A DNA stretch of 64,000 bases from an uncultured bacterium (GTDB taxonomy: Bacteria; Fermentibacterota; Fermentibacteria; Fermentibacterales; JCC-6), in NCBI GenBank assembly GCA_965371785.1, contig CBDUZS010000002.1, positions 2,362 to 66,361 of the forward strand. Reading direction: 5' to 3'. Below the pieces are notes generated by a model. That model had not been told where the DNA came from, did not search any database, and saw only the letters and a program-made list of their open reading frames with translations. The position numbers were made by a program, and so were the translations under genes. How positions within the stretch are numbered: position 1 is the first letter of the stretch; each line of letters begins with the position of its first letter. Below, piece after piece: positions 1-64,000 of this stretch.

Positions 1-575
1 TCCGACAACGCGATGATGGCTGCTGCAAGAGTCTCCTGCATGGGTGCTTCCACCGACTTGGCCCGGTACCCTCTCCTGTGCAGAGAACCTCCGGAAGTAT
101 CCAGCCTTATGCAGGCTTTGTTCCGGTGTATTCTCAGATTGATCCAGACGTCGGGAGACACGGTGTCAACATTCGGTCTTCGTCCATGATGTTCCACGAA
201 CCAGTCCGCAATCGCATCCTTCAGCCGAAGGGCTGCAAAACGGGAGTGTCTGATATTCGAGTCGGATACCGAGGAGAAGATGGCGAACGTGCCGTCAGGA
301 GAGAGAATTTCTGACCAGTTCAGTGATGATGCTGTCCGGTACAGATATTTGTCTGAGTGACAGTCGAAGGTGATAAGAGGGGCCAGTATCCTGGTGAAGA
401 AGCGGGACAGGTAATTGATCCTGTACATCGTTGAGATGTCGGCATTGAAGAACATCCCCCTGAACGTTCTCCTGGGTCCGGTTGCTCCGAGCCGAAGCAG
501 TTCACTCTCCCCGAGCTCCTCCATGCCATCTGCAAGGAGGCCGAAGTAAAGGCTGTTCTTCTGATATTCGAACAA
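1..575 (-). CDS. THUMP-domain class I SAM-dependent RNA methyltransferase (RlmL/UPF0020-like). N-terminal part only; the C-terminus lies beyond the window start.
   Basis: Minus-strand frame is open from a TTG at 575 to position 1. It translates to MFEYQKNSLYFGLLADGMEELGESELLRLGATG...SLHRRGYRAKSVEAPMQETLAAAIIAL. This gives a THUMP-like N-terminus followed by the LHxRGYR...ETLAAA motif typical of RlmL-type methyltransferases. It lies 25 nt downstream of the nitroreductase gene on the same strand. Confidence 0.55.
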   Translation of the reverse strand, partial: MFEYQKNSLYFGLLADGMEELGESELLRLGATGPRRTFRGMFFNADISTMYRINYLSRFFTRILAPLITFDCHSDKYLYRTASSLNWSEILSPDGTFAIFSSVSDSNIRHSRFAALRLKDAIADWFVEHHGRRPNVDTVSPDVWINLRIHRNKACIRLDTSGGSLHRRGYRAKSVEAPMQETLAAAIIALS

Positions 576-600
576 GATAACTCCCTGGCAGAGAAGCAGA

Positions 601-1107
601 CTACCAGCTGTTCAGGTGGATTCTTCGGCTATCGAATCTGTCCTCGGGCTCGGGGTTCTCACCGGGCACTCCGATGGAAACGAGTGAGACGGGCAGCACG
701 TGATCGGGTAGTTTGAAGAGCAGGCGCATCCCGTTGATTCTCTCAGGCTTTGGATAGACACCGAGCCAGACTGCACCCAGTCCCTGTGCGACGGCTTCGA
801 GCAGGATGTTCTGTGTGACGGCAGCACAGTCCTGGGCAATGTACCCGGGGTTGTCCTGTCTGGAAGTATCGCCGCAAACCAGTATGACAGCGGAGGCTCC
901 GGGCACCATGGACGAGTACGGATGGTATTCCGGAATCCTGTTGAGGATATCCCTGTCCGTCACGAGAACGAACTCCCATGGCTGAAGATTCCTTGCCGAA
1001 GGAGCCTGCATCCCCGCTCTGAGGAGCTCTTCGAGAACATCCCTGGAAACTGCTTCTCCCGTGTACTTTCTTACGCTTCTCCGGCACCTTATGACATCCA
1101 GCATCAA
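601..1107 (-). CDS. nitroreductase family protein (FMN-dependent NAD(P)H oxidoreductase)
   Basis: 168 aa. Contains the RRSVRKY motif, LLRAGMQAPSARNLQPWEFVLV and a conserved C-terminal PxGxP region. Overlaps the upstream CotH-like gene by 4 nt (ATGA). Confidence 0.85.
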   Translation of the reverse strand: MMLDVIRCRRSVRKYTGEAVSRDVLEELLRAGMQAPSARNLQPWEFVLVTDRDILNRIPEYHPYSSMVPGASAVILVCGDTSRQDNPGYIAQDCAAVTQNILLEAVAQGLGAVWLGVYPKPERINGMRLLFKLPDHVLPVSLVSIGVPGENPEPEDRFDSRRIHLNSW

Positions 1108-2705
1108 TCGTCCTCCAGTTCGAACAGGTAATCCACAACGTGAGAATCTATGTACTCGATCCTCCTCTCCGTGAGTGAGACGACACCGAAGACGAATCTG
1201 CCGTTGCCGAGGTAGACCGTTTTCTCCCAGTTCCCGTGAAAGGACTCGATCGGAAAGGCTGCTGTCTCACCGAAGTACATCCTGTCACCGTTCATGACAC
1301 AGGGGGTGAGGAGGTCATGCAGCTCGCGAGCCCTGGAACCGATGAAATCAAGGTTGAAGAATTCTCTTCGCAGGAGATCCACGTAGGCTGCGAAAGCAAG
1401 CCTGTACTCGGGCTCGGCAAACACCCTCCTGTAAAGCGCAAGCCCCGGTTCCCGCCCGTGAAGCGAGTACAGGGGGTGATTCGCCTGCATATCGGGAGGA
1501 CCGAACAGCCCCCAGGAGTCGTTCACGTCCCATGGTATCCATTCGAAGAGATCCGATTCAGGATTATGGAAAAGGAAGTAGTTGTTTCCAGTGTAAGGAT
1601 AGATATCGAGATTTGAACACATGACAACACATGCCATGTAACGGAGAAAGCCGTCGACTCCGAAGACATCTTCCAGGGCCGCGCGGAATTCTCCGCCGGA
1701 GCCGTATTCGATGCCGTCAACGATCCTGCAGAGGTTGATGACGTCCTCGTAATCCGGAAGGGTGTCTCCGCTCATCAGACGGTAGCATTCCTGTCCGTGG
1801 GGAGTCGGATAGTCTTCTATTGCCTCTCCCCAGTAGTGCAGGTCGGCAGAGCCTTCCTCCCAGGCGTAAGCCTTGTAGAGGTTTCCGCTCCTGTTCTCCC
1901 TGCCGAACCTGTTGGCCAGGAATTTCCTGTCAACTCTCTCGACCATCGAGTACACTCCCCAGAATTCCAGTGGAGCGTCATCCCTGCCTATCCAGAACTC
2001 GACGTATCGGATATGGCTTGCGGGAACACCGGCAAAACGGAGCATGTCGAAAGCCAGCTTCTCACGTATCATGGATGGATCGTTGAAGAAATTATTGAAG
2101 AGAAGCTGCTTGAGATTTCTGAACTCCTGTCCGGGCACGAACGCGTTGGTGTCTATCCGCCAGGGCTTCTTCAGGCCTGACTCCCACAACGAACGGTGGC
2201 CCCTCATGCTGAAGCCAATTGTGGAAAGTGTGTCACCTAAGATCACTGCATCGGCAGGAACTTCTATCTCAGCAGATGGGTCGGACCACATCAGTTCCCA
2301 GTTCTCTGCAGTGAGTCGGATCTCGACTCTCCCAACGTGTGAGTCATCGAATATCTGCCGGTAATCGACGCTGCTGAGAGCTGGATCTCTGACGATCACG
2401 GAAAGAGTATCGTGTGAAACCTGACCGATTGCATCGGTGATCTGCAGGACGACGGGGTACTCTCCGGCCTTTTCAAAGGTGATACTGCTGTACCCCTCCG
2501 TTCCGGTCGCGTCCGTCTCGAACGAACCGTCAGCGTCCAGATCCCATCGCAGGGAAGTGATTCCCCGGAACCCCGAACTGCCGAAGGAGCTCAGATGAAC
2601 GGTAAGAGGAGCCCAGCCGTTTCCCGGCATCGCCCATGCCCGGGCGACGGCATCGGTGTCGGCGGAAGCGAACAGGATCAGGCACAGAAGCGGGCATGCG
2701 ATCAT
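1104..2705 (-). CDS. secreted CotH-family (atypical kinase-like) protein with N-terminal PKD-like domain
   Basis: 533 aa. N-terminal signal peptide (MIACPLLCLILFASADT). PKD-like LRWDLDADGSFETDATG segment. The C-terminal ~400 aa resemble the CotH spore-coat kinase family (GNNYFLFHNPESDLFEWIPWDVNDSWG). Confidence 0.65.
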   Translation of the reverse strand: MIACPLLCLILFASADTDAVARAWAMPGNGWAPLTVHLSSFGSSGFRGITSLRWDLDADGSFETDATGTEGYSSITFEKAGEYPVVLQITDAIGQVSHDTLSVIVRDPALSSVDYRQIFDDSHVGRVEIRLTAENWELMWSDPSAEIEVPADAVILGDTLSTIGFSMRGHRSLWESGLKKPWRIDTNAFVPGQEFRNLKQLLFNNFFNDPSMIREKLAFDMLRFAGVPASHIRYVEFWIGRDDAPLEFWGVYSMVERVDRKFLANRFGRENRSGNLYKAYAWEEGSADLHYWGEAIEDYPTPHGQECYRLMSGDTLPDYEDVINLCRIVDGIEYGSGGEFRAALEDVFGVDGFLRYMACVVMCSNLDIYPYTGNNYFLFHNPESDLFEWIPWDVNDSWGLFGPPDMQANHPLYSLHGREPGLALYRRVFAEPEYRLAFAAYVDLLRREFFNLDFIGSRARELHDLLTPCVMNGDRMYFGETAAFPIESFHGNWEKTVYLGNGRFVFGVVSLTERRIEYIDSHVVDYLFELEDD

Positions 2706-2767
2706 TACGGAACTCCTCCTGCGAAAAACTTTGTCGGCTTACCGGACGTCGTCAGGATTATTGAGGA

Positions 2768-4380
2768 TCAGATCGGGAGGAACCAGGTTATTTTCGTGTA
2801 GAAACCGTAATCCGGGTTGTGGAAATCACCGTTCTCGTCTGCTTCGAAAACATTTTCCGCAAGGAAGTACAGCATGCTTCCCGGTCTGTACTCCCAGGAG
2901 AAGAGCATATTTGCCGTTATCTCCCTGGTCTCGCTTCTCTCCGAAAGCCTGTAGTCCATAGCGAATTCGGAGTACTGTGAGAAGATCCTGAGGTTCATGC
3001 AGGGGCTGAACATGTAATTCATCCTGAGAACAATCGATCTCCAGTCGGTATCGCGGCTGTCGAATCCGTACACGTCCGGGTCCCAGTTGAAGTACTCCGC
3101 ATCCCTGGTCCGGAAGAATTGACCCTCGAGACGCAGCTCTAGCGCTGATGAAGGCCGGAATCTCAGGTTGGCCATGTAGTTGCCGAACGTACTTCCGGAG
3201 CCCCACTGGCCGCCGCCGATGCCTCCCCAGAGAGAGAAGGGATCGAACGGACTGGTTCCACTATCGAGGAAGTAATGAAATGCTCCATCGTAGTAATGTC
3301 CTTCCGGGCCTTCGTAGGGATCGAATCTGTCAGCGTCGCAGGTTAGATCGAGCCCGAACCGCAGCCCGCTCTTCAGACTCGCATGTGAACCCAGGCTCAG
3401 GTTTCTTGCAGTGGTCTCACCGTCCTCGAGCCTGGAGTAGTACGCATTGCCCCCGAAACCAACCTCGCTGAACGTCTGCTCCGGACGGATGTTGTTCCAT
3501 ACGTGAGCCCACGCTTCGTAGTATCCTGTTTCGGTCGTGAAACCCGTTCCGTTCACGTTGAAGTCCTCTTCCACGTACTGTCCTCCGGCCCCGTAGGAGA
3601 AGGTGCTGTTGATCCTGTCGATATTCAGTCGGCAGGCGCTGCCCTCACCGGCTCCGCTGTTCCAGCTCCTTCCGGCTGCCGTGCTCACCAGGTGATTTCC
3701 CGGCAATTCTATAGCGCCATCCAGAGCAAGCGCGCGATTGTGCTCCGAATCGAAAGTTTCCTGCTCCCAGGATTCCCTGGAAACGGCCGAGATGCCAAGA
3801 TAGCTGTGGGAGCCGAGCTGTTTGTAACCGCGTAATATTCCGTAATTCGCAGCAGGTTCTGCCAGTGTGGTGTCATCCTCCCAGACCCTCGAAGTTACCG
3901 CATCGATCAGGCCGAACCTGAAACCGTCACCGAACGAACCGGATACCTTGGCTCCACCGATTATCGGGATCACCTCACCGTTCGGTGCTATGGCTCCTAT
4001 CCTTCTGGAATAGAACATGTTGAATGGCATCTGGAAGACGCCTCTCGATCGAGAAAGAATGGGCGTCTGTCCTGGAGGAAGAGCTCGAAATGTGAGAGGT
4101 TCATCTCGACGGCATCTGCCTAGATCTGTCCGAAGTCGGGGTTGAAGGTGAAGTCGGATGTGATTCCGCTCGACAGACCGACCTTCAGGTCGACTCCCGC
4201 TTCGAACGTGTTCTCCCAGGTATCATCGATGTCCGTATGGAACTCTCTTGCCGAGCCGTAGGGACGAACCTCTGCTCCAAGGGAACGGTTCCGAGGAGTG
4301 ATAGTAACAATGCTGTCGCCGTCATGATGCTCCCATCGGATGACAGCAGGGAAGGTATACATTTTCCGCAGGCAGTTCAA
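2768..4380 (-). pseudogene. DUF5916-family (CBM9-associated outer-membrane-like) gene remnant. It has an in-frame amber stop at 4120–4122, a frameshift near 4022–4048, and lacks the N-terminal carbohydrate-binding region.
   Basis: Two adjacent minus-strand ORFs (4380→4120 and 4030→2768). The first ends ...FTFNPDFGQI*. It resumes in the same frame as ADAVEMNLSHFELFLQDRRPFFLD, then needs a 1-nt frame change to continue into ...FNMFYSRRIGAIAPNGEV. NPDF(S/G)Q(V/I)EAD, FELF...RPFFL and FYSRRIG are hallmark DUF5916 motifs (recalled from memory, not searched). Only ~80 aa precede the NPDFGQ motif, whereas family members have a ~250-aa N-terminal region. Confidence 0.5.
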
Positions 4381-4533
4381 ATGTACCTACTCCAAGAGGA
4401 GAATCCAAATAAAGTCTGTTTATGTATGTAGATAAAGGGTAAACACATTGATCTCAAAAAAAAGACAGAGGGCTGGTTCCCGCTGATACCCTTACATATC
4501 TTCTGATGCAGTGTCCATTGAAAATGACGTTCT

Positions 4534-6828
4534 GTGATTCAACGAAAGGTTGTGATTATGTCTTGTATTTTTCTTGTACTCAGCATAGGGCTCATTTCGG
4601 GAGTCCCCGCCGGTCATGGTGAGTGGATCTCACTGGGAGGGGAGATAAGCGATCCTGTGGAGGTGGTTCTCCTCGAATCGTCTACCGAGGGCTTTACGGT
4701 GTCACTGGAACTGCCTGGGTTCACCATGACGGAAACACCGGGCGGCGGGGGAGTCTACTACCGGCTCGCGCTGCTCGAAAACCCCTGCAACTGGGACTCG
4801 CCAGGAATGCCTGAAGTACCGTTACTGCCTTCTCTGATAGGAATTCCTCATGGATGCACGGCGGTTGTCTCTTCGGTCGAGATGGAGACCGTCGTCTTCG
4901 AGAACATCATGCTCTACCCGGTACAGGAACCCGCTACGGATCATGAGTATTACACCGGTTCTTTCGTAATGGACGGTGATGCCTATCAGTCCTCCGAGCC
5001 TTACCCCGCTGAATCCGCGGCATTCGACCTGCCCGGTGTCTGGTCAGGTGTCGACGTAGCCAGACTCGTGCTCTCTCCGTTCAGGTACACCGCGAGCGAT
5101 CACACTCTGGAGGTCGCCAGCAGCATGATCGTGACGGTTTCATTCGAGGGACCGCACGATATCCAGACACCCGTCAGCCCCGCGATACAGCGGATTCACA
5201 AGACCCAGATCATCAACTACGAATCACTCGGGATACCTGAGGCGGATGCTACGGATGCCGACGACCCCATCTACATCGTGATCACGACGGATGAAAACCT
5301 CGAGTTCATCACCCCGCTCCTCCAGGTCGACCACGTCCTCGGCCATCACATGCAGATAGAAGTTCTTGCCGAGGGCTCGACCTCGAGCCAGATAATGAGC
5401 GCCATAACTTCGAACTACGAAGCGGGTATAACGAGGTTCGTTCTCATAGTGGCACGCCATCAGGAACTGCCGTCCTTCAATTACGGGGGCTTCTACGGGG
5501 ATTTTTTCTACTCCAATCTCGAGGCCGGAAACTACCCGGATGTGGGGCTCGGAAGGATTGCCGAAGCGCCTCCGGAGAACATAACGAACCAGGTCAACAA
5601 GATTCTTTCCTTCATCGGTTACACCGGTACTCCCGGTGAAGTCCCGATCTCGGCCAGCTGTGCGGCTGCCGCGCACGAAGAAGGCTACCCCGGTGGATAC
5701 ACCTCCAATAAGAACTCGATTGTGAACTGGCCCTACTCGGCTCTGGACATTGAATTCACTACGTTCTACCCGAACGAGGGCGCGACGGCCGAGGCGCTGC
5801 AGGCACTCATCAACGAGGGAATCGGCAGTGTGAACTACCGCGGTCATGGATCCGTTACCGTCTGGCAGTGGGGTCCCGGCTGGAACACCGGCAGAATCTA
5901 CAATCTGGAAAACACTTTCTTTCCGGTTGTATTCAACATCGCCTGCCTCAACGGCAATCACACGGCTATTTACAACTGCCTCTGCCAGAGCTGGATGGAT
6001 GCCGACAACAAGGGCGCCAGCGGTAATTTCGGCGCAAGCGCTTCTTCCTACACTACCGCTAACCACAGGCTTGACAGGGCTATTTACTGGACTCTCTACG
6101 ACGACGAGATATCCGCAGCCGGAGAGGCCATGGCGGACGCGGTCATCAACATGATCAACTACACGGGTGGCCTTGGAATAACCAACTCACACATGTACCA
6201 CTGGTTCGGCGATCCGGCCATGGACATCGTCACTACCGATGAGCTCGGCGCCCCATTTGCTCTCGTTCTGGGCGGTAACGGGGCAATAGGTCCCGGCGCT
6301 CAGAGCGAGACCTATACGGTCGTGAGCGACGGCTCTCCAGTCGAGGGTGTCACGGTCACGGCGTCCGATGGTATCGGCAACCATCCCGACGATATCGAGA
6401 ATTTCTACGAGTCGGGAACCACAAACTCCTCAGGACAGGTTACACTGAGCTTCACCTCCGTCGAGAATGACGACATCACAGTGGGCGCCTGGAAGCACAA
6501 CTACGTCTACGACACCATGATCGTGACCGTTGGAGGTACGGGAACGGGTGGCGCTGAAAACGATCCGATGCTGTTCATCTCCTCGCCTCGCCCGAACCCC
6601 TGCCGAAGCGTGGCTTCACTTGATTACACGCTTCCATCGACCGGTTATGCAGATCTCTACGTCATGGACCTGTCCGGCAGGAGGGTTTCCACACTCGTGT
6701 CCGGAGAACTTGCAGAGGGTGCTCATTCGGTATCGTGGGATACAACGGAAGTACCTTCAGGGCTTTACTTCGTAAGACTTGCCACAGCCGATGGAATCGC
6801 CACAGCCAGGTTGATGGTCGTGAAGTAG
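4534..6828 (+). CDS. peptidase C25 (gingipain-like cysteine protease) with T9SS C-terminal sorting domain
   Basis: 764 aa. Signal peptide. Catalytic His/Cys dyad context (NYRGHGS ... FNIACLNGNH). C-terminal ~80 aa Por/T9SS CTD (LYVMDLSGRRVSTLVSGELAEGAHSVSWDTTEVPSGLYFVRLATADGIATARLMVVK). AT-rich upstream region at 4380–4533. Confidence 0.85.
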   Translation: MIQRKVVIMSCIFLVLSIGLISGVPAGHGEWISLGGEISDPVEVVLLESSTEGFTVSLELPGFTMTETPGGGGVYYRLALLENPCNWDSPGMPEVPLLPSLIGIPHGCTAVVSSVEMETVVFENIMLYPVQEPATDHEYYTGSFVMDGDAYQSSEPYPAESAAFDLPGVWSGVDVARLVLSPFRYTASDHTLEVASSMIVTVSFEGPHDIQTPVSPAIQRIHKTQIINYESLGIPEADATDADDPIYIVITTDENLEFITPLLQVDHVLGHHMQIEVLAEGSTSSQIMSAITSNYEAGITRFVLIVARHQELPSFNYGGFYGDFFYSNLEAGNYPDVGLGRIAEAPPENITNQVNKILSFIGYTGTPGEVPISASCAAAAHEEGYPGGYTSNKNSIVNWPYSALDIEFTTFYPNEGATAEALQALINEGIGSVNYRGHGSVTVWQWGPGWNTGRIYNLENTFFPVVFNIACLNGNHTAIYNCLCQSWMDADNKGASGNFGASASSYTTANHRLDRAIYWTLYDDEISAAGEAMADAVINMINYTGGLGITNSHMYHWFGDPAMDIVTTDELGAPFALVLGGNGAIGPGAQSETYTVVSDGSPVEGVTVTASDGIGNHPDDIENFYESGTTNSSGQVTLSFTSVENDDITVGAWKHNYVYDTMIVTVGGTGTGGAENDPMLFISSPRPNPCRSVASLDYTLPSTGYADLYVMDLSGRRVSTLVSGELAEGAHSVSWDTTEVPSGLYFVRLATADGIATARLMVVK

Positions 6829-6866
6829 CAGATTGTCGATGCTCGAACCTGGAAGAGGAATCTGAA

Positions 6867-7163
6867 ATGAAGAGAACACTTGCAGCTGTCCTCCTGATCG
6901 TGTTCCTGCTTCCGATGACCGCTTGCTACAACCTGACACACGTTGTGGGAACGGGAGGAGAGGGAACGAGAGTAATCGCCGAACAGCGGCAGTGGTTCGC
7001 CATCTTCGGCCTTATCGACATGAACGATGTCGACAGCAAGGAAATGTCCGACAACGTCGTCAACTACACCGTCGTGTCCGAGATGACGACCGTTGACTTC
7101 ATCATCAGCATTTTCACTTCTCTTGCCACCATTCAATGCTGCACGGTGAGGGTGATAGACTAA
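6867..7163 (+). CDS. small lipoprotein, Bor-family-like
   Basis: 99 aa. Lipobox LLPMTAC. Core WFAIFGLIDMNDVD...VVNYTVVSEMTTVDFIISIFTSLATIQCCTVRV parallels the lambda Bor lipoprotein pattern (FVSGIGQ...VKTETQQTFVNGLLGFITLGIYTPLEARVYC). The upstream GGAAGAGG sequence is a candidate RBS. Confidence 0.5.
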   Translation: MKRTLAAVLLIVFLLPMTACYNLTHVVGTGGEGTRVIAEQRQWFAIFGLIDMNDVDSKEMSDNVVNYTVVSEMTTVDFIISIFTSLATIQCCTVRVID

Positions 7164-7170
7164 TACCTCG

Positions 7171-8142
7171 ATGAACCGATCGAGCAGACGCCTCCTGCTT
7201 ACCGGTGCAGCTGGTGCGGTAATCGCACTGGTATGCAGTTCGTGTCTGCTTGGAGGAGAACCTGCTCCCGGCTACCCGGGATACCTCCTGCGGACCTTTG
7301 ACTGTTCCGGATACGGTGAACCTGCCGCATGCTGCTTCTCCAGCGACGGTCTGTACGCTGTAGCATCGGCAGGGAAGACCCTTCTCTTCTTCGAGCTCCG
7401 GCACGGCAACCTATCGGGAAACATCACTCTCGATTCCGACGTGATCGCAGTTGTCAGCGTTCCCGGAGGGGACCAGCTGCTGGTCCTCTCCGAGCAGAGA
7501 CTCTTCGTTGTGAGTCAGTCAGGTTTCACGGTGACCGGTGATGTGGAACTTGCTGGCGCTGGGGCCTGGTTATCGATATCACCCGATGGCGCTTCGGCAT
7601 GGGTGCTTCATACCGATGGGTTCATTACCCGCCTTGCTCCTTCCGACTGGAGTGTCCTCTCGCACGAATGGACCGGAATCGATGCACCATCAGGTCTGAC
7701 GGTATCGGGTGACGGGGCGTCACTGTTCGTGGGCAGTAACGGAGATTCCACGATCTGCAGGCTTTCAGCCCCGGGTCTGGAACGAACGGGACAATGCGAA
7801 GTCTACAACACGGTCATTTCCCTTTTCAAGGGGCCTGACGGTATGCTGTGTGCACTCGTAGACGGCAGCAACGAGATCTGGTTCGTCGATGAGAGCAGCT
7901 GTACGGTTGATTACATGATGACCGTTCCGGATGTTCCGGTATGTGGAGCATCCATGCCGGATGGCAGCTTTGCGTACGCAGGAGTTCCGGGAACGGGGCT
8001 CGTGGTCTGCAGCAGTAGCGGTGAGCTCGTGCTCAAAACGGCTGTTTACGGTCTTCCGGGCAGTGTAACGCTCGAAAGTGAGGGCTGGAATGCCTTGATC
8101 TGTTCCACGGAGCAGATGAGCATCAGTATTCTGGAAAAGTAG
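7171..8142 (+). CDS. secreted hypothetical protein with beta-propeller-like repeats
   Basis: 323 aa. N-terminal signal/TM (LLLTGAAGAVIALVCSSC). Repeated SxDG..L/V blocks (SSDGLYAVAS, SPDGASAWVL, SGDGASLFVG, GPDGMLCALV, MPDGSFAYAG) resemble YVTN/WD40-like blades. Confidence 0.5.
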   Translation: MNRSSRRLLLTGAAGAVIALVCSSCLLGGEPAPGYPGYLLRTFDCSGYGEPAACCFSSDGLYAVASAGKTLLFFELRHGNLSGNITLDSDVIAVVSVPGGDQLLVLSEQRLFVVSQSGFTVTGDVELAGAGAWLSISPDGASAWVLHTDGFITRLAPSDWSVLSHEWTGIDAPSGLTVSGDGASLFVGSNGDSTICRLSAPGLERTGQCEVYNTVISLFKGPDGMLCALVDGSNEIWFVDESSCTVDYMMTVPDVPVCGASMPDGSFAYAGVPGTGLVVCSSSGELVLKTAVYGLPGSVTLESEGWNALICSTEQMSISILEK

Positions 8143-8148
8143 TCTTTA

Positions 8149-9003
8149 TCAGTTTCCCGGTATCACCAGCTCGATGTAAGTATCTTCCCTCAGTACCCTC
8201 AGGGTCAGATCCTGATCCGATGTGACCAGGAGTCCCCTGAGCGTTTCGGGATGGTATACCCTCATTCCGTTTATATCTGTAATCAGGTCTCCCCGTATCA
8301 GCCCTGATACATCCGCAGTGCTGCCCTGGGTAACGGATATGAGGAGGATTCCCGCAGGCCGTCCGTCGAGCTCGGTGCAGGTAAAGGACATGGCAGTGAC
8401 ACCAAAGGGCGGTGTGTTGATCTCGTAGTCGAACATTGCCAGCTGAGCCCACATGTACCAGAGCTGAGTTGGCAGGAGGGCTATCCTGGCGGATCTGACG
8501 TTGTGGGCCTCCGGCACTTCGATGACACCGGTCACGATACCGATGAAACCGTTCTCGTCGTTGAAAACGGGAGCGCCCATCAGACCGGATATCGGTGCGA
8601 CCGAGAGTACGATGGCTCCATCATTGGTCTGTGAGTCCGCATACGCCTGGACGGCAATGATACCTGAGACACTCTGACCGACGATGGTGAGTAGTTCCCC
8701 GATTTCGGGCAGGTCTTCCGATGGGAGCCTGTACGACGAGAAGGTGTCATCGGGGAACCTGAGCATTGATAAACCCATGTCCCTGAAAACGATGACGGAA
8801 TCAGGAAGCAGAGTGGAATCGCCGCTCATCAGGTACGGCGTGCAGTCGTCGCAGAAGGTGAAGAGTGTGATCGCACACTCGGGAGAGATTGCCACCGCGT
8901 TGCATAGCTCGATGTTCCCCGGTGAGACCTCCCTCGCAATGGACACAAGGGGCTCCATGGGCTGAACCCATGAAATAACGAGCGTGGTCAGCAGGAGCAG
9001 CAC
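8149..9003 (-). CDS. HtrA/DegP-like trypsin-fold protein with C-terminal PDZ domain. Catalytic motif degenerate, so probably a non-catalytic pseudo-protease.
   Basis: 284 aa. SGLMGAPVFNDENGFIGIVTG aligns with the HtrA GNSGGALVNLNGELIGINTA box, but the nucleophilic Ser is replaced (GLMGAP instead of GNSGGA). No His-containing TNNHV-like box is apparent upstream. C-terminal PDZ-like segment (GILLISVTQGSTADVSGLIRGDLITDINGMRVYHPETL). Last gene of the ECF sigma/anti-sigma operon. Confidence 0.6.
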   Translation of the reverse strand: MLLLLTTLVISWVQPMEPLVSIAREVSPGNIELCNAVAISPECAITLFTFCDDCTPYLMSGDSTLLPDSVIVFRDMGLSMLRFPDDTFSSYRLPSEDLPEIGELLTIVGQSVSGIIAVQAYADSQTNDGAIVLSVAPISGLMGAPVFNDENGFIGIVTGVIEVPEAHNVRSARIALLPTQLWYMWAQLAMFDYEINTPPFGVTAMSFTCTELDGRPAGILLISVTQGSTADVSGLIRGDLITDINGMRVYHPETLRGLLVTSDQDLTLRVLREDTYIELVIPGN

Positions 9004-9013
9004 GATCCGATTC

Positions 9014-9484
9014 CTAGAAGGTAATCAGAGTTGAAGGCCTTGAATAGGAAAGAAATGGAGATGTGGAGAAGTTGGTCTTGCTCAGGGAGTAAGATGTCTG
9101 AGATTTGCCGGATGTGATTCCCCTGTCTTCAATGTCCCCGGACCTTCGAAGGGGAGCGATGGAGATGAAGAGCAGCACAGCCGCTGCGAACGGCAGTACA
9201 ATCGCGTACTTCTTCAAAGCGGATCTGGTGGGTGAAACGGCAGGGAAGTCATCGGCATCCAGCCTTGCCCTTACCTTGTCGAGGAGATCCTCGGGCGGCG
9301 CAGGCTGGGAGATATCCCGGACGAGCTCCGATATGCTCATGGTCATCTTCAGGGCTGCTCTGCAGGAAGCGCATCCCATGAGATGGAATCTGAGAAGACG
9401 CCTCTGTTTTTCGTTTGCGATACCGTCGACGATGAGATCGATCAGTTTAAGAGCGTGTGTGCAGTTCATTTCCACTGCTCCCAT
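9014..9484 (-). CDS. anti-sigma factor, zf-HC2 type (single-pass membrane)
   Basis: 156 aa. HLMGCASCRAAL matches the H-x3-C-x2-C zinc-finger anti-sigma motif. One TM segment (IVLPFAAAVLLFISIA). Overlaps the 3' end of the ECF sigma gene. Confidence 0.6.
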   Translation of the reverse strand: MGAVEMNCTHALKLIDLIVDGIANEKQRRLLRFHLMGCASCRAALKMTMSISELVRDISQPAPPEDLLDKVRARLDADDFPAVSPTRSALKKYAIVLPFAAAVLLFISIAPLRRSGDIEDRGITSGKSQTSYSLSKTNFSTSPFLSYSRPSTLITF

Positions 9485-10059
9485 ACATCCTGAAGATAGC
9501 CTCTCAGGGCGGTCCTTGCTCGGTTGATCCGGGACTTGACGGTGCCTATCCTGATATCGAGGACTTCGGCGATCTCCTCGTACGTGAGTTCCTGTTTTTC
9601 TCTGAGAAGGAAGGGCTCACGATAATGGGGGGGCAGCTTGTTTATCGCTTCCTCGAGCGAAGCCCTCAGTTCGACCTGGCCGGAGTCGTAATGTGGTGCG
9701 GTCTTGCCCGGGCTGGTCAGGTTGACGTGCTCGAGGGGAATGTGGACCCATCTGGAGCGTCGTCTCCATTCCTTCTTGGCCAGATTCGAAGCTATGGTGA
9801 ATATCCAGGTTACCAGAGGTCGGCCGGGGTCGTAGTTGTTCCTGTACCTGTGTACCCTGCAGAATGTTATCTGAAGAAGTTCCTCGGCTTCCTCTTCGTT
9901 GCCCAGCATCCTGATAAGAAATGAGTAAACAGGATTCTGAAAGCGCCTGACTACTTCCGAGAACGCATCATCATCTCCGGAACACAGGTCGATCATCAGT
10001 TGCGAATCCGACCGGGGGTCCTTTTTCTTTCTTCTGCCCGAAATTAGTTTTGCACCCAA
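9466..10059 (-). CDS. ECF-type RNA polymerase sigma-70 factor
   Basis: 197 aa. Region 2 (FSEVVRRFQNPVYSFLIRMLGNEEEAEELLQITFCRV) and region 4 HTH (LTYEEIAEVLDIRIGTVKSRINRARTALR). Confidence 0.8.
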   Translation of the reverse strand: MGAKLISGRRKKKDPRSDSQLMIDLCSGDDDAFSEVVRRFQNPVYSFLIRMLGNEEEAEELLQITFCRVHRYRNNYDPGRPLVTWIFTIASNLAKKEWRRRSRWVHIPLEHVNLTSPGKTAPHYDSGQVELRASLEEAINKLPPHYREPFLLREKQELTYEEIAEVLDIRIGTVKSRINRARTALRGYLQDVWEQWK

Positions 10060-10184
10060 ACGGTGTACCTCCGTGGTCGAGCCATATTTCTTAAGATATA
10101 TACCATTCGGCAGGTGTATAGTTCCATCTATCTCCGTTTCCCGTTTCCTTGACCATCTCCGGCCAAAGTCGGAGTATACCGTTT

Positions 10185-12086
10185 ATGAAAGAAAAAGTAT
10201 TCCTCAGAATCCTCCTGCTAGTTCGTCCGTACTGGAAATGGCTCGTCGGAGCGGTTTTCTTCGCGGTGGTATTCGCTCTTTGCAGCGGGGCAACCATCGC
10301 GATGCTGCTGCCCGTTTTCGATGAGATTTTCGCAAGAACAGGCGAAGAGCATCAGGATTCCGATCTGATCCCGCTCCTTCGGGAGAACGTTCAGCCGGAA
10401 CTGGATTCCCTTGCCACCTCCCTGGTATCCTTCCGCATAGGTGACGCCGTTGCACATGCAGGCGCCATCGGAAAAGGCATCAACAACAGTCTCGGAGCAG
10501 CGGATCCAGTCCAGGCGCTGTTCGCGATCATCCTGACAATGGTATTCCTGATCTGTCTGAAGAATGCTTCGGCGTACATGCAGGTATTCTTCCTGTCACA
10601 TCTCGAAGAGGGCGTGCTCTACGACCTGCGCAACCTTCTCTACTCCCACATACTCAGCCTGGATCTGGGCTATTTCGCCTCGTGCAGATCAGGTGAGATC
10701 AACAGCCGCCTTACCGCCGACGTACTGAGGCTGAGAGGAGCCATCTCCCAGGCCCTCATCCATATGATCAAGCAGACGGTCCTTCTGTGCGTTTTCATGG
10801 CGATAGCTCTCTGGGCTTCCTGGAAACTTGCTCTCGTTACCCTCGGCGTGCTTCCGCCGAGTATGCTGATAATCATCCTCCTCGGGCGCAGACTCCGTAA
10901 AAAGAGCCACAGGGCACAGGAGAGGATGGCCGATTTCGCCTCGATCATATCCGAAACCGTATTCGGAGTCCGTGTTGTCAAGGCTTTCGCAATGGAAAAA
11001 TTCGAAGAGAGCAAATTCTTACGTGTACTCGGCTTACACCGGAGAAGCGAAATATCTCTTCGCAGGCTCCATGCGCTTTCAGGTCCTCTGACGGAGATAC
11101 TCGGTGCCGTTGCAAGCGGTGTCATTCTGTGGTTCGGCGGGAGGGCCGTGCTCTCGGGCGACGGCATTTCTGCAGGACGCTTCTTCGTTTTTCTCGCAGC
11201 AGCGCTTTCTATGATGGATCCCATCAAGAGCATTTCCAAAGCCAATGCAGGCATTCAGGCAGGGCTTGCCGCGGCAGAGCGGGTCTTCAGGCTTGTCGAC
11301 AGAAAGCCGGCAATCCTGGATCCGGAGCATCCGGTTCCCTTTGGCAGCTTCGAGATGGAAATCGAGTTCCATGATGTCTGCTTCAGTTACGTACCAGGTG
11401 AACAGGTGCTCACGAACGTGAATCTCAGGGTTCCCCGCGGTGAGATTCTCGCCCTGGTAGGTCCAAGCGGAGGCGGTAAGAGCACGCTCGTCGATATGGT
11501 GCCCCGATTCTACGACCCTGACAGCGGAAGAATTCTCATAGACGGTATCGACCTGCGTGATATCCCCCTGAGTGATCTGCGCCGCAACATGGGAATCGTT
11601 ACACAGGAAACAGTTCTCTTCAACGACACCGTCAGGAACAACATCGCTTACGGTGAGGATTCTATTCCACTGGAAAAGGTCCGCGAAGCCGCGGAAGCCG
11701 CCAACGCCCTGGAGTTCGTAAACAACCTTCCCATGGGTTTCGATACGGTGATAGGAGAGAGGGGATTAACCCTATCTGGTGGACAGAGACAGAGACTTGC
11801 AATAGCCCGTGCGGTTCTCAAGGACCCGCCGATTCTGATATTCGACGAGGCTACATCTTCACTCGATTCACATTCCGAGCAACTGGTTCAGAAGGCGATC
11901 GACAGCCTCATGAGCGGTAGAACCGCCTTCGTAATAGCCCACCGGCTGAGCACGGTCAGGAAAGCCCACAGGATCGTCTTCATAGAAAACGGGCAAATAG
12001 TCGAAGAGGGCACCCATGACGAACTGCTCTCCCTCGGCGGGAGGTACCGGAGACTGTATGAGCTCCAGTTCGCCGAAAATGCATGA
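10185..12086 (+). CDS. msbA: ABC transporter permease/ATPase of the MsbA (lipid A exporter) family
   Basis: Six-TM domain followed by an NBD. Walker A GPSGGGKST, signature LSGGQRQRLAIARA, Walker B ILIFDEATS. The ORF track starts at 10149, but MKEKVFLRILLLVRPYWKW at 10185 is the typical MsbA N-terminus. A heptosyltransferase follows, overlapping by 8 nt. Confidence 0.8.
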   Translation: MKEKVFLRILLLVRPYWKWLVGAVFFAVVFALCSGATIAMLLPVFDEIFARTGEEHQDSDLIPLLRENVQPELDSLATSLVSFRIGDAVAHAGAIGKGINNSLGAADPVQALFAIILTMVFLICLKNASAYMQVFFLSHLEEGVLYDLRNLLYSHILSLDLGYFASCRSGEINSRLTADVLRLRGAISQALIHMIKQTVLLCVFMAIALWASWKLALVTLGVLPPSMLIIILLGRRLRKKSHRAQERMADFASIISETVFGVRVVKAFAMEKFEESKFLRVLGLHRRSEISLRRLHALSGPLTEILGAVASGVILWFGGRAVLSGDGISAGRFFVFLAAALSMMDPIKSISKANAGIQAGLAAAERVFRLVDRKPAILDPEHPVPFGSFEMEIEFHDVCFSYVPGEQVLTNVNLRVPRGEILALVGPSGGGKSTLVDMVPRFYDPDSGRILIDGIDLRDIPLSDLRRNMGIVTQETVLFNDTVRNNIAYGEDSIPLEKVREAAEAANALEFVNNLPMGFDTVIGERGLTLSGGQRQRLAIARAVLKDPPILIFDEATSSLDSHSEQLVQKAIDSLMSGRTAFVIAHRLSTVRKAHRIVFIENGQIVEEGTHDELLSLGGRYRRLYELQFAENA

Positions 12087-13029
12087 GAACCGCGGGAACC
12101 ATAGGACAGTCGTAGTGAGACTGCACTCCCTCGGGGATGTTGTCCTTTCCTCCAGAACCGTGGAGATCCTTTCGAGGAACTCGGAAGTTCATTTCATAAC
12201 GAGAGAGGAATACACCCCGGTCGTGGATATCATGCCCGGGAATCCGGTTGCGGTTCCACTCCTGAAGGGAGAAGGTCTGGTGGCGATAAGACGCCATTAC
12301 AAGAGGATATCCCCCGATCTCCTGGTGGATCTTCAAGGCAACCTTACAAGCATTCTAGGGCTATGGCCACACGGGGTGCACAGGTTCGTTACCAACCGCG
12401 GAACTAGAAGAAGGCTGCTTGCCGGAAAAGGGGGGGAAATGCCCCTGAGAGCGGCAGAGTACCTTCGGACGGCCGGCCTCGAATCGTCCGACACATCACC
12501 GGTACTCTCCGGAAAATCCTCAACGGCCGATCGCAAGCCGACTGCGGGGCTGGTCACAGGAGGGAAATGGCATTCGAAGTCGATACCTTCCGGGGTGCTC
12601 GAAGAGACCGCAAGGCTCCTCGTGGACCGGCTCGGCTTCGAGATCAAGCTTATCGGTGACGCGAAAGCGCATTCCGAGAGAATGGCGCTCTCGATTGCCA
12701 GGAAGGGAGTCCGGGCAGCCGTTCCAGGAGGGGTTGACTCCCTCATCCGGGAGATCGAATCCCTCGACATCCTGATCTCCCCGGATTCCGGACCAGCTCA
12801 CCTCGCAAGGGCACTCGGGATCCCCGTTCTGGTCGTATTCACCACGACATCACCCTCCCTGGGATTCTGGGAACCCGACTATCCCGGGGTCTTCCTGAGC
12901 AGCGAGCTTCCGTGCAGACCCTGTCACAGGCATGGCGGGAATCGTTGCCGTCAGGGGGAATGGCTCTGCAGAAAGCTCATTGTTCCTCTGGAACTGTTCG
13001 AAGCCGCGGAAAGGCTGCTCGCCACGTGA
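12079..13029 (+). CDS. glycosyltransferase family 9 (ADP-heptose:LPS heptosyltransferase-like)
   Basis: N-terminal VVVRLHSLGDVVLSS (cf. IRLSSLGDV). C-terminal DSGPAHLARALGIPVLVVF. Start ATG 12079 (MHENRG...) overlaps the msbA stop (ATGCATGA). Confidence 0.75.
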   Translation: MHENRGNHRTVVVRLHSLGDVVLSSRTVEILSRNSEVHFITREEYTPVVDIMPGNPVAVPLLKGEGLVAIRRHYKRISPDLLVDLQGNLTSILGLWPHGVHRFVTNRGTRRRLLAGKGGEMPLRAAEYLRTAGLESSDTSPVLSGKSSTADRKPTAGLVTGGKWHSKSIPSGVLEETARLLVDRLGFEIKLIGDAKAHSERMALSIARKGVRAAVPGGVDSLIREIESLDILISPDSGPAHLARALGIPVLVVFTTTSPSLGFWEPDYPGVFLSSELPCRPCHRHGGNRCRQGEWLCRKLIVPLELFEAAERLLAT

Positions 13030-13037
13030 AAACCCCC

Positions 13038-15572
13038 ATGATGCGCCAGTACATGGACATGAAGAGGCAGCACAGTGACGAGATACTCCTGTTCAGAATG
13101 GGCGACTTCTACGAAACATTTCTTGATGACGCCAGAACCGTTTCAAAGGTTCTGGGAATTGCCCTGACCGCCAGATCGAAGGACGGCAAGACCGGCGATA
13201 AAATACCTCTTGCCGGTTTTCCGTGGCATGCGCTCGACGGGTATCTCACAAGGCTTATCAGAGCTGGATACAGGGTAGCCATATGCGAGCAGGTGGAAGA
13301 TCCCGCAAAGGCAAAAGGGCTTGTGAAACGTGAAGTGGTAGAAGTCATTACACCCGGCACACTCGTCAGCGGATCCGCCTTGGAGGAGAGGGTAACGCTT
13401 CTTCTCTCCTCAGCCTTCACTGTGGATGGGCATGCAGGAATAGCCTTCTGTGACCTTTCTACCGGGGAAATTTCTGCCACGGAAGTGGATTCAGTCCAGC
13501 TCGACTCCGAGCTTGCCCGCAGATCCCCGAGAGAATTGCTCAGAATGAGCTCCGAAGTATGCCGCACCCCCGAAGGCTGCTCTCTGACGGTTCTGGAGGA
13601 TTGGAGGTTCGATAACGATCTCGCCGAAGAAACCGTAAGAGACCTTCTGGGGGTTGCATCCCTGGACGGGCTTGATCTCCGAGGGCGACCTTCCGTCGTT
13701 TCCGCTCTGGGAGCGCTGCTGCAGTATGTGGGAGAGACGAAGAAGGCAGCGGTGACGCACCTGTTCTGGAACGGGCTCTACCTCAGGGAAAACAGCATGA
13801 TAATCGACAGAACCAGCGCAAGGGCACTCGGGATAACCGAATCAATGCCCGGCGAAGAGGCCGCAATACTGTCACACGCAACAGATGAGACGGTAACACC
13901 AGCAGGGGCAAGAACATGGAGAAAATGGCTGCTCTCGCCGCCGCGAAGCAGCGAAGCAATCCTGTCGAGGCTGGATGCCGTGGAGGAGCTCTCACTGGAC
14001 TCTTCCCGGCTCGGTGAATTGCGGAAACATCTTGGAGACTGCAACGATCTTCTAAGGCAGTCGGGAAGGCTTGGAACTCTCAGATCAGGACCACGTGATC
14101 TGACGGGGATTGCGAATACTGCATCCCTGCTGCCCGTTATCGCCTCATGTATATCGGGCTGTTCGTCTGCAATGCTCAGGGAGTTCACGGCCATGGACAC
14201 ACTCACAGACCTTGCAGGTGTGATCAGAGACACACTCGAAGCCGAACCTCCGCTGAAAATTGCTGACGGCGGAGTCATCAGGCAGGGCTATTCCGGAGAG
14301 CTCGACGAACTGAGGGAAGTTCAGACGGGAGGAAAGGCCTGGATCGCTTCGCTTGTGGCGAAGGAGAGGGAAGCAACAGGTATCGCGAAACTCACAGTGG
14401 GGTACAACAGAGTATTCGGCTATTACATTGAGGTTTCGAAGAGCAACCTGGACAAGGTTCCGGAGCGTTTCGTCAGAAAACAGACACTCGCAGGGGGAGA
14501 GCGTTTCATCACACCTGAACTGAAGGAGTACGAATCGAAAATACTCCGGGCAGATTCTGATATCGTTACGCTCGAACAAAAACTCTTTGCAGAACTCAGA
14601 TCCAGAATCGCACAGGATATCCCCAGAATACGCTCTGCCGGCGAAACCCTTGCGACACTGGACGTCATCACATCACTTGCTTTCATAGCCCTCGAGCGGG
14701 GCTACGTGAGACCGAAGCTGGAGACCGAGCCCTGTCTGAATATTACAGCTGGGAGGCACCCCGTCCTGGAGCGCCGCCTGCCAGCCGGCGAGTGCGTGCC
14801 AAACGATCTGGCTCTCGAATCCGGCAGGCGGATTCTCATCGTTACCGGACCGAACATGGCCGGTAAATCGACTTACCTGAGACAGGCAGCCCTTCTCGTC
14901 GTTCTTGCCCAGACGGGTTCGTTCGTGCCTGCCGCATCCATGACGTTTTCCCCGGTGGACAGACTGTTCACCAGAATAGGCTCTGCGGATCATATCCTCA
15001 GGGGGCAGTCAACATTTCTCGTCGAAATGGCTGAAACGTCCCTTCTGCTCAACTCGTGCACCCGGTACAGCCTTGCCATTCTCGACGAGGTCGGCAGGGG
15101 CACCAGCACATTCGATGGGCTTTCAATCGCATGGGCCATGGTGGAGTACCTGCATGAGAGCCCGGAACACCAGCCGCTGGTTCTCTTTGCCACACATTAC
15201 CATGAGCTTACGGCACTGGGCTCGAGACTGGCTGCCGCGGCAAACGTCAACATCCTTGTCAGAGAGACGGGGAACAGGATCGTATTCCTGTACAGGGTGG
15301 AGGACGGGAGCACCGACCGATCCTACGGGATACACGTTGCTTCCATGGCAGGCATGCCGAAATCCGTTCTGAAGAGAGCGAGACAGGTGCTCACAGATCT
15401 GGAAACGGGCCGCCACATCATGCCCGGAGTGGGGATATCGGACCAGCTCGAACTACCTCTATCGACACCGGAACATCCTGTCCTAGAGGATATACGGGCG
15501 CTGGATCCTGACTCCATCAGTCCAAAGAAAGCTCTGGAGCTGATCTACGAACTAAGGGAAAAGCTGGAGTAG
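13038..15572 (+). CDS. mutS: DNA mismatch repair protein MutS
   Basis: MMRQYMDMKRQHSDEILLFRMGDFYETF N-terminus. Walker A GPNMAGKSTYLRQ. TGRGTSTFDGLSIAWA. C-terminal HTH. The ORF track's upstream extension (12912) is out of context; ATG at 13038 follows the GT9 stop. Confidence 0.95.
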   Translation: MMRQYMDMKRQHSDEILLFRMGDFYETFLDDARTVSKVLGIALTARSKDGKTGDKIPLAGFPWHALDGYLTRLIRAGYRVAICEQVEDPAKAKGLVKREVVEVITPGTLVSGSALEERVTLLLSSAFTVDGHAGIAFCDLSTGEISATEVDSVQLDSELARRSPRELLRMSSEVCRTPEGCSLTVLEDWRFDNDLAEETVRDLLGVASLDGLDLRGRPSVVSALGALLQYVGETKKAAVTHLFWNGLYLRENSMIIDRTSARALGITESMPGEEAAILSHATDETVTPAGARTWRKWLLSPPRSSEAILSRLDAVEELSLDSSRLGELRKHLGDCNDLLRQSGRLGTLRSGPRDLTGIANTASLLPVIASCISGCSSAMLREFTAMDTLTDLAGVIRDTLEAEPPLKIADGGVIRQGYSGELDELREVQTGGKAWIASLVAKEREATGIAKLTVGYNRVFGYYIEVSKSNLDKVPERFVRKQTLAGGERFITPELKEYESKILRADSDIVTLEQKLFAELRSRIAQDIPRIRSAGETLATLDVITSLAFIALERGYVRPKLETEPCLNITAGRHPVLERRLPAGECVPNDLALESGRRILIVTGPNMAGKSTYLRQAALLVVLAQTGSFVPAASMTFSPVDRLFTRIGSADHILRGQSTFLVEMAETSLLLNSCTRYSLAILDEVGRGTSTFDGLSIAWAMVEYLHESPEHQPLVLFATHYHELTALGSRLAAAANVNILVRETGNRIVFLYRVEDGSTDRSYGIHVASMAGMPKSVLKRARQVLTDLETGRHIMPGVGISDQLELPLSTPEHPVLEDIRALDPDSISPKKALELIYELREKLE

Positions 15573-16040
15573 CCTCAGAGCACTGGATCTCACCAGCAGT
15601 ATTTTTCGCGACGTACTGAACAGGTGTTTACTATCGTGCGTTCATCCGTTATCTTCACCTCCGGCAGCACTGAGAGGTGGAAGCGTGAGCGAATGGAAGG
15701 TGAGAACGGCCCCTGGAGCCTCGGAAAAACCGGGCTGGCTGGTCGTTTCCGGTGAAAGACCGATCAGATTCGCAATCATCACAATGAACACCTGTTCCGG
15801 TCTCCTCCGGAACATGATATCGGACGGAGAATGGCAGGTCTTCAGGGAACACGACGAAGTGTCCATATCCATGCGGTTGATATGGTGCAGGAAACTCCCC
15901 ACCGCAGGCACGATACTGCTCTGTGCCCGCGAGATACCCGGAAGCACCATGTAACACTGAGGATGTCGGGGGATGTTTATGGGCTGACACACTGGCTCAG
16001 TGAACACTCCAGCCTTATCTTTCCTCCCAAGCCGGGAGGT

Positions 16041-16799
16041 ATGTTCATCAACGTTATCGACCCCACTTCAGAGGGCATAAGCCTGTTCCTTCCCGCGTAC
16101 AACGAGGAGGAAAACGTCCAGTGGATGGTTGAGAGGGCAAGGGATGCTCTCTCGGGTATAACCGACCGCTGGGAGATTATCGTTGTGGATGACGGCTCAA
16201 CGGATGGGACCGCATCGATAACGAACGCTCTCGCGAACTCGGACAAGCGCATCAGGCTGGTTTCTCACGAAACGAACAGAGGGTTTGGACAGGCTCTGAT
16301 AACCGGAATCGCTTCCTCCGTGTACGAGTGGATATTCTACACCGATTGTGACGGGCAGTTCGATCTCGACGAACTGCAGCTGGTCTGGAACGAGCGGAAA
16401 GAGGCTGATATCGTCTCCGCATTCAGGCGAAGAAGACAGGATCCGGGGATGAGGCTGTTCTATTCACTTGCCTACACCACTCTCACACTGATCATGTTCG
16501 GTAAGGGCTTCAAGGATTGCGATTCTTCCTTCAAACTCTACAGAAAGGCGATCTTCAGCCGTGTCAAACCCCGCTCGACCTGCGGAGTCGCCGATTTCGA
16601 GATTCTCACACTGGCCAGAGGGCTCGGCTACCGGGTCCGTCAGATTCCCGTTTCCCACTTTCCCCGAAGAGCTGGATCGGTATCCTTCGAATCGGTAAGG
16701 AAAGGTTTCCTCGTCTGGGTGCGCATGTCCGCTCTGCTCGAGATGTTCGTACAGCTCCTGGCCTTCAGGATCAGGGTATTTCGCGGAAAGGTGAGATGA
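16041..16799 (+). CDS. glycosyltransferase family 2, polyprenol-phosphate sugar transferase-like (Dpm1/Ppm1/ArnC-like)
   Basis: ISLFLPAYNEEENV...IIVVDDGSTDGT...DCDGQFD. The DxD and DDGS motifs are typical of GT2 polyisoprenyl-phosphate glycosyltransferases. RBS GGGAGG 3 nt upstream of ATG 16041. Confidence 0.85.
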   Translation: MFINVIDPTSEGISLFLPAYNEEENVQWMVERARDALSGITDRWEIIVVDDGSTDGTASITNALANSDKRIRLVSHETNRGFGQALITGIASSVYEWIFYTDCDGQFDLDELQLVWNERKEADIVSAFRRRRQDPGMRLFYSLAYTTLTLIMFGKGFKDCDSSFKLYRKAIFSRVKPRSTCGVADFEILTLARGLGYRVRQIPVSHFPRRAGSVSFESVRKGFLVWVRMSALLEMFVQLLAFRIRVFRGKVR

Positions 16800-18232
16800 G
16801 AAGACCGAGAGCCCTTCTCACAACTCCTCTGCCACCGCTTGAAACAGGTCTGGCGACCTATGCGATCAGGGTACTCGACGGCACGAGTGATCTGATCGAC
16901 TGGACGGTTGCTTACACTCCGGGTTCCGACCCGGGGAGCCTGCCCGCGGAAATGACATCCATCCCCGTTGCAGAACTCCATGAACCTGCCCGAATCAGAA
17001 TTTTCCAGCTCGGTAATTCACCCCACTGTTTCGACGTGCTTTCTGCCCTCTACAGGTTCGGTGGAACAGGCCTGTTCCACGAGGTCCATCTCCATCACAT
17101 GATCAGGCATTGCTGCCTTGAGAGAGGTCTTCTGCCGGACTACTCCAGAGAACTGCGGTTCGAATACGGTCCCTCAGCCGAAGCCGTGGAGAAACTCCTT
17201 TCCATACGACCATCCGACGAGGCCGAATACGATGCAAGGCTCAAGCGTTATCCCCTTATTGCAAGGGCGGTTCATGCGTGCGGCAGCCTCGTGTGTCTCA
17301 ACGGCTACGCAGCCTCCATACTTCGCGGCAGAGGCAAGATGGTTACAACGATTCGTCACCCGCTGAGCAGGCTTCCCGATCGCCTCGAATCGATGGAGAA
17401 ACCCGGAGATCCCGTCATCGGGATGGCCGGAGGGTTCCACTACGGCCGAAATCTCGAATCGGTGATCAAGGCGGTGAGCATCCTGAGGAGATCGTGTCCC
17501 GATGCGGTTCTGCTCCTCGCGGGAGGGGGTTACCCGGAGGGGCTTCCCGACTGGGTCGTCAGGGCGTCTGGCAGGCTGCCTGAAAGGGAATACCAGCAGT
17601 GGATAAGGGTAATGGACGTTGCCGTTGACATACGCCACCCACCACTTGGTGAAACATCCGGGAGTCTGCTCGAGGTGATGAGGGCAGGGGTGCCCGCGGT
17701 TGTTTCCGCATCGGGAGCCTTCAATACACTGCCATCGGATTCGGTGACAAGAGTTCCGGTTGACAACCTGGTGCACGGCACCGCTGCTTCGCTCGAACTT
17801 CTTCTTGCAAGGGATGATCTAAGGCATTCCATGTCGGAAGCATCAAAGGCATGGGCTTCGGAGCAGGGCTCGCTTGAAGCACTCCGCAAGGACTGGATTT
17901 CCCTGATCGAAGAACAGGCTTTGCAGATTGATTCCACAGCAAGGGATAGAACACTCAACAGAAGGTCTCTCTCGCCCGCATGGCACGATGCGCCCCCTGG
18001 TTTCGAGCTGGACACATCGGGTAAAGCAGTTGCCTGGCGATTCGAAGGCACTGCGACGATCGAGGGTCCGTCCGGAGCAAGGGGAGCATGGGTCACGGCA
18101 AGAGGGCGCGGTGAAATTTCGGGCAGGACACTGTCGGAAACCGCCGCAGTGTACACAACGGCAGGCTCCTCGATCACGTTCAGCGGCAGGGGAGAGGTTA
18201 CGAACATCCACTGGTTGTCGGGAGAGATGTAA
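16796..18232 (+). CDS. glycosyltransferase family 4 (GT-B fold), with long C-terminal extension
   Basis: ATG 16796 overlaps the upstream stop (ATGA). GT4-like C-terminal core (GETSGSLLEVMRAGVPAVVSASGAF). Real N-terminus is MRRPRALLTTPL... Confidence 0.7.
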   Translation: MRRPRALLTTPLPPLETGLATYAIRVLDGTSDLIDWTVAYTPGSDPGSLPAEMTSIPVAELHEPARIRIFQLGNSPHCFDVLSALYRFGGTGLFHEVHLHHMIRHCCLERGLLPDYSRELRFEYGPSAEAVEKLLSIRPSDEAEYDARLKRYPLIARAVHACGSLVCLNGYAASILRGRGKMVTTIRHPLSRLPDRLESMEKPGDPVIGMAGGFHYGRNLESVIKAVSILRRSCPDAVLLLAGGGYPEGLPDWVVRASGRLPEREYQQWIRVMDVAVDIRHPPLGETSGSLLEVMRAGVPAVVSASGAFNTLPSDSVTRVPVDNLVHGTAASLELLLARDDLRHSMSEASKAWASEQGSLEALRKDWISLIEEQALQIDSTARDRTLNRRSLSPAWHDAPPGFELDTSGKAVAWRFEGTATIEGPSGARGAWVTARGRGEISGRTLSETAAVYTTAGSSITFSGRGEVTNIHWLSGEM

Positions 18233-19848
18233 TGAAACCGGCAGGACGACGGCTCCTGGCTGCTGCCGCCATTCTACTGCTGCTCATTCCTTTCCTGATC
18301 CATTTCATATTCAATGGTGAGGATATCGCAGGAGAACTTGCGGACGAAGCGATTATCTCCGGTGATTCGGATGTGTACGATTGTGTCTGGCATTTCTGGT
18401 GGGTAGGAAAAGCGCTTCGGATGGGAGCAGACCCTCGATTCTGCCCTTTGACTTTCTATCCCGAAGGCGCAACGGTTGCGTTTCAGAATATCGGATGGCC
18501 CGATACCTGGCTCATGGCTCTGACGGGTTTATCCGAAAAGAGTCCCGTGACGGCATACAACCTGTCCATTCTGTTCGGCACGATTCTGGCAGCCTGTGGA
18601 GCCTTCTGGGCCGCAAGACAGTGGGGATTGGATACCGTCGGCTGTTTCTTTGCAGCACTTGCCCTTGCATGGCTTCCATCAAGAATAGCCCACATGGGGC
18701 AACACTATCAGATCGCTTCGCTCGGGTATCTTGCCTTCAGCCTTGGTTCGATCAGAGCCTGGTTGACGGAGGGAAAAGCCTGGCAGCTCATCCTGGTCGT
18801 GCTCTTCTCGCTGCTTGCATGCCTCGAGAGCGCATACTTTGCCATGCTGGGAGGATTCGGCCTCCTGGCAACCATACTCCTCAGCTTGAATGAGATGGAT
18901 CACAAGGCGTACAGGATATGCATGCTGGTGCCTGCTTTCCTCGCGTCAGTAATAGCTGCCGGAGCGTTCTTCATGACTTCACCAGGGCTCGGAAGTGATA
19001 CCCCGGCTCTTTCCTGGCGGGAAGCGGTGTACTGGGCTGCCGACCCTCAGGCATGGCTCCTTCCGTCTCCCTACGGCATATTCGGCAGGCTTTTGTCAAT
19101 TCCGGCCAGGTTCTCATGGATGTCGAATTCCTTTGAGGGTGTGGTTACACCCGGTCTTACACTCATGGGTATCTTCATTCTGTCGGTGGTAAAGCGTAGA
19201 AAATGGTTACTTGCGGGGCTGATCTTGATTCTGGCGCTTCTCACCCTTGGACCCGAGCTGCGTATCTTCGGCCGGCCCCGGGGGATACCTCTTCCTTACA
19301 GGCTGATCCTGCTGGCTCCTCTTCTCGAAGGAGCAAGATCTCCATCGAGGTTTGCCCTGCTTGCGGGATTCTTCATCGCACTGGAGGCCGGACGGTATTT
19401 TTCGGCGGTTCGACTGAAATGGAAGCTCGTGCTCGGCAGCTGTCTTGTTCTTGAACTGATGCTCCCTTCTCTTGCGGTTATTTCGGGTTTCATTCCGGAG
19501 GAGTACGAACGGATGGGGGAATCTGAAGGTCCCTTGCTGGAGGTTCCGTCCTCCCCGCACGTGAGAAGGTACAGTTTCTTCCAGGTATCCGACGGTCTGC
19601 CCAGATTACTGAGCTTCATGGTAAGACCCGGGAGCAGCATAATACCGGAGAATCTCACGCCGTTCCGGCTCGAGACTTCGGAAATCCCGGACCGGCAGGA
19701 TGCGCTTGCCACGGGTGCAAAGCTGATCGTCTACAACAGGTGGATGTTCTCCGATCGGGAAAGGGAGATCTTTGACTCCAGGTTTTCCCCCCTTTTCGAG
19801 GGATTCGATACCGATGACTCGCTCTGGATCTGGAGGAGCGAAGAGTGA
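18232..19848 (+). CDS. polytopic membrane protein, putative GT-C-type glycosyltransferase
   Basis: 538 aa. About 10 predicted TM helices, then a soluble C-terminal domain. Acidic first-loop motif GDSDVYDCVWHFWW. Start overlaps the upstream stop (TAATG). Confidence 0.55.
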   Translation: MKPAGRRLLAAAAILLLLIPFLIHFIFNGEDIAGELADEAIISGDSDVYDCVWHFWWVGKALRMGADPRFCPLTFYPEGATVAFQNIGWPDTWLMALTGLSEKSPVTAYNLSILFGTILAACGAFWAARQWGLDTVGCFFAALALAWLPSRIAHMGQHYQIASLGYLAFSLGSIRAWLTEGKAWQLILVVLFSLLACLESAYFAMLGGFGLLATILLSLNEMDHKAYRICMLVPAFLASVIAAGAFFMTSPGLGSDTPALSWREAVYWAADPQAWLLPSPYGIFGRLLSIPARFSWMSNSFEGVVTPGLTLMGIFILSVVKRRKWLLAGLILILALLTLGPELRIFGRPRGIPLPYRLILLAPLLEGARSPSRFALLAGFFIALEAGRYFSAVRLKWKLVLGSCLVLELMLPSLAVISGFIPEEYERMGESEGPLLEVPSSPHVRRYSFFQVSDGLPRLLSFMVRPGSSIIPENLTPFRLETSEIPDRQDALATGAKLIVYNRWMFSDREREIFDSRFSPLFEGFDTDDSLWIWRSEE

Positions 19849-20978
19849 GTGAAATGCTCGATGTCGTACTGGACATGACTCCTGCCGCTCACAGCAGGGG
19901 AGGTGTGGGCAAATACCTGACACTGCTTGCGTCCAGCCTTCACGCCCACTCGCGGGAGGAAGGGCTGAGATTTCGCACCCTCGATATTCCCGCTGCCAGA
20001 CCGGGGACGCCTCCGCTGCCTGCCGAGCCGGATCTGACCCTCGGTAATCCGCTCTACCTCGGGATTCCCCTTCTGAGGCGGCTGCCGATAAGATATTCGC
20101 GGGAATTGCGTTCGAGAGGCAGGAGGCTGAGTACTCTTCTGGGGAAGAAGGGAATTTTCCACCACAGCGGGGTCCAGCCAGTCTGTCCCCGGGGATGGAC
20201 ATCCGTGCTGACAACGTTCGATCTCTCCGCAATTCAACATGAGAAATGGCATACGCTGGAGACCGTCTCGTACGGAGCCAGGGAGAAGCAGCTGACGGAG
20301 GAAGGCTCCAGGCTGATTGCCATCTCCCGATGGGCAGCCGGCGAGGCGGAATCATACTTTTCCCTTGAAAGCGGGACGGTAGGCATCGCCGGCGGCGCTG
20401 CGGGACCAATCTTCGTGCCGGGTGAACCAGACCCGGAATTCCTTGCGGAAAACGGTCTCGAAAGGGAACGATTCGTTCTGCACGTGGGCAGCTTCGTTCC
20501 GAGAAAGAACATTCCCTTCCTTCTTGAGGTTTATTCAGCCTGCGTCGATGACGGTTTCGACTATCCCCTCGTAATGGTGGGAGCAGAGGAGTGGGGAGAA
20601 CTGGATATCGATACAGGTCTTCCGTGGCTGCGAATCTTTTCGGGGATATCTGACGAAGACCTCCTGAGCCTTTACAGGGGAGCCAGAGCCGTTCTGCTCC
20701 CCAGCAGGTATGAGGGCCTCGGTTTCCCGGCACTCGAAGCCATGGCCTGCGGCAGACCTCTTCTCTGCAGCAATGCTGCAGCGCTTCCCGAAACCGTGGG
20801 AGACGGTGGGCTGCTGCTCGATCCGGATGACGCTCACGCCTGGCGCAGAGCCATATCGCACCTCGAGGACGATGAGCACCTGTCGATGCTCAGGAAAATG
20901 TCTGAAAGCGTTCACCGACGAACCTGGGAAGAGGTCGCATCGAATGCCGCGGCGTTCTACAGGAGCATATCCGAATGA
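19845..20978 (+). CDS. glycosyltransferase family 4
   Basis: C-terminal GT4 core (VGSFVPRKNIPFLLEVY...LLPSRYEGLGFPALEAMACGRPLLCSNAAALPE). GTG start overlaps the upstream stop. Confidence 0.8.
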   Translation: MSEMLDVVLDMTPAAHSRGGVGKYLTLLASSLHAHSREEGLRFRTLDIPAARPGTPPLPAEPDLTLGNPLYLGIPLLRRLPIRYSRELRSRGRRLSTLLGKKGIFHHSGVQPVCPRGWTSVLTTFDLSAIQHEKWHTLETVSYGAREKQLTEEGSRLIAISRWAAGEAESYFSLESGTVGIAGGAAGPIFVPGEPDPEFLAENGLERERFVLHVGSFVPRKNIPFLLEVYSACVDDGFDYPLVMVGAEEWGELDIDTGLPWLRIFSGISDEDLLSLYRGARAVLLPSRYEGLGFPALEAMACGRPLLCSNAAALPETVGDGGLLLDPDDAHAWRRAISHLEDDEHLSMLRKMSESVHRRTWEEVASNAAAFYRSISE

Positions 20979-22219
20979 AAATACTCCATCTCGTCCACAG
21001 GACCTGGCCGTATCACGGCGGCGCGGAGCGTTACGTCTGGGAGCATGCCGTTGCTGCTCAGCGATGGGGGCACGAGAGCACGGTGTACTCGACGGATGCA
21101 TGGGATATGTCCTGGCTTGTCTCGAACCGGGGCAAATCAGTCGATTCACCCGAGTCGTACAGAGACGGAGTCCGAATCGTGCGATTCAGAGTCCTTCATC
21201 CTCCTCTCCAGAACCTTCTGCGGGGAACGCTGCGGAGGCTGATGCCCTGTGGAGAGGACAGGTTCTTCTACCCTAACCCTTTCCTGCCCGGACTCCACTC
21301 GCGGCTGGGGAGAGACAGGGAGTTCGATTTCGTCCACGCGAACGCGATGCCTTTCCTTCTGTGGGAAGGGTTCGGATACGCTTCGAAAAGGGGAGCAGGT
21401 CTCGCGGCGGTTCCCCACGGGAATCTCGGTGAACGCTTCAGAAGAACGGCGGAGATTCGCTACCTTGCGGGATGTCAACCGGAAATCCTTCGGAAGAGCA
21501 GTGTAGTCGTAGCTCAGAATCGTTTCGAGAGAGATGTCTACGTCGACCTCGGTGTGGACCCGGAGAGGGTTCTCGTTCTGGGCAGCGGAGTGGATCCCCG
21601 GGAATTCGAGGGGGCTTCGAGGATTGCCGGAAGGAGAAGGCTGGGTATCGCGGAGGATGCGAGAGTAATCCTCACACTGACTGCGCTCTCGCGAGAGAAG
21701 GGAACGATTGCCCTCCTGAAATCCAGCCTGGATCTCTGGAGGAACGGAATGGACTTCACACTCGTTCTTGCCGGACCGAGAATGCCGGATTTCGATGTTT
21801 TTCTGCGAAGCATCGCAGAGCAGATCCCGCCGGGCAGGCTGATTCTTACGGGAATGGTGAAACGTGAGACAAGGGCTGATCTCATAGCGGCAGCAGACGT
21901 CTTTGCCCTGCTGTCGCGGCTTGATTGCTTCGGCATAGTTCTACTCGAAGCCTGGGTTTGCGGGTTACCCGTAGTGGGATGCTGGGCCGGCGCCATGCCG
22001 GATCTGATCGCAGACGGGGAGACAGGATTTCTCGTCGGTTTCGATGATACTGAGACGCTCGCATCCAGGCTGGGTGTCCTCATCGACTCGGAAGGTCTCA
22101 GAAGGGAGATGGGGAAAAAGGGGAAACGTCTCGTCGAAGGCAGATACACCTGGGACAGGGTTACCGACAGGTTCTACAGTCGAATCGCAGGATGCCTGAC
22201 GAAAGAGGGGATACGGTGA
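20975..22219 (+). CDS. glycosyltransferase family 4
   Basis: MKILHLVHRTWPYHGGAERYV N-terminus. C-terminal LSRLDCFGIVLLEAWVCGLPVVGCWAGAMPDLI...GETGFLV (EX7E-like). ATGA overlap with the upstream gene. Confidence 0.8.
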   Translation: MKILHLVHRTWPYHGGAERYVWEHAVAAQRWGHESTVYSTDAWDMSWLVSNRGKSVDSPESYRDGVRIVRFRVLHPPLQNLLRGTLRRLMPCGEDRFFYPNPFLPGLHSRLGRDREFDFVHANAMPFLLWEGFGYASKRGAGLAAVPHGNLGERFRRTAEIRYLAGCQPEILRKSSVVVAQNRFERDVYVDLGVDPERVLVLGSGVDPREFEGASRIAGRRRLGIAEDARVILTLTALSREKGTIALLKSSLDLWRNGMDFTLVLAGPRMPDFDVFLRSIAEQIPPGRLILTGMVKRETRADLIAAADVFALLSRLDCFGIVLLEAWVCGLPVVGCWAGAMPDLIADGETGFLVGFDDTETLASRLGVLIDSEGLRREMGKKGKRLVEGRYTWDRVTDRFYSRIAGCLTKEGIR

Positions 22220-23472
22220 GCAGGAGTGTAACGGTTGTCTCGGTTCTCTGGAATTCAGCCGGTCTGATTCCCGATCTTGCAGACACCCTTCGCGGCCTAT
22301 CCGATGAGTGCGATATCATCCTGGTAGACAACAATTCAACCGATGACACCGCAGATCTGGCAGCCAGTCTCATCCCGGATGCCAGAATCAAAAGAATGTC
22401 TCAAAACGGAGGTTTCGGCTGGGGCAACAACAGAGCGCTCGAAGAGGTTACCACACCCTTCATCCTCTTGTTGAACAGCGATGCAAGGATGGAACCCGAA
22501 TCACTGAAGAGCCTGCTGTCGGTAATGGACCGATACGAGAAAACAGCAGCCGTACAGCCAACTCTGAAGATATGGGACTGGCCGCTGCTCTCTGCGGGCA
22601 AGGGTGTATCCATGACCCGTTACGGAGAAGGTTATGACATTAATTTCCTTCACTTCTCTTCCGGCGCCGCGAAGGGAGATCCGGTACGCGTTCCGGGGGT
22701 AACCGCAGCGGTCTCACTGTGGAGAACGGCTGCACTCCAGGAGGTTTCCGGTTTTGACGAGGAAATATTCATGTACTTCGAGGACGTCGATCTGTCCATG
22801 AGACTGGCATCTGCTGGCTGGCGGTTCAGCCTTGCGACGGCAGCGACCGCGCTTCACAGAGCGGGAGCATCCAGTTCGAGGGAGAGGGCAGCGAAATGGG
22901 AACTGGAGTCATCCGTCTACCTGACGCGAAGGTACTTCGGATCCCGCTCATGTACCCTTCCTCCGTACTGGTGGAAGCGGGAATTGAGGATTCGGGCCCA
23001 CGGAATTATCAGACGCATTCCCTGGAAATGGAGAATTGGAGCCGTTAGAAGAGCATGCTCCATTCCGTGCACACCTGTCCGGCTGTCAGGTGAAGTGCTT
23101 TCCATGCTGCAGTCCAGACCGATGGAGCTTCCTCTGACCCGCAGTGCGCTTCGAGATAATCTGGATCCGGACGGCGTTCTGGAGGCCGGTCCAGGTTTCT
23201 CGAAGAGGGATGGACGGCTCTTCATTACACAGTATGGCTGTATACTCTCGAAGGCCAGGGGAGTGATATCGCTGGAACTGGTCACGCCTGACCGCTGCAG
23301 GAGCGGCTCCATCAGGAACGAGAGGGGAGATGTCCTCACACGATGGAACAGCATGCCCGGGGAAGTGGTTCATCTGAAAACAGGAGTTGCCCCTGCCGGT
23401 TCAAAGTTCTATCTCTCAATGGATGAGTACGATGCCACTGCGGAGGTAAAAAAGATTGTTCACCGTCGCTGA
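22216..23472 (+). CDS. glycosyltransferase family 2
   Basis: VSVLWNSAGLIPD...IILVDNNSTDDT...LLLNSDARMEP... A DxD-type GT2 fold. GTG start overlaps the upstream stop (GTGA). Confidence 0.75.
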   Translation: MSRSVTVVSVLWNSAGLIPDLADTLRGLSDECDIILVDNNSTDDTADLAASLIPDARIKRMSQNGGFGWGNNRALEEVTTPFILLLNSDARMEPESLKSLLSVMDRYEKTAAVQPTLKIWDWPLLSAGKGVSMTRYGEGYDINFLHFSSGAAKGDPVRVPGVTAAVSLWRTAALQEVSGFDEEIFMYFEDVDLSMRLASAGWRFSLATAATALHRAGASSSRERAAKWELESSVYLTRRYFGSRSCTLPPYWWKRELRIRAHGIIRRIPWKWRIGAVRRACSIPCTPVRLSGEVLSMLQSRPMELPLTRSALRDNLDPDGVLEAGPGFSKRDGRLFITQYGCILSKARGVISLELVTPDRCRSGSIRNERGDVLTRWNSMPGEVVHLKTGVAPAGSKFYLSMDEYDATAEVKKIVHRR

Positions 23473-23473
23473 C

Positions 23474-24274
23474 ATGAGGAAAAGCTCAAAGCTGCATGTC
23501 AGGCTGGGAGCCTGGCTCATCCTGTCGATACTCCTTCTGCTCACCAGGAGCTTTTCATGGCTTTCCGCCGGACTGATCGCCGGTGCCCTTCCGCCTGCTC
23601 TCCAGCTCCGGGAGAATCTATTCATGAGGGTATGTCTGCTCCTTCTGGCGATCGCTGCCGTTCTGCCCCTCGATTCACAGTCATCAGCGCTTGTGATGGC
23701 GTCAGGAATGTTGCTCGTATTGAACGGTAAATCTCTGCTCATCAGAGTAACGGGACTATGTTCGATCCTGCTCGCGGCGCTGCAGGGTTCGGTTAGCGGT
23801 CTGATGTTCATCCTGATCCTTTCTGCGATTTCAGTGTTTCCCCCGAGCAGGAAGTGGAGACTCGCCACGATGGCGCCTGGGCTGATCCTGTGCCTCGTAA
23901 TAGCCGGTCTGCCCGATGCGCGCCTTCATCCGGAACGGGTAGCACAGGAACGGCATATCGAGGATCGTCTTGCATGGACTTACGTTCCGGCCCTGACTGC
24001 GGGATCACCGGCAGTCCTCTTCAGAACTTCGTCCACGGACGGGGGAGTCCTGCACGTACCGGTGGATGCGGGAGGTGTCAGGGATGATCTGCCCGTCGGC
24101 ACAATCCTGACGGGGGAGCAGAGCATCACATTCGGAGCAGGGAGGGACACTCTGAACGTTCCTTTCAACGCCGGCGATACCGTTCGTGTGTGGATATCCA
24201 GGCCATGGGCTGCGTTCGAGCATACGATTATCCACTTCGGGCATTGCTGGACATCACCGAAGGAAGGATCATGA
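23474..24274 (+). CDS. hypothetical membrane protein
   Basis: Four hydrophobic segments at the N-terminus (LGAWLILSILLLL..., VCLLLLAIAAVL..., LCSILLAAL..., APGLILCLVIAGL), then a ~100-aa soluble tail. ATG 23474 is 1 nt after the upstream stop. Confidence 0.45.
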   Translation: MRKSSKLHVRLGAWLILSILLLLTRSFSWLSAGLIAGALPPALQLRENLFMRVCLLLLAIAAVLPLDSQSSALVMASGMLLVLNGKSLLIRVTGLCSILLAALQGSVSGLMFILILSAISVFPPSRKWRLATMAPGLILCLVIAGLPDARLHPERVAQERHIEDRLAWTYVPALTAGSPAVLFRTSSTDGGVLHVPVDAGGVRDDLPVGTILTGEQSITFGAGRDTLNVPFNAGDTVRVWISRPWAAFEHTIIHFGHCWTSPKEGS

Positions 24275-26358
24275 GACTGACTGCACTCCTCCGCAGGTAC
24301 CAGGGGGCAGTCTTCCCCCTTTTCGCGGGAATCCTCGTGTTCGCAGTCTGGAGAATCACCGGAATGCCGGCTCCCGGCACCCATGGAAGGCTTGTGCCGC
24401 TCGCATGGGCTCTCCTGTCCCTTGTATCCGGGAGGCTCAGGGTTCACCGGCTCTCCGTACTGTTCCTGACGATGTTCGTCCTGCTCTCTGTCTTCTGGCA
24501 TACCGGCCGGGTTGTCGAGCTGCTTGCGGTTTCCTTTGCTGTCCTGGGGATGCTTCCGGCGATGCTGTCACTGGCCGGAAAAGGTATCTGGGGTCCCGCA
24601 AGGGCTGCGGTCCCTCTCTTCCTGCTCAGCGTTCTGCTGGTTCCATTCGAAGGAGACGAACCTCATTACGGCGCCCTGACAGAGGATCTTGCCGGGGGCG
24701 GATCGGAAGTATTCGGTGAGCCAGGAGGACAGACTGGTGACATGGAGGGGGGGGAATCCCACCACACGAAGGCTTTTCCCTTGCTGCTTCTACCGGGATA
24801 CCCTCTCGGGGTAATCGGTGTGAGAACGGTTTCCTTTCTGATGGCGCTGGCATCTTCCGTTCTCCTGGCCCTCATCTACAGAAGGGCGAATGTCCCTTCC
24901 GGCGGTAAACTCGCGCTCATGGGCATGGTTCTCCTGCCCGGGGCAGGCATACTCGGTCTCCTGTATCCTGGCTGGCTTGCACTGGGACTTTTTTGCGCAG
25001 GGGCGTTATGGGGAATGAAAGGCAGGCTTGGGCTTCCCATCGTAATCCTGGTCACACTAGTACTCACAGCCATCAAATTCCGTTTCTTCTTTCTGGGGGC
25101 GGGACTCTTCCTCGTATGGTTCATCAGGCTCCCCTCTCAATGGAAGTTCAGGGCACTCGCCCTCGTCATCGGGGGAGCCGCGATGGTGCTCGTCGCTGAT
25201 TTCTTCCTGCTCGGCGGCAATCTCTTCTGGAACCGGTACGGTAACACCGGTGTGATCATGCTGGTCTGGACTAACATCACGCAAAGGACAGGTTCACTCG
25301 TTCTCGCACCGTTTGCAGCCCTGCTCGATATCGAAGCGGGTTTGATCTGGAAAGCTCCGTGGCTGCTTCTGTCCTTTGCCGGTATTCCAGAACTTCGAAG
25401 AAGGTTTCCAGACCTCTTCCTTACCCTTGGACTCCCATCCCTCATTTACATCGCGGTTCTCTTCCTCTGGATGCCTGCCGGGTGGCACGGTCTGCCCACC
25501 CCTCCTGGAAGGTTCTTCATTCCCCTGCTGCCTTTCATGCTCGCGTCTGCCTCCATGCTGCTCCACAAACCATCGGCGAAGGTGTTGCTGTGGCTATCTC
25601 TGATGGTCACCGCCCTCTGCATAGCCGACCCATGGCTGAGGTTCAACCACGCTGACGGTACCGACGCTCTGGTTAAACTTTTCTCCGGCGGATCCCACTC
25701 CCTGACCGCATGGCTTCCTACACAGGTAAGGCCGGCCCTGCCGCCTTTCCTGATCTGGGGAGCCTTCTTCTCATCCCTCATAATTCTGGTGAAGAGGACG
25801 AGGTGGGGAGTCTTATTTGCGCTTCTGGCAGCATCCATAGCAGTCGGATCCGTTGTCAGAACTGCTCCCTCTTCGTGGGAAGCCGAGGATCTGGGAGCCT
25901 GCGAAAGGACCGGATGTGTCATCTACCCTTCTGACGTTGACCCCGATCGCAGGAACTACTGGCTTTTCGACAGACAGCTGATGCTCCATCTCGAGCATCC
26001 ATCTGACCGCATAACTCTTGATATTCCTCCGGGAAACGGTGATTCCGTGACGGTAGCGATCGTTTTGAGAGGTTTCGCCTCCGATACCGAATGTCCGGGT
26101 ATAGTTATCTCGTGCGGAAGCAGTACGTTCACTGCATTCCTCGATTCGGAAACACGACCGCCTCCTTCCTGGGTGAGCATGTTCAGGCGGGGCAGAGAGA
26201 TAGACAGAATCCCCGAAAATCTTGCCGATACGACCCTGTCGTGTGTGCTGTGCAATGAGCAGGGCAATCCACTAGTCATAGAGCCTGTACCATGGGCAGA
26301 TGACCAGGGGCTCCTGTTCGGGCTCTATCTGGACAGGATAGAGGTTCGAGTGAGATGA
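24271..26358 (+). CDS. polytopic membrane protein, GT-C-type glycosyltransferase-like (PMT/ArnT-like acidic loop)
   Basis: About 13 TM helices. First extracytoplasmic loop carries EGDEPHYGALTEDLAGG, reminiscent of the DE catalytic motif of GT39/GT83 enzymes. C-terminal ~180-aa soluble domain. ATGA overlap with the upstream gene. Confidence 0.55.
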   Translation: MRLTALLRRYQGAVFPLFAGILVFAVWRITGMPAPGTHGRLVPLAWALLSLVSGRLRVHRLSVLFLTMFVLLSVFWHTGRVVELLAVSFAVLGMLPAMLSLAGKGIWGPARAAVPLFLLSVLLVPFEGDEPHYGALTEDLAGGGSEVFGEPGGQTGDMEGGESHHTKAFPLLLLPGYPLGVIGVRTVSFLMALASSVLLALIYRRANVPSGGKLALMGMVLLPGAGILGLLYPGWLALGLFCAGALWGMKGRLGLPIVILVTLVLTAIKFRFFFLGAGLFLVWFIRLPSQWKFRALALVIGGAAMVLVADFFLLGGNLFWNRYGNTGVIMLVWTNITQRTGSLVLAPFAALLDIEAGLIWKAPWLLLSFAGIPELRRRFPDLFLTLGLPSLIYIAVLFLWMPAGWHGLPTPPGRFFIPLLPFMLASASMLLHKPSAKVLLWLSLMVTALCIADPWLRFNHADGTDALVKLFSGGSHSLTAWLPTQVRPALPPFLIWGAFFSSLIILVKRTRWGVLFALLAASIAVGSVVRTAPSSWEAEDLGACERTGCVIYPSDVDPDRRNYWLFDRQLMLHLEHPSDRITLDIPPGNGDSVTVAIVLRGFASDTECPGIVISCGSSTFTAFLDSETRPPPSWVSMFRRGREIDRIPENLADTTLSCVLCNEQGNPLVIEPVPWADDQGLLFGLYLDRIEVRVR

Positions 26359-27173
26359 AGCTCTCGGTAGTGGTTCCATCCCGAAACGGACTGTGCTTTC
26401 TCCGGAAGTACCTCCCCGCAGTACTGGCAGACCTGGGAAACGGGGGAGAGCTGATCGTGGTGGACGATTGCTCCGATGACGAGACGGCAGTCAAAGGACC
26501 GGTCGAATTTCCGGAAGTCAGATTCATCACAAGGCAGGGCGAGCCCGGATTCTGTCATGCGGTGAACATCGGAATGCGTGAGTCTTCGGGAGACATGCTC
26601 CTGCTGCTGAACAATGATGTTCTTCTACCCGAGGGGGCTCTTTCGACACTTGCAGAGGAGTTGCATAAGGCTCCACAGTACTACTGCGCAGCAGTTCCCC
26701 GGATAAGGCGGCCCGACGGCTCGGACGAGAGTAAGGTGAACTACATGTTCAGCAGGGGTCTGGCATCTACTTCGCTCGGCGGTGACGGTGTTCCGTATCC
26801 ATCGGGAGCCTGCAGCCTCTGGAGGCGTACCTCATGGGAGTCACTCGGCGGTCTGGATACGATCTATGCACCCATATACTGGGAGGATGCCGACATCGGA
26901 GCCAGAGCATTCAAGCTCGGGATGAAGGTTCTCAGAATACCGGGAGTCGAGGTACAGCATGAACATGCAGCAACCATGCGGCTGTCACCCGAATCGGACT
27001 CTCTACGGGAGAGAAACAGATTCATATTCATGCACAGGCACTTCAGAACGCCCCCTGCCAGACTCTCGACTGCATTCTGGCTGCCTCTGCACCTGCTGAA
27101 GGCTGCCTTGACGGGGAACACAGCATTCCTGAAAGGTTACAGGAGCTTTCTCTTGATGAAAGGGCTGCTGTGA
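26355..27173 (+). CDS. glycosyltransferase family 2
   Basis: MKLSVVVPSRNGLCFLRKYL...LIVVDDCSDDET...LLLNNDVLLPEG. ATGA overlap upstream and GTGA overlap downstream. Confidence 0.8.
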   Translation: MKLSVVVPSRNGLCFLRKYLPAVLADLGNGGELIVVDDCSDDETAVKGPVEFPEVRFITRQGEPGFCHAVNIGMRESSGDMLLLLNNDVLLPEGALSTLAEELHKAPQYYCAAVPRIRRPDGSDESKVNYMFSRGLASTSLGGDGVPYPSGACSLWRRTSWESLGGLDTIYAPIYWEDADIGARAFKLGMKVLRIPGVEVQHEHAATMRLSPESDSLRERNRFIFMHRHFRTPPARLSTAFWLPLHLLKAALTGNTAFLKGYRSFLLMKGLL

Positions 27174-28840
27174 AGAAGGCCAGGTTCGTACTGGGAGTAG
27201 AGCTGCTCACCGGCATGGTTGCCGGAGCTGCAGCGCTTTCCGCTGTTGCTTCACTGCTGATAACACTTCTCGTCATTCAGGATTCTGCGAACAGATCCAG
27301 CGCTCTGGCCATGTACACGGTGTCGTCCATTGCCCTGAACCTTCCCCCTGATCCCGGATACGAAGATCTGAGGGGGGCCGTACACGGTCTTGTTCTCGGA
27401 GAAACAATAGACGCAGTCGTTGTCGCGGACAGCCTTTTCAACCCGCTTCTAAGTGTTGAGCCCCTTTCCTCGGGAATACTTCCGCTCAGGCAGGACGATT
27501 GGGTCTTCTACAGTATCCCCGATAGTCCGCTGATGGTAGGTGTAATACCGGTGAACCCGCTTTCATCCGGTTTCAACATGCTCCTGATGACGGGTCTGGC
27601 GGTGCTTGCGGCCGGTCTGACCATAATAGCCATATTCACCCCCGGATACCTGAAGAGGCGGGTCCTGGCCCCTCTGAAGGCCATTCTCGGCGAAGCCGAC
27701 AGGCTCGAGGAGGGAGCAGGTAGAAATCCTGACACCGCGCGGGCATCTTTTCATCGTGTTGTCGAACTCCTGGAAGACAGGGACAGGGAACTGGAGCTGC
27801 TGAGGAAAGAAGCCGAGAAAAGGGCTGATGCTGCCGAATCCAGAGCGGGAGCTCTACTCTCCGCCATCCGTTCGTCCGTACTCGCTCTGGACGATGAGGG
27901 AAACCTTGTCTTCTTCAACGACCCGGCGAGAGAACTCTTCGATCTGGTTCCCGATGACAGGGGCGCCGGGTTCCCACTCGACAGGTCGGAGACCGGGTCG
28001 AGAATGAAGAGAGTACTGAACACATTCGAGGGAACAACACTCGAGACCGAGATAGAAATTCCCTCCGATGCGGGAAAAAGAATACTGAACGTCTCCATAT
28101 CATGTTCCGATACCGGAGAAACGGTTATCCTGCTCACGGACGTGACAAGGCTTGCCGAACTGGAGAGAAGGATAGCCGAGGAAACCGCAATGGCTGATCT
28201 GGGTTCGGTGTCAGCAGGCATTTCCCACGAAGTCGGAAACACACTCTGTGCTCTTTCGGGCTTCATAGAGCTGCTTGGAAAGGGACACAGCGACGAGCGG
28301 ACGATGTCAATACTCTCAGAGGCCAAAGTGGAAATCGACTCCGCACGGCAGACGGTAGAGTCGTTCAAAGCCCTTGCCGGATCCGGGAAACCTGTTTCGA
28401 CGGTCGTACCGGTGGAAGAACTGCATGAACTTGCCAGAGAACTATGCGAAGAGATGGGTGACCGGTGCGGGGTATCGACGGAGCATATTTCAGGGGCGGT
28501 TTCGGTTGACCGTCTACTGATGAGCAGGTGCATCAGCAACCTGCTCAGGAACTCAATCGAAGCGGATCCGGACAGCAGAATAGAGGTTAACCTCTCGTGC
28601 ACTGCAGGGGAGTTCATCCTTCTCGTCGAAGACGATGGCCCGGGCTTTGCAGAGGACACCGAAATCCTTTTCAGACCGCTCTATTCGACGAAACGCAGCG
28701 AAGGCAACATGGGGATCGGTCTCACCATAACCAGAAGGATAATAGCAGCATTTGGAGGGAAGGTGACAGCCTGCCGAAAGGCCGATGGCAAGGGCGCAAT
28801 CGTGAGCATCAGGCTTCCCCTCGTTAAGGAGACGAATTGA
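27170..28840 (+). CDS. sensor histidine kinase (2 TM, periplasmic loop, PAS-like, HisKA, HATPase_c)
   Basis: H-box MADLGSVSAGISHEVGNTL. ATP-lid LVEDDGPGF...GIGLTI. Two TM segments flank a ~130-aa extracytoplasmic domain. Confidence 0.85.
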   Translation: MKKARFVLGVELLTGMVAGAAALSAVASLLITLLVIQDSANRSSALAMYTVSSIALNLPPDPGYEDLRGAVHGLVLGETIDAVVVADSLFNPLLSVEPLSSGILPLRQDDWVFYSIPDSPLMVGVIPVNPLSSGFNMLLMTGLAVLAAGLTIIAIFTPGYLKRRVLAPLKAILGEADRLEEGAGRNPDTARASFHRVVELLEDRDRELELLRKEAEKRADAAESRAGALLSAIRSSVLALDDEGNLVFFNDPARELFDLVPDDRGAGFPLDRSETGSRMKRVLNTFEGTTLETEIEIPSDAGKRILNVSISCSDTGETVILLTDVTRLAELERRIAEETAMADLGSVSAGISHEVGNTLCALSGFIELLGKGHSDERTMSILSEAKVEIDSARQTVESFKALAGSGKPVSTVVPVEELHELARELCEEMGDRCGVSTEHISGAVSVDRLLMSRCISNLLRNSIEADPDSRIEVNLSCTAGEFILLVEDDGPGFAEDTEILFRPLYSTKRSEGNMGIGLTITRRIIAAFGGKVTACRKADGKGAIVSIRLPLVKETN

Positions 28841-30138
28841 ACAGGATACTGCTCGTCGAGGACAAGCGGGGCATGAGGGTAATGCTGAGCACCGCTCTCA
28901 CCGAGGATGGATGGGAAGTGACTGCCGTTCCCAGCGGCGAACGTGCGGTCCGGGAAATAAGTTCGACCGAGTTCCCATTCGACATGATTCTCACCGATGT
29001 GTGTCTGCCGGGCTCCATCGACGGGAACGAAGTACTCAGTCATTCACGCGGGGCAACGCCATCCACTCCCGTGATACTCATGACTGCATTCGGAACGATA
29101 GAGATGGCTGTGTCGGCGATGAAACGCGGTGCGCGTGACTTCATCACGAAACCGTTCGAGCTCGAGAACCTTCTCAGGCTCGTAAGACGTCACGCAGCAT
29201 CTCATGAGAACAGCATGATAGGCACTTCCCGGTCTCTGTCCCGCGAGGTTGACAGGGCGATGAAGGGAGCGGTCACGGATCTGAACATGCTGATTCTGGG
29301 CGAAAGCGGAACCGGAAAAGAGCTCCTTGCAAGAATGGTCCATTCCGAAAGCCGCTGGAAGGATGGACCTTTCATACCCGTAAACTGTGCGGCAATTCCC
29401 GCTAATCTCATGGAAAGTGAATTATTCGGCGCAGAGAAGGGGGCTTACACCGGTGCGGATGCCAGGCGTATCGGCAGATTCGAACTTGCGGACGGCGGCA
29501 CGATTCTCCTCGATGAAGTGGGAGACCTTGCACCCTCTCTCCAGGGGAAGCTGCTTCGTATTCTCCAGGAGAAGGAGTACACGAGAGTTGGCGGAACCGA
29601 GCTCCTCCACGCAAAAGTAAGGGTTATCTCCGCAAGCAACAGGGATCTCACAGCTTCGATTGAATCGGGACTGTTCCGGAAGGATCTCTACTACAGGATC
29701 AGTGAGTTTCCTGTTACCCTCCCGCCCCTGAGGAAAAGAGCGGAAGACATCCCCGAACTCGCAAAGTATTTCCTGAGACAGTGCGGCTACGACAACCTGA
29801 CCATTTCGGAACAGGCCATGTCCTTGCTGGCAAGGTACGACTGGCCAGGGAACGTAAGGGAACTGCGGAACATCGTTCTCAGAGCAGCCGCTCTTGCGCA
29901 GCAGGATGTTATCGATTCCACTCTCCTCGAGATAGGAGACGGCTCCGCCCCGGAAGAGGGTCTTCTCCAGGAAGCGAACAGGGTAGCGAGAGAGCGTGAG
30001 AGGGAGATGATTCTCTCCACTCTTCTGGAAACCGATGGCAACAGGAAAAAAGCCGCGGAGATTCTCAAGGTCAGCTACCGCACACTGCTCTCGAGAATCA
30101 AGGAACTCAGGCTGGGAACGGATACCGGGAAGGGTTAA
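28837..30138 (+). CDS. sigma-54-dependent response regulator (NtrC family: REC, AAA+ sigma54-activation, Fis-type HTH)
   Basis: REC with D in ILTDVCLPG. GESGTGKELLARMVH Walker A. ESELFGAEKGAYTGA GAFTGA motif. C-terminal HTH (KKAAEILKVSYRTLLSRIKEL). TTG start overlaps the kinase stop. Confidence 0.9.
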   Translation: MNRILLVEDKRGMRVMLSTALTEDGWEVTAVPSGERAVREISSTEFPFDMILTDVCLPGSIDGNEVLSHSRGATPSTPVILMTAFGTIEMAVSAMKRGARDFITKPFELENLLRLVRRHAASHENSMIGTSRSLSREVDRAMKGAVTDLNMLILGESGTGKELLARMVHSESRWKDGPFIPVNCAAIPANLMESELFGAEKGAYTGADARRIGRFELADGGTILLDEVGDLAPSLQGKLLRILQEKEYTRVGGTELLHAKVRVISASNRDLTASIESGLFRKDLYYRISEFPVTLPPLRKRAEDIPELAKYFLRQCGYDNLTISEQAMSLLARYDWPGNVRELRNIVLRAAALAQQDVIDSTLLEIGDGSAPEEGLLQEANRVAREREREMILSTLLETDGNRKKAAEILKVSYRTLLSRIKELRLGTDTGKG

Positions 30139-30357
30139 CCGTTCCCGAATGCTTTTCTGGAACCCCCGGACATGATCGGACTATCTCCGGTTGACCGGGA
30201 AAGGTGAGTGAGATATTATTTCTCCGTGGCAATGACACCTAAAGAGAAACCGTTTTTCGCTGTAGCTGAAGGCTATTCCGGAGACGGTCTTTTTCATACC
30301 AGGGAACATATCCGAAGCAGTTCGAGAGGGGCATTTCTTGCCCTGAAGGGAGAGAGT

Positions 30358-30900
30358 ATGAACATCGATATCAGCGGAAGGCACTTCGATCTCACGGATG
30401 CGCTGAAGACTCACGTAGAAGATAAAATCTCTGCTTTCGAAAGATTCTACGATGGTATAGATGATGTGCACGTCATCCTGGAGTTCACTGCCGGGTTGAA
30501 CCATGCACATATCTCTGTCAGGGGCGACAGGCTAAGGCTGGACTCCAGATCGAAATCGCACGACATGTACTTCGCGATAGACGAATGCGTATCCAGCCTC
30601 GAAAGACAGATCAGGAGGTTCAAGGACAGAATTCACGGTCACCCTCACAGGGGCGGAGGCAACGGCAAAAAAGGCACTTACTACGTTCCCGTGGAAATGT
30701 CAGAACTCAACAAAATCCTTCTCGTAGAGAACGGCACACTGCTCCCGAGGTTTACCACGAACAACGCGATGACCGAATTCGAGGTCGACGGGGATGACTA
30801 CCTGGTTTTCTTCAACACCGAGACCAACAGCGTGAATGCGGTGTACAGAACTCCCGGCGGTACGAGTCAGGTCGTCGAACTCATGGAAGCGGGAGTGTAG
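30358..30900 (+). CDS. hpf: ribosome hibernation-promoting factor, long form
   Basis: MNIDISGRHFDLTDALKTHVEDKISAFERFYDG... C-terminal dimerisation domain (YLVFFNTETNSVNAVYRTPGGTSQVVEL). ATG 30358 is preceded by GAAGGGAGAG. The longer track ORF start (30208) lacks an RBS. Confidence 0.85.
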   Translation: MNIDISGRHFDLTDALKTHVEDKISAFERFYDGIDDVHVILEFTAGLNHAHISVRGDRLRLDSRSKSHDMYFAIDECVSSLERQIRRFKDRIHGHPHRGGGNGKKGTYYVPVEMSELNKILLVENGTLLPRFTTNNAMTEFEVDGDDYLVFFNTETNSVNAVYRTPGGTSQVVELMEAGV

Positions 30901-31130
30901 CCCCACTGAGCGATCTCTATCCCGATTCCGAGAACGTAACCGCGGCCAGCATTCTGAAAGCGCTGCGAAAAAAACTGAAGCTCAGCTCCGCCATAGAAGA
31001 CACCGGCTTCGACAGGCTGATAACCTCTCCCGACATCAGCCGGCCGGGCCTCTGTCTTACCGGCTACACTCACAACTTTTTATACGAGCGGATACAGATA
31101 TTCGGCGAGACCGAGATCACCCTCCTGAAC

Positions 31131-31874
31131 ATGCTCGATCCGAAGCTGCGGAAAGAAGCTATCTCAAACGTGTTCCGGTTTCCAGTGAATTGCAGCATGG
31201 TTACGAAGGGCCTTGAACCTCCGCCCGAACTGCTCGAAGCCTCTCGCGATTCGGGGGCGGCTCTCTTCATCTCATCGAGGGACACAACACCGCTCATCCA
31301 TGATCTGGGAGACTACCTGACCGAGGTGTTTTCCCCGGTGGAATCGGTGCACGGCACGCTTGTCGACGTTTTCGGAGTCGGACTTCTCTGTACGGGTAAG
31401 AGTTCGATCGGGAAGAGTGAAGCGGTTCTCGGTCTCATGGAGAGAGGACACCGTCTCGTTGCCGACGACATGGTCAGGATTCGCAGAGTATCCGACAAGC
31501 TCGTAGGCTCAGGGGATACACTGATGAGCTATCACATGGAGATAAGGGGTCTCGGGATGGTTAACATCGCAGATCTCTTCGGTATCAGGTCCACAAAGGA
31601 ACGTCAGCAGGTCGACCTCGAAGTCAGGCTTCAGGCATGGTCGGAAGTTCAGAACCTCGATCGCACGGGGCTGTCTAAAACCGAAGCCAGTATACTCGAC
31701 GTATCGATTCCACTTATAATTCTGCCCGTGCTTCCCGGAAGAAACCTGTCACTCCTTCTCGAAGTGGCAGTTCTCAACCATATCCTCGACAAGAGGGGTA
31801 TGAACCCGGCAAGGAAGCTGAACAGGGCCCTGATCCAACGAATGACCGGAGAGAAACCCGAAAAGGAAGGCTAA
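31131..31874 (+). CDS. hprK: HPr kinase/phosphorylase
   Basis: Kinase domain with P-loop GVGLLCTGKSSIGKSE and LVADDMV. The HprK N-terminal domain (VTAASILKALRKKLKLSSAIEDTGFDRLITSPDISRPGLCLTGY...) is encoded in the same frame upstream, from ~30900. No ATG/GTG/TTG exists between the in-frame stop at 30795–30797 and 31131. The true start may be non-canonical (CTG at 30906, with GGGAG 10 nt upstream). Confidence 0.8.
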   Translation: MLDPKLRKEAISNVFRFPVNCSMVTKGLEPPPELLEASRDSGAALFISSRDTTPLIHDLGDYLTEVFSPVESVHGTLVDVFGVGLLCTGKSSIGKSEAVLGLMERGHRLVADDMVRIRRVSDKLVGSGDTLMSYHMEIRGLGMVNIADLFGIRSTKERQQVDLEVRLQAWSEVQNLDRTGLSKTEASILDVSIPLIILPVLPGRNLSLLLEVAVLNHILDKRGMNPARKLNRALIQRMTGEKPEKEG

Positions 31875-31877
31875 TCG

Positions 31878-32150
31878 GTGTTCAGCACGACTGTGACAGT
31901 GCCGAACAGGCTTGGCATACATGCAAGGCCGGCGGCACAGATAGTCAAGCTCGCATCAACGTTCCTGAGCGAGATATCCCTTGTCGTCGGACACGATCAG
32001 GTAAACGCCAAGAGTATCATGGGGGTCATGACCCTCGCAGCGGGCGCAGGCACTGAGGTCGGCATCAACGCTGACGGTTCGGACGAGCGGAAGGCAGTCG
32101 ATTCACTGGCCGATCTCTTCGAAACAGGCTTCGGGGAAGAGATGGTCTGA
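31878..32150 (+). CDS. ptsH: phosphocarrier protein HPr
   Basis: 90 aa. His15 context GIHARPA. Regulatory Ser46 context KSIMGVM. GTG start. Confidence 0.85.
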   Translation: MFSTTVTVPNRLGIHARPAAQIVKLASTFLSEISLVVGHDQVNAKSIMGVMTLAAGAGTEVGINADGSDERKAVDSLADLFETGFGEEMV

Positions 32151-33922
32151 TGAAGGTTTTATTCGACGGCACACCCGCATCCCCGGGCATCGTGATAGGT
32201 CCCGCGTTCCTGCTCAACGTCGGGGAACTTCGAATCGCCAAGCATGTTCTTTCCGGCAAGAGTGCCGTGAAGGCTGAGATAGAGCGATTTGACCGAGCTA
32301 TCGGGGAGACCCGCAAAGAACTCGAATCGATCTCATCAGATCTGGGTGATGTACTCGAGGGCAAACAGATCATCGAAGTCCATATCCTTCTCCTGGATGA
32401 TCCCACAATGCAGAAGGAAGTCCATTCACGGATCAGGAACGACCTGGTAAACGCTGAATATGCTGTCAGTCAAGTTCTCCGCGACGTGGTAAAGCGTTTC
32501 ATGCAGCTGAAGGACTCCTACATGAGGGAGAGAGCGGCCGACGTCAGGGATGTCGGCAGGCGGGTTATTTCCAGACTCCTCGGAACCGAGCGTGAGGTTC
32601 TCGGAAAAGTGATCGAACCAGTGGTCCTCGTCGCGAGGGACATCGACCCATCCGAGACGGCAGGGCTCTCCAGCAAACAGGTTCTTGCCTTAGTCACCGA
32701 CAAGGGCGGAAGAACCTCACACACTGCCATTCTGGCAAGGAGCCTGGGAATACCGGCGGTAGTAGCCCTCAAGGATGTGGCCGAACACACGCAGCCCGGT
32801 GATACCATCATAGTAGACGGAATCCATGGCAGGGTGATCATCAACCCTGACAAGGAAGAACTGCGCTTCTACCGTGAACTGCAGTGCAGATACGAAGAGG
32901 CAGAGGCTGACATCGCCCTGAACGCCTCGGACCCTGCGGTTACACTGGACGGTGTTTCCATAGAACTCTCGGCGAACATCGAATTCTCGCAGGAAGCCGA
33001 GCAGGTCAAACGCTACGGGGGAGCGGGAGTAGGTCTGTTCAGAACCGAATTCCTTGGTCTTCTTTATCCCGATATGGAGAACGAAGAGGAGAATCACTAC
33101 CTCGCCTACAGGCACGTACTCGAACTCCTGAAGCCCGATCCTGTCATAATCAGGACCCTCGACCTCGGCGGTGACAAGTTCCTGAACGATCTGGGTGCCG
33201 TTGAAGCGAATCCGTTTCTCGGATGGAGGGCTATCAGGGTCTGCCTGGATCAACCCGAGCGATTCAGAGTTCAACTCCGCGCAATCCTCAGAGCATCGGT
33301 TGCGGGCAATGCATGGCTGATGGTTCCCATGGTCACCGATGTGTTCCAGGTTACAAAGCTGAAAGAGCACATCGCCGAAATCGGAGAAGATCTCAGGGAG
33401 GAAGGGATTCCCTTTGACGAGGACATGCCGGTGGGGATAATGGTCGAGACTCCCGCGGCAGCCCTGGGAATCGATCTGCTATTGCCTTACGTCGATTTCG
33501 TCTCCATCGGAACCAACGACCTGACCCAGTACACGCTGGCCGTTGACAGGGGGAGCCCATACGTTGCGCACCTGTTCGATTCTCTGCATCCAACCGTACT
33601 CAGGCAGATAGATCATGTCGCGAGGTACTGCAAATCTCATGGAAAATGGGTCGGGGTTTGCGGGCAGATAGCAAGTGATCCTCTGGCCGTTCCTCTATTG
33701 CTCGGCCTGGGCGTGAACGAGCTCAGCGTAGCGCTTACCCAGATTCCCGATGTAAAGAAGATGATCAGCGTCGTGACAATGGATGGATCGAGGAGTCTGG
33801 TGGAGAAGGCACTCAAAATGGAATCAGGCAGGCAGATAAGAGAGCTGGTCAGAAACTTCGTTGCAGGAAGTTATCCTGATATCCTGCTGGAGGACGACCA
33901 CGACGAGATGGGGGAGAACTGA
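32150..33922 (+). CDS. ptsI: phosphoenolpyruvate–protein phosphotransferase (PTS enzyme I)
   Basis: 590 aa. Phospho-His domain GGRTSHTAILARSLGIPAVV. PEP-utilising C-terminal domain (VSIGTNDLTQYTLAVDR). Confidence 0.9.
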   Translation: MKVLFDGTPASPGIVIGPAFLLNVGELRIAKHVLSGKSAVKAEIERFDRAIGETRKELESISSDLGDVLEGKQIIEVHILLLDDPTMQKEVHSRIRNDLVNAEYAVSQVLRDVVKRFMQLKDSYMRERAADVRDVGRRVISRLLGTEREVLGKVIEPVVLVARDIDPSETAGLSSKQVLALVTDKGGRTSHTAILARSLGIPAVVALKDVAEHTQPGDTIIVDGIHGRVIINPDKEELRFYRELQCRYEEAEADIALNASDPAVTLDGVSIELSANIEFSQEAEQVKRYGGAGVGLFRTEFLGLLYPDMENEEENHYLAYRHVLELLKPDPVIIRTLDLGGDKFLNDLGAVEANPFLGWRAIRVCLDQPERFRVQLRAILRASVAGNAWLMVPMVTDVFQVTKLKEHIAEIGEDLREEGIPFDEDMPVGIMVETPAAALGIDLLLPYVDFVSIGTNDLTQYTLAVDRGSPYVAHLFDSLHPTVLRQIDHVARYCKSHGKWVGVCGQIASDPLAVPLLLGLGVNELSVALTQIPDVKKMISVVTMDGSRSLVEKALKMESGRQIRELVRNFVAGSYPDILLEDDHDEMGEN

Positions 33923-34902
33923 TGCATGCGATCATTCCGGTTGCCGGCAAGGGAACCAGACTCAGGCCCCATACCTATTCAACTCCCAAAGCCCTCCTTC
34001 CCGTCGCGGGGCGCCCCATTCTCGCTCACATCATTGACAGGCTCATTCCGGCCGGAATAGAAAGGCTCACCCTCATCGTCGGCCACCTCGGTGACCAGAT
34101 CGTCGAATGGACGAAGAACAGGTACGATATGCCCGTCGATTTCGCGGTACAGGAGAGTATGGATGGTCTGGCGGCCGCCCTACTGCTGGCTTCACCCTGG
34201 TGTGATGACTCGAGGACGATGGTCGTGCTGGGTGATACCATCTTCGAAGCAGATCTGTCTTCACTCGGGAGTGGCTCCCGTAACATCATCGGTGTCAGGC
34301 CCGTTGAGGATCCAGGGCGTTTCGGTGTTGTCGTTATGGAAGGTGAACGAGTCGTCAGGCTTGTCGAGAAACCCGCAGAATTCGTTAGTGATATAGCAAT
34401 AGTGGGGATTTACTGCTTCAATTCCGGTTCAGGATTGATGGACGCCTGCAGCAGTCTTGTCGATTCCGGTCGAAGAACGAAAGGTGAGTTCCAGCTCACC
34501 GATGCCATGCAGAACATGCTTGCCTGCGGCGAGGAATTCGGCACATTTCAGGTCGAGAGCTGGTTCGACTGCGGAAACGTCGAAACCATGCTGGAAACGA
34601 ACAGGATTCTTCTCGATGCTCGTCCTCAGGAAACATCTCAGGAACTGCTTGGTGATTCCATCGTCATACAACCATCTTTCGTTTCTTCCGATGCAAGACT
34701 CTCTTCGTCCGTAATAGGCCCATACGCCTCGATCGGCCCGGGAAGCATCATCGAGAGATCGGTTGTATCCGACAGCATTGTTGGGTCGAATTCGAGGATA
34801 ACATCTGCAATTCTCGAACACTCCCTTGTCGGCAACGATGTTGTCGTCGAGGGTCATCTCCAGTCAGTTAACACCGGAGACAACTCCGTCATTGATTTAT
34901 GA
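33922..34902 (+). CDS. sugar-1-phosphate nucleotidyltransferase with C-terminal left-handed beta-helix domain
   Basis: IIPVAGKGTRLRPHTYSTPKALLPVAGRPIL (G-x-G-T-R-L NTP-transferase motif). C-terminal hexapeptide-like repeats (IVIQPSFVSSDARLSSSVIGPYASIGPGSIIERSVVSDSIVG). Confidence 0.8.
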   Translation: MHAIIPVAGKGTRLRPHTYSTPKALLPVAGRPILAHIIDRLIPAGIERLTLIVGHLGDQIVEWTKNRYDMPVDFAVQESMDGLAAALLLASPWCDDSRTMVVLGDTIFEADLSSLGSGSRNIIGVRPVEDPGRFGVVVMEGERVVRLVEKPAEFVSDIAIVGIYCFNSGSGLMDACSSLVDSGRRTKGEFQLTDAMQNMLACGEEFGTFQVESWFDCGNVETMLETNRILLDARPQETSQELLGDSIVIQPSFVSSDARLSSSVIGPYASIGPGSIIERSVVSDSIVGSNSRITSAILEHSLVGNDVVVEGHLQSVNTGDNSVIDL

Positions 34903-35953
34903 CGCGGTAATATACGGGTCTTCTCTCGGCAACATGGGAGGGACCGGAGTGTACCTCAGAAGGCTGATAGATGGTCTTTCCCAGATTCCATTCCCTGGTG
35001 TAGGAGTCGCCACTGGAGATGGCCTCTTCGACCCGAAGGACGTTCCGGCGGAAGGCTATCCGCGAGGTCTTCGCAAAGTGTTCAGAGAGAATATCAGAAT
35101 TCCCGCCATGCTTGCCGCCCTCAGCCCCGGTCTGGTTCACCTTCCTGCATTCGGGGGGAGGGCACCGGATGGAATTCCTTTCGTCGTGACACTCCATGAT
35201 CTCGCCTTTCTCCACAGACCGGACTGGTTTCCCCGAATCCGCTCGCTCTACTACAGGACACATTTCGGGAAGACGGCGAGGAATGCGGACATGGTGCTTG
35301 TCGACAGCGATTTCACCGGAAGGGAAGCCGTCAGGCTTCTCGGTCTCGAACCTTCTCGAATCAGAAGGATCTACCTGTCCACCCCCGACTTCACTTCATC
35401 TCAACAGCTATCCGGAAAGCTCTTCCCCTCCGATGGAGAACCCTACCTTATTTCGGTTGGCACCATTGAGCCTCGAAAGAACATTTCAGCTCTCCTTGAC
35501 GCCTGGCGAATCCTCCTGCCGAAGCTGGAGGGCTTCACACTGGTCATCGCCGGCAGGTGGGGCTGGGGTGAACGATCTCTTCGGAAGCGTCTCCTCACGG
35601 AGCCCGGTGTCCGCTGGGCAGGCTCTCTCCCGGAAGAGGTGCTCCGCAGCGCTGTCTCCGCTTCGCGATTACTGGTCTACCCCTCTCTTTACGAAGGATT
35701 CGGTCTTCCTCCCCTCGAAGCCGCATCGGCCGGTGTACCATTCGTTATCGGCCCTGCAGCCGCACTCGAGGAGGTCTACGGCGGGATAGCGGCTGCTTCC
35801 TGCGGTGATTCACCGGAGTCGATTGCCGAAGCAGTGCACAGCGCTCTTGGCTCATCGCCCTGTTCCGACGAGCTGCGGGAGTTCGCAAGTGCGTTTTCTA
35901 ACAGAAAGATGGCTGAGGAAGTCCTGTCGGTTTACAGGGAGGTTCTGCACTGA
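34892..35953 (+). CDS. glycosyltransferase family 4
   Basis: Probable TTG start at 34892 ((M)IYDAVIYGSSLGNMGGTGVYL), overlapping the upstream stop by 11 nt; the ORF track's 34826 start overlaps by 77 nt. C-terminal LVYPSLYEGFGLPPLEAASAGVPFVIGPAAALEE. Confidence 0.7.
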   Translation: MIYDAVIYGSSLGNMGGTGVYLRRLIDGLSQIPFPGVGVATGDGLFDPKDVPAEGYPRGLRKVFRENIRIPAMLAALSPGLVHLPAFGGRAPDGIPFVVTLHDLAFLHRPDWFPRIRSLYYRTHFGKTARNADMVLVDSDFTGREAVRLLGLEPSRIRRIYLSTPDFTSSQQLSGKLFPSDGEPYLISVGTIEPRKNISALLDAWRILLPKLEGFTLVIAGRWGWGERSLRKRLLTEPGVRWAGSLPEEVLRSAVSASRLLVYPSLYEGFGLPPLEAASAGVPFVIGPAAALEEVYGGIAAASCGDSPESIAEAVHSALGSSPCSDELREFASAFSNRKMAEEVLSVYREVLH

Positions 35954-36054
35954 AGGTTCTGCACGTCTACAAGGACGTTCATCCGATCGTAAGGGGTGGC
36001 ATCGAACGCTACATCCACGATCTGGGCGGCTTCTTCGTTTCCAGGGGACACGAG

Positions 36055-37047
36055 GTGGATGTCCTGGTTGCAGGTTCTCCCGGCGGCATGAGAACTGAAA
36101 CGGTAGATGGAATGCGGATCATCTCCGCGAGGTGTCTTCTGAGAATTCTCTCGAATCCTCTGTGCCCGGGTTTCGGAAAGCATATATCGCGTTCCGATGC
36201 GGATATTATTCACTTCCACCTGCCTCTCCCGACCGCGGTGATCAGCTGGCTCCTCAACAGGAATTTCGGTTCGAGACCTTTCGTGGTGACGTATCACAGT
36301 GACATCGTTCGCCAGGCTTTCGTCATGCCCTTTTACGGCCCATTCCTGAAGAGGTTTCTGCGCAAAGCGAACAGAATTATCGCCACGTCGAGGGCATACG
36401 TCGAAAGTTCGAGATGGATCAGAGACCTTCCCAACGTCTGCGTTGTACCGATCGGCGCAGATCCGGGGAAATTCAAAGTGGGAAAGCCGGATGAAAGAGA
36501 GGATTTCTTCCTCTTCGTCGGACGGTTCCGAAAGTACAAGGGAATTGATGTACTCCTGGATGCCTGGAAGAGTTTATCGGATCACAGGCTTATCATGGTT
36601 GGCGGCGGTCCTCTGCTGCCGATGATGAGGAAAAGGATAGAGGACGAGAATCTCAACGTTTCGATTATCACCGATCCATCCGACGACGTACTTGCCGCAT
36701 TGTATGGAAGCGCTCTTGCGCTGATTCTTCCCTCGACTTTGAGAAGTGAGGCATTCGGCATGGTCCAGGTCGAGGCAATGTTCTGCGGAACTCCAGTGAT
36801 AAGCACGGCAATCGATACCGGTGTGCCATGGGTGAACAAGGATTCCGTATCGGGACTGACCATCGAACCTGGCGATTCGGCTGCTCTTGTGAGTGCTGTA
36901 CATCGCATTCTCGAAGGTGATGAATGGTCACGTCTATCGGAGGGGGCGAGGGAGAGGGCTGTTTCACTCTTCGATGGTCCCATGCTGATGAGCAGGATAG
37001 AAAAGATCTGTATGGAAGTTCTTGATGACCGGCAGAACAGATCCTGA
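36055..37047 (+). CDS. glycosyltransferase family 4
   Basis: GT4 core FLFVGRFRKYKGIDVLLDAW...LILPSTLRSEAFGMVQVEAMFCGTPVISTAIDTG. GTG 36055 is the first canonical start. However, the conserved GT4 N-terminus (KVLHVYKDVHPIVRGGIERYIHDLGGFFVSRGHEV) is encoded in frame from 35950, after the stop at 35914–35916. A CTG at 35950 sits 7 nt after AGGGAGG, so the true start is probably 35950. Confidence 0.8.
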   Translation: MDVLVAGSPGGMRTETVDGMRIISARCLLRILSNPLCPGFGKHISRSDADIIHFHLPLPTAVISWLLNRNFGSRPFVVTYHSDIVRQAFVMPFYGPFLKRFLRKANRIIATSRAYVESSRWIRDLPNVCVVPIGADPGKFKVGKPDEREDFFLFVGRFRKYKGIDVLLDAWKSLSDHRLIMVGGGPLLPMMRKRIEDENLNVSIITDPSDDVLAALYGSALALILPSTLRSEAFGMVQVEAMFCGTPVISTAIDTGVPWVNKDSVSGLTIEPGDSAALVSAVHRILEGDEWSRLSEGARERAVSLFDGPMLMSRIEKICMEVLDDRQNRS

Positions 37048-37588
37048 ACCATGCGGGATAGGGAAAGCAGTCCCCCCGGTGGTGATGCTTGCCCTGATCG
37101 CCGTAGGACTGGGTGTTGTAGACGGCATACTGCCCAGACCTCTCCCGTTTCTCAAGATTGGGCTCGCTAACGTAGTCACCGTGATGGTTGCGTTCCGCAT
37201 GGGAACTGCCAGAGCCCTCTCGGTGAATCTGCTGAGGGTTGTTGCCGTCTCACTCTTTCTCGGTTCGATAGCAACTCCCTCTTTCCTCATGTCATTGGCG
37301 GGAGGACTCAGTTCAGCGTTGCTCATGGGTCTGCTTTCCCGCACGGCACGACGTATCCTCTCGGTAACCGGGATATCCATTGCCGGAAGTATGGCAAGCC
37401 TTTCCGCCCAGCTTTCCGTTGCAGTCCTGATCATCCCCGGAATCCCTGTCGGATCGATTGTGGTTCCACTCACCGCCTGGGGAATACTTTCCGGTACGGT
37501 TACGGGGTTGCTTGCCGCTCTTCTCCTCCGGAGGAGGTTTCTCGAGCGCGCTCCCTTCGGGCTTGTTCCGGAAGCATCTGGTGGGTAG
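37022..37588 (+). CDS. Gx-transporter-family-like membrane protein (heptaprenyl diphosphate synthase component I-like fold)
   Basis: 188 aa. Five to six TM helices with small-residue-rich segments (GISIAGSMASLSAQLSVAVLIIPGIPVGSIVV). Confidence 0.45.
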   Translation: MMTGRTDPEPCGIGKAVPPVVMLALIAVGLGVVDGILPRPLPFLKIGLANVVTVMVAFRMGTARALSVNLLRVVAVSLFLGSIATPSFLMSLAGGLSSALLMGLLSRTARRILSVTGISIAGSMASLSAQLSVAVLIIPGIPVGSIVVPLTAWGILSGTVTGLLAALLLRRRFLERAPFGLVPEASGG

Positions 37589-37617
37589 ATTCAGATTTTC
37601 ACGGAGGTTGACTGGTA

Positions 37618-37890
37618 TTGCTACACAACAGGTCATCAGGCTTCTGGGTGGTGTTGTCACTTGCAGGAATGATCACCGGCACTGTTCTGGGCGAAACCCT
37701 GGGTGCAATATTACCAGATACTTCTACGACCCTGAAAACTTTCTTTGCAGGGTCACTTGACCTGTCGCTGGGTCCTTTTAGGATCGATCTAGTAGTTTTC
37801 AGATTCGCACTGGAGGAATTGGCTCTGAAAGTTAATCTGATGAGTTTTGCCGGCCTTGTCGTTACGGGCTTTCTTTACAGGTGGTTCTAG
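37618..37890 (+). CDS. DUF4321-like small membrane protein
   Basis: About 90 aa. WVVLSLAGMITGTVLGETLGAILP ... NLMSFAGLVVTGFLYRWF matches the layout of DUF4321 proteins as recalled. TTG start. Confidence 0.45.
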   Translation: MLHNRSSGFWVVLSLAGMITGTVLGETLGAILPDTSTTLKTFFAGSLDLSLGPFRIDLVVFRFALEELALKVNLMSFAGLVVTGFLYRWF

Positions 37891-38079
37891 ATGTTCGGAA
37901 GAATTGGACCAGTCGAGATAATCCTGATACTGATCGTTCTCCTCCTTCTCTTCGGTGCGAAGAGAATTCCCGAGATCGCCAGATCCCTGGGAAAATCACT
38001 GAGCCAGTTCAAGAGAGGCCTCAGGGACGTCGATATAGACAAAACAGGCGACGACAACGAGGATGAGAAGGACGCGTAG
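37891..38079 (+). CDS. tatA: twin-arginine translocase subunit TatA/E
   Basis: 62 aa. MFGRIGPVEIILILIVLLLLFGAKRIPEIARSLGKSLSQFKRG is the canonical TatA TM plus amphipathic helix. Confidence 0.85.
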   Translation: MFGRIGPVEIILILIVLLLLFGAKRIPEIARSLGKSLSQFKRGLRDVDIDKTGDDNEDEKDA

Positions 38080-38682
38080 ATGGCAACCGTCAGTTTCAGT
38101 GCCAGGGAGATCGACTGCAAGATAGTCTACTGCGGTCCAGGCCTTTCCGGTAAGACGACCAACGTCCAATGGATACACAAGACGATTCCGCAAGATGCCA
38201 GAGGTAAGCTCATATCCCTTGCCGCAGGCAACGAGAGAACTCTCTTCTTTGATTTTCTTCCCATAGACACGGGTGAGATCAACGGGTTCAAGTTAAGACT
38301 TCATCTGTACAGCGTTCCGGGGCAGGCCATGTACTCCGATAGCAGAAGGCTCATACTCCAGTGCGTCGACGGTATCATTTTCGTAGCCGATTCGCAGATC
38401 GAGAGAATGGAAGCAAACCTGGACAGCCTGCGCGATCTCAAGGAGAACCTTCGCCGTCAGAAGAGAAAGGGAGTCAGCCTTATTCTTCAGGCGAACAAGA
38501 GGGATCTTCCCAATATCATTACAACCGATGAACTCATTACAACTCTCAGGCTGAACAGGATTTCCTGCGTCGAATCCGTCGCATGTGACGGCGTAGGAGT
38601 TTTCGAAACCCTCCGCAAGGTCAGTCGCATGGTGATCGGAAGGCTCCGCAGACAGTTCATGAGCTTCGAGGGAAGGGCCTGA
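38080..38682 (+). CDS. mglA: MglA-family Ras-like small GTPase
   Basis: 200 aa. REIDCKIVYCGPGLSGKTTN (P-loop). TLFFDFLP. LHLYSVPGQAMY (catalytic Gln context). FVADSQIERMEAN. NKRDLPN. Near-collinear with Myxococcus MglA. Confidence 0.85.
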   Translation: MATVSFSAREIDCKIVYCGPGLSGKTTNVQWIHKTIPQDARGKLISLAAGNERTLFFDFLPIDTGEINGFKLRLHLYSVPGQAMYSDSRRLILQCVDGIIFVADSQIERMEANLDSLRDLKENLRRQKRKGVSLILQANKRDLPNIITTDELITTLRLNRISCVESVACDGVGVFETLRKVSRMVIGRLRRQFMSFEGRA

Positions 38683-40154
38683 TGGCACAGGAACCTCTCG
38701 TAGACCTTCTCCTGGTCAGACTGGGCCGTGAAGAGGAAAAAAAGCGGGTCAGGACTCTGCTCGTAAACGGTCTCGGGATGAGCGAGACCGAAGCCGATGA
38801 AGCCGTCGAGAATTCCCCTTCAGTTCTCAGAGAAGCAATTCCGATGGTCGAAGCCCGTGATATCCAGAAAAGACTCTACCCGTTTATCGACCTCCTTCCG
38901 CGGATAGACGAAACGACTGAACCGCCTCCTCCGAAACCCGAGGAACCGGCCAGGGAGGGAATCGAGGAAGAAAAGGAAGAAGAGGCGGAAGAGGACTTCA
39001 CTTCCGGAATCGATGAAGAACATCTCGAATTCGACATCCTGGCTTCTGGACCTCCGCCTTCGGATCCGGTCAGGAATAGTGATTCCGCTTCCTCGGAATC
39101 AGACGTCGAGCAGGACCTCATCCTTACCTCTGCCAAACAGGAAATGCTTCAGATCGATAGATGCCATGTCTGTGGCAGAACACCGACCGATGGCGAAAAG
39201 CTTGCGCCCTGCAGGGCCTGCGGCTCCCTGACCTGCCGTGATTGCTTCGATCGGGCGGCCCATGTCTGCGAGAAGTGCGCTACGGACGGCAAAGTAGTCA
39301 GCCACGCTCTTGCGGGAACTCCGGAGTACATCAGCAAGCATGATCATCATCTCGATTCCGATGCTCCCGAGACCGTTCAAGAGAAAGAGAAAGCCTCGAA
39401 ATCCGGTCTGATGAAGATCCTCGTTCCCGTCTGTATCCTGCTTGCTCTGGGAGCTGCGTTCTACTTCGTTGACCCCATGAATCTCTTTGCCGGTGATGAA
39501 CGGGAAGACAGCGGCACGGTTCCTCTCGACACGACGTTTGTAGATACGACCGCAGTCGACACGGTTGCTGTAACTCCGGATACGTCCGAAGTCGTCTCTC
39601 CGGACAGTCTGCAGATCCTCCCGGACACAATCCTGGTCGTCGAGTCCGTGAATCCCCTCGGTCTGACATCACTCACGCTGCCCGACAGTCTTGTTCAGCC
39701 GGATGTGGTTTACTCCATCGAGGTCGTCGAAAGATTCTCATCGAGAGAGATCGATATGATGAACGAGGAACTCATCATCATTGCCACTCCGATCGAGCAG
39801 TACGCAGCACTGTGCAATCTGACCATAGACAGACTCACACTCGTGAGAATTGATGGATACGTTGTGCTTGCCATGTCCGTTCTCCATCCCGAGGATAACA
39901 CGAACAGGTACAAATTCCTGAACTACATTGCTGGTTTTCTGTACTCCTCGGATGTAGACCAGTTCGTTTTCTATTACAGGGAGAACAGGTTCCAGAATAC
40001 CAGCATTCTCACGTACACCAACGATATATTCGGCGAACTACGGACGGCAACCAGCCCACAGAATTTCCAGATGTTCGCAGGCAGCCAGGGGGGCACAGTC
40101 TGGGAGTCAGTCTCCGGAGAATTACAGGACACTCTGACCGAAGCCGTGCAGTAG
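38682..40154 (+). CDS. hypothetical single-pass membrane protein with cytoplasmic zinc-ribbon (2×CxxC), translationally coupled to the mglA-like gene
   Basis: 490 aa. N-terminal ~75 aa resemble the ribosomal L7/L12 C-terminal-domain fold (VRTLLVNGLGMSETEADEAVENSPSVLREAIPMVEARDIQKRL). Acidic/Pro-rich linker. CHVCGRT...CRACGSLTCRDCFDRAAHVCEKC zinc ribbon. TM helix ILVPVCILLALGAAFYFV. About 230-aa extracytoplasmic domain. ATG overlaps the mglA stop (TGATG). Confidence 0.6.
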   Translation: MAQEPLVDLLLVRLGREEEKKRVRTLLVNGLGMSETEADEAVENSPSVLREAIPMVEARDIQKRLYPFIDLLPRIDETTEPPPPKPEEPAREGIEEEKEEEAEEDFTSGIDEEHLEFDILASGPPPSDPVRNSDSASSESDVEQDLILTSAKQEMLQIDRCHVCGRTPTDGEKLAPCRACGSLTCRDCFDRAAHVCEKCATDGKVVSHALAGTPEYISKHDHHLDSDAPETVQEKEKASKSGLMKILVPVCILLALGAAFYFVDPMNLFAGDEREDSGTVPLDTTFVDTTAVDTVAVTPDTSEVVSPDSLQILPDTILVVESVNPLGLTSLTLPDSLVQPDVVYSIEVVERFSSREIDMMNEELIIIATPIEQYAALCNLTIDRLTLVRIDGYVVLAMSVLHPEDNTNRYKFLNYIAGFLYSSDVDQFVFYYRENRFQNTSILTYTNDIFGELRTATSPQNFQMFAGSQGGTVWESVSGELQDTLTEAVQ

Positions 40155-40213
40155 AATCTTTCTCAATAATATGGAAGACGTGACATCTCAGCACTGTCGC
40201 GACAAGAGGGGCA

Positions 40214-42421
40214 ATGCCGAAGCGCAAGAATAAACTGGTGATAATCGAGTCTCCGGGAAAAGCCAGGACCCTTGTGAGTTATCTGGGGCCGGAATACGAG
40301 GTAATCGCTTCCGTCGGCCACGTGCGTGATCTGCCAAGGAACCGCATTGGTGTATCGGAGGAAAACGGCTTCAAGCCAACCTATACCGTGCTCCCCGAGC
40401 AGAGAAAAACGGTGGCCAGGCTCAAGAAGACAGCTTCCCGTTTCAAGACAATCTACCTTGCGGCCGATCCGGACAGGGAAGGTGAAGCCATATGCTGGCA
40501 CCTCTCCCAGCTTCTCGCTGGTGAGAACAGGGTGTTTCGGAGGCTGAGGTTCAACGCTGTCACTCGAAAGGCTGTTCTGGACGCAGTGAAGCATCCCAGC
40601 AGACTTGACATGGATCTGGTCGATGCCCAGCAGGCGAGAAGGGTAATGGACAGGCTGGTGGGTTACAGGGTGAGCCCCTACCTCTGGAGAACCATTGGCA
40701 AGGGCTTGAGCGCAGGACGAGTGCAGACGGTTGCCCTTAGATTGATCAGAGAGCGAGAGGACCACATAGAAGCCTTTGTGCCACGGGAGTACTGGCCTGT
40801 GACTGCCGATTTCGATGTCGAAGGCGCAACGTTCAGGGGCAGCCTTGTAAGAGTGGACGGAGCCCCGGCAAACGGTGAGAAACACTCTCCCACGGACAGG
40901 GGAGAGGTCGACAGACTCCTTCCGAGGATCAGGAAGGCGGACTGGACCCTCTCATCGGTAGAAACAAAGACTCTCAACCGAAAACCGGGTCCCCCGTTCA
41001 TAACTAGTACACTGCAGGCTGCTGCATCACAGCGCCTTTCGATGGCTCCCTCCAGGACCATGCGCTGCGCCCAGCAGCTCTACGAAGGGCTGCCTGCAGC
41101 AGGAGAAGCATCGACAGGACTCATCACTTACATGAGAACCGATTCGGTCAGGATAAGCTCTACGGCAATATCCGATTGCCGTAAGTACATTTCTGCCACA
41201 TGGGGTGAAGGCGCCACAGCGAAAAAACCAAGAAGGTTCCGAAGCTCGGGCGGCGCACAGGACGCTCACGAAGCGATCAGGCCCGTAGATCCTTCACTTA
41301 CACCGGATTCACTGAAAAGCACACTATCGAAGGACCAGCACCGTCTCTACGATCTCATCTGGAGGCGCTTCGTAGCCACTCAGATGCGAGATGCAGAGAT
41401 AGAGCGAACGGTACTGTCGTTCCAGGGAGACGGGCTGGAATTCCATTGTTCAGGAGAACTGCTGACAGAGGACGGATTCACGGTGGTGGACCCTTCTCAG
41501 CTCAGGAAGGAAGCCATGCTCCCGAGCCGGCCTTCCAGAGGCAGAGCGGAATGCGTTGACGTTCAGACGGAGCAGAAATTTACCTCTCCGTTACCCAGAT
41601 TCACTGAAGCCGGTCTTGTCTCCGAGATGAAGAAAAAGGGCATCGGAAGACCATCTACGTACGTTTCCATCATATCCACGCTCAGGAAGAGGAAGTACAT
41701 CGAATCCTCAGAGCGAAAGCTGCATCCGACCGAACTTGGTTCCACCGTTGTCAGACTTCTCATCGAGCTCTTTCCCCACATCTTCGAGATCGGTTTCACG
41801 GCCGAGATGGAGAAGCTCCTCGATTCGATTGCGAAGGGGAAGATGGGCTACACTGAAGCCCTCGAGAAGTTGAGTCTGCCGCTGACGTCATCACTCGAAC
41901 TTGCTCTTACACGCCTGTCAGAAGTCAGGGACAGCCTTGCCGAGAAAAGTGACGAGAACTGCCCGAAATGCGGACGTTCACTCGTCATCAAATGGGGACA
42001 ATACGGCAAATTCTATGCCTGCACGGGATTCCCCGACTGCAGGTATACCGGACCGGTTGAAGCTCCCGATACCGCTCTTTTTGCCGACAGAGCCTGTCCG
42101 GTTTGCGGTGGTTCCCTGGTTCTCAGAAACGGCAGGTACGGAACCTATCTCTCCTGCATGAACTCACCCGAATGCAAGCATTCCGAGCCGGTTCCGACCG
42201 GTGTTTCATGCCCGGCCGAGAACTGCTCCGGAGAACTCGTCGAGCGCAGGTCGAGAAAGGGAAAACAGTTCTTCTCCTGCAACAGGTACCCTCATTGCGA
42301 CTACGCCCTCTGGAACAGACCAGTCGGCCGCACCTGTCCCAAGTGCGGTTTTCCGCTCCTCGAGAAGAGAGTGAAGGGAATCTACTGTCCGAGATGCAGA
42401 AAGAAGATAGAGGAGCCATAG
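40214..42421 (+). CDS. topA: DNA topoisomerase I with C-terminal zinc-ribbon repeats
   Basis: LVIIESPGKARTL TOPRIM N-terminus. Active-site region GLITYMRTDS. Four C4 zinc ribbons at the C-terminus. Confidence 0.95.
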   Translation: MPKRKNKLVIIESPGKARTLVSYLGPEYEVIASVGHVRDLPRNRIGVSEENGFKPTYTVLPEQRKTVARLKKTASRFKTIYLAADPDREGEAICWHLSQLLAGENRVFRRLRFNAVTRKAVLDAVKHPSRLDMDLVDAQQARRVMDRLVGYRVSPYLWRTIGKGLSAGRVQTVALRLIREREDHIEAFVPREYWPVTADFDVEGATFRGSLVRVDGAPANGEKHSPTDRGEVDRLLPRIRKADWTLSSVETKTLNRKPGPPFITSTLQAAASQRLSMAPSRTMRCAQQLYEGLPAAGEASTGLITYMRTDSVRISSTAISDCRKYISATWGEGATAKKPRRFRSSGGAQDAHEAIRPVDPSLTPDSLKSTLSKDQHRLYDLIWRRFVATQMRDAEIERTVLSFQGDGLEFHCSGELLTEDGFTVVDPSQLRKEAMLPSRPSRGRAECVDVQTEQKFTSPLPRFTEAGLVSEMKKKGIGRPSTYVSIISTLRKRKYIESSERKLHPTELGSTVVRLLIELFPHIFEIGFTAEMEKLLDSIAKGKMGYTEALEKLSLPLTSSLELALTRLSEVRDSLAEKSDENCPKCGRSLVIKWGQYGKFYACTGFPDCRYTGPVEAPDTALFADRACPVCGGSLVLRNGRYGTYLSCMNSPECKHSEPVPTGVSCPAENCSGELVERRSRKGKQFFSCNRYPHCDYALWNRPVGRTCPKCGFPLLEKRVKGIYCPRCRKKIEEP

Positions 42422-43290
42422 AGGTTTTCTGCGATGACATGCTCCTGGGCAGAGGGCTCTCAACGCTCACTGTGAAGGCATACAGGACGGACCTGGAGAA
42501 ATTTCACACATGGTGTGACGGGGAAGTAACAGATAACTTCACACTCCCGAAACTCCGGGGATTCATCAGGCACGAAACGACCAGGGGACTGGGATCAGGT
42601 TCCATATCCAGAACGATATCCGCGCTGAGGACGTTCAGCCGGTGGCTCATGGAAACCGGCAGACTCGACAGCGATCCCGCAAGACTGCTGACCATGCCCC
42701 GGGTTCACAGGAACCTTCCCGGATTTCTCAGTATATCAGAGGTGACACAGGTCATAGAGAGCTATGACACGTCCACACTTCTCGGGATGAGGAACCGGGC
42801 TCTGGTCGAGCTGCTCTACGGAACCGGTGTAAGGGCATCTGAAGCGGCATCGGTCATGCTCATGGATCTGGACCTGAGCGGAAAACTGATGCGCGTACTC
42901 GGCAAGGGCAGGAGGGAGAGAGTACTTCCCGTAACGGGAAAAGCGATAGAAGCTCTGGAATCATGGCTTTCACGAAGAGGTGAATTACTCGGAACCTCAG
43001 AGGACCCGGGTACGGTGTTCATCAGCGTAAGGGGAAGGAAACTTGACCCCAGAGATGTTCGACGTATTGTTGCCATCGGTGTGAAGAAAGCTGCCAGAGC
43101 GGCGGGAGCCACACCGCATACGTTCCGACACAGTTTTGCCACACATCTTCTGGACAGGGGAGCTGATCTGAGAGCGGTACAGGACATGCTTGGCCACGCG
43201 AGTCTGTCTACAACACAGATTTATACACATCTTACCGCAGAGCGGCTCAGGAAAGCTTACAGGAAGGCACACCCCAGGGGGGAAGAGTGA
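42394..43290 (+). CDS. site-specific tyrosine recombinase XerC/XerD family
   Basis: MQKEDRGAIEVFCDDMLLGRGLSTLTVKAYRTDL. Catalytic R...HxxR...Y set (GVRASE, HTFRHSFATHLL, LGHASLSTTQIYTHL). Start overlaps the topA 3' end by ~28 nt. Confidence 0.85.
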   Translation: MQKEDRGAIEVFCDDMLLGRGLSTLTVKAYRTDLEKFHTWCDGEVTDNFTLPKLRGFIRHETTRGLGSGSISRTISALRTFSRWLMETGRLDSDPARLLTMPRVHRNLPGFLSISEVTQVIESYDTSTLLGMRNRALVELLYGTGVRASEAASVMLMDLDLSGKLMRVLGKGRRERVLPVTGKAIEALESWLSRRGELLGTSEDPGTVFISVRGRKLDPRDVRRIVAIGVKKAARAAGATPHTFRHSFATHLLDRGADLRAVQDMLGHASLSTTQIYTHLTAERLRKAYRKAHPRGEE

Positions 43291-46200
43291 AAACAGAAGG
43301 ACTTCTCGATTCTGACAGGAAAACGGTTCGAACGGATCGGCTACTCGTTCTGCTCACTGCCCTGATAGCCGCAGCTGTCTACATGTCAACGCTCGCATCC
43401 ACGGTCAGCTTCTGGGACAGCGGGGAATACATTACATGTTCATGGGTTGCAGGAGTTCCTCATCCTCCGGGTGTACCGCTTTTCGTTCTCAGCGGAAGGT
43501 TCAGCACGCTGCTCTTCTCATTCCTTCCCTCGATAGCCCAGAGAGTCAACCTGCTCTGCGCTCTTTCAGGCGTGATATCCATTGCCCTCGTATCCCGGCT
43601 CGTTCAGCGCTGGGCGCATCGGATGGGTTTCTCCTCCTCTACTTACAGACCCATGTCGATGCTTGCAGGTCTCCTTTCGGCATTCAGCTACAGTGTCTGG
43701 AGGAACAACAACGGCACTGAAACCTATGCGGTGGCACTTCTTCTTTCGATGATCATTCTCTGGGTTTTCGACCTCTGGCTTGTCCGGAGATCGCATGACC
43801 AGCCGGCAGGCAGACTGCTCCTGCTCCTGGGATATCTCATAACACTGTCCATAGCAAACCATCTCAGTGCGCTGATAGTCGTTGCGCCAATCACTCTTGT
43901 GTACGTTCACTACGCGGTCAGAAAGAAGACCAGGAGCTGGATGAAGCCAGGATTCGTTCTGACTTTCATTGGACTCATGGTCCTTGCGTTCAGCATCCAC
44001 CTCTACATGCCTATCAGAGCGGTCCAGGGACCCGAGATCAACGAAACGAACCCAGGCCAGTGGGAATCCTTCAGACAGGCCCTTGCAAGGGAGCAGTACG
44101 GTCAGGTCTCGATCTTCAGCAGGAAGGGTCCGTTCGGGGAGCAGCTGGCCCTCTACATGGAGTACCTGTCATGGCAGACGGGCAGGCCATCTGCATGGAA
44201 CAGCCTCCTGGGCCGGGGAGGCCAGAGGATCGGAACGGTCATCTGGGTTCTTCTTATGGCAGGTGTCGTCTACGGACTCATTACGCTTGGAGCCAGGCGG
44301 CCCGATTTGCTCCTGTTGATAGGATTCACATTCCTCATGGCCAGCTTTGCGTTCGTGGTGTATCTGAATTTCAAGACCGGACCCGAGGGCACTTCTGCAG
44401 GGGAAGTGCGGGAAAGGGATTACTTCTTTGGTGCATCCTTCGTTTTCTTTGCCATGCTGGCTTCCATCGGACTCGTCTCCGCTCTCAGGGAGCTCATCAG
44501 AAAAAGGAGGAGGAGGTACATCTGGGCTCTGATGCTGATTCCCGCAGTCAGCCTTGCCGTGAATTACCATCGATGCGACCGATCTGGTGATTTCATTGCC
44601 CACGACTACGGTGTTAACCTGCTCGAATCCTGCAGTGAAGGCGCCGTACTCATCACCAACGGCGACAACGATACTTTCCCGCTCTGGTTTGCCCAGGGCG
44701 TTCTGGGTGTCAGGAGAGACGTGATCGTGAGCAATCTCAGCCTCATGAACACTCCATGGTATACAGAGCAGCTTATCGAGCGCGATTCCCTGCTCCTGAG
44801 CTACGGCGCAACCGATCTCGTGGACTCCCTCCGGGCGATATTCATCTGGGGCCCCGATTTCTTCCATGTCGGGGCCGAAGCCCTTCCGGAATGGAGCAAC
44901 GCCGATAATCTCGTACTCAGGTCTACATTCGATCAGAAATGGCCATGGGCTGTCATATCCGAAGAATTTGCCGCAGTTGTACCCAACATGGGGCTGGGGT
45001 CACAGGGAGCGGTTCCAATGCAGGATCTTCTGCTCTTCGACATGATCAGCAATCAGTCCGTCCACGGGAGAGACATATACTTTGCCGGAACGGTTGCCAC
45101 CGACAACAGGGCCTACTTCCAGGATTACCTCGAAATGGAGGGCATAGCTTTTCACCTGGTCGATCACCCCGTCATCGAGGCAGTCAATTCTGAACGCGGC
45201 TGGGATCTCCTTGACAGCTACCAGTACACGGGACTCGACGATCCTGACGTATTCAAGGGCGATCAGGCCAGACAGCTGGCCAGGAATTACGTTTCGGCCT
45301 GTCACAGGCTTGCCTACCATCATATCGCAGCCGGTGAGCCCGAACAGGTAGCCAGGGCTCTCCAGATGGCAGAACAGATCATGATCACCATGCAGGATGA
45401 ATGGCACCAGATACTTCCCCAGCAGTCCCTTATAGAGGCAAGGCTTGTCGATGGTCTATATGGTCCGCAAGCCGCAATCGACACGATTTTCCTCCGCGCA
45501 GACAAGGTTTCTGCCTGGGCCAGCCGGACTGGAAACACCAGGATGGCAGGCGCCGCGATGGGCCTGGTGCAGATTTCCGAGGAGTTTCAGCAGGAACAGG
45601 CTTTCAGAGAGGTTATCGCGGATCTGGATAACGGATCCGTGGCCTCGGCCTGGCTTCGAATCGAAGTCGATCTCTCCTTCGGGAACTTCATCTCGGCCTG
45701 GAACGTCTACGCAGAGCTCGAAAGGGATCACCCGGACGATCCATTGCTGCCTCTCGTAGGCGACTTCCTCGAAACCGCAGCTTCCGGAATGAGTATTCAT
45801 ACGCGCCTGAACCTGACGAGAAGCGCTGTATTCACCGTTTTCGAATTCTACGACCAGGAAGTCCAGGACAGGTTCGTATGGACCGAAGAGATAGAACTCG
45901 AGCCGGTTCTCATGGCGGTCACGTCACACCTGGCGGAAGGCAGAATTCTGCCCGGCTGCGCGGCCGGGCTTCTACTCGCCGAGAGAATAGCCGACCCCTA
46001 CGAACGCGGCATGGTCGGCAGCTACATCGAATGGATTCTTTCCGAGCCCGACGGAGCGGTTGAACTTGCCGTCTGGTTCCTCCTAGAAGGAAACAGATCA
46101 TCCTGGGAATCGGTTGCCTGGCAGAGCATTCGAGTCGGCAACTACCCACTTGGATGGCTGGCTCTGAGTCTTTCCGGAAGTACTTCCACGGAAGCTCTGG

Positions 46201-46301
46201 AGAGTCTTCTCCACTCTCCTGACGCCTATCTGAACGGCATGCCGGAACCGGGCATGGCCAGAGGCGTCTACTCGTGGACGAACGCATTGATTGGAGACTG
46301 A
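43287..46301 (+). CDS. DUF2723/TMEM260-like polytopic membrane protein (GT-C-type glycosyltransferase-like) with large C-terminal TPR-like domain
   Basis: 1004 aa. N-terminal FWDSGEYI motif, characteristic of DUF2723. About 11 TM helices. About 600-aa soluble C-terminal region with TPR-like helical repeats. GTGA overlap with the recombinase gene. Confidence 0.7.
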   Translation: MKTEGLLDSDRKTVRTDRLLVLLTALIAAAVYMSTLASTVSFWDSGEYITCSWVAGVPHPPGVPLFVLSGRFSTLLFSFLPSIAQRVNLLCALSGVISIALVSRLVQRWAHRMGFSSSTYRPMSMLAGLLSAFSYSVWRNNNGTETYAVALLLSMIILWVFDLWLVRRSHDQPAGRLLLLLGYLITLSIANHLSALIVVAPITLVYVHYAVRKKTRSWMKPGFVLTFIGLMVLAFSIHLYMPIRAVQGPEINETNPGQWESFRQALAREQYGQVSIFSRKGPFGEQLALYMEYLSWQTGRPSAWNSLLGRGGQRIGTVIWVLLMAGVVYGLITLGARRPDLLLLIGFTFLMASFAFVVYLNFKTGPEGTSAGEVRERDYFFGASFVFFAMLASIGLVSALRELIRKRRRRYIWALMLIPAVSLAVNYHRCDRSGDFIAHDYGVNLLESCSEGAVLITNGDNDTFPLWFAQGVLGVRRDVIVSNLSLMNTPWYTEQLIERDSLLLSYGATDLVDSLRAIFIWGPDFFHVGAEALPEWSNADNLVLRSTFDQKWPWAVISEEFAAVVPNMGLGSQGAVPMQDLLLFDMISNQSVHGRDIYFAGTVATDNRAYFQDYLEMEGIAFHLVDHPVIEAVNSERGWDLLDSYQYTGLDDPDVFKGDQARQLARNYVSACHRLAYHHIAAGEPEQVARALQMAEQIMITMQDEWHQILPQQSLIEARLVDGLYGPQAAIDTIFLRADKVSAWASRTGNTRMAGAAMGLVQISEEFQQEQAFREVIADLDNGSVASAWLRIEVDLSFGNFISAWNVYAELERDHPDDPLLPLVGDFLETAASGMSIHTRLNLTRSAVFTVFEFYDQEVQDRFVWTEEIELEPVLMAVTSHLAEGRILPGCAAGLLLAERIADPYERGMVGSYIEWILSEPDGAVELAVWFLLEGNRSSWESVAWQSIRVGNYPLGWLALSLSGSTSTEALESLLHSPDAYLNGMPEPGMARGVYSWTNALIGD

Positions 46302-46836
46302 CTTGAAAATACATGCCACGACGGTAATAGGCATCGTGAGAAACGGCAGGGCCGCAATGGCTGCCGACGGCCAGGTTACGCTTGGCGACACCATCGTAAA
46401 GAATACCGCAATGAAGATAAGGAAACTGAGTAACGGAAGTGTACTGGTAGGATTTTCCGGTACCGGGGCGGATGCATTTGCGCTGGTCGAAAGACTCGAA
46501 GAAAAACTCGAGGCGTTCAGGGGGAATCTCCCGAGGGCAGCGGTCGAACTGGCCAGGGAATGGAGATCGGACAAGTACCTGAGAGAGCTCAACGCTCTTC
46601 TTGCGGCAATCGACAAGAACCATTCCCTCCTGATCGGAGGTTCAGGTGAAGTCGTCGAAGCCCCGGACGGAATAGTAAGCGTCGGATCGGGCCATGCATA
46701 TGCCCTGGCTGCAGCCAGAGCGCTGGACACACATACGAACATGACCCCTGCAAGAATCGCAAAGGAAAGCATTGCCATAGCCTGCGACATCTGTATCTAC
46801 ACCGGGGGAGACATCCAGGTGGAGGAAATATGCTGA
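46291..46836 (+). CDS. hslV: ATP-dependent protease subunit HslV (CodW-like N-terminal extension)
   Basis: ...KIHATTVIGIVRNGRAAMAADGQVTLG...GFSGTGADAF...GSGHAYALAAARAL. The catalytic Thr pair is preceded by IHA, as in B. subtilis CodW (SSFHATT). Start is TTG at 46291 or 46303. Confidence 0.9.
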   Translation: METDLKIHATTVIGIVRNGRAAMAADGQVTLGDTIVKNTAMKIRKLSNGSVLVGFSGTGADAFALVERLEEKLEAFRGNLPRAAVELAREWRSDKYLRELNALLAAIDKNHSLLIGGSGEVVEAPDGIVSVGSGHAYALAAARALDTHTNMTPARIAKESIAIACDICIYTGGDIQVEEIC

Positions 46837-48149
46837 AGGCCGACAAGCTTACACCCGTTGAGATAGTGCATTGGCTCGATCGACACGTCATCGGTCAGGC
46901 CGAAGCTAAGCGCACCGTGTCCATTTCTCTGAGGAACCGCTACAGGAGACGCCTGGTCGAAGAGCCTATGCGCTCTGAGATCTACCCCAGTAACCTGATC
47001 ATGATGGGACCCACGGGTATAGGAAAAACTGAGATCGCCAGAAGACTTGCCACCCTTGTTGGCGCACCGTTCGTGAAGGTCGAGGCCACGAAGTACACCG
47101 AGACTGGCTACGTCGGACGGGATGTGGAGGGTATTGTGCGAGATCTCGTAAGACAGGCCGTGAACCTGGCAGCGAGACATACCAGGAGCAGTAGGAAGGA
47201 GGACGCACAGAAGTCCTCTACGAGGAGACTGCTCGGTGTGCTCAGGAAGAACGGATACGAGAACCTTGCCGACCCCGAACTCAAGCGCCTTCTCGATTCA
47301 GGGAAACTGGACCATGTCGAGCTGGAGCTCTTTCTGACAGACGACATTGCCAGACTCGAGATATTCCCGATGATTCCAGGTGCCGGCTTCGACTCCACCG
47401 CGGGAGAAAACCTCAAGAAGGTGCTGGGAAAGATGATGGGCGGGAAAAGGAAAAGGACAACTCTCAAGGTTACGGAAGCAAGGGAGAAGCTCTTCGAAGA
47501 GGAGATGGGAAGGCTTCTGGACTCCGACGATTACATCGACAGAGGACTCGAGCTCGCCCAGGAAGAGGGAATCATCTTCATCGACGAAATCGACAAGATC
47601 ATTGGCTCAGAAGGCGGGAGTGGTCCCGATGTGTCTCGCCTGGGTGTCCAGAGGGATCTCCTGCCGCTTGTCGAGGGTTCAACGGTGCAGACGCGTTACG
47701 GTCCGGTCAGAACCGATCACATCCTTTTCATTGCAGCAGGCGCGTTTCATGGGTCCAGCCCATCGGATCTCATACCCGAGCTCCAGGGACGTTTTCCTCT
47801 GAGGGTCTCACTGGACCCTCTCAGCGAGGAGGATCTCTTCAGGATACTCACTGAACCCGAGAGCTGTCTTCTGAGGCAGTACACATGCCTTCTCGAATCA
47901 GACGGTGTCGCGCTAAGGCTCGACAGGGGGGCATCACGAGAGGTTGCATCGGTTGCCAAAAGACTCAACGAGGCAACGGAGGACATCGGGGCCAGGAGGC
48001 TCAGACCGGTTCTGACATACCTGTTGGATGAGTATCTCTTTGGCGCACCTGATCTTGTACGCGGGAAGGTCAGGATAACGAAAGCGATATCCAGGGCTCG
48101 CCTTTCGGGGCTTGTTGAAACCTCCAATGAAGGCAATTATATACTCTGA
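46830..48149 (+). CDS. hslU: ATP-dependent protease ATPase subunit HslU
   Basis: LTPVEIVHWLDRHVIGQAEAKR. Walker A MMGPTGIGKTEIARRLA. I-domain. Sensor-2 GARRLRPVL. ATG overlaps the hslV stop. Confidence 0.95.
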   Translation: MLKADKLTPVEIVHWLDRHVIGQAEAKRTVSISLRNRYRRRLVEEPMRSEIYPSNLIMMGPTGIGKTEIARRLATLVGAPFVKVEATKYTETGYVGRDVEGIVRDLVRQAVNLAARHTRSSRKEDAQKSSTRRLLGVLRKNGYENLADPELKRLLDSGKLDHVELELFLTDDIARLEIFPMIPGAGFDSTAGENLKKVLGKMMGGKRKRTTLKVTEAREKLFEEEMGRLLDSDDYIDRGLELAQEEGIIFIDEIDKIIGSEGGSGPDVSRLGVQRDLLPLVEGSTVQTRYGPVRTDHILFIAAGAFHGSSPSDLIPELQGRFPLRVSLDPLSEEDLFRILTEPESCLLRQYTCLLESDGVALRLDRGASREVASVAKRLNEATEDIGARRLRPVLTYLLDEYLFGAPDLVRGKVRITKAISRARLSGLVETSNEGNYIL

Positions 48150-48179
48150 CTCAGGCATCGGTTGAACACTGGAGATGGT

Positions 48180-48758
48180 ATGCACAGATCGGGAAACGAA
48201 GTTGCCTACAAGATCGTATTCTACGGTCCGGGTCTTTCCGGAAAAACGACAAACCTCAGGGGAATCAGGGATTTCATAGCTCCGGAGAACCGCGGTCGCC
48301 TGGTCACGCTCTGCACGCGGGGTGAGAGAACCGTGTTCTTCGATTTCCTTCCGATCAACTTCGCAAACATTGCCGGAACCCGGATCAAGCTGCATCTCTA
48401 CTCCGTACCCGGCCAGGCCTACTACGCGCTCAGCCGTCGTGTGATACTCGATGGCGTCGACGGGCTCGTCTTCGTGGCCGACAGCCAGTTGGAAAGGTCC
48501 GATGCCAATCTCGACACGATGGACGATCTCGATCACAACCTGCAGTCGTACGGGCTCAGACTCCAGAGCATCCCACTTGTCCTCCAGTTCAACAAACGCG
48601 ATCTTCCGGGAATAACTGACGTCGAAACCATGAACATGGATCTCAACAGGAATGGCTGGCCAACCGTCGAATCGGTTGCACTCGGAGGTCATGGTCCCGC
48701 CGAAACCCTCAAAATCATCTCCGCTATCATGGCCAGACGTCATGTCAGCAAGGGCTGA
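48180..48758 (+). CDS. MglA-family Ras-like small GTPase, second paralog
   Basis: MHRSGNEVAYKIVFYGPGLSGKTTN. TVFFDFLP. LHLYSVPGQAYY. FVADSQLERSDAN. NKRDLPG. GGAG 5 nt upstream of ATG 48180; the track start at 48162 is also possible. Confidence 0.8.
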   Translation: MHRSGNEVAYKIVFYGPGLSGKTTNLRGIRDFIAPENRGRLVTLCTRGERTVFFDFLPINFANIAGTRIKLHLYSVPGQAYYALSRRVILDGVDGLVFVADSQLERSDANLDTMDDLDHNLQSYGLRLQSIPLVLQFNKRDLPGITDVETMNMDLNRNGWPTVESVALGGHGPAETLKIISAIMARRHVSKG

Positions 48759-50940
48759 GGGCTCAAAGAAAACAAATACTGCATACGTAACCTTCATCTT
48801 CCTTATCGTGTGCGCCGCATTCTTCTTCAGAAGCTGGTTCGCCTCTGATATCCTTCCTCCACCCGGGCGAATGCAGGGAGAAACAACCCAGGCATACCGG
48901 TATTCACGCATGATCTCGGAAGGTGAACCCGTTCCATCCACGGATATCATGGTGATGCATCCGGAAGGCATGAACACGGGCGAGAACTCAATTTTCGAAG
49001 AGTACATCGCCGGGGGGATTCACGCCCTCATCGGTGGAGATTTCAACACTTTCATGAGGTTCTTCAGCATCTTCTTTCCGCTGCTCGCCATTCCAGGGCT
49101 CATCCTGTGGATGCAAAGGGGCGGGATTCCCATGCGAAGCGCTCTTCTGGGGGGAGCTGCTTACGGGATTCTCCTGCCGGCACTCCTTCGTACGAGAGGG
49201 GAGTCTCTTTACAGGGAAACGGTTGCCCTCCCTCTTCTCGTCTGGATGGGATGGGCGGTGGAGTCTGCGCTGGCCACGGGAAAAAAGGCTCATGCTGTCA
49301 CATCCGCTCTGCTTCTTTTCGCAGCACTTGCAGCCTGGAAAGTTACCGGGTTCATGTCCGCCTTTCTCTTCTTCTACCTGCTCTACCGCTCCTGCAGGCG
49401 AAAGGATGTTTCTCCGTTCCTTGCAGGAATGCTTGCGGCAACACAGATACTGGCTTCCCTTTTTCTCTCGCACATGAGGCATGATTTCGCGATTTTATCT
49501 CCAGCAACGGTGCTGGCGTTCTTCCTGCTGCTCTCGATATTCCTCAGGAGGTCGTACATCCCATGGGCAGGCCTGCTTCTGGCACTGGCTGCGGGACTGA
49601 CAGGTTCCTCGAGCACCGGGCATCTGGGTGCGGTCATCACGGCAAAACTGAGGTTCTTCTTCTCTCACCCCTCGGATCCTTCTCTCCTCGATCCAGACGC
49701 CAGGCTCTTCTGGGTCTCCGGATACACGAGCCCATCACCGGGGAATATCATTCTGCTGTTCGGGCTCCCCATTCTCATCGCAGTCTCCGGTATGCGCAGG
49801 TTCGTGAGTGAGCATGGGAGAACACTGCTGCTGTGGTTTCTCCCCATGGCATTTGCCGGCTACCTCTTCTTCGACAGACTTCACGTCATGCTCGCAGTTG
49901 CCCTGATCCCTCCGATTGCACTCGTAATGAAAAGGTACTGGAAACCTGTTGTTGTTTTACTCCTGCTTGCACTTCAGACGATCTTTGTCATTGCATTGGC
50001 GAGGGGCATCGACAGTGCCGGTCTCGAGACCGGCAGCTCCGGATCTTTGCTTCGTGATGATGAGCTGGACTCGCTTTTCGAATGGATAGACGACTACACG
50101 GAGCCCGGTGACGCCTTCCTCAGCTTCTGGCATATCTCCGGCCTTATATCGGCATACGCGGAACGCCCCGTGGTTACCCATACATTCTTCGAAAACGAGA
50201 GCAACAGAAGGACGATCGTAGAATACGCCGAACGAACGTATCAACCCGAGGACAGTCTGCTTGTATTCATGCGCATGCATGACGCAGATTACTACGTGTA
50301 CCAGGCGGATTTCATACTGGACAGGTCATCGGCAGGACTCCTGTACCTTTCCGGGCTCACGGAAGTCCCCGATAACTGCGTTGCTCTGAGGATGCACTAC
50401 GCACCGGAAACGCTTGATTCCCTCATGCTCGTATTCCAGGGGGCCTCGCTTCGGGTCTTCGGCCGCGGCGATGACTCAGCGTACATTCTTCCACAGCCCC
50501 TTTTCAAAATCAGGTACTACCCGTTCTTCAGTGATTACGATGCTGCAATGTCTGCTCTTCTCTTCCCTGGTGAGACGGCATGGAACCTCGCCTGGGAAGG
50601 GCGGGAGACCGCCGAACCTGACATGGTATCCGCAGCCCTGCTTCTGATTTCAGGCTCGGGAGCCATCCCCGAAGACGCAATCGGTATTCTCCAGGAACTG
50701 GTCATGTTCCATCTCCAGAGAGGATACGAAATGGAATACCTCGAAGAGGACTTTCTTGTGTATCTTCACTACTACGGGCCGGATCCTGCCATAAGACTGG
50801 ATCTGGCAAGGCTCCTTGTTTCGGAAGGACTGCTGGAACGTGCTGCAGTACAGTACCGAAAGGTGCTCTCTGAGGATCCTTCCGCAGTCCAGGCAGCCAT
50901 CGAGCTCGAGCAACTTATGGCGGAGGGCATTTCGGAATGA
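48742..50940 (+). CDS. polytopic membrane protein (GT-C-like) with C-terminal periplasmic domain and TPR-like tail, translationally coupled to the mglA paralog
   Basis: About 730 aa. At least 11 TM helices. Soluble C-terminal ~330 aa ends in helical repeats (ARLLVSEGLLERAAVQYRKVLSEDPSAVQAAIELEQ). ATG 48742 overlaps the GTPase gene 3' end by 17 nt. Confidence 0.5.
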   Translation: MSARAEGSKKTNTAYVTFIFLIVCAAFFFRSWFASDILPPPGRMQGETTQAYRYSRMISEGEPVPSTDIMVMHPEGMNTGENSIFEEYIAGGIHALIGGDFNTFMRFFSIFFPLLAIPGLILWMQRGGIPMRSALLGGAAYGILLPALLRTRGESLYRETVALPLLVWMGWAVESALATGKKAHAVTSALLLFAALAAWKVTGFMSAFLFFYLLYRSCRRKDVSPFLAGMLAATQILASLFLSHMRHDFAILSPATVLAFFLLLSIFLRRSYIPWAGLLLALAAGLTGSSSTGHLGAVITAKLRFFFSHPSDPSLLDPDARLFWVSGYTSPSPGNIILLFGLPILIAVSGMRRFVSEHGRTLLLWFLPMAFAGYLFFDRLHVMLAVALIPPIALVMKRYWKPVVVLLLLALQTIFVIALARGIDSAGLETGSSGSLLRDDELDSLFEWIDDYTEPGDAFLSFWHISGLISAYAERPVVTHTFFENESNRRTIVEYAERTYQPEDSLLVFMRMHDADYYVYQADFILDRSSAGLLYLSGLTEVPDNCVALRMHYAPETLDSLMLVFQGASLRVFGRGDDSAYILPQPLFKIRYYPFFSDYDAAMSALLFPGETAWNLAWEGRETAEPDMVSAALLLISGSGAIPEDAIGILQELVMFHLQRGYEMEYLEEDFLVYLHYYGPDPAIRLDLARLLVSEGLLERAAVQYRKVLSEDPSAVQAAIELEQLMAEGISE

Positions 50941-51752
50941 TAGAATTCTGGAAGATGAGCGGTGCGGGTAACGATTTCATTTTTCTGAGCAACTTCGACG
51001 GAGCTCTCGACGGTGTCCTCACGAAGGAATTCATCAGCTCCGTGTGCAGAAGAAATGCTTCGGTTGGTGCTGACGGGTTGATAGAGCTATCGAACGATCC
51101 GGATACCGCTTTTCGAATGAGGTACTGGAACAGAGACGGCATCTCCGCCGCCATGTGCGGCAACGGCGGCAGATGCGCGTGCGTTTTTGCCGAGAGGATG
51201 GGAATACTCGAGGATGCAGGCCGATTCACTTTCCGCTCGGATTCAGGAGTTCACACCGGAGAGATTACTTCCGATTCGACTGCCAGGATATGGCTGACGG
51301 ATCCTGTTACCGTCTTTCTGGGGAAGAACCTTGACTACGGAGGCAGGTACACGGTTTCTTACGTCGTTGCGGGAGTCCCGCATGCCGTCCTGTTTACCGA
51401 CGGTCCTGATGACCCTGAATTCGATAGATTCGCAGAGGTTCTCAGAAGGCACGAAGAGTTTCAGCCGGGAGGGGCAAACGTTGATTTTGCGTTTATCACC
51501 GGCCACAATTCCGTAACTCTCCGCACCTTCGAGCTGGGTGTCGAATCGGAGACTCTCGCCTGCGGCACGGGTGCGGTAGCGGCCGTGTTATGCGCCCGGG
51601 AACTCTTTCCCGGCAGGCTTTCCCTGCCGGTCATGGTCAAAGTCAGAAGCGGCCTTGTGTTGGAAGTCGGTCGGGACGAGAAGGGCTGGTGGCTCATGGG
51701 AGAGGCCAGAATTGTTTACCGGGGGTTTCTTGAAGCCATCCCCGTTACTTGA
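50937..51752 (+). CDS. dapF: diaminopimelate epimerase
   Basis: MIEFWKMSGAGNDFIFL N-terminus. Second catalytic Cys context (ETLACGTGAVAA). ATGA overlap upstream. Confidence 0.9.
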   Translation: MIEFWKMSGAGNDFIFLSNFDGALDGVLTKEFISSVCRRNASVGADGLIELSNDPDTAFRMRYWNRDGISAAMCGNGGRCACVFAERMGILEDAGRFTFRSDSGVHTGEITSDSTARIWLTDPVTVFLGKNLDYGGRYTVSYVVAGVPHAVLFTDGPDDPEFDRFAEVLRRHEEFQPGGANVDFAFITGHNSVTLRTFELGVESETLACGTGAVAAVLCARELFPGRLSLPVMVKVRSGLVLEVGRDEKGWWLMGEARIVYRGFLEAIPVT

Positions 51753-51793
51753 CAGGGAAGCGAGGACATACCATCTACACGCGATTGACCGGA

Positions 51794-51869
51794 GCGGGCA
51801 TAACTCAGCCGGCAGAGTGTCAGCTTCCCAAGCTGAATGTCGCGGGTTCGATTCCCGTTGCCCGCTCCA
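51794..51869 (+). tRNA. tRNA-Gly (anticodon CCC)
   Basis: 76 nt, GCGGGCATAACTCAGCCGGCAGAGTGTCAGCTTCCCAAGCTGAATGTCGCGGGTTCGATTCCCGTTGCCCGCTCCA. Hand-folded: 7-bp acceptor stem (GCGGGCA/TGCCCGC), D-stem ACTC/GAGT, anticodon stem TCAGC/GCTGA with loop TTCCCAA, T-arm GCGGG-TTCGATT-CCCGT, discriminator T, encoded CCA. Confidence 0.9.
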
Positions 51870-52051
51870 TTCTTTTCCTGTTCCTGCTGCTTACCACTCC
51901 TCTGCTTGCTGATACCGGGGGAGGCAGTTCAGACGCATGGGCTATCCGCTCGGGTTATGCGCCATCTTCTTCAGCCGATGCGGTCTTATGGAGGCTGCAC
52001 CTCTACTGTCTTCTCGATGAAGGACTCGAAGAGGAACCCGATCTCGACCTG

Positions 52052-52501
52052 ATGATAAGAAATTTGAAAGCCGGGGACGTCTACGCCCTGATCACGGTAG
52101 TGAGCGAACTGGTCAGGAAGGGACGGCTCTCGGACGCACGGGCATTCATGGAGGGCAGGGGAGTGCTCATCCCGGCCACGAGAAGGGATCTGGCCATCGC
52201 ACTCGCATGGTACGGCAGGTTCGAGATTCTCGATGCCCTGGAATACCGCTCGGATCCTCCGCCTGACCTCGAGGGCGATACCTACGAAGCACAGATATCC
52301 GCCCTGATGGTCATGGGCTGGATGGAAACATCGCCTGACGGCTTGTTCCATGGTGATAACCTTGCAGGAGTGAGAGATATAGAACTTGCCGCGTCCGGAT
52401 TACTGGGGTTGCCGGTCGAATGGAGCTGGGACTGGATCGCGATCAGCGAACTCGATCGCCTCTTCACCTCCGGTTCGATAGAGAGAGACACCGTCAGGTG
52501 A
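52052..52501 (+). CDS. hypothetical protein (start uncertain)
   Basis: Open frame continues from the tRNA through 52501. First canonical start after the tRNA is ATG 52052 (MIRNLKAGDVYALITVVSELVRKGRLSDARAF...). The upstream in-frame segment encodes a signal-peptide-like stretch (ILFLFLLLTTPLLADTGGG) with no ATG/GTG/TTG. Confidence 0.3.
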   Translation: MIRNLKAGDVYALITVVSELVRKGRLSDARAFMEGRGVLIPATRRDLAIALAWYGRFEILDALEYRSDPPPDLEGDTYEAQISALMVMGWMETSPDGLFHGDNLAGVRDIELAASGLLGLPVEWSWDWIAISELDRLFTSGSIERDTVR

Positions 52502-52521
52502 TCGTGAGGAATAACGGTGCG

Positions 52522-53109
52522 ATGAGCCTGCTTCGCAGAGCAGAGGAATTGAGGGAACGCGTTCCCCTTGCCCCGGCTCTCGTGACATGGGTACGTCTTC
52601 TCATCCTTCCGGTTGCAGCCATTCTCGCTTCCGCGGGGAGGGAGCCCATCCTTGTTTTCTGGCTCGTGTTTGCTGCTTCACTGTCAGATTACTTCGATGG
52701 ATGGCTTGCCAGAAGGCTGAAGAAAGTATCGTACGGGGGCAAGATTCTCGACTTCATTGCCGACAAGTTCTTCCTCAGCGTGATGTTCCTCGTTCTCGGC
52801 AGAACCGGTGCGATAGACACCACAGCCTCCGCCATCCTTGCCGCATACCACCTTCTGATAATGCTGGTAACCGCCGTTATATCATGGAGCGTGTCCAAGC
52901 CGGTGGTCGCAATACCGACCGGGGAGAGAGTGGTTCTTATATTCAGCTACATGCTGGTCGTGGTTTCCGCGGGAAAACTCGCATTTCCAGGGAAGGGCAT
53001 CTTTCATACACTGGGCAGTGTCGGTTCCATCCTTGCCGTATGCTCGGTTTTCTTCGGCATTATCAGTTACCTCAGGGTAACGAGAAGACTGCTTGTGAGG
53101 TTCAAATGA
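52522..53109 (+). CDS. CDP-alcohol phosphatidyltransferase family protein
   Basis: D-x2-D-G-x2-AR-x8-G-x3-D signature. Sequence shows SDYFDGWLARRLKKVSYGGKILDFIADK. Five to six TM helices. ATG 52522 (MSLLRRAEEL...). Confidence 0.8.
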   Translation: MSLLRRAEELRERVPLAPALVTWVRLLILPVAAILASAGREPILVFWLVFAASLSDYFDGWLARRLKKVSYGGKILDFIADKFFLSVMFLVLGRTGAIDTTASAILAAYHLLIMLVTAVISWSVSKPVVAIPTGERVVLIFSYMLVVVSAGKLAFPGKGIFHTLGSVGSILAVCSVFFGIISYLRVTRRLLVRFK

Positions 53110-53792
53110 TACTTTGCGTCCTGTACTCACTGTTGCTGGCTTTCATCTCATTGTCACCGGGTGAGCTCGAGATCGCTGGAAACCTGCCCGAAGCAGGGCT
53201 TGCATGGCAGGAGGATGGCTCTCTCGACGGACAGTCCCGTGTGCTCTGCAGGCTTCTCGAAGAAGCCCTTTACGCCGGACACGGCAACAGGGCAATGATA
53301 CTGATGGGCGATCTGCAGCACTTCGGAGCAGAGGACGATCTGATCGATTTCTGGTACGCGAGGCTTGCCTGGATCTGTGGTCTAGAGAACATGGCGGCGG
53401 AACGGCTGGAATCCTTTGCCGGTGACGACTGGCTCGGGTACAGGGCTCGTGGAATGGCTCACATAATGCGAAGGCATCCCGAAGAAGCAATCCCCGAGCT
53501 CGAACTCTCCATTGCACGTGCCGGGAGCATACGTCGGAGATTCTATTCGGTCATCGATCTATGCTGGGCCAACCTGGCAGCGGGAAACACTTTCGAATCG
53601 ATACGGATTGCCACCTTCCTGGTCGACAGTTTTCCCTGTGAGGGACTGCCCCGAATCATACTCGCGGTCTGTTACCAGGAATCGGGACGTTACGCGTCTG
53701 CAATGATGATGCTGCAGAACACTGCCAGTAATTCGAATTTTGGAGCCGGCCCCCGGAGCATGGCAGCCGATCTCCTGAGAGATTACGAGTGA
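53106..53792 (+). CDS. hypothetical secreted protein with TPR-like helical repeats
   Basis: ATG 53106 overlaps the upstream stop (ATGA). N-terminal signal peptide MILCVLYSLLLAFISLS. Helical repeats (ARLAWICGLENMAAERLESFAG...AMMMLQN). Confidence 0.5.
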   Translation: MILCVLYSLLLAFISLSPGELEIAGNLPEAGLAWQEDGSLDGQSRVLCRLLEEALYAGHGNRAMILMGDLQHFGAEDDLIDFWYARLAWICGLENMAAERLESFAGDDWLGYRARGMAHIMRRHPEEAIPELELSIARAGSIRRRFYSVIDLCWANLAAGNTFESIRIATFLVDSFPCEGLPRIILAVCYQESGRYASAMMMLQNTASNSNFGAGPRSMAADLLRDYE

Positions 53793-54700
53793 AAAGCAGG
53801 CTGATCTCGAGAATCCTTCGTAAGTCAAGATCGCGGAAAGCCCTGATTGACAGAGAGATGCTCCACTTCCCCGATGTTCTCGATTCACCGCTGAAGGTAG
53901 CAGTATTCTCAGCACGGAACAGAGAGGATGTCTGGGCGGCTCTGTTTCTGATGCACACACTCCAGAAGAACTTCCCCGAAGCAGCGCATTCCCTCATCTG
54001 CCGTGAAAGGGATGGCGAGCTCGCGGACATGCTCGGCTGGCTTCCGGATTTGATTTTCTACGGTGATTCACCCATTGCGGCCACACCCGAGATAAGGGAG
54101 AAACTCGGGAAAGAGGCCGTGTTGTTCTATCCCTATGCCACAATGAACGAGGAAGATGCCGGATTCATCATGGATACGGGTGTCGGAGTGTGTGTCTCCA
54201 CCGCAAACGATCCTGTTGTGAACCTGTCGGTCCGTATCGAATGCTCGCGCCAGCCGGAAGCTCTGTACTCGATGTGTGATATTCTTCGATTGAAACCGGA
54301 CAGGGGCTGGACGCCCTCGATTCCATCGACGTATACCGAACGAGCAAGCGCCATTCTCGCACCCGTCTCAGGAAGAGCGCTGCCCTACATCGTGGCCACG
54401 ACCGCGGCCGCTAACATCATGGAGAAAAACAGATGCGAGATTCCCGTCAGGATGATCGTTGTCGAGGGCAAGCGCAAAGAGATAGCCGATATCACGAGAG
54501 GGATCATGGCTGCAGTGGTCGGGGGAGCTTCTGCAGTAGTGACAACCGACGAATGGCTCTGGCTGAAGGCACAGGCTCTCGAGGTTCCCACCGTGGGTCT
54601 CGATCGTCGCGGCATCTTCCCCGACTGGGGAACGGAACCGGCTTCCACCGAAGGAGAATTCCTTCTGCAATGGGCTGATCTGCTCCGCAGAGGATGGTAA
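53789..54700 (+). CDS. divergent glycosyltransferase family 9-like protein
   Basis: C-terminal half resembles the GT9 donor-binding region (ADITRGIMAAVVGGASAVVTTDEWLWLKAQALEVPTVGL, cf. xxNDSGPMHLAAALGxPxVxLFG). The N-terminal SLGD motif is not conserved. GTGA overlap upstream, 7-nt overlap downstream. Confidence 0.45.
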   Translation: MKSRLISRILRKSRSRKALIDREMLHFPDVLDSPLKVAVFSARNREDVWAALFLMHTLQKNFPEAAHSLICRERDGELADMLGWLPDLIFYGDSPIAATPEIREKLGKEAVLFYPYATMNEEDAGFIMDTGVGVCVSTANDPVVNLSVRIECSRQPEALYSMCDILRLKPDRGWTPSIPSTYTERASAILAPVSGRALPYIVATTAAANIMEKNRCEIPVRMIVVEGKRKEIADITRGIMAAVVGGASAVVTTDEWLWLKAQALEVPTVGLDRRGIFPDWGTEPASTEGEFLLQWADLLRRGW

Positions 54701-55605
54701 TGAGCCTCCTGGTCAGGGTGCCCAACTGGCTCGGTGATCTGGTTATGAGCTCTGATTGTCTCAACGGACTTCGCTCCGCGTATCCCGACCTCTCATTCTG
54801 GAGCCATGCAAGGGTTTCAGGGCTTCTTCCGGTCTTCTTTCCCGGGGTAAAGGTGCTTGGGCTCGAAGAGAGACCGGAAGGCTTCGAGACAGCTCTGCTC
54901 CTGACGGGGTCCTTCAGTTCAGCGCTCAAAGCCTGGAAGGCCAGGATACCGTCAAGGGTAGGATACAGGGGAGAGGGCAGGAGTCTTCTCCTCACGAGCA
55001 CCATGGGAATGAACAGGAAACGGGATCACCACCATTCGCTCGATTACGAAATACTCGCGAAGAAGCTGCTCCATACGGAACCCGTAAAAACTGACCTGTC
55101 GCACATTGCTCCCGAGGGAAGAGCGCACTGCGCACTGTTTCCCGGAGCGTATTACGGATCCGCGAAGAGATGGGGGGGGTTCGGGGAGCTGGCTTCCGAA
55201 CTGGCCATCAGGACGGGCTTACCGGTTGTTTTCTACGGCAGCCAGTCTGAGAAGGCAATGCTCATCGAGCAGGCAGGCTCCATACGGGGAGCGGAAATCG
55301 AGACAGGCTTGCCCTATGGGTCCCTATGCAGAAAGCTGTGCTCAGCAGTAATTTCGGTAGGAAACGATTCCGGGGGAGTTCATCTGACGGCATCGCTGGG
55401 CGTTCCGACGGTTACGATATTCGGTTCCACATCCCCTCTCTGGACTGCACCAAGGGGGCAGAACACTGAAATCGTTTACCTCGACAGGTTCTGTTCCCCA
55501 TGTTTCAGACAACGGTGTCCCGGGGGAGAGCAACCTCCCTGTCTTCAGGACATCAGCCTTGATACCGTACTGAACGCCTGCACTGAACTCATGGGGAAAG
55601 CATGA
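54694..55605 (+). CDS. glycosyltransferase family 9 (ADP-heptose:LPS heptosyltransferase)
   Basis: LLVRVPNWLGDLVMSSDCL. GNDSGGVHLTASLGVPTVTIFGSTSP. Confidence 0.8.
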   Translation: MVMSLLVRVPNWLGDLVMSSDCLNGLRSAYPDLSFWSHARVSGLLPVFFPGVKVLGLEERPEGFETALLLTGSFSSALKAWKARIPSRVGYRGEGRSLLLTSTMGMNRKRDHHHSLDYEILAKKLLHTEPVKTDLSHIAPEGRAHCALFPGAYYGSAKRWGGFGELASELAIRTGLPVVFYGSQSEKAMLIEQAGSIRGAEIETGLPYGSLCRKLCSAVISVGNDSGGVHLTASLGVPTVTIFGSTSPLWTAPRGQNTEIVYLDRFCSPCFRQRCPGGEQPPCLQDISLDTVLNACTELMGKA

Positions 55606-58250
55606 AGAAACTGCTGCTGATCGACAGCCTGGGTTTGCTGTACAGGGGACACTACGCGCTCATCAGTCATCCACTGACGGCCCCTGACGGTACCGTTACC
55701 AGCGGTGTCAACTTCCTCGCGACTGAGATACTCTCAATGTACGACAAATATTCTCCCGACCGTCTTGCAGCCGTATTCGACTACCCCGCACCATCATTCC
55801 GAAAAGCGATATATCCCGACTACAAGGCTAACCGTCCTCCAATGCCGGATGAGCTGAGGCTTCAATCCTCTATTGTCCGTGAACTGCTTCCACTTCTCGG
55901 AATTCCGGTCGTCGAGAGAAAAGGGCTCGAAGCAGATGATCTGATCGCTTCTCTATCCCTCAAGGCTCTCGAGGAAGGCATGGAAGTCATCATCCTTTCA
56001 TCGGACAAGGACATGCTGCAGCTGCTGCAGCCGGGAGTCGTCATTCTAAAGCCGGGCATCCGCGGTAGTCCGGGAAGGGAGATAACGGACGAGAACGTTA
56101 TCGAAGAAATAGGTGTCAGAGCAGATCAGGTGATAGATTATTTCGCCCTCACAGGGGATTCCTCGGACAACATTCCAGGAGCAAGAGGAATCGGTCCGAA
56201 AACGGCGAAAACCCTCATCGAGAAGTACGACAGCCTCGATGCCATCTACGGGCATATAGATACCGTCTTGCCGGAATCGGTCCGAAAGAAACTCGTTGAC
56301 AGCAGAGACATCGTTGATCTGAGCAGAACACTGGTCACCCTCGATTCCAGCCTCCCGAAGAATATATCCCTGGCAACACTCAGGCTGACGCTGCCCTCGA
56401 CGGTCGAAGCCCTGAAAATGCTCGAACGGCTTGGAATGAAGAACCTTTTTAAACGTTTCGCCCCGGAACAGGACAAGGTCGATATCGACACGAATGTAAT
56501 CACGGATGAAGACCTGCTCGATTCGATCGAGAGCTGCCTTCAGCCCGGTGCTGTCGCGATCGATACCGAAACGACTTCCCGCAAGCCGATGGATGCCGAT
56601 ATCGTGGGAATATCTTTAACCAACAGCTCAGATTCGGCCTGGTATCTCCCCATGTCAGGAGATGACAGGCTCCCCAGAGAAGCTGTTGTCAAACTTCTGA
56701 AAAGGCTTGCTTCTGAAAGAGGCCTTGTGGCTCAGAACGCAAAGTACGACCTTCATATCCTTCGCAATCTCGGCATAGAATGGGGCAGGGTGGAAGGAGA
56801 CCCCTTCATAGCGGACTACCTGCTGCGTCCCGTTGCGGCATCGAGGTCAATTGCCACTCTTTCATCACACTACATCGGCCGATCGATGATGACGTACAGC
56901 GAGGTGCTGGGCGGCAGTGAGACTCTGCTAGGCGTTCCAATCCATGAGGTTGCCGACTACTGCTGCGCCGATGCCGCTACCGCATGGAGGCTGCACGAAC
57001 TCCTCGCCCTGAAGCTGCGTGCCGACAGCGACCTGAACAGAATCTACACGGAAGTCGAACTTCCCCTGATACGAGTGCTCACCTCGATGGAGCGCAGAGG
57101 TGTGCGGCTGGATATGGAATCCCTGAGCCGGTTGAAGCTGTCCTTTTCCGAAAGGCTGCATGAACTCGCTTCGGAAGCGCATCGAATGACAGGCTATCAG
57201 ATCAATCTCAGCAGCCCAAGGCAGGTCTCGAATGCCCTCTTCAGCGGATTCGGTCTCAAACCGGTAAGAAAAACCGCAAAGGGAGTCCTCTCCTCCAGCA
57301 TGACCGTCCTCGAGGCACTCAGAGGTCAGCATCCTTTCGTGGATCTGATGATCGAGTACAGAGAGCTATCCAAACTTCTCAACACATACGTTTCCAAGCT
57401 GCCTGACTACATTTCACCCGCAACCGGGCTGATTCACACTTCGTTCAACCAGGCGGTCACAGCAACCGGAAGGCTCAGTTCGAGCGCACCCAATCTGCAG
57501 AACATCCCCATCCGCACCACCCGCGGAAAACTAGTCAGGAGCTGCTTCAGACCTCCGCGAGAGAACGATGTATTCGTTAGCGCCGACTACTCGCAGATAG
57601 AACTTCGTGTACTGGCTCACCTTGCGGGTCCAGGGGCTCTGCGGGACGCCTACGAGAATGACAGGGATATCCACAATTCCACGTCAGAAGCCCTCTTCGG
57701 TGACTGCTCACCAGAGCACAGGACCAAAGCCAAGGAAGTGAACTTCTCCATAGTCTACGGCATCAGTCCATACGGTCTGGCCTCCAGGCTGGGTGTGAGC
57801 AGGGGGGAAGCTTCAGGTATAATCAACAGGTACTTCGCAACGTATCCGGAGGTCGATGCCTTTTACCGGCGGACGGTATCGGACGCCGAATCGACAGCCG
57901 AAACGAGAACGATACTCGGACGGAAGCGTGACTTCCCCGATCTGGCCGCCTCCAGAGGAAACGTCAGGAGATCGATCGAACGGATGGTCGTGAACACGAC
58001 GGTTCAGGGTTCTGCGGCAGACATCGTCAAACTTGCGATGCTGAAGGTTCACGAACGTCTCCTGAAAGAGCTTCCCGATTCGGGCCTTGTTCTACAGGTT
58101 CACGATGAGCTTCTCATCTCGTGTACCGAGGAGGATTCGGAGAAGGCTTCCGCAATCCTGAAGGAGGAGATGGAGACAGCCTTCGAGCTTGCCGTTCCGC
58201 TGAGAGTCGAATCGGGAAAGGGACGCAACTGGCTGGAAGCGGCGCATTAA
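55602..58250 (+). CDS. polA: DNA polymerase I
   Basis: 882 aa. 5'-3' exonuclease N-domain (LLLIDSLGLLYRGHYAL). Central 3'-5' exo-like domain. Pol A motifs DYSQIELRVLAHLAG, RTKAKEVNFSIVYGIS, VLQVHDELLI. Confidence 0.95.
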   Translation: MKKLLLIDSLGLLYRGHYALISHPLTAPDGTVTSGVNFLATEILSMYDKYSPDRLAAVFDYPAPSFRKAIYPDYKANRPPMPDELRLQSSIVRELLPLLGIPVVERKGLEADDLIASLSLKALEEGMEVIILSSDKDMLQLLQPGVVILKPGIRGSPGREITDENVIEEIGVRADQVIDYFALTGDSSDNIPGARGIGPKTAKTLIEKYDSLDAIYGHIDTVLPESVRKKLVDSRDIVDLSRTLVTLDSSLPKNISLATLRLTLPSTVEALKMLERLGMKNLFKRFAPEQDKVDIDTNVITDEDLLDSIESCLQPGAVAIDTETTSRKPMDADIVGISLTNSSDSAWYLPMSGDDRLPREAVVKLLKRLASERGLVAQNAKYDLHILRNLGIEWGRVEGDPFIADYLLRPVAASRSIATLSSHYIGRSMMTYSEVLGGSETLLGVPIHEVADYCCADAATAWRLHELLALKLRADSDLNRIYTEVELPLIRVLTSMERRGVRLDMESLSRLKLSFSERLHELASEAHRMTGYQINLSSPRQVSNALFSGFGLKPVRKTAKGVLSSSMTVLEALRGQHPFVDLMIEYRELSKLLNTYVSKLPDYISPATGLIHTSFNQAVTATGRLSSSAPNLQNIPIRTTRGKLVRSCFRPPRENDVFVSADYSQIELRVLAHLAGPGALRDAYENDRDIHNSTSEALFGDCSPEHRTKAKEVNFSIVYGISPYGLASRLGVSRGEASGIINRYFATYPEVDAFYRRTVSDAESTAETRTILGRKRDFPDLAASRGNVRRSIERMVVNTTVQGSAADIVKLAMLKVHERLLKELPDSGLVLQVHDELLISCTEEDSEKASAILKEEMETAFELAVPLRVESGKGRNWLEAAH

Positions 58251-58264
58251 CTGCAGGGAAGAAT

Positions 58265-59587
58265 ATGAAGACTACCGGGCTTGTGATGTTTTCGATACTG
58301 ATGCTGCTGTCCTGTGGAGGGAGCACCGGAAACGGCGTCAACGTATTGCTGGTTCTCCTCGACACCGTAAGAGCCGACCATCTCCATTGCTACGGCTACG
58401 AATTAGCAACCAGCCCCGTTATAGACAGCCTCGTCAGTTCGGGTACGATTTTCACACAGCTGCAGTCACAGAGTTCATGGACCCTGCCATCGATGGCATC
58501 GATTCTTACAGGTGTGTCCCCCCGTGAGCATGGAGCGGGACGCAGGAATAGTGAGTTCTACGGCATTTCCCCCGAGCTGCCAAGCATGCCCCTTCACTTC
58601 CACACCTCGGGCTACGAGACCGCTGCATTCATCAACGTGATATTCATGAGCGAAGATTTCGGATTTCACAGGGGATTCGATCATTTCGACTGCCAGGGAT
58701 TCGCAAACAGGCATAGCCTGAGAAGGGCGGGAGAGACAGTCGACCTTGTACTCGACTGGCTCGACCAGAGAAATCCCGAAAGACCATTCTTCATTGCACT
58801 CCATTTTTACGACCCGCACATTCCCTACAATCCGCCTGAGCCCTGGGCTTCCATGTTCACGGATCCCGGATACGTAGGCGAATACGACACATCATGGGGC
58901 AGCGTTCCACAGATGAACGCGATAAACACCGGAGAAGTGGATGTGCCGGAAAGGGGTCTCCTGAACATCATCGGCCTATACGACGGCGAGATAGCTTACA
59001 CCGATCACGAACTGGGAAGATTGCTTGCCGAGCTGAGACGAAGGGGAATCGCTGAGAATACGATAGTCGTTGTCGTAGCCGATCACGGAGAGGAATTTCT
59101 CGAACATGGCAGGATCGAGCACGGAGTCGATCTCTTCCAGGAGGTCCTCCACGTCCCCCTGGTGTTTTCGGGTCCTGGAATAGAACGGGGGGTCTGGCGC
59201 GAAACCCCTGTTTCCCAGATGGATATCTTCCCAACACTGAGCGATCTTGCCGGGCTGGAACCCCCGGGGGGGATATCGGGGAAAAACATGCTCGGGAGCA
59301 GCGGAATTTCACGGGACATCCCCTCAAGCGGTGTGCTCTGGGCTTCCAGCGATATGGCTTCCGTCCGGCAGGATAACCTCAAGGTCATCTGGTGCATCGA
59401 GACCGACTCCATTGCGGCTTACGACCTTCTGGAGGATCCGGGGGAGCTTTCTCCCTTCCCGCCCGACTCCGTTCTCACCGAAGCGCTCCAATACTACTGG
59501 GCGACGCCGGCGATGGCAGAACCTCCGCTCGTGCCGTTCGGTGAGACGATGAGCCGCGAACTCAGGGATCTTGGATACGTAAGGTAA
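58265..59587 (+). CDS. sulfatase-like hydrolase/transferase (alkaline-phosphatase superfamily) lipoprotein
   Basis: Lipobox LLSCGGS. NVLLVLLDTVRADHLHCYGY metal-binding N-terminus. VVADHGEEFLEHG. No canonical C/S-x-P-x-R FGly motif is visible (SSWTLPSMASILTG instead). Confidence 0.7.
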   Translation: MKTTGLVMFSILMLLSCGGSTGNGVNVLLVLLDTVRADHLHCYGYELATSPVIDSLVSSGTIFTQLQSQSSWTLPSMASILTGVSPREHGAGRRNSEFYGISPELPSMPLHFHTSGYETAAFINVIFMSEDFGFHRGFDHFDCQGFANRHSLRRAGETVDLVLDWLDQRNPERPFFIALHFYDPHIPYNPPEPWASMFTDPGYVGEYDTSWGSVPQMNAINTGEVDVPERGLLNIIGLYDGEIAYTDHELGRLLAELRRRGIAENTIVVVVADHGEEFLEHGRIEHGVDLFQEVLHVPLVFSGPGIERGVWRETPVSQMDIFPTLSDLAGLEPPGGISGKNMLGSSGISRDIPSSGVLWASSDMASVRQDNLKVIWCIETDSIAAYDLLEDPGELSPFPPDSVLTEALQYYWATPAMAEPPLVPFGETMSRELRDLGYVR

Positions 59588-59595
59588 TGCATTGT

Positions 59596-59630
59596 AATCG
59601 TTTCACCCTCTTTTACGGAGTGAGACGATT
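59596..59630. terminator. candidate bidirectional intrinsic terminator hairpin between convergent genes
   Basis: AATCGTTTCAC-(13-nt loop)-GTGAGACGATT. 11-bp stem with one mismatch, followed by a T-rich tract (TTCTATGGTTTTCTT) on the + strand. Confidence 0.35.
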
Positions 59631-59650
59631 CGGGGTCTTCTATGGTTTTC

Positions 59651-60244
59651 TTACCAGAGAAACGCACCAATACCGCACTCGAGGAATATCCTGTTCGTAG
59701 TCTTGGAGAATGTCTCCGGTTCGTAATCCGATGTGATGTGGCGAGACATGAATCCAAACTCTATCGGTATCGTGACATGATCCCCGATGATCGGTGATAT
59801 GCCCAGTCCGAGCTTCACTCCCCATCCGCTCTCAATCGCTCCGGGATCGGTCTCGGACCTTATGTACTGGACTGAGCATTCAGCATATGGCATCAGTTGT
59901 TCAAGAATGCCCGGGCGTTTCATGTAATATGCTATGCTAGGTCCGATGCTTATATCCTCAGTCCTGAATTGTCCTTTGAAATAATAGAAGTCAGCGTCGA
60001 TACCGACTCCGAATCGGTCGATCGGGAACCAGAGCACCCTCGGGTTGATGTCTAGCGAGAGAGCACCCTCTTCGGTATAGTTATCTTCCTCGATAGGCAG
60101 TCGATAGTATAAGCTGAACATACTCGCCAGATACCAGCTGTTCTTTGCTGTGGCGTTACTGTCTGCCCGTACGGATCCGAGACCGATCGCGAGAATGAGC
60201 AGAATGAAATAGATGCCTGCACGATTTTTCACTGTTTTCTCCAT
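59651..60244 (-). CDS. hypothetical outer-membrane beta-barrel-like protein
   Basis: 197 aa. Signal peptide (IYFILLILAIGLGSVRA). Alternating hydrophobic beta-strand pattern. Ends in aromatic FLW, typical of OMP C-termini. Located in a lower-GC segment. Confidence 0.45.
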   Translation of the reverse strand: MEKTVKNRAGIYFILLILAIGLGSVRADSNATAKNSWYLASMFSLYYRLPIEEDNYTEEGALSLDINPRVLWFPIDRFGVGIDADFYYFKGQFRTEDISIGPSIAYYMKRPGILEQLMPYAECSVQYIRSETDPGAIESGWGVKLGLGISPIIGDHVTIPIEFGFMSRHITSDYEPETFSKTTNRIFLECGIGAFLW

Positions 60245-60284
60245 AACTGATAGTGTATAGGTATATACGCCTTCACAATACGGA

Positions 60285-61472
60285 TCAGTTCCTCTGATTG
60301 AATTCCGTTCCGAGCTGGTATGATTTCCCCCAGTCGCTCCAGCCGCCTATGATATTGGATGTGGAGATCACCATAGTGTCACCTAACAGCTTTACTATGG
60401 CGAACCCGTAGCTGTTGTCCGCGCCGGCATCGTTGAAGATGATATTGTCGAAAAAGACACTGTCCTCCTGTGAGTCCAAACCCGCAAACACTCGCCAATG
60501 GTGCTCTTCATGTACGTGACCTGTGAATATGCCGAGAACGTTGTACGGTTGCGCCGCCTGGTAAGTAGTGTCGTTCCAGTCCCGACGGCAAAGCACGTCG
60601 AGCTCCAGATCCCTCATTTCCGGGGTCCACCAATGACCATTAGTGCTTTCGTAATCCCAGCCGTAGTGCTGGAATATAAGAACGCCGAGTCCAGTTGTAC
60701 CGACATGCTCTGCGAGGAAGTCCTTCAACCAGTTGAGTTTGGAATAAGATATGTGTGTATTGCTTTCGTAACCACACGATCCAGCCCATAAGCCAAGCGA
60801 GATGAAGTAGTACTGTCCCCAACGCCAGATGTATGCTCCACTGTTGTCGTCGAAGAAAGCCAGAATTCCTTGCGCATTCCCGATACGGTAATTGATGTAA
60901 TCACCCGGTTGACCCCAGCCAGTGGGACTGTCGCCGTAGGGTGGGCAATCGTGATTGCCGATAGTGGGGAATACAGGTTTGTGGACCCTGTATCCACAGC
61001 TATAGGCATTGTAGTCAGTGTCAAAAGCCCCGTAGATGGAACCGCCGTCCATGCCGGGATAATCGTTCTCATAAAGCTGTCTGAACGCTATGAGGTTCTG
61101 GGTGTTGTTGGCATCCACCATGTCTCCCAAATGCACGATTCCATGACAGTTGTCGTACAGATGGTCGTTCAGACCCTGGATCGTCCTGCGATTGCGAATT
61201 ACATGCCAGGTGTCACGGTATTGATGATCATGGCCTGGCACCCAGCCAGCATAGCTGGCATCGATATGGGTATCGGCAATCACGCCGAAGTAAACGATCG
61301 TTTCGTTGGGATTCACGGGATGGACATATATAGGATTTGGCATCCCGGGATTATCATTATTTCCATCGGACGATGGCTCTATTGGGTTATCCCTGCATCC
61401 AGTCATTAACATTAACAAGAGAATACCGTGAATAATTATGACTGTCATGATTGCTTTTCGATTCGAGTACAC
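60285..61472 (-). CDS. calcineurin-like metallophosphoesterase lipoprotein
   Basis: 395 aa. Lipobox LMLMTGC. Metallophosphoesterase motifs D-x-H (GVIADTHID), GDMVD, GNHD, GHVHEEHH. Lower GC than the window average. Confidence 0.8.
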   Translation of the reverse strand: MYSNRKAIMTVIIIHGILLLMLMTGCRDNPIEPSSDGNNDNPGMPNPIYVHPVNPNETIVYFGVIADTHIDASYAGWVPGHDHQYRDTWHVIRNRRTIQGLNDHLYDNCHGIVHLGDMVDANNTQNLIAFRQLYENDYPGMDGGSIYGAFDTDYNAYSCGYRVHKPVFPTIGNHDCPPYGDSPTGWGQPGDYINYRIGNAQGILAFFDDNSGAYIWRWGQYYFISLGLWAGSCGYESNTHISYSKLNWLKDFLAEHVGTTGLGVLIFQHYGWDYESTNGHWWTPEMRDLELDVLCRRDWNDTTYQAAQPYNVLGIFTGHVHEEHHWRVFAGLDSQEDSVFFDNIIFNDAGADNSYGFAIVKLLGDTMVISTSNIIGGWSDWGKSYQLGTEFNQRN

Positions 61473-61526
61473 TGATACCCCTCCATTCTTAATCGCTCGC
61501 TGACTACTCTCGGCCCGTAATTCAGG

Positions 61527-64000
61527 CTAGGTCAGGATTCCTTCATTCTTCAGGCGTGTTCTGAGTTTGCCGAACTCATGCTCGAGTACGGCCAGAAGGG
61601 TAGCGCCATTTCCAAGATCACCACTCCTTGCCAGGTTTTCCAGTCTTGCGGACGCATCCGAGAGAGCCTTTGCCCCGATGTTTGCGGCGGAACCTTTCAG
61701 TGTGTGAGCATGCGATCTCAACTCGATTGCATCGGCTTGCCCGAGTGAATCAGCAATCGCATCAATCTGATCCTCTGCATCACTCATGAACACGCCGAGT
61801 ATCTCGTGGAAGAGTTTCTTGTCGCTCTGGAGGTCGTTCAGGAGTTTCTCCGAGTCGAATATCGTTGCATCCGTCTCGGAATCAGAAAAGAGCAGTGGTC
61901 TTCTGGTGCTGCTGGGAAGCCATTTGTTGAGCAGGTTGATGATATCGGTCTGATTCACGGGTTTGGCAATGTAGTCGTTCATGCCTGCTGCGATGCATTT
62001 CTCTCTGTCACCTTTGAGAGCGTTCGCGGTCATGGCGATTATTGGAATGTCATGGTTCCTGACGTTTGAATCGATGTTCCTGATGGCTCTGGTCGCTTCG
62101 TATCCGTCCATCTCGGGCATGTGGCAATCCATCAGAACCAGATCGTAGGGGATTAGCTCGAGAGCTTTCAGAGCCTCGCTGCCGTCTGCAACCGCATCGG
62201 ATGCGAAACCGTATTTCTCCAGGATCTTGAGAGCTACCAGCTGGTTCACGACGTTGTCTTCCGCTATGAGAATTCTCGCACGCCTCCTGCTGGTCTCGGC
62301 AATACTGTGCTTTGTCATGATCTTTCCATCACCAGAACGTTTACTGGGCTCTTCCGAATAAAGCGTGGTAAGACAATCGTGAAGACAGGACTGCTTCACC
62401 GGCTTCGTCAGGTATGCCGAGAAACCGACCTCCAAAAGACGTCTGGCGTCACCTCTCCTGCCGATTGACGACATCATCACCAGTGTAGTCGAATCTATGG
62501 AGGGGTCCTCCTTGATCTTCAACCCGAGCGTTTCACCGTTCATTCCCGGCATCTGCATGTCTATGATCGCTATTGCATAGGGATCTTTCATGCCTGAGGC
62601 CGCCCTGAGAAGTTCGAGAGCGGTTTCGGCATCCCTGGCAAGGTCGAACCTGCACTTCCAGGATCCGAGCAGAAGGGAGAGCAGCCTGCGGTTGGTCGGG
62701 TTGTCATCTACGGCGAGAATTCTGGCACCCTCGATGCTCGCATGGCTTTCGGGCACCTGCTCCGGGTTCTTCTGTCTTCCGAATTCTACTTCGAACCAGA
62801 ACACGGATCCCTTTCCAGGTTTACTTTCCGCTCCGATATCCCCACCCATCATCCGAACCAGTCTTCTCGATATCGAGAGACCGAGGCCTGTGCCGCCGTA
62901 CTTCCGTGTGGTCGAAGTGTCAGCCTGTGAAAAGGCTTCGAACAGCTCTTCGAGACGATCCCGCGAGATACCGATACCGGTATCGCGAACCTCGAATCTC
63001 AGGAGGATTCTCTCGTCCGTCGCCTTCCGTACCGTCACGTGGATACTGATCTCCCCTTCATCAGTGAATTTAACGGCATTTCCGGTCAGGTTGACCAGTA
63101 TCTGGCGAAGCCTGCCGGGGTCGCCACAGACAAAAGAGGGAACCGAGGGGTCGACCATGCTTATGAACTCGACATCCTTCTGCTGGGCTCTGAAAGCCAT
63201 CTGATCGACGAATTCGTCGAGCATTATCCTGAGATCGAAATCGATTATCTCCAGTTCCAGTTTTCCAGCTTCGATCTTCGAGAAATCGAGAATGTCATTG
63301 ATTATGGCAAGCAGAGCCTCTCCGCTGTGACGGATGGTCTCCGCGAACTCTCGCTGTTCGGGAGACAGGTTCGTATCCATCAGGAGTCCCGTCATTCCGA
63401 TAACACCGTTCAGGGGTGTTCGTATCTCATGGCTCATGTTCGCCAGGAACTCACTCTTCGCATGGCTTGCCTTCTCGGCTTCCAGAGCTTTCTTTTCCGC
63501 CAGATTCAGTGCTTTTTCCAGCTTCAGATTCGCTACGTCGGTTTCTTCCTTGGAGGTCTTCAGAGTCTCGATGAACTCTTCATGTTTTGCTTCGAGTCTG
63601 AGATTGCCCAGTGAGAATGCCACATCGTCTGCAACTTCTTCGAAAATGCTGCGCTCATCCTTGCTGTCGGCAAGATCGGAGAGGATACCAACCGAGATCA
63701 GGCCGTAGACGATGTCGTTGCTCTCGAGCCTTGCGGTGAGGGTCCTGTTGCCCTTGTCCTTCCCGAGAAGGGGACAATTCTTGCACGAGGAAGACGGATC
63801 GAGAATGACAACAGGCCCCTTTTGCTCCATGGCGAGCAGCCCGCACTCGTTCAGGGTCCCGTTCCGGAAGTTATCCTCGAGTTCGGCAAAGGACTCACCG
63901 ATACCGGATTCCGCAAACTTGTCGTACTGTCCCGAATCGTTGATCAGAGCTATCCATGCCGAAGTGTATCCACGGTTGACGATGAGAGTATCACAGATGC
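61527..64000 (-). CDS. hybrid sensor histidine kinase/response regulator (HisKA, HATPase_c, REC, REC, HPt). The N-terminal sensor region continues beyond the window end.
   Basis: H-box [18 protein letters not shown]. ATPase RDTGIGI...GGTGLGLSI. Two REC domains ([14 protein letters not shown]...; [13 protein letters not shown]...[14 protein letters not shown]). C-terminal HPt ([15 protein letters not shown]). The frame is open upstream of Met 63830 to position 64000 (...[12 protein letters not shown]...), so the gene is 5'-partial in this window. Confidence 0.85.

Follow-up and report, generated by a model that had tools for sequence, protein, structure and literature searches.

The gene of the full-length HPr(Ser) kinase/phosphorylase, hprK, in an uncultured member of the Fermentibacteria appears to be initiated at a CTG codon (position 30906), 5 nt behind the stop codon of the gene of the ribosome hibernation-promoting factor, hpf. 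Judged from the alignment with orthologous starts and from the comparison of assemblies, this reading has a probability of roughly 0.8. The gene itself is intact, comprises 322 codons and is under selection. Its CTG occupies the place of the ancestral start, has been conserved, and does not result from an error. All coordinates (Table 1) refer to the window, which is the whole stretch of 64,000 nucleotides that was analysed.

Table 1. Features of the hpf-hprK-ptsH-ptsI region and of the second CTG candidate in the window.
Feature	Position	Strand	Evidence or remark
Sigma-70-like promoter match TTGACC-17-TATTAT, upstream of hpf, possible operon promoter	30191..30219	+	consensus match only
hpf, long ribosome hibernation-promoting factor, 180 aa	30358..30900	+	stop TAG 30898-30900
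TGA closing the hprK frame upstream, inside hpf	30795..30797	+	
GGGAG, Shine-Dalgarno-like core in last hpf codons	30891..30895	+	10 nt before CTG
Spacer CCCCA, hpf stop to CTG	30901..30905	+	5 nt
hprK, full-length HPr(Ser) kinase/phosphorylase, 322 aa	30906..31874	+	TIGR00679; 1KO7; dN/dS
CTG, proposed hprK initiation codon	30906..30908	+	ortholog-start alignment; conserved in 12 assemblies
Tandem stop TGA in hpf frame, two codons past hpf TAG	30907..30909	+	overlaps CTG as CTGA
HprK N-terminal domain PF02603 (Hpr_kinase_N)	30957..31319	+	residues 18-138, profile 4-125/125, E=2.8e-29
Internal ATG (Met76), first canonical start	31131..31133	+	called by gene finders
HprK C-terminal catalytic domain PF07475 (Hpr_kinase_C)	31329..31826	+	profile 3-169/171, E=6e-56
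P-loop GKSSIGKSE in HprK C-terminal domain	31395-31421	+	
ptsH (HPr), GTG start, directly downstream of hprK	31878..32150	+	Pfam PTS-HPr 7.3e-30
ptsI (enzyme I), ATG overlapping ptsH stop	32150..33922	+	PEP-utilisers domains
GGAGG before second CTG candidate	35938..35942	+	7 nt before CTG 35950
GT4 glycosyltransferase, apparent CTG start 35950-35952	35950..37047	+	Pfam; orthologs; related strain

A preliminary description of this DNA had noted that the hprK frame contains no ATG, GTG, or TTG between the in-frame stop at 30795-30797 and the ATG at 31131, that about 75 residues encoded upstream of this ATG are collinear with the HprK N-terminal domain, and that a CTG directly past the hpf stop is preceded by GGGAG at a distance of 10 nt. 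A codon-by-codon listing of the 111 codons concerned and a Pfam search with the translated frame bore out all three observations, positions included. The CTG is the first near-cognate codon in the hprK frame after the closing stop, and the N-terminus predicted from it reads (M)SDLYPDSENVTAASILK. Of about 50 long open reading frames in the window, hprK stays open by far the longest ahead of a canonical start, over 111 codons as compared to 69 codons for the next-longest. The missing canonical codons are by themselves not beyond chance, since close relatives carry synonymous GTG or TTG triplets at the internal codons 11 or 17. What does exceed chance is the coincidence of the CTG with the start position of the orthologs.

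The comparison with orthologs by which, according to the preliminary description, its CTG candidate could be judged found that about 90 Fermentibacteria sequences with the consensus M-[RSQ]-D-x-Y-P have an ATG, GTG, or TTG precisely where the window has its CTG, and thereby supports the CTG as the probable site of initiation. All 57 of the 57 GTDB species representatives carry a canonical start there (ATG in 30, GTG in 18, and TTG in 9), as do 34 metagenome loci, so that the N-termini at the aligned codon read M/V/L-[RSQ]-D-x-Y-P. Aspartate 3 and proline 6 are invariant across the phylum and tyrosine 5 is nearly so; all of them are kept in the CTG lineages, where the codons for tyrosine 5 (TAT/TAC) and proline 6 (CCC/CCA) have changed synonymously. 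None of the GTDB species representatives is more than 64% identical to the HprK of the window. For one HprK with 71% identity (P0005) the called start is an ATG inside the gene, at codon 11. A single-protein search of the metagenome collection found no further close relatives, and a search with an alignment as query gained only one contig, which is cut N-terminally (L086).

The CTG was found in 12 assemblies from JGI, ENA, NCBI, and Logan, representing at least eight distinct haplotypes and two sub-lineages. The first of these includes the window together with L155, L001, L002, L148, L149-151, and L154, the second (L003 and L152-153) encodes a protein which is only 75% identical to that of the window group. 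As the same triplet occurs in 12 independently assembled contigs, the miscalled base considered in the preliminary description is excluded. Most parsimoniously the CTG in hprK would have arisen twice. The invariance of the triplet as such is unremarkable, because 63% of the leucine columns are likewise unchanged within the window group and seven out of 12 CTG leucine codons are kept between the two groups; conservation at the codon level proved to be statistically weak and was therefore not used as main evidence. The preliminary description had also allowed for an N-terminal domain that is absent or degenerate in this lineage. The domain was found to be intact, and codons 2-75 yielded a dN/dS of 0.07-0.20 at a dS of 0.4-0.85 in the CTG lineage, equal to codons 76-322, which means that purifying selection acts on this part as on the remainder of the gene. 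A conserved canonical alternative start does not exist: codon 11 is GTG, codon 17 TTG, and codon 76 ATG in some strains only, and each of these is a synonymous or variable internal codon.

Members of the HprK family are marked by a Walker-A P-loop GxSxxGKSE, an EIRGLG signature, and LVADD and PGRN motifs. The protein read from the CTG contains GKSSIGKSE, HRLVADD, MEIRGLGM, and LPGRNL, all invariant in the clade. It scores 316.2 bits against TIGR00679 (cut-off 240), over positions 4-299 of the 300 in the profile, and aligns to the Staphylococcus xylosus HprK/P structure 1KO7 over residues 5-297 (2.7e-64), with its residue 18 paired to residue 5 of the full-length 1KO7. By family score, by both domains, and by its motifs the protein is classified as a full-length HprK/P (TIGR00679), for which kinase and phosphorylase activity on serine 46 of HPr is predicted. 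With the HprK/P of Firmicutes (S. xylosus 1KO7, L. casei 1JB1) it shares the two-domain architecture, the P-loop, the EIRGLG signature, and the adjacency of the gene to ptsH. It differs from them in about 13 extra N-terminal residues, which in the Fermentibacteria contain the conserved [RSQ]-D-x-Y-P, in hpf as the upstream operon partner, and in the CTG as start codon.

The product of hpf matches Pfam Ribosomal_S30AE (1.7e-22), S30AE_C, and TIGR00741, and its relatives are called at the same ATG. Neither a terminator nor a promoter match was found between hpf and hprK, and hpf, hprK, ptsH, and ptsI probably form an operon that would be transcribed as a single unit. The promoter match upstream of hpf is one site where 0.9 are expected by chance. 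A GGAG core which ends 10 nt upstream of the CTG is present in every assembly of the CTG lineages, as GGGAG in most and as TGGAG in L148. In the window such Shine-Dalgarno-like cores precede half of the plausible starts (13 of 26), as compared to 17% of random positions. The conservation of the GGGAG says little on a role as a Shine-Dalgarno sequence, as these nucleotides also encode the C-terminus of HPF and are constrained anyway. The spacing of 10 nt is on the long side. The gap from the hpf stop to the hprK start is 5 nt in all assemblies of the CTG lineages as compared to 10 nt in two sister lineages with GTG, and most hprK orthologs of the Fermentibacteria start within 15 nt of the hpf stop, no matter with which start codon. 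The tandem stop overlapping the CTG as CTGA has the same arrangement in the L003 group.

Hidden non-canonical starts in the window were screened for by an analysis of open frames across gaps for genes on the plus strand and by Pfam searches on 18 stop-to-stop translations from both strands. Only hprK and a GT4 glycosyltransferase gene at 35950 stood out. Another two GT4 genes were rejected as candidates, the one directly upstream, which most likely uses the canonical TTG at 34892, and one at 20975, which begins at an ATG. The CTG at 35950, which is located about 5 kb from hprK and was absent from the preliminary description, overlaps the stop codon that ends the upstream gene (TGA 35951-35953) as CTGA, a 4-nt overlap. 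The Glyco_transf_4 Pfam match starts 20 codons before the first canonical start of this gene (GTG 36055), the N-termini of orthologs (M/V-K-[VI]-L-x-[VI]-Y-K-D) align precisely from the CTG onwards, and the CTG is retained in a 90%-identical strain.

The CTG of hprK would be read as fMet by the initiator tRNA. Initiation at this weak codon may be aided by, or depend on, ribosomes which have just finished hpf, either by termination-reinitiation or by a local unmasking of the start site, and would supply the regulatory kinase at a low level that is fixed in relation to HPF and HPr. Even odds are given to such a coupling of hprK initiation to the translation of hpf, and a low expression of HprK may be the selected outcome. 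In E. coli, initiation from CUG reaches only about 1-2% of that from AUG (bioRxiv 10.1101/063800) and initiation complexes on CUG are unstable (PMC11497404), hence expression of HprK may be very low. Termination-reinitiation has been reported to require overlaps or very short distances (PMC10666635), a geometry which is found at both junctions, with +5 nt between hpf and hprK, a 4-nt overlap at the glycosyltransferase pair, and co-directional genes in either case. RNA structure gave no backing for unmasking: the hpf-hprK junction showed no significant fold (z=0.62, with 143 of 200 shuffles folding at least as well), the junction of the glycosyltransferase gene folded no better than its shuffles, and masking of the start site by RNA structure was rejected on these grounds.

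A somewhat unlikely alternative is that the CTG of hprK is used independently of hpf, so that free 30S subunits bind the GGAG core for a de novo start and the proximity of the stop codon reflects operon packing. This would fit with a core that lies within the functional distance range and is of a kind that precedes roughly every second plausible start of the window, and also with the placement of most Fermentibacteria orthologs, irrespective of the start codon they use, at no more than 15 nt from the hpf stop. Against it stand the position of both CTG candidates of the window at the tightest junctions and a gap that is 5 nt shorter in the CTG lineages than in their GTG sisters, and a codon that weak in E. 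coli (bioRxiv 10.1101/063800) would profit most from a pre-positioned ribosome.

It is improbable that the CTG is unused and that a shortened kinase is made from a downstream start, ATT 30951 or, in this strain, ATG 31131, with decaying codons upstream. Short forms of HprK which lack the N-terminal domain do occur in other bacteria, the protein has a partial match to NF003883, and ATG 31131 is the call of the gene finders. Codons 2-75, however, have a dN/dS (0.07-0.20) no higher than that of the catalytic part, the match to the N-terminal domain is complete and would be halved by a start at codon 76, ATT 30951 is CTT in other strains, and the position of methionine 76 is occupied by leucine in the orthologs. 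Even less credible is a fusion of HPF and HprK made by a programmed -1 frameshift or a bypass near the end of hpf. Relative to hpf, hprK is indeed in the -1 frame, and upstream of the CTG this frame has no stop over 36 codons (window group) or about 122 codons (L003 group), but the last 40 hpf codons of eight CTG-lineage sequences contain neither an X-XXY-YYZ heptamer nor a homopolymer of at least six bases, downstream RNA structure is not significant, and take-off and landing codons for a bypass do not match, so that frameshifting, transcriptional slippage, and bypass were all rejected. Since in most orthologs the frame closes 1-10 codons upstream, a fusion would not be ancestral either. The origin of the window in a metagenome-assembled genome and a coverage of only 3.8x in one sister assembly might raise the suspicion that the CTG stems from faulty sequencing or assembly, or from a mutation that inactivated hprK very recently in this one genome. 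Both are ruled out for practical purposes: 12 independent assemblies, which differ in sample and pipeline, have the identical CTG, among them strains at a dS of up to 0.85 and a lineage with only 75% identity.

Non-canonical starts of infC and pcnB keep the expression of these regulatory proteins low and sensitive to start-codon discrimination by IF3. Autoregulation by IF3 has been demonstrated for infC, whereas no comparable control is known for hprK. The conserved non-canonical start of a regulatory protein is common to all three genes, but the starts of infC (AUU/AUA) and pcnB (AUU; PMC2830850) mismatch at the third base and the CUG of hprK at the first. The classical bacterial CTG initiator is that of the plasmid-encoded RepA in E. 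coli (PMC2830850), which has the same near-cognate CUG in a plasmid replication protein, whereas hprK is a gene of a conserved chromosomal operon. Closest are rpsL, encoding ribosomal protein S12, and Deide_03051 from Deinococcus-Thermus, which have a conserved CTG start (Baudet et al. 2010, PMC2830850). As in hprK, the CTG start of rpsL is found in a conserved chromosomal housekeeping gene, is aligned with orthologs and kept across related genomes, has been mis-annotated by gene finders, and is not the only one in its organism. The rpsL start is backed by peptides (PMC2830850), whereas that of hprK is deduced from sequence. The present candidates belong to another phylum and to other genes, hprK and a GT4 glycosyltransferase; both are located at tight stop-start junctions, and the CTG of hprK is found in two separated sub-lineages. 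With systems known to couple translation through termination-reinitiation, at ATGA, at TGATG, or across very short gaps (PMC6728339, PMC10666635, PMC12548453) the two junctions share co-directional genes, a distance of +5 nt or a 4-nt overlap (CTGA), and a Shine-Dalgarno-like motif inside the upstream gene, but the described cases use canonical starts, whereas here the start would be a CTG and the coupling is proposed from the arrangement of the genes. As CTG starts in bacteria have already been documented, the hprK case extends a known rarity and overturns nothing.

For annotation the consequence is a recurrent error in these genomes. As the CTG stands where relatives have a start codon, gene finders cut off the first 75 residues of HprK, and as there is no conserved canonical alternative the truncations differ between strains: calls in the CTG clade have five lengths (247, 248, 295, 306, and 312 amino acids), of which the one with 247 amino acids is listed at NCBI, ENA, and Logan alike. 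Every public hprK call in the clade is short by 10 to 75 residues, and calls for the neighbouring GT4 glycosyltransferase are short by 35 or 125. Because standard finders accept only ATG, GTG, and TTG, the picture of domain content and of orthology in such metagenome-assembled genomes is distorted.

For the organism, the observations point to a natural CUG start, kept in evolution, of the gene for a regulatory kinase, 5 nt past the stop of the gene of a ribosome hibernation factor. With two of about 50 genes in the window showing the pattern, one may speculate, though it seems unlikely, that in this lineage CUG serves regularly as a fourth start codon, at a frequency of the order of percent and specifically at tightly coupled stop-start junctions. 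This would imply either a relaxed start-codon discrimination in reinitiation or an alteration of IF3, the initiator tRNA, or the 16S P-site in the clade; the window itself contains neither an initiator tRNA nor infC, its sole tRNA being a tRNA-Gly. The dosage of HprK could then track the translation of the hibernation factor HPF. The junctions of hprK and of the glycosyltransferase gene provide a compact test case for whether termination-reinitiation tolerates or even favours very weak starts, and whether such starts may set low, fixed protein ratios within operons.

The reading frame of hprK, which ends at position 31874, is preceded by an in-frame TGA at 30795–30797, and the first ATG, GTG or TTG after it is the ATG at 31131 (Met76, the start called by gene finders), 111 codons further on. 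Codon by codon reading of this stretch bore out the preliminary description, which had claimed that it lacks any canonical start; the next-longest such open stretch among the about 50 long reading frames of the window has 69 codons. The CTG at 30906 is the earliest near-cognate codon of the frame and lies 5 bases past the stop of hpf; the GGGAG reported ahead of it and the hpf stop directly upstream were likewise found in place. Relative to hpf, hprK is read in the −1 frame, which stays open for 36 codons, so a −1 frameshift yielding an HPF-HprK fusion is geometrically possible, but no slippery heptamer or homopolymer was found over the final 40 codons of hpf in 8 CTG-lineage sequences, no significant RNA structure was detected, and most orthologs have a stop in that frame 1–10 codons upstream.

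Features of the hpf-hprK region and of the second CTG candidate (all + strand, window positions)
Feature	Position	Remarks
GGGAG	30891–30895	10 nt ahead of CTG 30906
hpf	30358–30900	stop TAG 30898–30900
ptsH	31878–32150	downstream of hprK
ptsI	32150–33922	downstream of ptsH
GT4 glycosyltransferase ORF	35917–37047 (stop-to-stop)	CTG 35950–35952; GGAGG 35938–35942; upstream TGA 35951–35953

Translation from 30906 gives 322 residues, which match the complete Pfam Hpr_kinase_N profile (positions 4–125 of 125, E=2.8e-29), Hpr_kinase_C (E=6e-56) and the HprK/P equivalog TIGR00679 (316 bits, cut-off 240). A start at ATG 31131 would delete half of the N-domain. Residue 18 is aligned with residue 5 of the full-length HprK/P structure of S. 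xylosus (1KO7); compared to Firmicute HprK the Fermentibacteria proteins carry about 13 extra N-terminal residues as a phylum-specific extension. Its motif [RSQ]-D-x-Y-P-[DE]-P is conserved in all Fermentibacteria orthologs (window 30906–30956; alignment columns 1–17).

The nearest proteins are from Candidatus Fermentibacteria, including Aegiribacteria and Sabulitectum. The ortholog N-terminus reads M/V/L-[RSQ]-D-x-Y-P-[DE]-P...T-V, with the first codon aligned to CTG 30906. The comparison of orthologs suggested in the preliminary description found ATG (30), GTG (18) or TTG (9), and never CTG, at this position in 57 GTDB species representatives, and canonical codons in 34 more metagenome loci too. 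A 24-sequence alignment across the phylum shows no variation at D3 and P6 and almost none at Y5, and the residues right after the CTG are therefore part of the protein. Within the CTG lineage, dN/dS of codons 2–75 is 0.07–0.20 at dS 0.4–0.85, matching the 0.08–0.23 of codons 76–322; the codons ahead of ATG 31131 are therefore both translated and under constraint. The preliminary observation that HprK N-domain residues are encoded ahead of this ATG is confirmed. Initiation further downstream, at ATT 30951 or Met76, is contradicted by this selection, and neither codon is conserved. The unchanged CTG triplet is by itself not strongly informative: 63% of leucine columns are equally unchanged within the window group (the window and its close relatives), and 7 of 12 CTG leucine codons are retained between the two groups carrying the CTG. 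What carries the argument is that the CTG occupies the ortholog start position, that no alternative start is available and that the codons following it are under selection; initiation of hprK at CTG 30906 is thereby supported to the extent that sequence comparison allows.

Public hprK calls in the protein clusters near the window scatter in length (247, 248, 295, 306 and 312 residues) because gene finders meet no canonical start at the conserved position. The internal codons chosen (GTG at Val11, TTG at Leu17, ATG/TTG at codon 76) differ among strains and occupy synonymous or variable positions; in the L152/L153 strain the chosen start is codon 30, which is leucine in the related locus L003. 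Inspection of the DNA of all reachable contigs located the CTG 5 nt past the hpf stop in the window, in L155 (assembled separately in ENA and differing at 1 of 1744 nt), in seven loci from JGI samples (L001, L002, L148, L149, L150, L151, L154; 92–96% protein identity to the window), and in L003 (NCBI GCA_030598865.1), L152 (Logan) and L153 (ENA), whose identity to the window is just 73–75%. The same codon in all these separate assemblies rules out a sequencing or assembly error, so the suspicion of a miscalled base was dispelled. In the L003 group (L003, L152, L153) a second in-frame CTG occurs three codons upstream, its last two bases being part of the hpf stop (CTGA, within GGGAGC CTG ACC CGC CTG AGC; L003 1213–1224, L152/L153 1408–1419), so that initiation may occur three codons earlier there. 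The ptsI gene of L002 (Ga0366824_1034301, 4070–5842) is called as two pieces of 290 and 259 aa lying 120 nt apart, which suggests a frameshift, stop codon or assembly problem in that strain.

Identity matrices of HprK, HPF, HPr and PtsI (first 150 residues) are concordant. The L003 group is nearest to two sister loci, L004 (84–90%) and L005 (HprK, HPF and HPr only). Both have GTG at the hprK start position, 10 nt past the stop of hpf; the window group falls outside these (73–78%). Parsimony favours two gains of the CTG, a single gain followed by reversions being the less favoured reading. The 5-nt gap is found in both CTG lineages, and with it hprK begins closer to the hpf stop and to the GGAG. 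With few lineages a link of this gap with the CTG is suggestive only; the difference could be a compensatory shortening or a step in the mutational path to CTG. L005 is without the GGGAG (L004 1985–2003, L005 1985–2003, window 30895–30908). The 5-nt spacer also brings a TGA (30907–30909) into the reading frame of hpf, where it forms CTGA with the CTG. The resulting tandem stop TAG CCC CAC TGA, with the TGA two codons past the hpf stop (window 30898–30909; L003 1214–1225), is common to both CTG lineages and absent from the GTG sisters with their 10-nt spacer.

A screen for further hidden starts met a GT4 glycosyltransferase gene as an apparent second CTG start. The Pfam Glyco_transf_4 match of this gene begins 20 codons ahead of GTG 36055, the earliest canonical start. 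The in-frame CTG 35950 gives the N-terminus LKVLHVYKDVHP..., and orthologs start M/V-K-[VI]-L-[QE]-[VI]-Y-K-D-[VI]-H-P at this codon, the ortholog on the L153 contig having M and that on L004 having V. The CTG overlaps the TGA of the upstream gene as CTGA, follows a perfect GGAGG by 7 nt, and is kept in L156, from the 90%-identical L002 strain, despite substitutions on its flanks. Public calls in the window group are shortened to 330 or 240 residues. An open frame across a positive gap of at least 30 nt to the first canonical start occurs only in hprK and this gene (2 of 36 + strand genes), and Pfam scans of 18 stop-to-stop translations, taken from the two strands, gave no further candidates. 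For the upstream GT4 gene (34892–35953, +) the most likely start is TTG 34892, which gives an 11-nt overlap with an NTP-transferase gene; its 339-aa call in L156 (1880–2899), from an internal ATG, would begin directly with the Glyco_transf_4 domain and is apparently too short. Elsewhere in the window, ORF 2768–4222 (−) has 64 open codons ahead of its first canonical start, its DUF5916 match starting only at profile position 87 of 572. A 250-codon ORF (TTG 51749 to 52501) is probably not a gene, since it contains a tRNA-Gly (anticodon CCC; 51794–51869, +).

In many bacteria hpf is located downstream of rpoN. In the window it follows a sigma-54 activator gene instead: a histidine kinase and a sigma-54-dependent response regulator (NtrC-type AAA+ activator) lie directly upstream (27170–30138, +), a synteny kept in all close relatives. 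The genes hpf, hprK, ptsH and ptsI are predicted to form an operon, as ptsH and ptsI follow hprK, a sigma-70-like promoter match precedes hpf, and a search of the hpf-hprK interval yielded no promoter or terminator match.

Bacterial genes with a CTG start are already on record, namely rpsL of Deinococcus-Thermus (conserved, with peptide evidence), the re-annotated Deide_03051, and plasmid RepA in E. coli (PMC2830850); the present candidates extend this rare kind to another phylum and to other genes. As additional features, both window CTGs lie at tight stop-start junctions, two such genes are found within 5 kb, and for hprK the CTG is present in two sub-lineages that are separate from each other. 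In E. coli, CUG initiates at about 1–2% of the AUG level (bioRxiv 10.1101/063800), initiation complexes on CUG being less stable than on AUG, GUG or UUG (PMC11497404), and termination-reinitiation requires the two genes to overlap or to lie very close together (PMC10666635). Of 26 plausible starts in the window, 13 have an SD-like core upstream, versus 17% of random positions, and the organism therefore uses SD pairing. Ribosomes which have just finished hpf would initiate hprK at the CTG, or else bind there de novo, aided by hpf translation; both modes would fit a stop-start distance of +5 nt, an SD-like core that lies within hpf and a junction free of promoter or terminator matches. A weak codon at this junction would set a low, fixed HprK:HPF ratio, which plausibly suits a regulatory kinase.

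Follow-up and report, generated by a model that had tools for sequence, protein, structure and literature searches.

In Fermentibacteria, the gene for a small GTPase of the MglA family (mglA2) consistently adjoins the gene for a large membrane protein with a GT-C glycosyltransferase fold (GT-C hereafter). All 61 species-level loci of Fermentibacteria that include upstream sequence have an mglA2 ortholog directly 5' of the GT-C gene, and this adjacency is both conserved and lineage-specific. Both genes are real and probably active. With a probability of roughly 0.6, we read the pair as two real genes that are expressed together and whose tie mostly reflects co-expression within an inherited gene order, with no demonstrated functional link between the products. 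The window analyzed is the whole 64-kb stretch of DNA, part of a Candidatus Fermentibacteria genome, and the genes that bear on this reading are located in it as follows.

38080-38682, + strand: mglA1, 200-aa MglA paralog 1 (PDB MglA, E 2e-63), with orthologs phylum-wide
38682-40154, + strand: p490, a 490-aa single-TM protein 3' of mglA1, with 8 Cys in its cytoplasmic N-terminal part
43287-46301, + strand: TMEM260-like (DUF2723) GT-C of 1004 aa (Pfam PF11028, 2e-32)
46291-48149, + strand: hslV-hslU protease genes, 30-nt gap to mglA2
48180-48758, + strand: mglA2, 192-aa MglA-family small GTPase, paralog 2 (PDB MglA, E 7e-54)
48742-48758, + strand: overlap of mglA2 and the GT-C gene in the sequence, 17 nt, GT-C in the +1 frame
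48742-50940, + strand: GT-C gene, 732 aa, STT3/DPY19-like with a TPR tail (AF2 model, Foldseek, family profile)
50937-51752, + strand: dapF (diaminopimelate epimerase), 4-nt overlap with the end of the GT-C gene

An earlier note on this DNA had described a second MglA-family GTPase about 10 kb away from the first, overlapped at its 3' end over 17 nt by a polytopic membrane protein of ~730 aa that appeared GT-C-like with a TPR tail. The description proved accurate in all coordinates and sizes: mglA2 lies 10.1 kb downstream of mglA1, and the 732-aa protein has 13 TM helices and is placed among GT-C enzymes by its AF2 model, Foldseek and profile matches.

The mglA2 reading frame begins with an ATG at 48180, with a GGAG 7-10 nt 5' of the start, and its stop is at 48758. 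The product matches the MglA proteins of M. xanthus (E 7e-54) and T. thermophilus (E 4e-52) with 181 residues aligned, while Arl8/Arl10 match it at only E 2e-4 among the PDB sequences. The nucleotide-binding motifs are found at the following positions.

48225-48248, + strand: P-loop GPGLSGKT (aa 16-23)
48327-48332, + strand: R50-T51, the intrinsic Arg finger next to the G2 Thr
48402-48416, + strand: G3 motif SVPGQ (aa 75-79)
48591-48602, + strand: G4 motif NKRD (aa 138-141)

The hallmarks of Group 1 MglA proteins were defined as an intrinsic arginine next to the G2 threonine, the TVPGQ motif and G4 (Wuichet & Sogaard-Andersen 2015, PMC4316618). In mglA2, R50-T51 aligns to R53-T54 of M. xanthus and is kept in every ortholog sampled, and the P-loop and G4 agree with the Group 1 patterns GxxxxGK[ST] and [NT]KxD. 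The G3 motif retains the valine, proline, glycine and catalytic glutamine, and its threonine is replaced by serine, a change common to both Fermentibacteria MglA paralog clades. The product is a Group-1-type MglA-family GTPase: mglA2 represents a divergent paralog, specific to Fermentibacteria, of MglA, the GTPase that acts as a polarity switch, and its predicted nucleotide-binding and catalytic residues are intact.

The two MglA paralogs of the window share 50% identity and have the derived residues SVPGQ, F74L and V83A in common. In a neighbor-joining tree that leaves out SofG and MglA Groups 2-5, they form sister clades (165/200 bootstraps) adjoining the canonical MglAs rather than Arf/Ras, and the mglA2 clade itself is recovered in 200/200 bootstraps. 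Orthologs of mglA2 with 66-96% identity are confined to Fermentibacteria, the next relatives being canonical MglAs at ~52%; both paralogs are found phylum-wide. The earlier note had named two observations that would speak against its reading, a paralog grouping outside MglA-like clades and an adjacency unique to this genome; given the clustering on the MglA side and the 61 conserved loci, neither describes the pair. Neither the genes flanking mglA2 nor any other major ORF in the 64 kb matched Robl_LC7 (MglB/Roadblock), so that no MglB (Roadblock/LC7) gene was detected within four genes of mglA2, nor was MglB found among the neighbors in loci L001, L002, L070 and L071. Within the window, mglA2 is therefore without an obvious canonical partner nearby. 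Fermentibacteria possess two ancient sister MglA paralogs without nearby mglB in the loci examined; none of the papers listed by a literature search deals with MglA in this phylum.

The downstream protein is annotated as 'hypothetical' everywhere. Its AF2 model (pLDDT 90, pTM 0.86) displays 13 TM helices, with external loops 1 and 5 both long and an alpha/beta domain outside the cytoplasm at the C-terminus, in a topology consistent with the positive-inside rule. The model and the alignments delimit these features.

48742-50055, + strand: 13-TM catalytic module (aa 1-438)
48880-48882, + strand: Glu47 in external loop 1, candidate catalytic acid/base, from conservation
49189-49218, + strand: external loop 2 motif R150-x-R-G-E-S-L-Y-R158-E159, from profile alignment
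49876-49878, + strand: Arg379, aligning to CeDPY19 Arg471 and invariant in Fermentibacteria sequences
50056-50490, + strand: periplasmic alpha/beta 'dome' (aa 439-583), from the model and profile alignment
50491-50937, + strand: C-terminal TPR-like tail (aa 584-732), predicted periplasmic

Foldseek matches the model to STT3 (8age_A, 1.6e-14) and CeDPY19 (1.9e-12) with TM 0.6-0.66, and E-values over STT3, DPY19, AglB and PglB range from 1e-14 to 5e-7. A family profile with the TPR tail trimmed off (A3) matches STT3 at 6e-22 and CeDPY19 at 9e-18 in the PDB; the untrimmed profile was swamped by TPR matches, and a search of the PDB sequences with the single GT-C sequence returned TPR noise only. 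The protein scores 22.6 bits against Pfam Dpy19 (PF10034), below the gathering cut-off of 27.2, and its ~30%-identical homologs pass the cut-off with 40-75 bits. The family comprises 587 cluster representatives at E <= 0.001 with a broad bacterial distribution. None of the papers listed by a literature search describes a bacterial DPY19 homolog, and we know of no member of this family that has been studied.

All 43 Fermentibacteria sequences have Glu47, and its conservation across the wider family is at least 90%; its loop position and the motif spacing suggest that it may correspond to Glu71 of CeDPY19 or Asp47 of STT3. Aligning profile A3 with HMMER to 7zlg_A and 8i9p_Lh pairs R150 with CeDPY19 Arg211 and R158-E159 with R219-E220, and places E159 at the Glu of the STT3 D-N-E motif. 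Arg211 and Arg471 of CeDPY19 bind the dolichyl-phosphate leaving group (PMC10154233), and their counterparts R150 and R379 are both invariant among the Fermentibacteria GT-C sequences. The dome is acidic (26 D+E versus 9 K+R). The tail is modeled by AF2 as helices spanning aa 590-727, with a weak Pfam TPR_14 match and Foldseek matches to designed TPR proteins, and it follows the dome without an intervening TM helix. The active site, the dome and the TPR tail are predicted to face the periplasm. The most likely activity of the enzyme is the transfer of a sugar, donated by a polyprenyl-phosphate carrier, to an acceptor in the periplasm or envelope. This acceptor may plausibly be a protein, since polypeptides are glycosylated by the closest structural relatives and proteins are bound by TPR tails.

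Both genes belong to a string of ~29 kb, made up of envelope and housekeeping genes on one strand, in which nearly every junction overlaps or spans at most 30 nt; its gene order is preserved throughout the phylum. A scan of the string revealed no enrichment of promoter- or terminator-like sites, and from its layout we infer that the string is co-transcribed. Approximately 25 kb are collinear in Aegiribacteria and Sabulitectum, in the order hpf-hprK-ptsHI-...-tatA-mglA1-p490-topA-xerC-TMEM260-hslVU-mglA2-GT-C-dapF, and dapF is as constant a neighbor of the GT-C gene as mglA2. In four loci (L037, L043, L048 and L069) hslVU is absent from the site, the mglA2-GT-C pair is intact, and mglA2 sits between the TMEM260-like and DPY19-like GT-C genes. 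The orthologous groups of mglA2 and the GT-C display the same phylum-specific distribution, with scores falling sharply outside Fermentibacteria.

The frame of mglA2 overlaps the GT-C ATG by 17, 20 or 23 nt in 41 of the 60 interpretable Fermentibacteria loci, and translational coupling of the two genes appears likely there. The remaining 19 loci, of the Aegiribacteria type, have spacers—27-76 nt in 18 of them and 210 nt in one. Overlaps of 17-23 nt exceed the 1- or 4-nt overlaps usual in this operon. The GT-C start at 48742 is backed by orthologs beginning with MHRSGNE. We also considered a longer start at 48652 (762 aa) and rejected it, as elsewhere the frame opens just 12-110 nt before the conserved ATG. 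A fusion of the two products through a frameshift is topologically possible, since the GT-C is read in the +1 frame and has a cytoplasmic N-terminus. This candidate was dropped because of the Aegiribacteria-type spacers and the lack of any fusion-length homolog among the matches listed.

The same conservation could be the mark of a direct regulatory module, where MglA2-GTP would bind the cytoplasmic face of the GT-C, possibly also that of the TMEM260-like GT-C, and would switch on, position (at a pole, for example) or gate periplasmic glycosylation. We regard such a module as unlikely, though far from negligible, and most of what speaks for it also counts against mere co-expression: the adjacency is perfectly conserved and survives the only local rearrangement seen, the relocation of hslVU; the frames overlap in about two-thirds of the loci, over more nucleotides than is usual in this operon; the two families are equally restricted to the phylum; mglA2 is flanked by GT-C genes in four loci; no MglB is found in the window; and the actinobacterial conservon offers a precedent (PMC4316618). 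The enzyme itself, however, offers little to bind. Its cytoplasmic exposure amounts to ~34 residues with a mean column conservation of 0.41, versus 0.78 for the periplasmic loops, and the cytoplasmic N-tail is variable. Even so, a GTPase could bind to a cytoplasmic TM-bundle face that is flat. A mirror-tree comparison, controlled by hslU and dapF, shows no specific covariation of mglA2 and the GT-C (their evolutionary distances have a partial correlation of -0.03); the method is crude, and its outcome is therefore weak negative evidence. Outside Fermentibacteria, none of 83 DPY19-like loci contains an MglA-like ORF in the flanks examined (up to 4-5 kb, with at least 700 nt upstream in 67 loci); the narrower alignment A4 supplied 79 of these loci, the broad alignment A2 being too divergent for a locus scan. 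Moreover, unrelated genes of the neighborhood are just as collinear, overlaps are commonplace in this string, and Aegiribacteria-type loci separate the two frames altogether. Direct coupling of mglA2 and the GT-C is thus unproven and somewhat disfavored, and we consider it quite improbable that MglA2-GTP is a dedicated switch docking on the DPY19/STT3-like enzyme, and perhaps on the TMEM260-like one, to control where and when periplasmic proteins are glycosylated.

Still less credence can be given to a general principle by which each MglA-type switch of the phylum would be dedicated to the membrane protein encoded just downstream, mglA1 to the single-TM zinc-ribbon protein p490 and mglA2 to the GT-C. 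The earlier note had taken this direction, taking the repeated pattern at two loci to suggest a functional pairing. Each of the pairs recurs in other genera, with p490 kept downstream of mglA1 in loci L070 and L071; both junctions overlap, by 1 nt at mglA1 and 17 nt at mglA2; and the GTPases are sister paralogs with shared derived residues. Yet the 'membrane partners' bear no relation to one another, having no sequence similarity (E 0.66) and different topologies (single-TM versus 13-TM), and only p490 has a sizeable cytoplasmic domain that could bind a GTPase. Two instances within one collinear block render the repetition statistically not meaningful. Together with the short junctions of the string, the little conserved cytoplasmic surface, the missing covariation and the 83 loci without an MglA-like ORF, this leaves the step from repetition to function unsupported. 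The chance that the ORFs or their overlap are artefacts rather than genes is practically nil: nothing beyond long antisense shadow ORFs, which are present in the window, would suggest it, and against it stand the strong homology of both products, the conserved start codons and a fold predicted with high confidence. Co-expression in an inherited gene order is favored by the ~25-kb collinearity, the equal constancy of dapF, the short junctions, the small cytoplasmic face, the lack of covariation and the absence of the pairing in the 83 loci outside the phylum. Under co-expression, the mglA2 product would act as other MglA proteins do, its cytoplasmic clients being polarity systems, for example type IV pili or MreB, and it would have no docking site on the glycosyltransferase. 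The Fermentibacteria phylum possesses both type IV pili and mreBCD, the usual clients of MglA (PMC5030696).

If the mglA2-GT-C pair were nevertheless a functional unit, bacterial MglA-type switches would gain a role in envelope glycosylation beyond the one they have in motility and polarity machines, in parallel to eukaryotes, where small GTPases organize membrane-bound biosynthetic machinery. To our knowledge, no prokaryotic module of a Ras-superfamily GTPase and a glycosyltransferase has been described before, and this one would also give a first functional handle on the uncharacterized bacterial DPY19-like family. The present value of the locus lies mainly in annotation: two MglA paralogs are recognized, and a 'hypothetical' protein becomes a DPY19/STT3-like GT-C with a predicted periplasmic TPR tail.

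Among known systems, the MglA proteins of M. xanthus (MXAN_1925) and T. thermophilus (PDB 6hjh, 5ymx, 3t12) resemble the mglA2 product in length and single-domain composition, align with it end to end, and share the P-loop GPGLxGKT, ERT with the arginine finger, xVPGQ with the catalytic Gln, and NKRD. The mglA2 product differs from them by SVPGQ in place of TVPGQ, an N-terminus 3 residues shorter and the clade-specific substitutions C13Y, G65A, V176P and L191H (M. xanthus numbering), as well as by its long-branch, phylum-restricted clade with no mglB detected within 64 kb. SofG and the MglA of Bdellovibrio, both studied experimentally, are, like mglA2, MglA-family GTPases without an adjacent MglB. 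SofG is extended at its N-terminus and has bactofilins as partners; the TPR protein that works with Bdellovibrio MglA is cytoplasmic, whereas the sole TPR near mglA2 is predicted to be periplasmic. Such 'orphan' GTPases are functionally important despite the missing neighbor (PMC4316618). The closest precedent for a functional unit of an MglA-like switch and a membrane partner is the actinobacterial conservon (CvnA-D), where a fixed operon keeps an MglA-family GTPase together with a membrane partner (PMC4316618). Unlike mglA2, the conservon GTPase belongs to Group 2, with no intrinsic Arg, a GTPGQ motif and an altered G4, and the conservon includes an MglB homolog and a histidine kinase, neither of which applies at the mglA2 locus.

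On the side of the membrane protein, CeDPY19 of C. elegans (PDB 7zlg/7zlh/7zli), from a family of tryptophan C-mannosyltransferases that modify Trp in WxxW/C sequons with polyprenyl-P-mannose as donor, has the same 13-TM GT-C fold and C-terminal alpha/beta dome (TM-score 0.61/0.66). The two share the RExFAxPF motif, both phosphate-binding arginines (R150 and R379 in the GT-C) and the absence of a D-x-D type metal site; at ~14% identity, the GT-C differs in being bacterial and periplasmic and in carrying a TPR tail that DPY19 lacks. STT3, AglB and PglB are its top Foldseek and profile matches. The external loop 2 Glu and the dome core align, and in external loop 1, around D68-P74-G76, TDIMVMHPEG of the GT-C aligns with FDDRTWHPLG of STT3. 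In contrast to STT3, the profile alignment puts FWHISG of the dome at the position of WWDYG, and the D-N-E metal-binding motif is replaced by Y-R-E, which lacks the first Asp of the metal site. With neither WWDYG nor a D-x-D / D-N-E motif, the GT-C is probably not an N-glycan oligosaccharyltransferase. PMT and ArnT match the GT-C far less well (E 1e-3 to 7e-2). TMTC1-4 and the bacterial PMT_2+TPR proteins, of another GT-C subclass, have the same layout as the GT-C, a membrane module followed by extracytoplasmic TPR repeats, and distant homologs of the GT-C often adjoin PMT_2+TPR genes.

The genes between 46 and 53 kb of the window form a row, all on the + strand, in which the MglA-like GTPase gene mglA2 is directly followed by the gene of a DPY19/STT3-like membrane protein (GT-C). 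The GT-C ATG at 48742 precedes the mglA2 end at 48758, so the genes overlap by 17 nt, with GT-C in the +1 frame. All coordinates in the earlier note proved correct when checked against ORFs and sequence.

37891-38079, tatA, 62 aa, abutting mglA1 with zero gap
38080-38682 (+), mglA1, MglA-like paralog 1, 10.1 kb upstream of mglA2 and 50% identical to it
within 37891-40154, gene of a 490-aa single-TM protein, overlapping mglA1 by 1 nt
43287-46301, TMEM260-like GT-C gene (DUF2723, PF11028), located between xerC and hslV, 1004 aa with a long C-terminal helical region; 2080-5346 in locus L037 of another genome
48180-48758 (+), mglA2, paralog 2, ATG start with GGAG upstream, 192 codons
48742-50940 (+), GT-C gene, in-frame ATG start, 732 codons

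The adjacency is not unique to this genome. We scanned one genome per species (63 loci, all title-named records being Fermentibacteria), and an mglA2 ortholog (59-82% identity) lies immediately 5' of the GT-C gene in 61/61 loci with upstream sequence, bearing out the adjacency described in the earlier note. The gene following GT-C is dapF wherever the downstream sequence is long enough. The gene 5' of mglA2 is hslU in all but four loci: L037, L043 and L048 lack hslVU and have the TMEM260-like gene immediately 5' of mglA2, and the short contig L069 (Ca. Fermentibacter daniensis) shows just the TMEM260-like gene adjoining mglA2. In these four loci mglA2 is flanked by GT-C genes on either side. 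The pair has thus outlasted the sole rearrangement seen. An ATG overlapping the mglA2 stop is available in 41 of the 60 interpretable loci, with overlaps of 17 nt (33), 20 nt (7) or 23 nt (1); the other 19, mainly Aegiribacteria, have a spacer of 27-76 nt (n=18) or 210 nt (n=1). One GT-C gene, at ~5950-8024 of Ca. Sabulitectum silens MJAN01000006.1, is apparently disrupted: the C-terminal 300 residues alone align in one frame. It may carry a frameshift, be a pseudogene or have been misassembled.

MglA2 matches the MglAs of M. xanthus (E 7e-54) and T. thermophilus (4e-52) over its full 192 aa, whereas Arf-like proteins reach merely ~1e-4. It contains the P-loop GPGLSGKT, NKRD, and SVPGQ, whose Gln is the catalytic one. 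In the alignment, the intrinsic arginine finger of MglA and its G2 threonine fall on R50-T51. These hallmarks define the Group 1 MglAs, apart from the G3 motif, which in that group is TVPGQ (PMC4316618). Database matches to MglA2 comprise orthologs at 66-96% identity and at least 285 bits, all source-named ones from Fermentibacteria, and then fall sharply to canonical MglAs (~52% identity, 207 bits); paralog 1 yields the same pattern (69-99%, next tier 53-57%). In a neighbour-joining tree confined to the paralogs and canonical MglAs, leaving out SofG and Groups 2-5, each paralog clade has a bootstrap of 200/200 and the split of both paralogs from canonical MglA 165/200. Membership of the second GTPase in the MglA family, as previously proposed, is upheld by the match to MglA, far stronger than that to Arf-like proteins, and by its grouping with paralog 1 next to canonical MglA. 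Both paralog clades have the derived residues F74L, T78S and V83A (M. xanthus numbering) in or beside switch II. From these sequences we conclude that mglA1 and mglA2 are sister paralogs that arose by a duplication no later than the base of the phylum. Paralog 2 has diverged further, with a mean distance of 0.88 from canonical MglA vs 0.71 for paralog 1. Pfam scans of the major ORFs of the window detect no Roadblock/MglB domain. Two sister MglA paralogs in Fermentibacteria, neither with an mglB gene nearby in the loci examined, would be of mild interest to a specialist.

Homologs of GT-C occur at ~50% identity across Fermentibacteria (Aegiribacteria, Sabulitectum, Fermentibacteraceae), and their NCBI label, where any, is 'hypothetical protein'. 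An AlphaFold2 model built with 43 Fermentibacteria homologs (pLDDT 90, pTM 0.86) consists of 13 TM helices, an alpha/beta domain (aa 439-583) and at least seven TPR-type helices (aa 590-727). Foldseek against the PDB ranks eukaryotic STT3 subunits at the top (E 1.6e-14, TM ~0.6), followed by C. elegans DPY19 (CeDPY19; 1.9e-12, TM 0.61/0.66), archaeal AglB and bacterial PglB; matches to ArnT and PMTs are much weaker. An exhaustive HMMER search returns 587 cluster representatives (50%-identity clusters, E <= 0.001), the Fermentibacteria clade scoring >650 bits and the best match beyond it 229 bits at 33% identity. Of ten distant relatives tested, nine score above the Pfam Dpy19 threshold, and TPR repeats are present in nearly all; the window protein itself, at 22.6 bits, falls slightly under the threshold of 27.2. 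The family profile minus the TPR tail matches STT3 at 6e-22 and CeDPY19 at 9e-18, and aligns R150 and R379 with CeDPY19 Arg211 and Arg471, and R158-E159 with R219-E220 inside an RExFAxPF motif common to both; all four residues are invariant in Fermentibacteria. DPY19 is metal-free, and Arg211 and Arg471 stabilise its dolichyl-phosphate leaving group (PMC10154233). The WWDYG motif and D-N-E metal site of STT3 are replaced in GT-C by FWHISG and Y-R-E, which makes N-glycan oligosaccharyltransferase activity unlikely. The invariant E47 of external loop 1 is the probable equivalent of catalytic Glu71 (CeDPY19) or Asp47 (STT3), judging by position and spacing to the next Tyr-Arg. DPY19-like proteins with TPR repeats are spread widely among uncultured bacteria (loci L004, L005, L072, L073 and L074-L152), and of the four loci looked at one by one, two (L005, L072) have a PMT_2+TPR GT-C gene adjoining the DPY19-like gene. 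No paper listed by the literature searches describes a bacterial member, and the family appears unstudied and mildly interesting.

The earlier note took the recurrence of a GTPase gene with an overlapping membrane-protein gene at two loci as a sign of functional pairing. This inference is not supported, for several reasons. The protein encoded 3' of mglA1 spans the membrane once, carries eight cysteines in its cytoplasmic part and has no similarity to GT-C, so that the two loci do not in fact repeat one pattern. About 25 kb around the pair are collinear in Aegiribacteria and Sabulitectum (hpf, hprK, ptsH, ptsI, a sugar nucleotidyltransferase gene, two GT4 genes, Hpre_diP_synt_I, a small gene, tatA, mglA1, the gene of a ~470-aa protein, topA, xerC, the TMEM260-like gene, hslV, hslU, mglA2, GT-C), and genes of plainly unrelated function are equally constant neighbours. 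Nearly all junctions in the 29-kb string of the window overlap or span <=30 nt, and promoter- or terminator-like sites in it show no excess over shuffled sequence. The longest xerC-like ORF (42103-43290) starts from a TTG at 42103 and shares 319 nt with topA; its true start is probably far later, because the Aegiribacteria and Sabulitectum orthologs have ~300 aa.

A genuine unit of MglA2 and GT-C nevertheless deserves weighing. The perfect conservation of the pair even across the hslVU relocation speaks for it, as do the unusually long overlap retained in two thirds of species, the restriction of both families to the phylum with the same distribution, the GT-C genes on each side of mglA2 in four loci (that of Ca. 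Fermentibacter daniensis among them), and the lack of a detected Roadblock/MglB domain in the major ORFs. Against this, collinearity extends to unrelated genes. In a crude covariation test, once the correlation shared with hslU and dapF is accounted for, none remains between the pairwise evolutionary distances of mglA2 and GT-C (partial r -0.03). No MglA-like ORF lies within 4-5 kb of DPY19-like genes in 83 loci outside the phylum (4 looked up individually and 79 from a metagenome scan; 67 of the 83 have at least 700 nt upstream; tblastn E <= 1e-3), whereas the identical search is positive in 61/61 Fermentibacteria loci. The predicted topology is also unfavourable. With the N-terminus inside, K/R make up 26% of predicted cytoplasmic segments vs 8% of periplasmic loops, which fits the positive-inside rule. 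The cytoplasmic segments total ~34 residues, with a mean column conservation of 0.41 vs 0.78 in periplasmic loops and an unconserved N-terminal tail, and so offer hardly any conserved docking surface for a GTPase. The alpha/beta dome and TPR tail, acidic in composition, follow TM13 with no more TM helices and are therefore predicted to be periplasmic, which would put the tail out of reach for a cytoplasmic GTPase. In a survey of MglA neighbourhoods, Group 1 contexts 'vary widely', and no word starting 'glycosyl' or 'TPR' occurs in it (PMC4316618). None of the tests run supports coupling of the switch to glycosylation, and we regard a direct unit as unlikely.

An MglA partner could be the 490-aa protein, which, unlike GT-C, has a real cytoplasmic domain: its N-terminal half contains the eight Cys (CxxC x4, zinc-ribbon-like), and the protein has a weak L7/L12-C-like match. 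The trio of tatA, mglA1 and this gene is kept in Aegiribacteria and Sabulitectum.

Several other features of the window are apparent. A crowded GT2/GT4 glycosyltransferase cluster (15831-27173), with large Pfam-less ORFs between (18232-19848, 23456-24274, 24190-26358), is probably an envelope polysaccharide locus; the next genes, at 27170-30138, encode a histidine kinase and a sigma-54 response regulator. At 30208-33922, hpf is grouped with the genes of HPr kinase, HPr and Enzyme I, with no EII gene nearby, which suggests a regulatory PTS; the block is conserved 5' of the mglA1 region in Aegiribacteria (L070) and Sabulitectum (L071). After dapF, three conserved Pfam-less ORFs (51749-52501, with a hydrophobic N-terminal segment, ~53109-53792 and 53789-54700) surround a CDP-alcohol phosphatidyltransferase gene; GT9 heptosyltransferase and polA genes come next. 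A CotH-kinase-domain protein (1104-2705, -) and a gingipain-like Peptidase_C25 with a propeptide domain (4534-6828, +) are encoded near the window start.

In the likeliest mechanism, MglA2 would act as an MglA-type switch, and GT-C as a periplasmic glycosyltransferase dependent on a polyprenyl-phosphate-sugar, probably metal-independent as DPY19, with its TPR tail as the probable binding site for an acceptor or partner protein. The two genes would be co-expressed in a long operon, with translational coupling probable where they overlap. Type IV pili and MreB are the customary clients of MglA. Fermentibacteria are rod-shaped diderms with type IV pili and mreBCD and no flagella (PMC5030696). As such clients are present in the phylum, the most economical view is that one or both paralogs have a conventional polarity role in the cytoplasm. 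The parts are further members of known families, and their gene order is lineage-specific.
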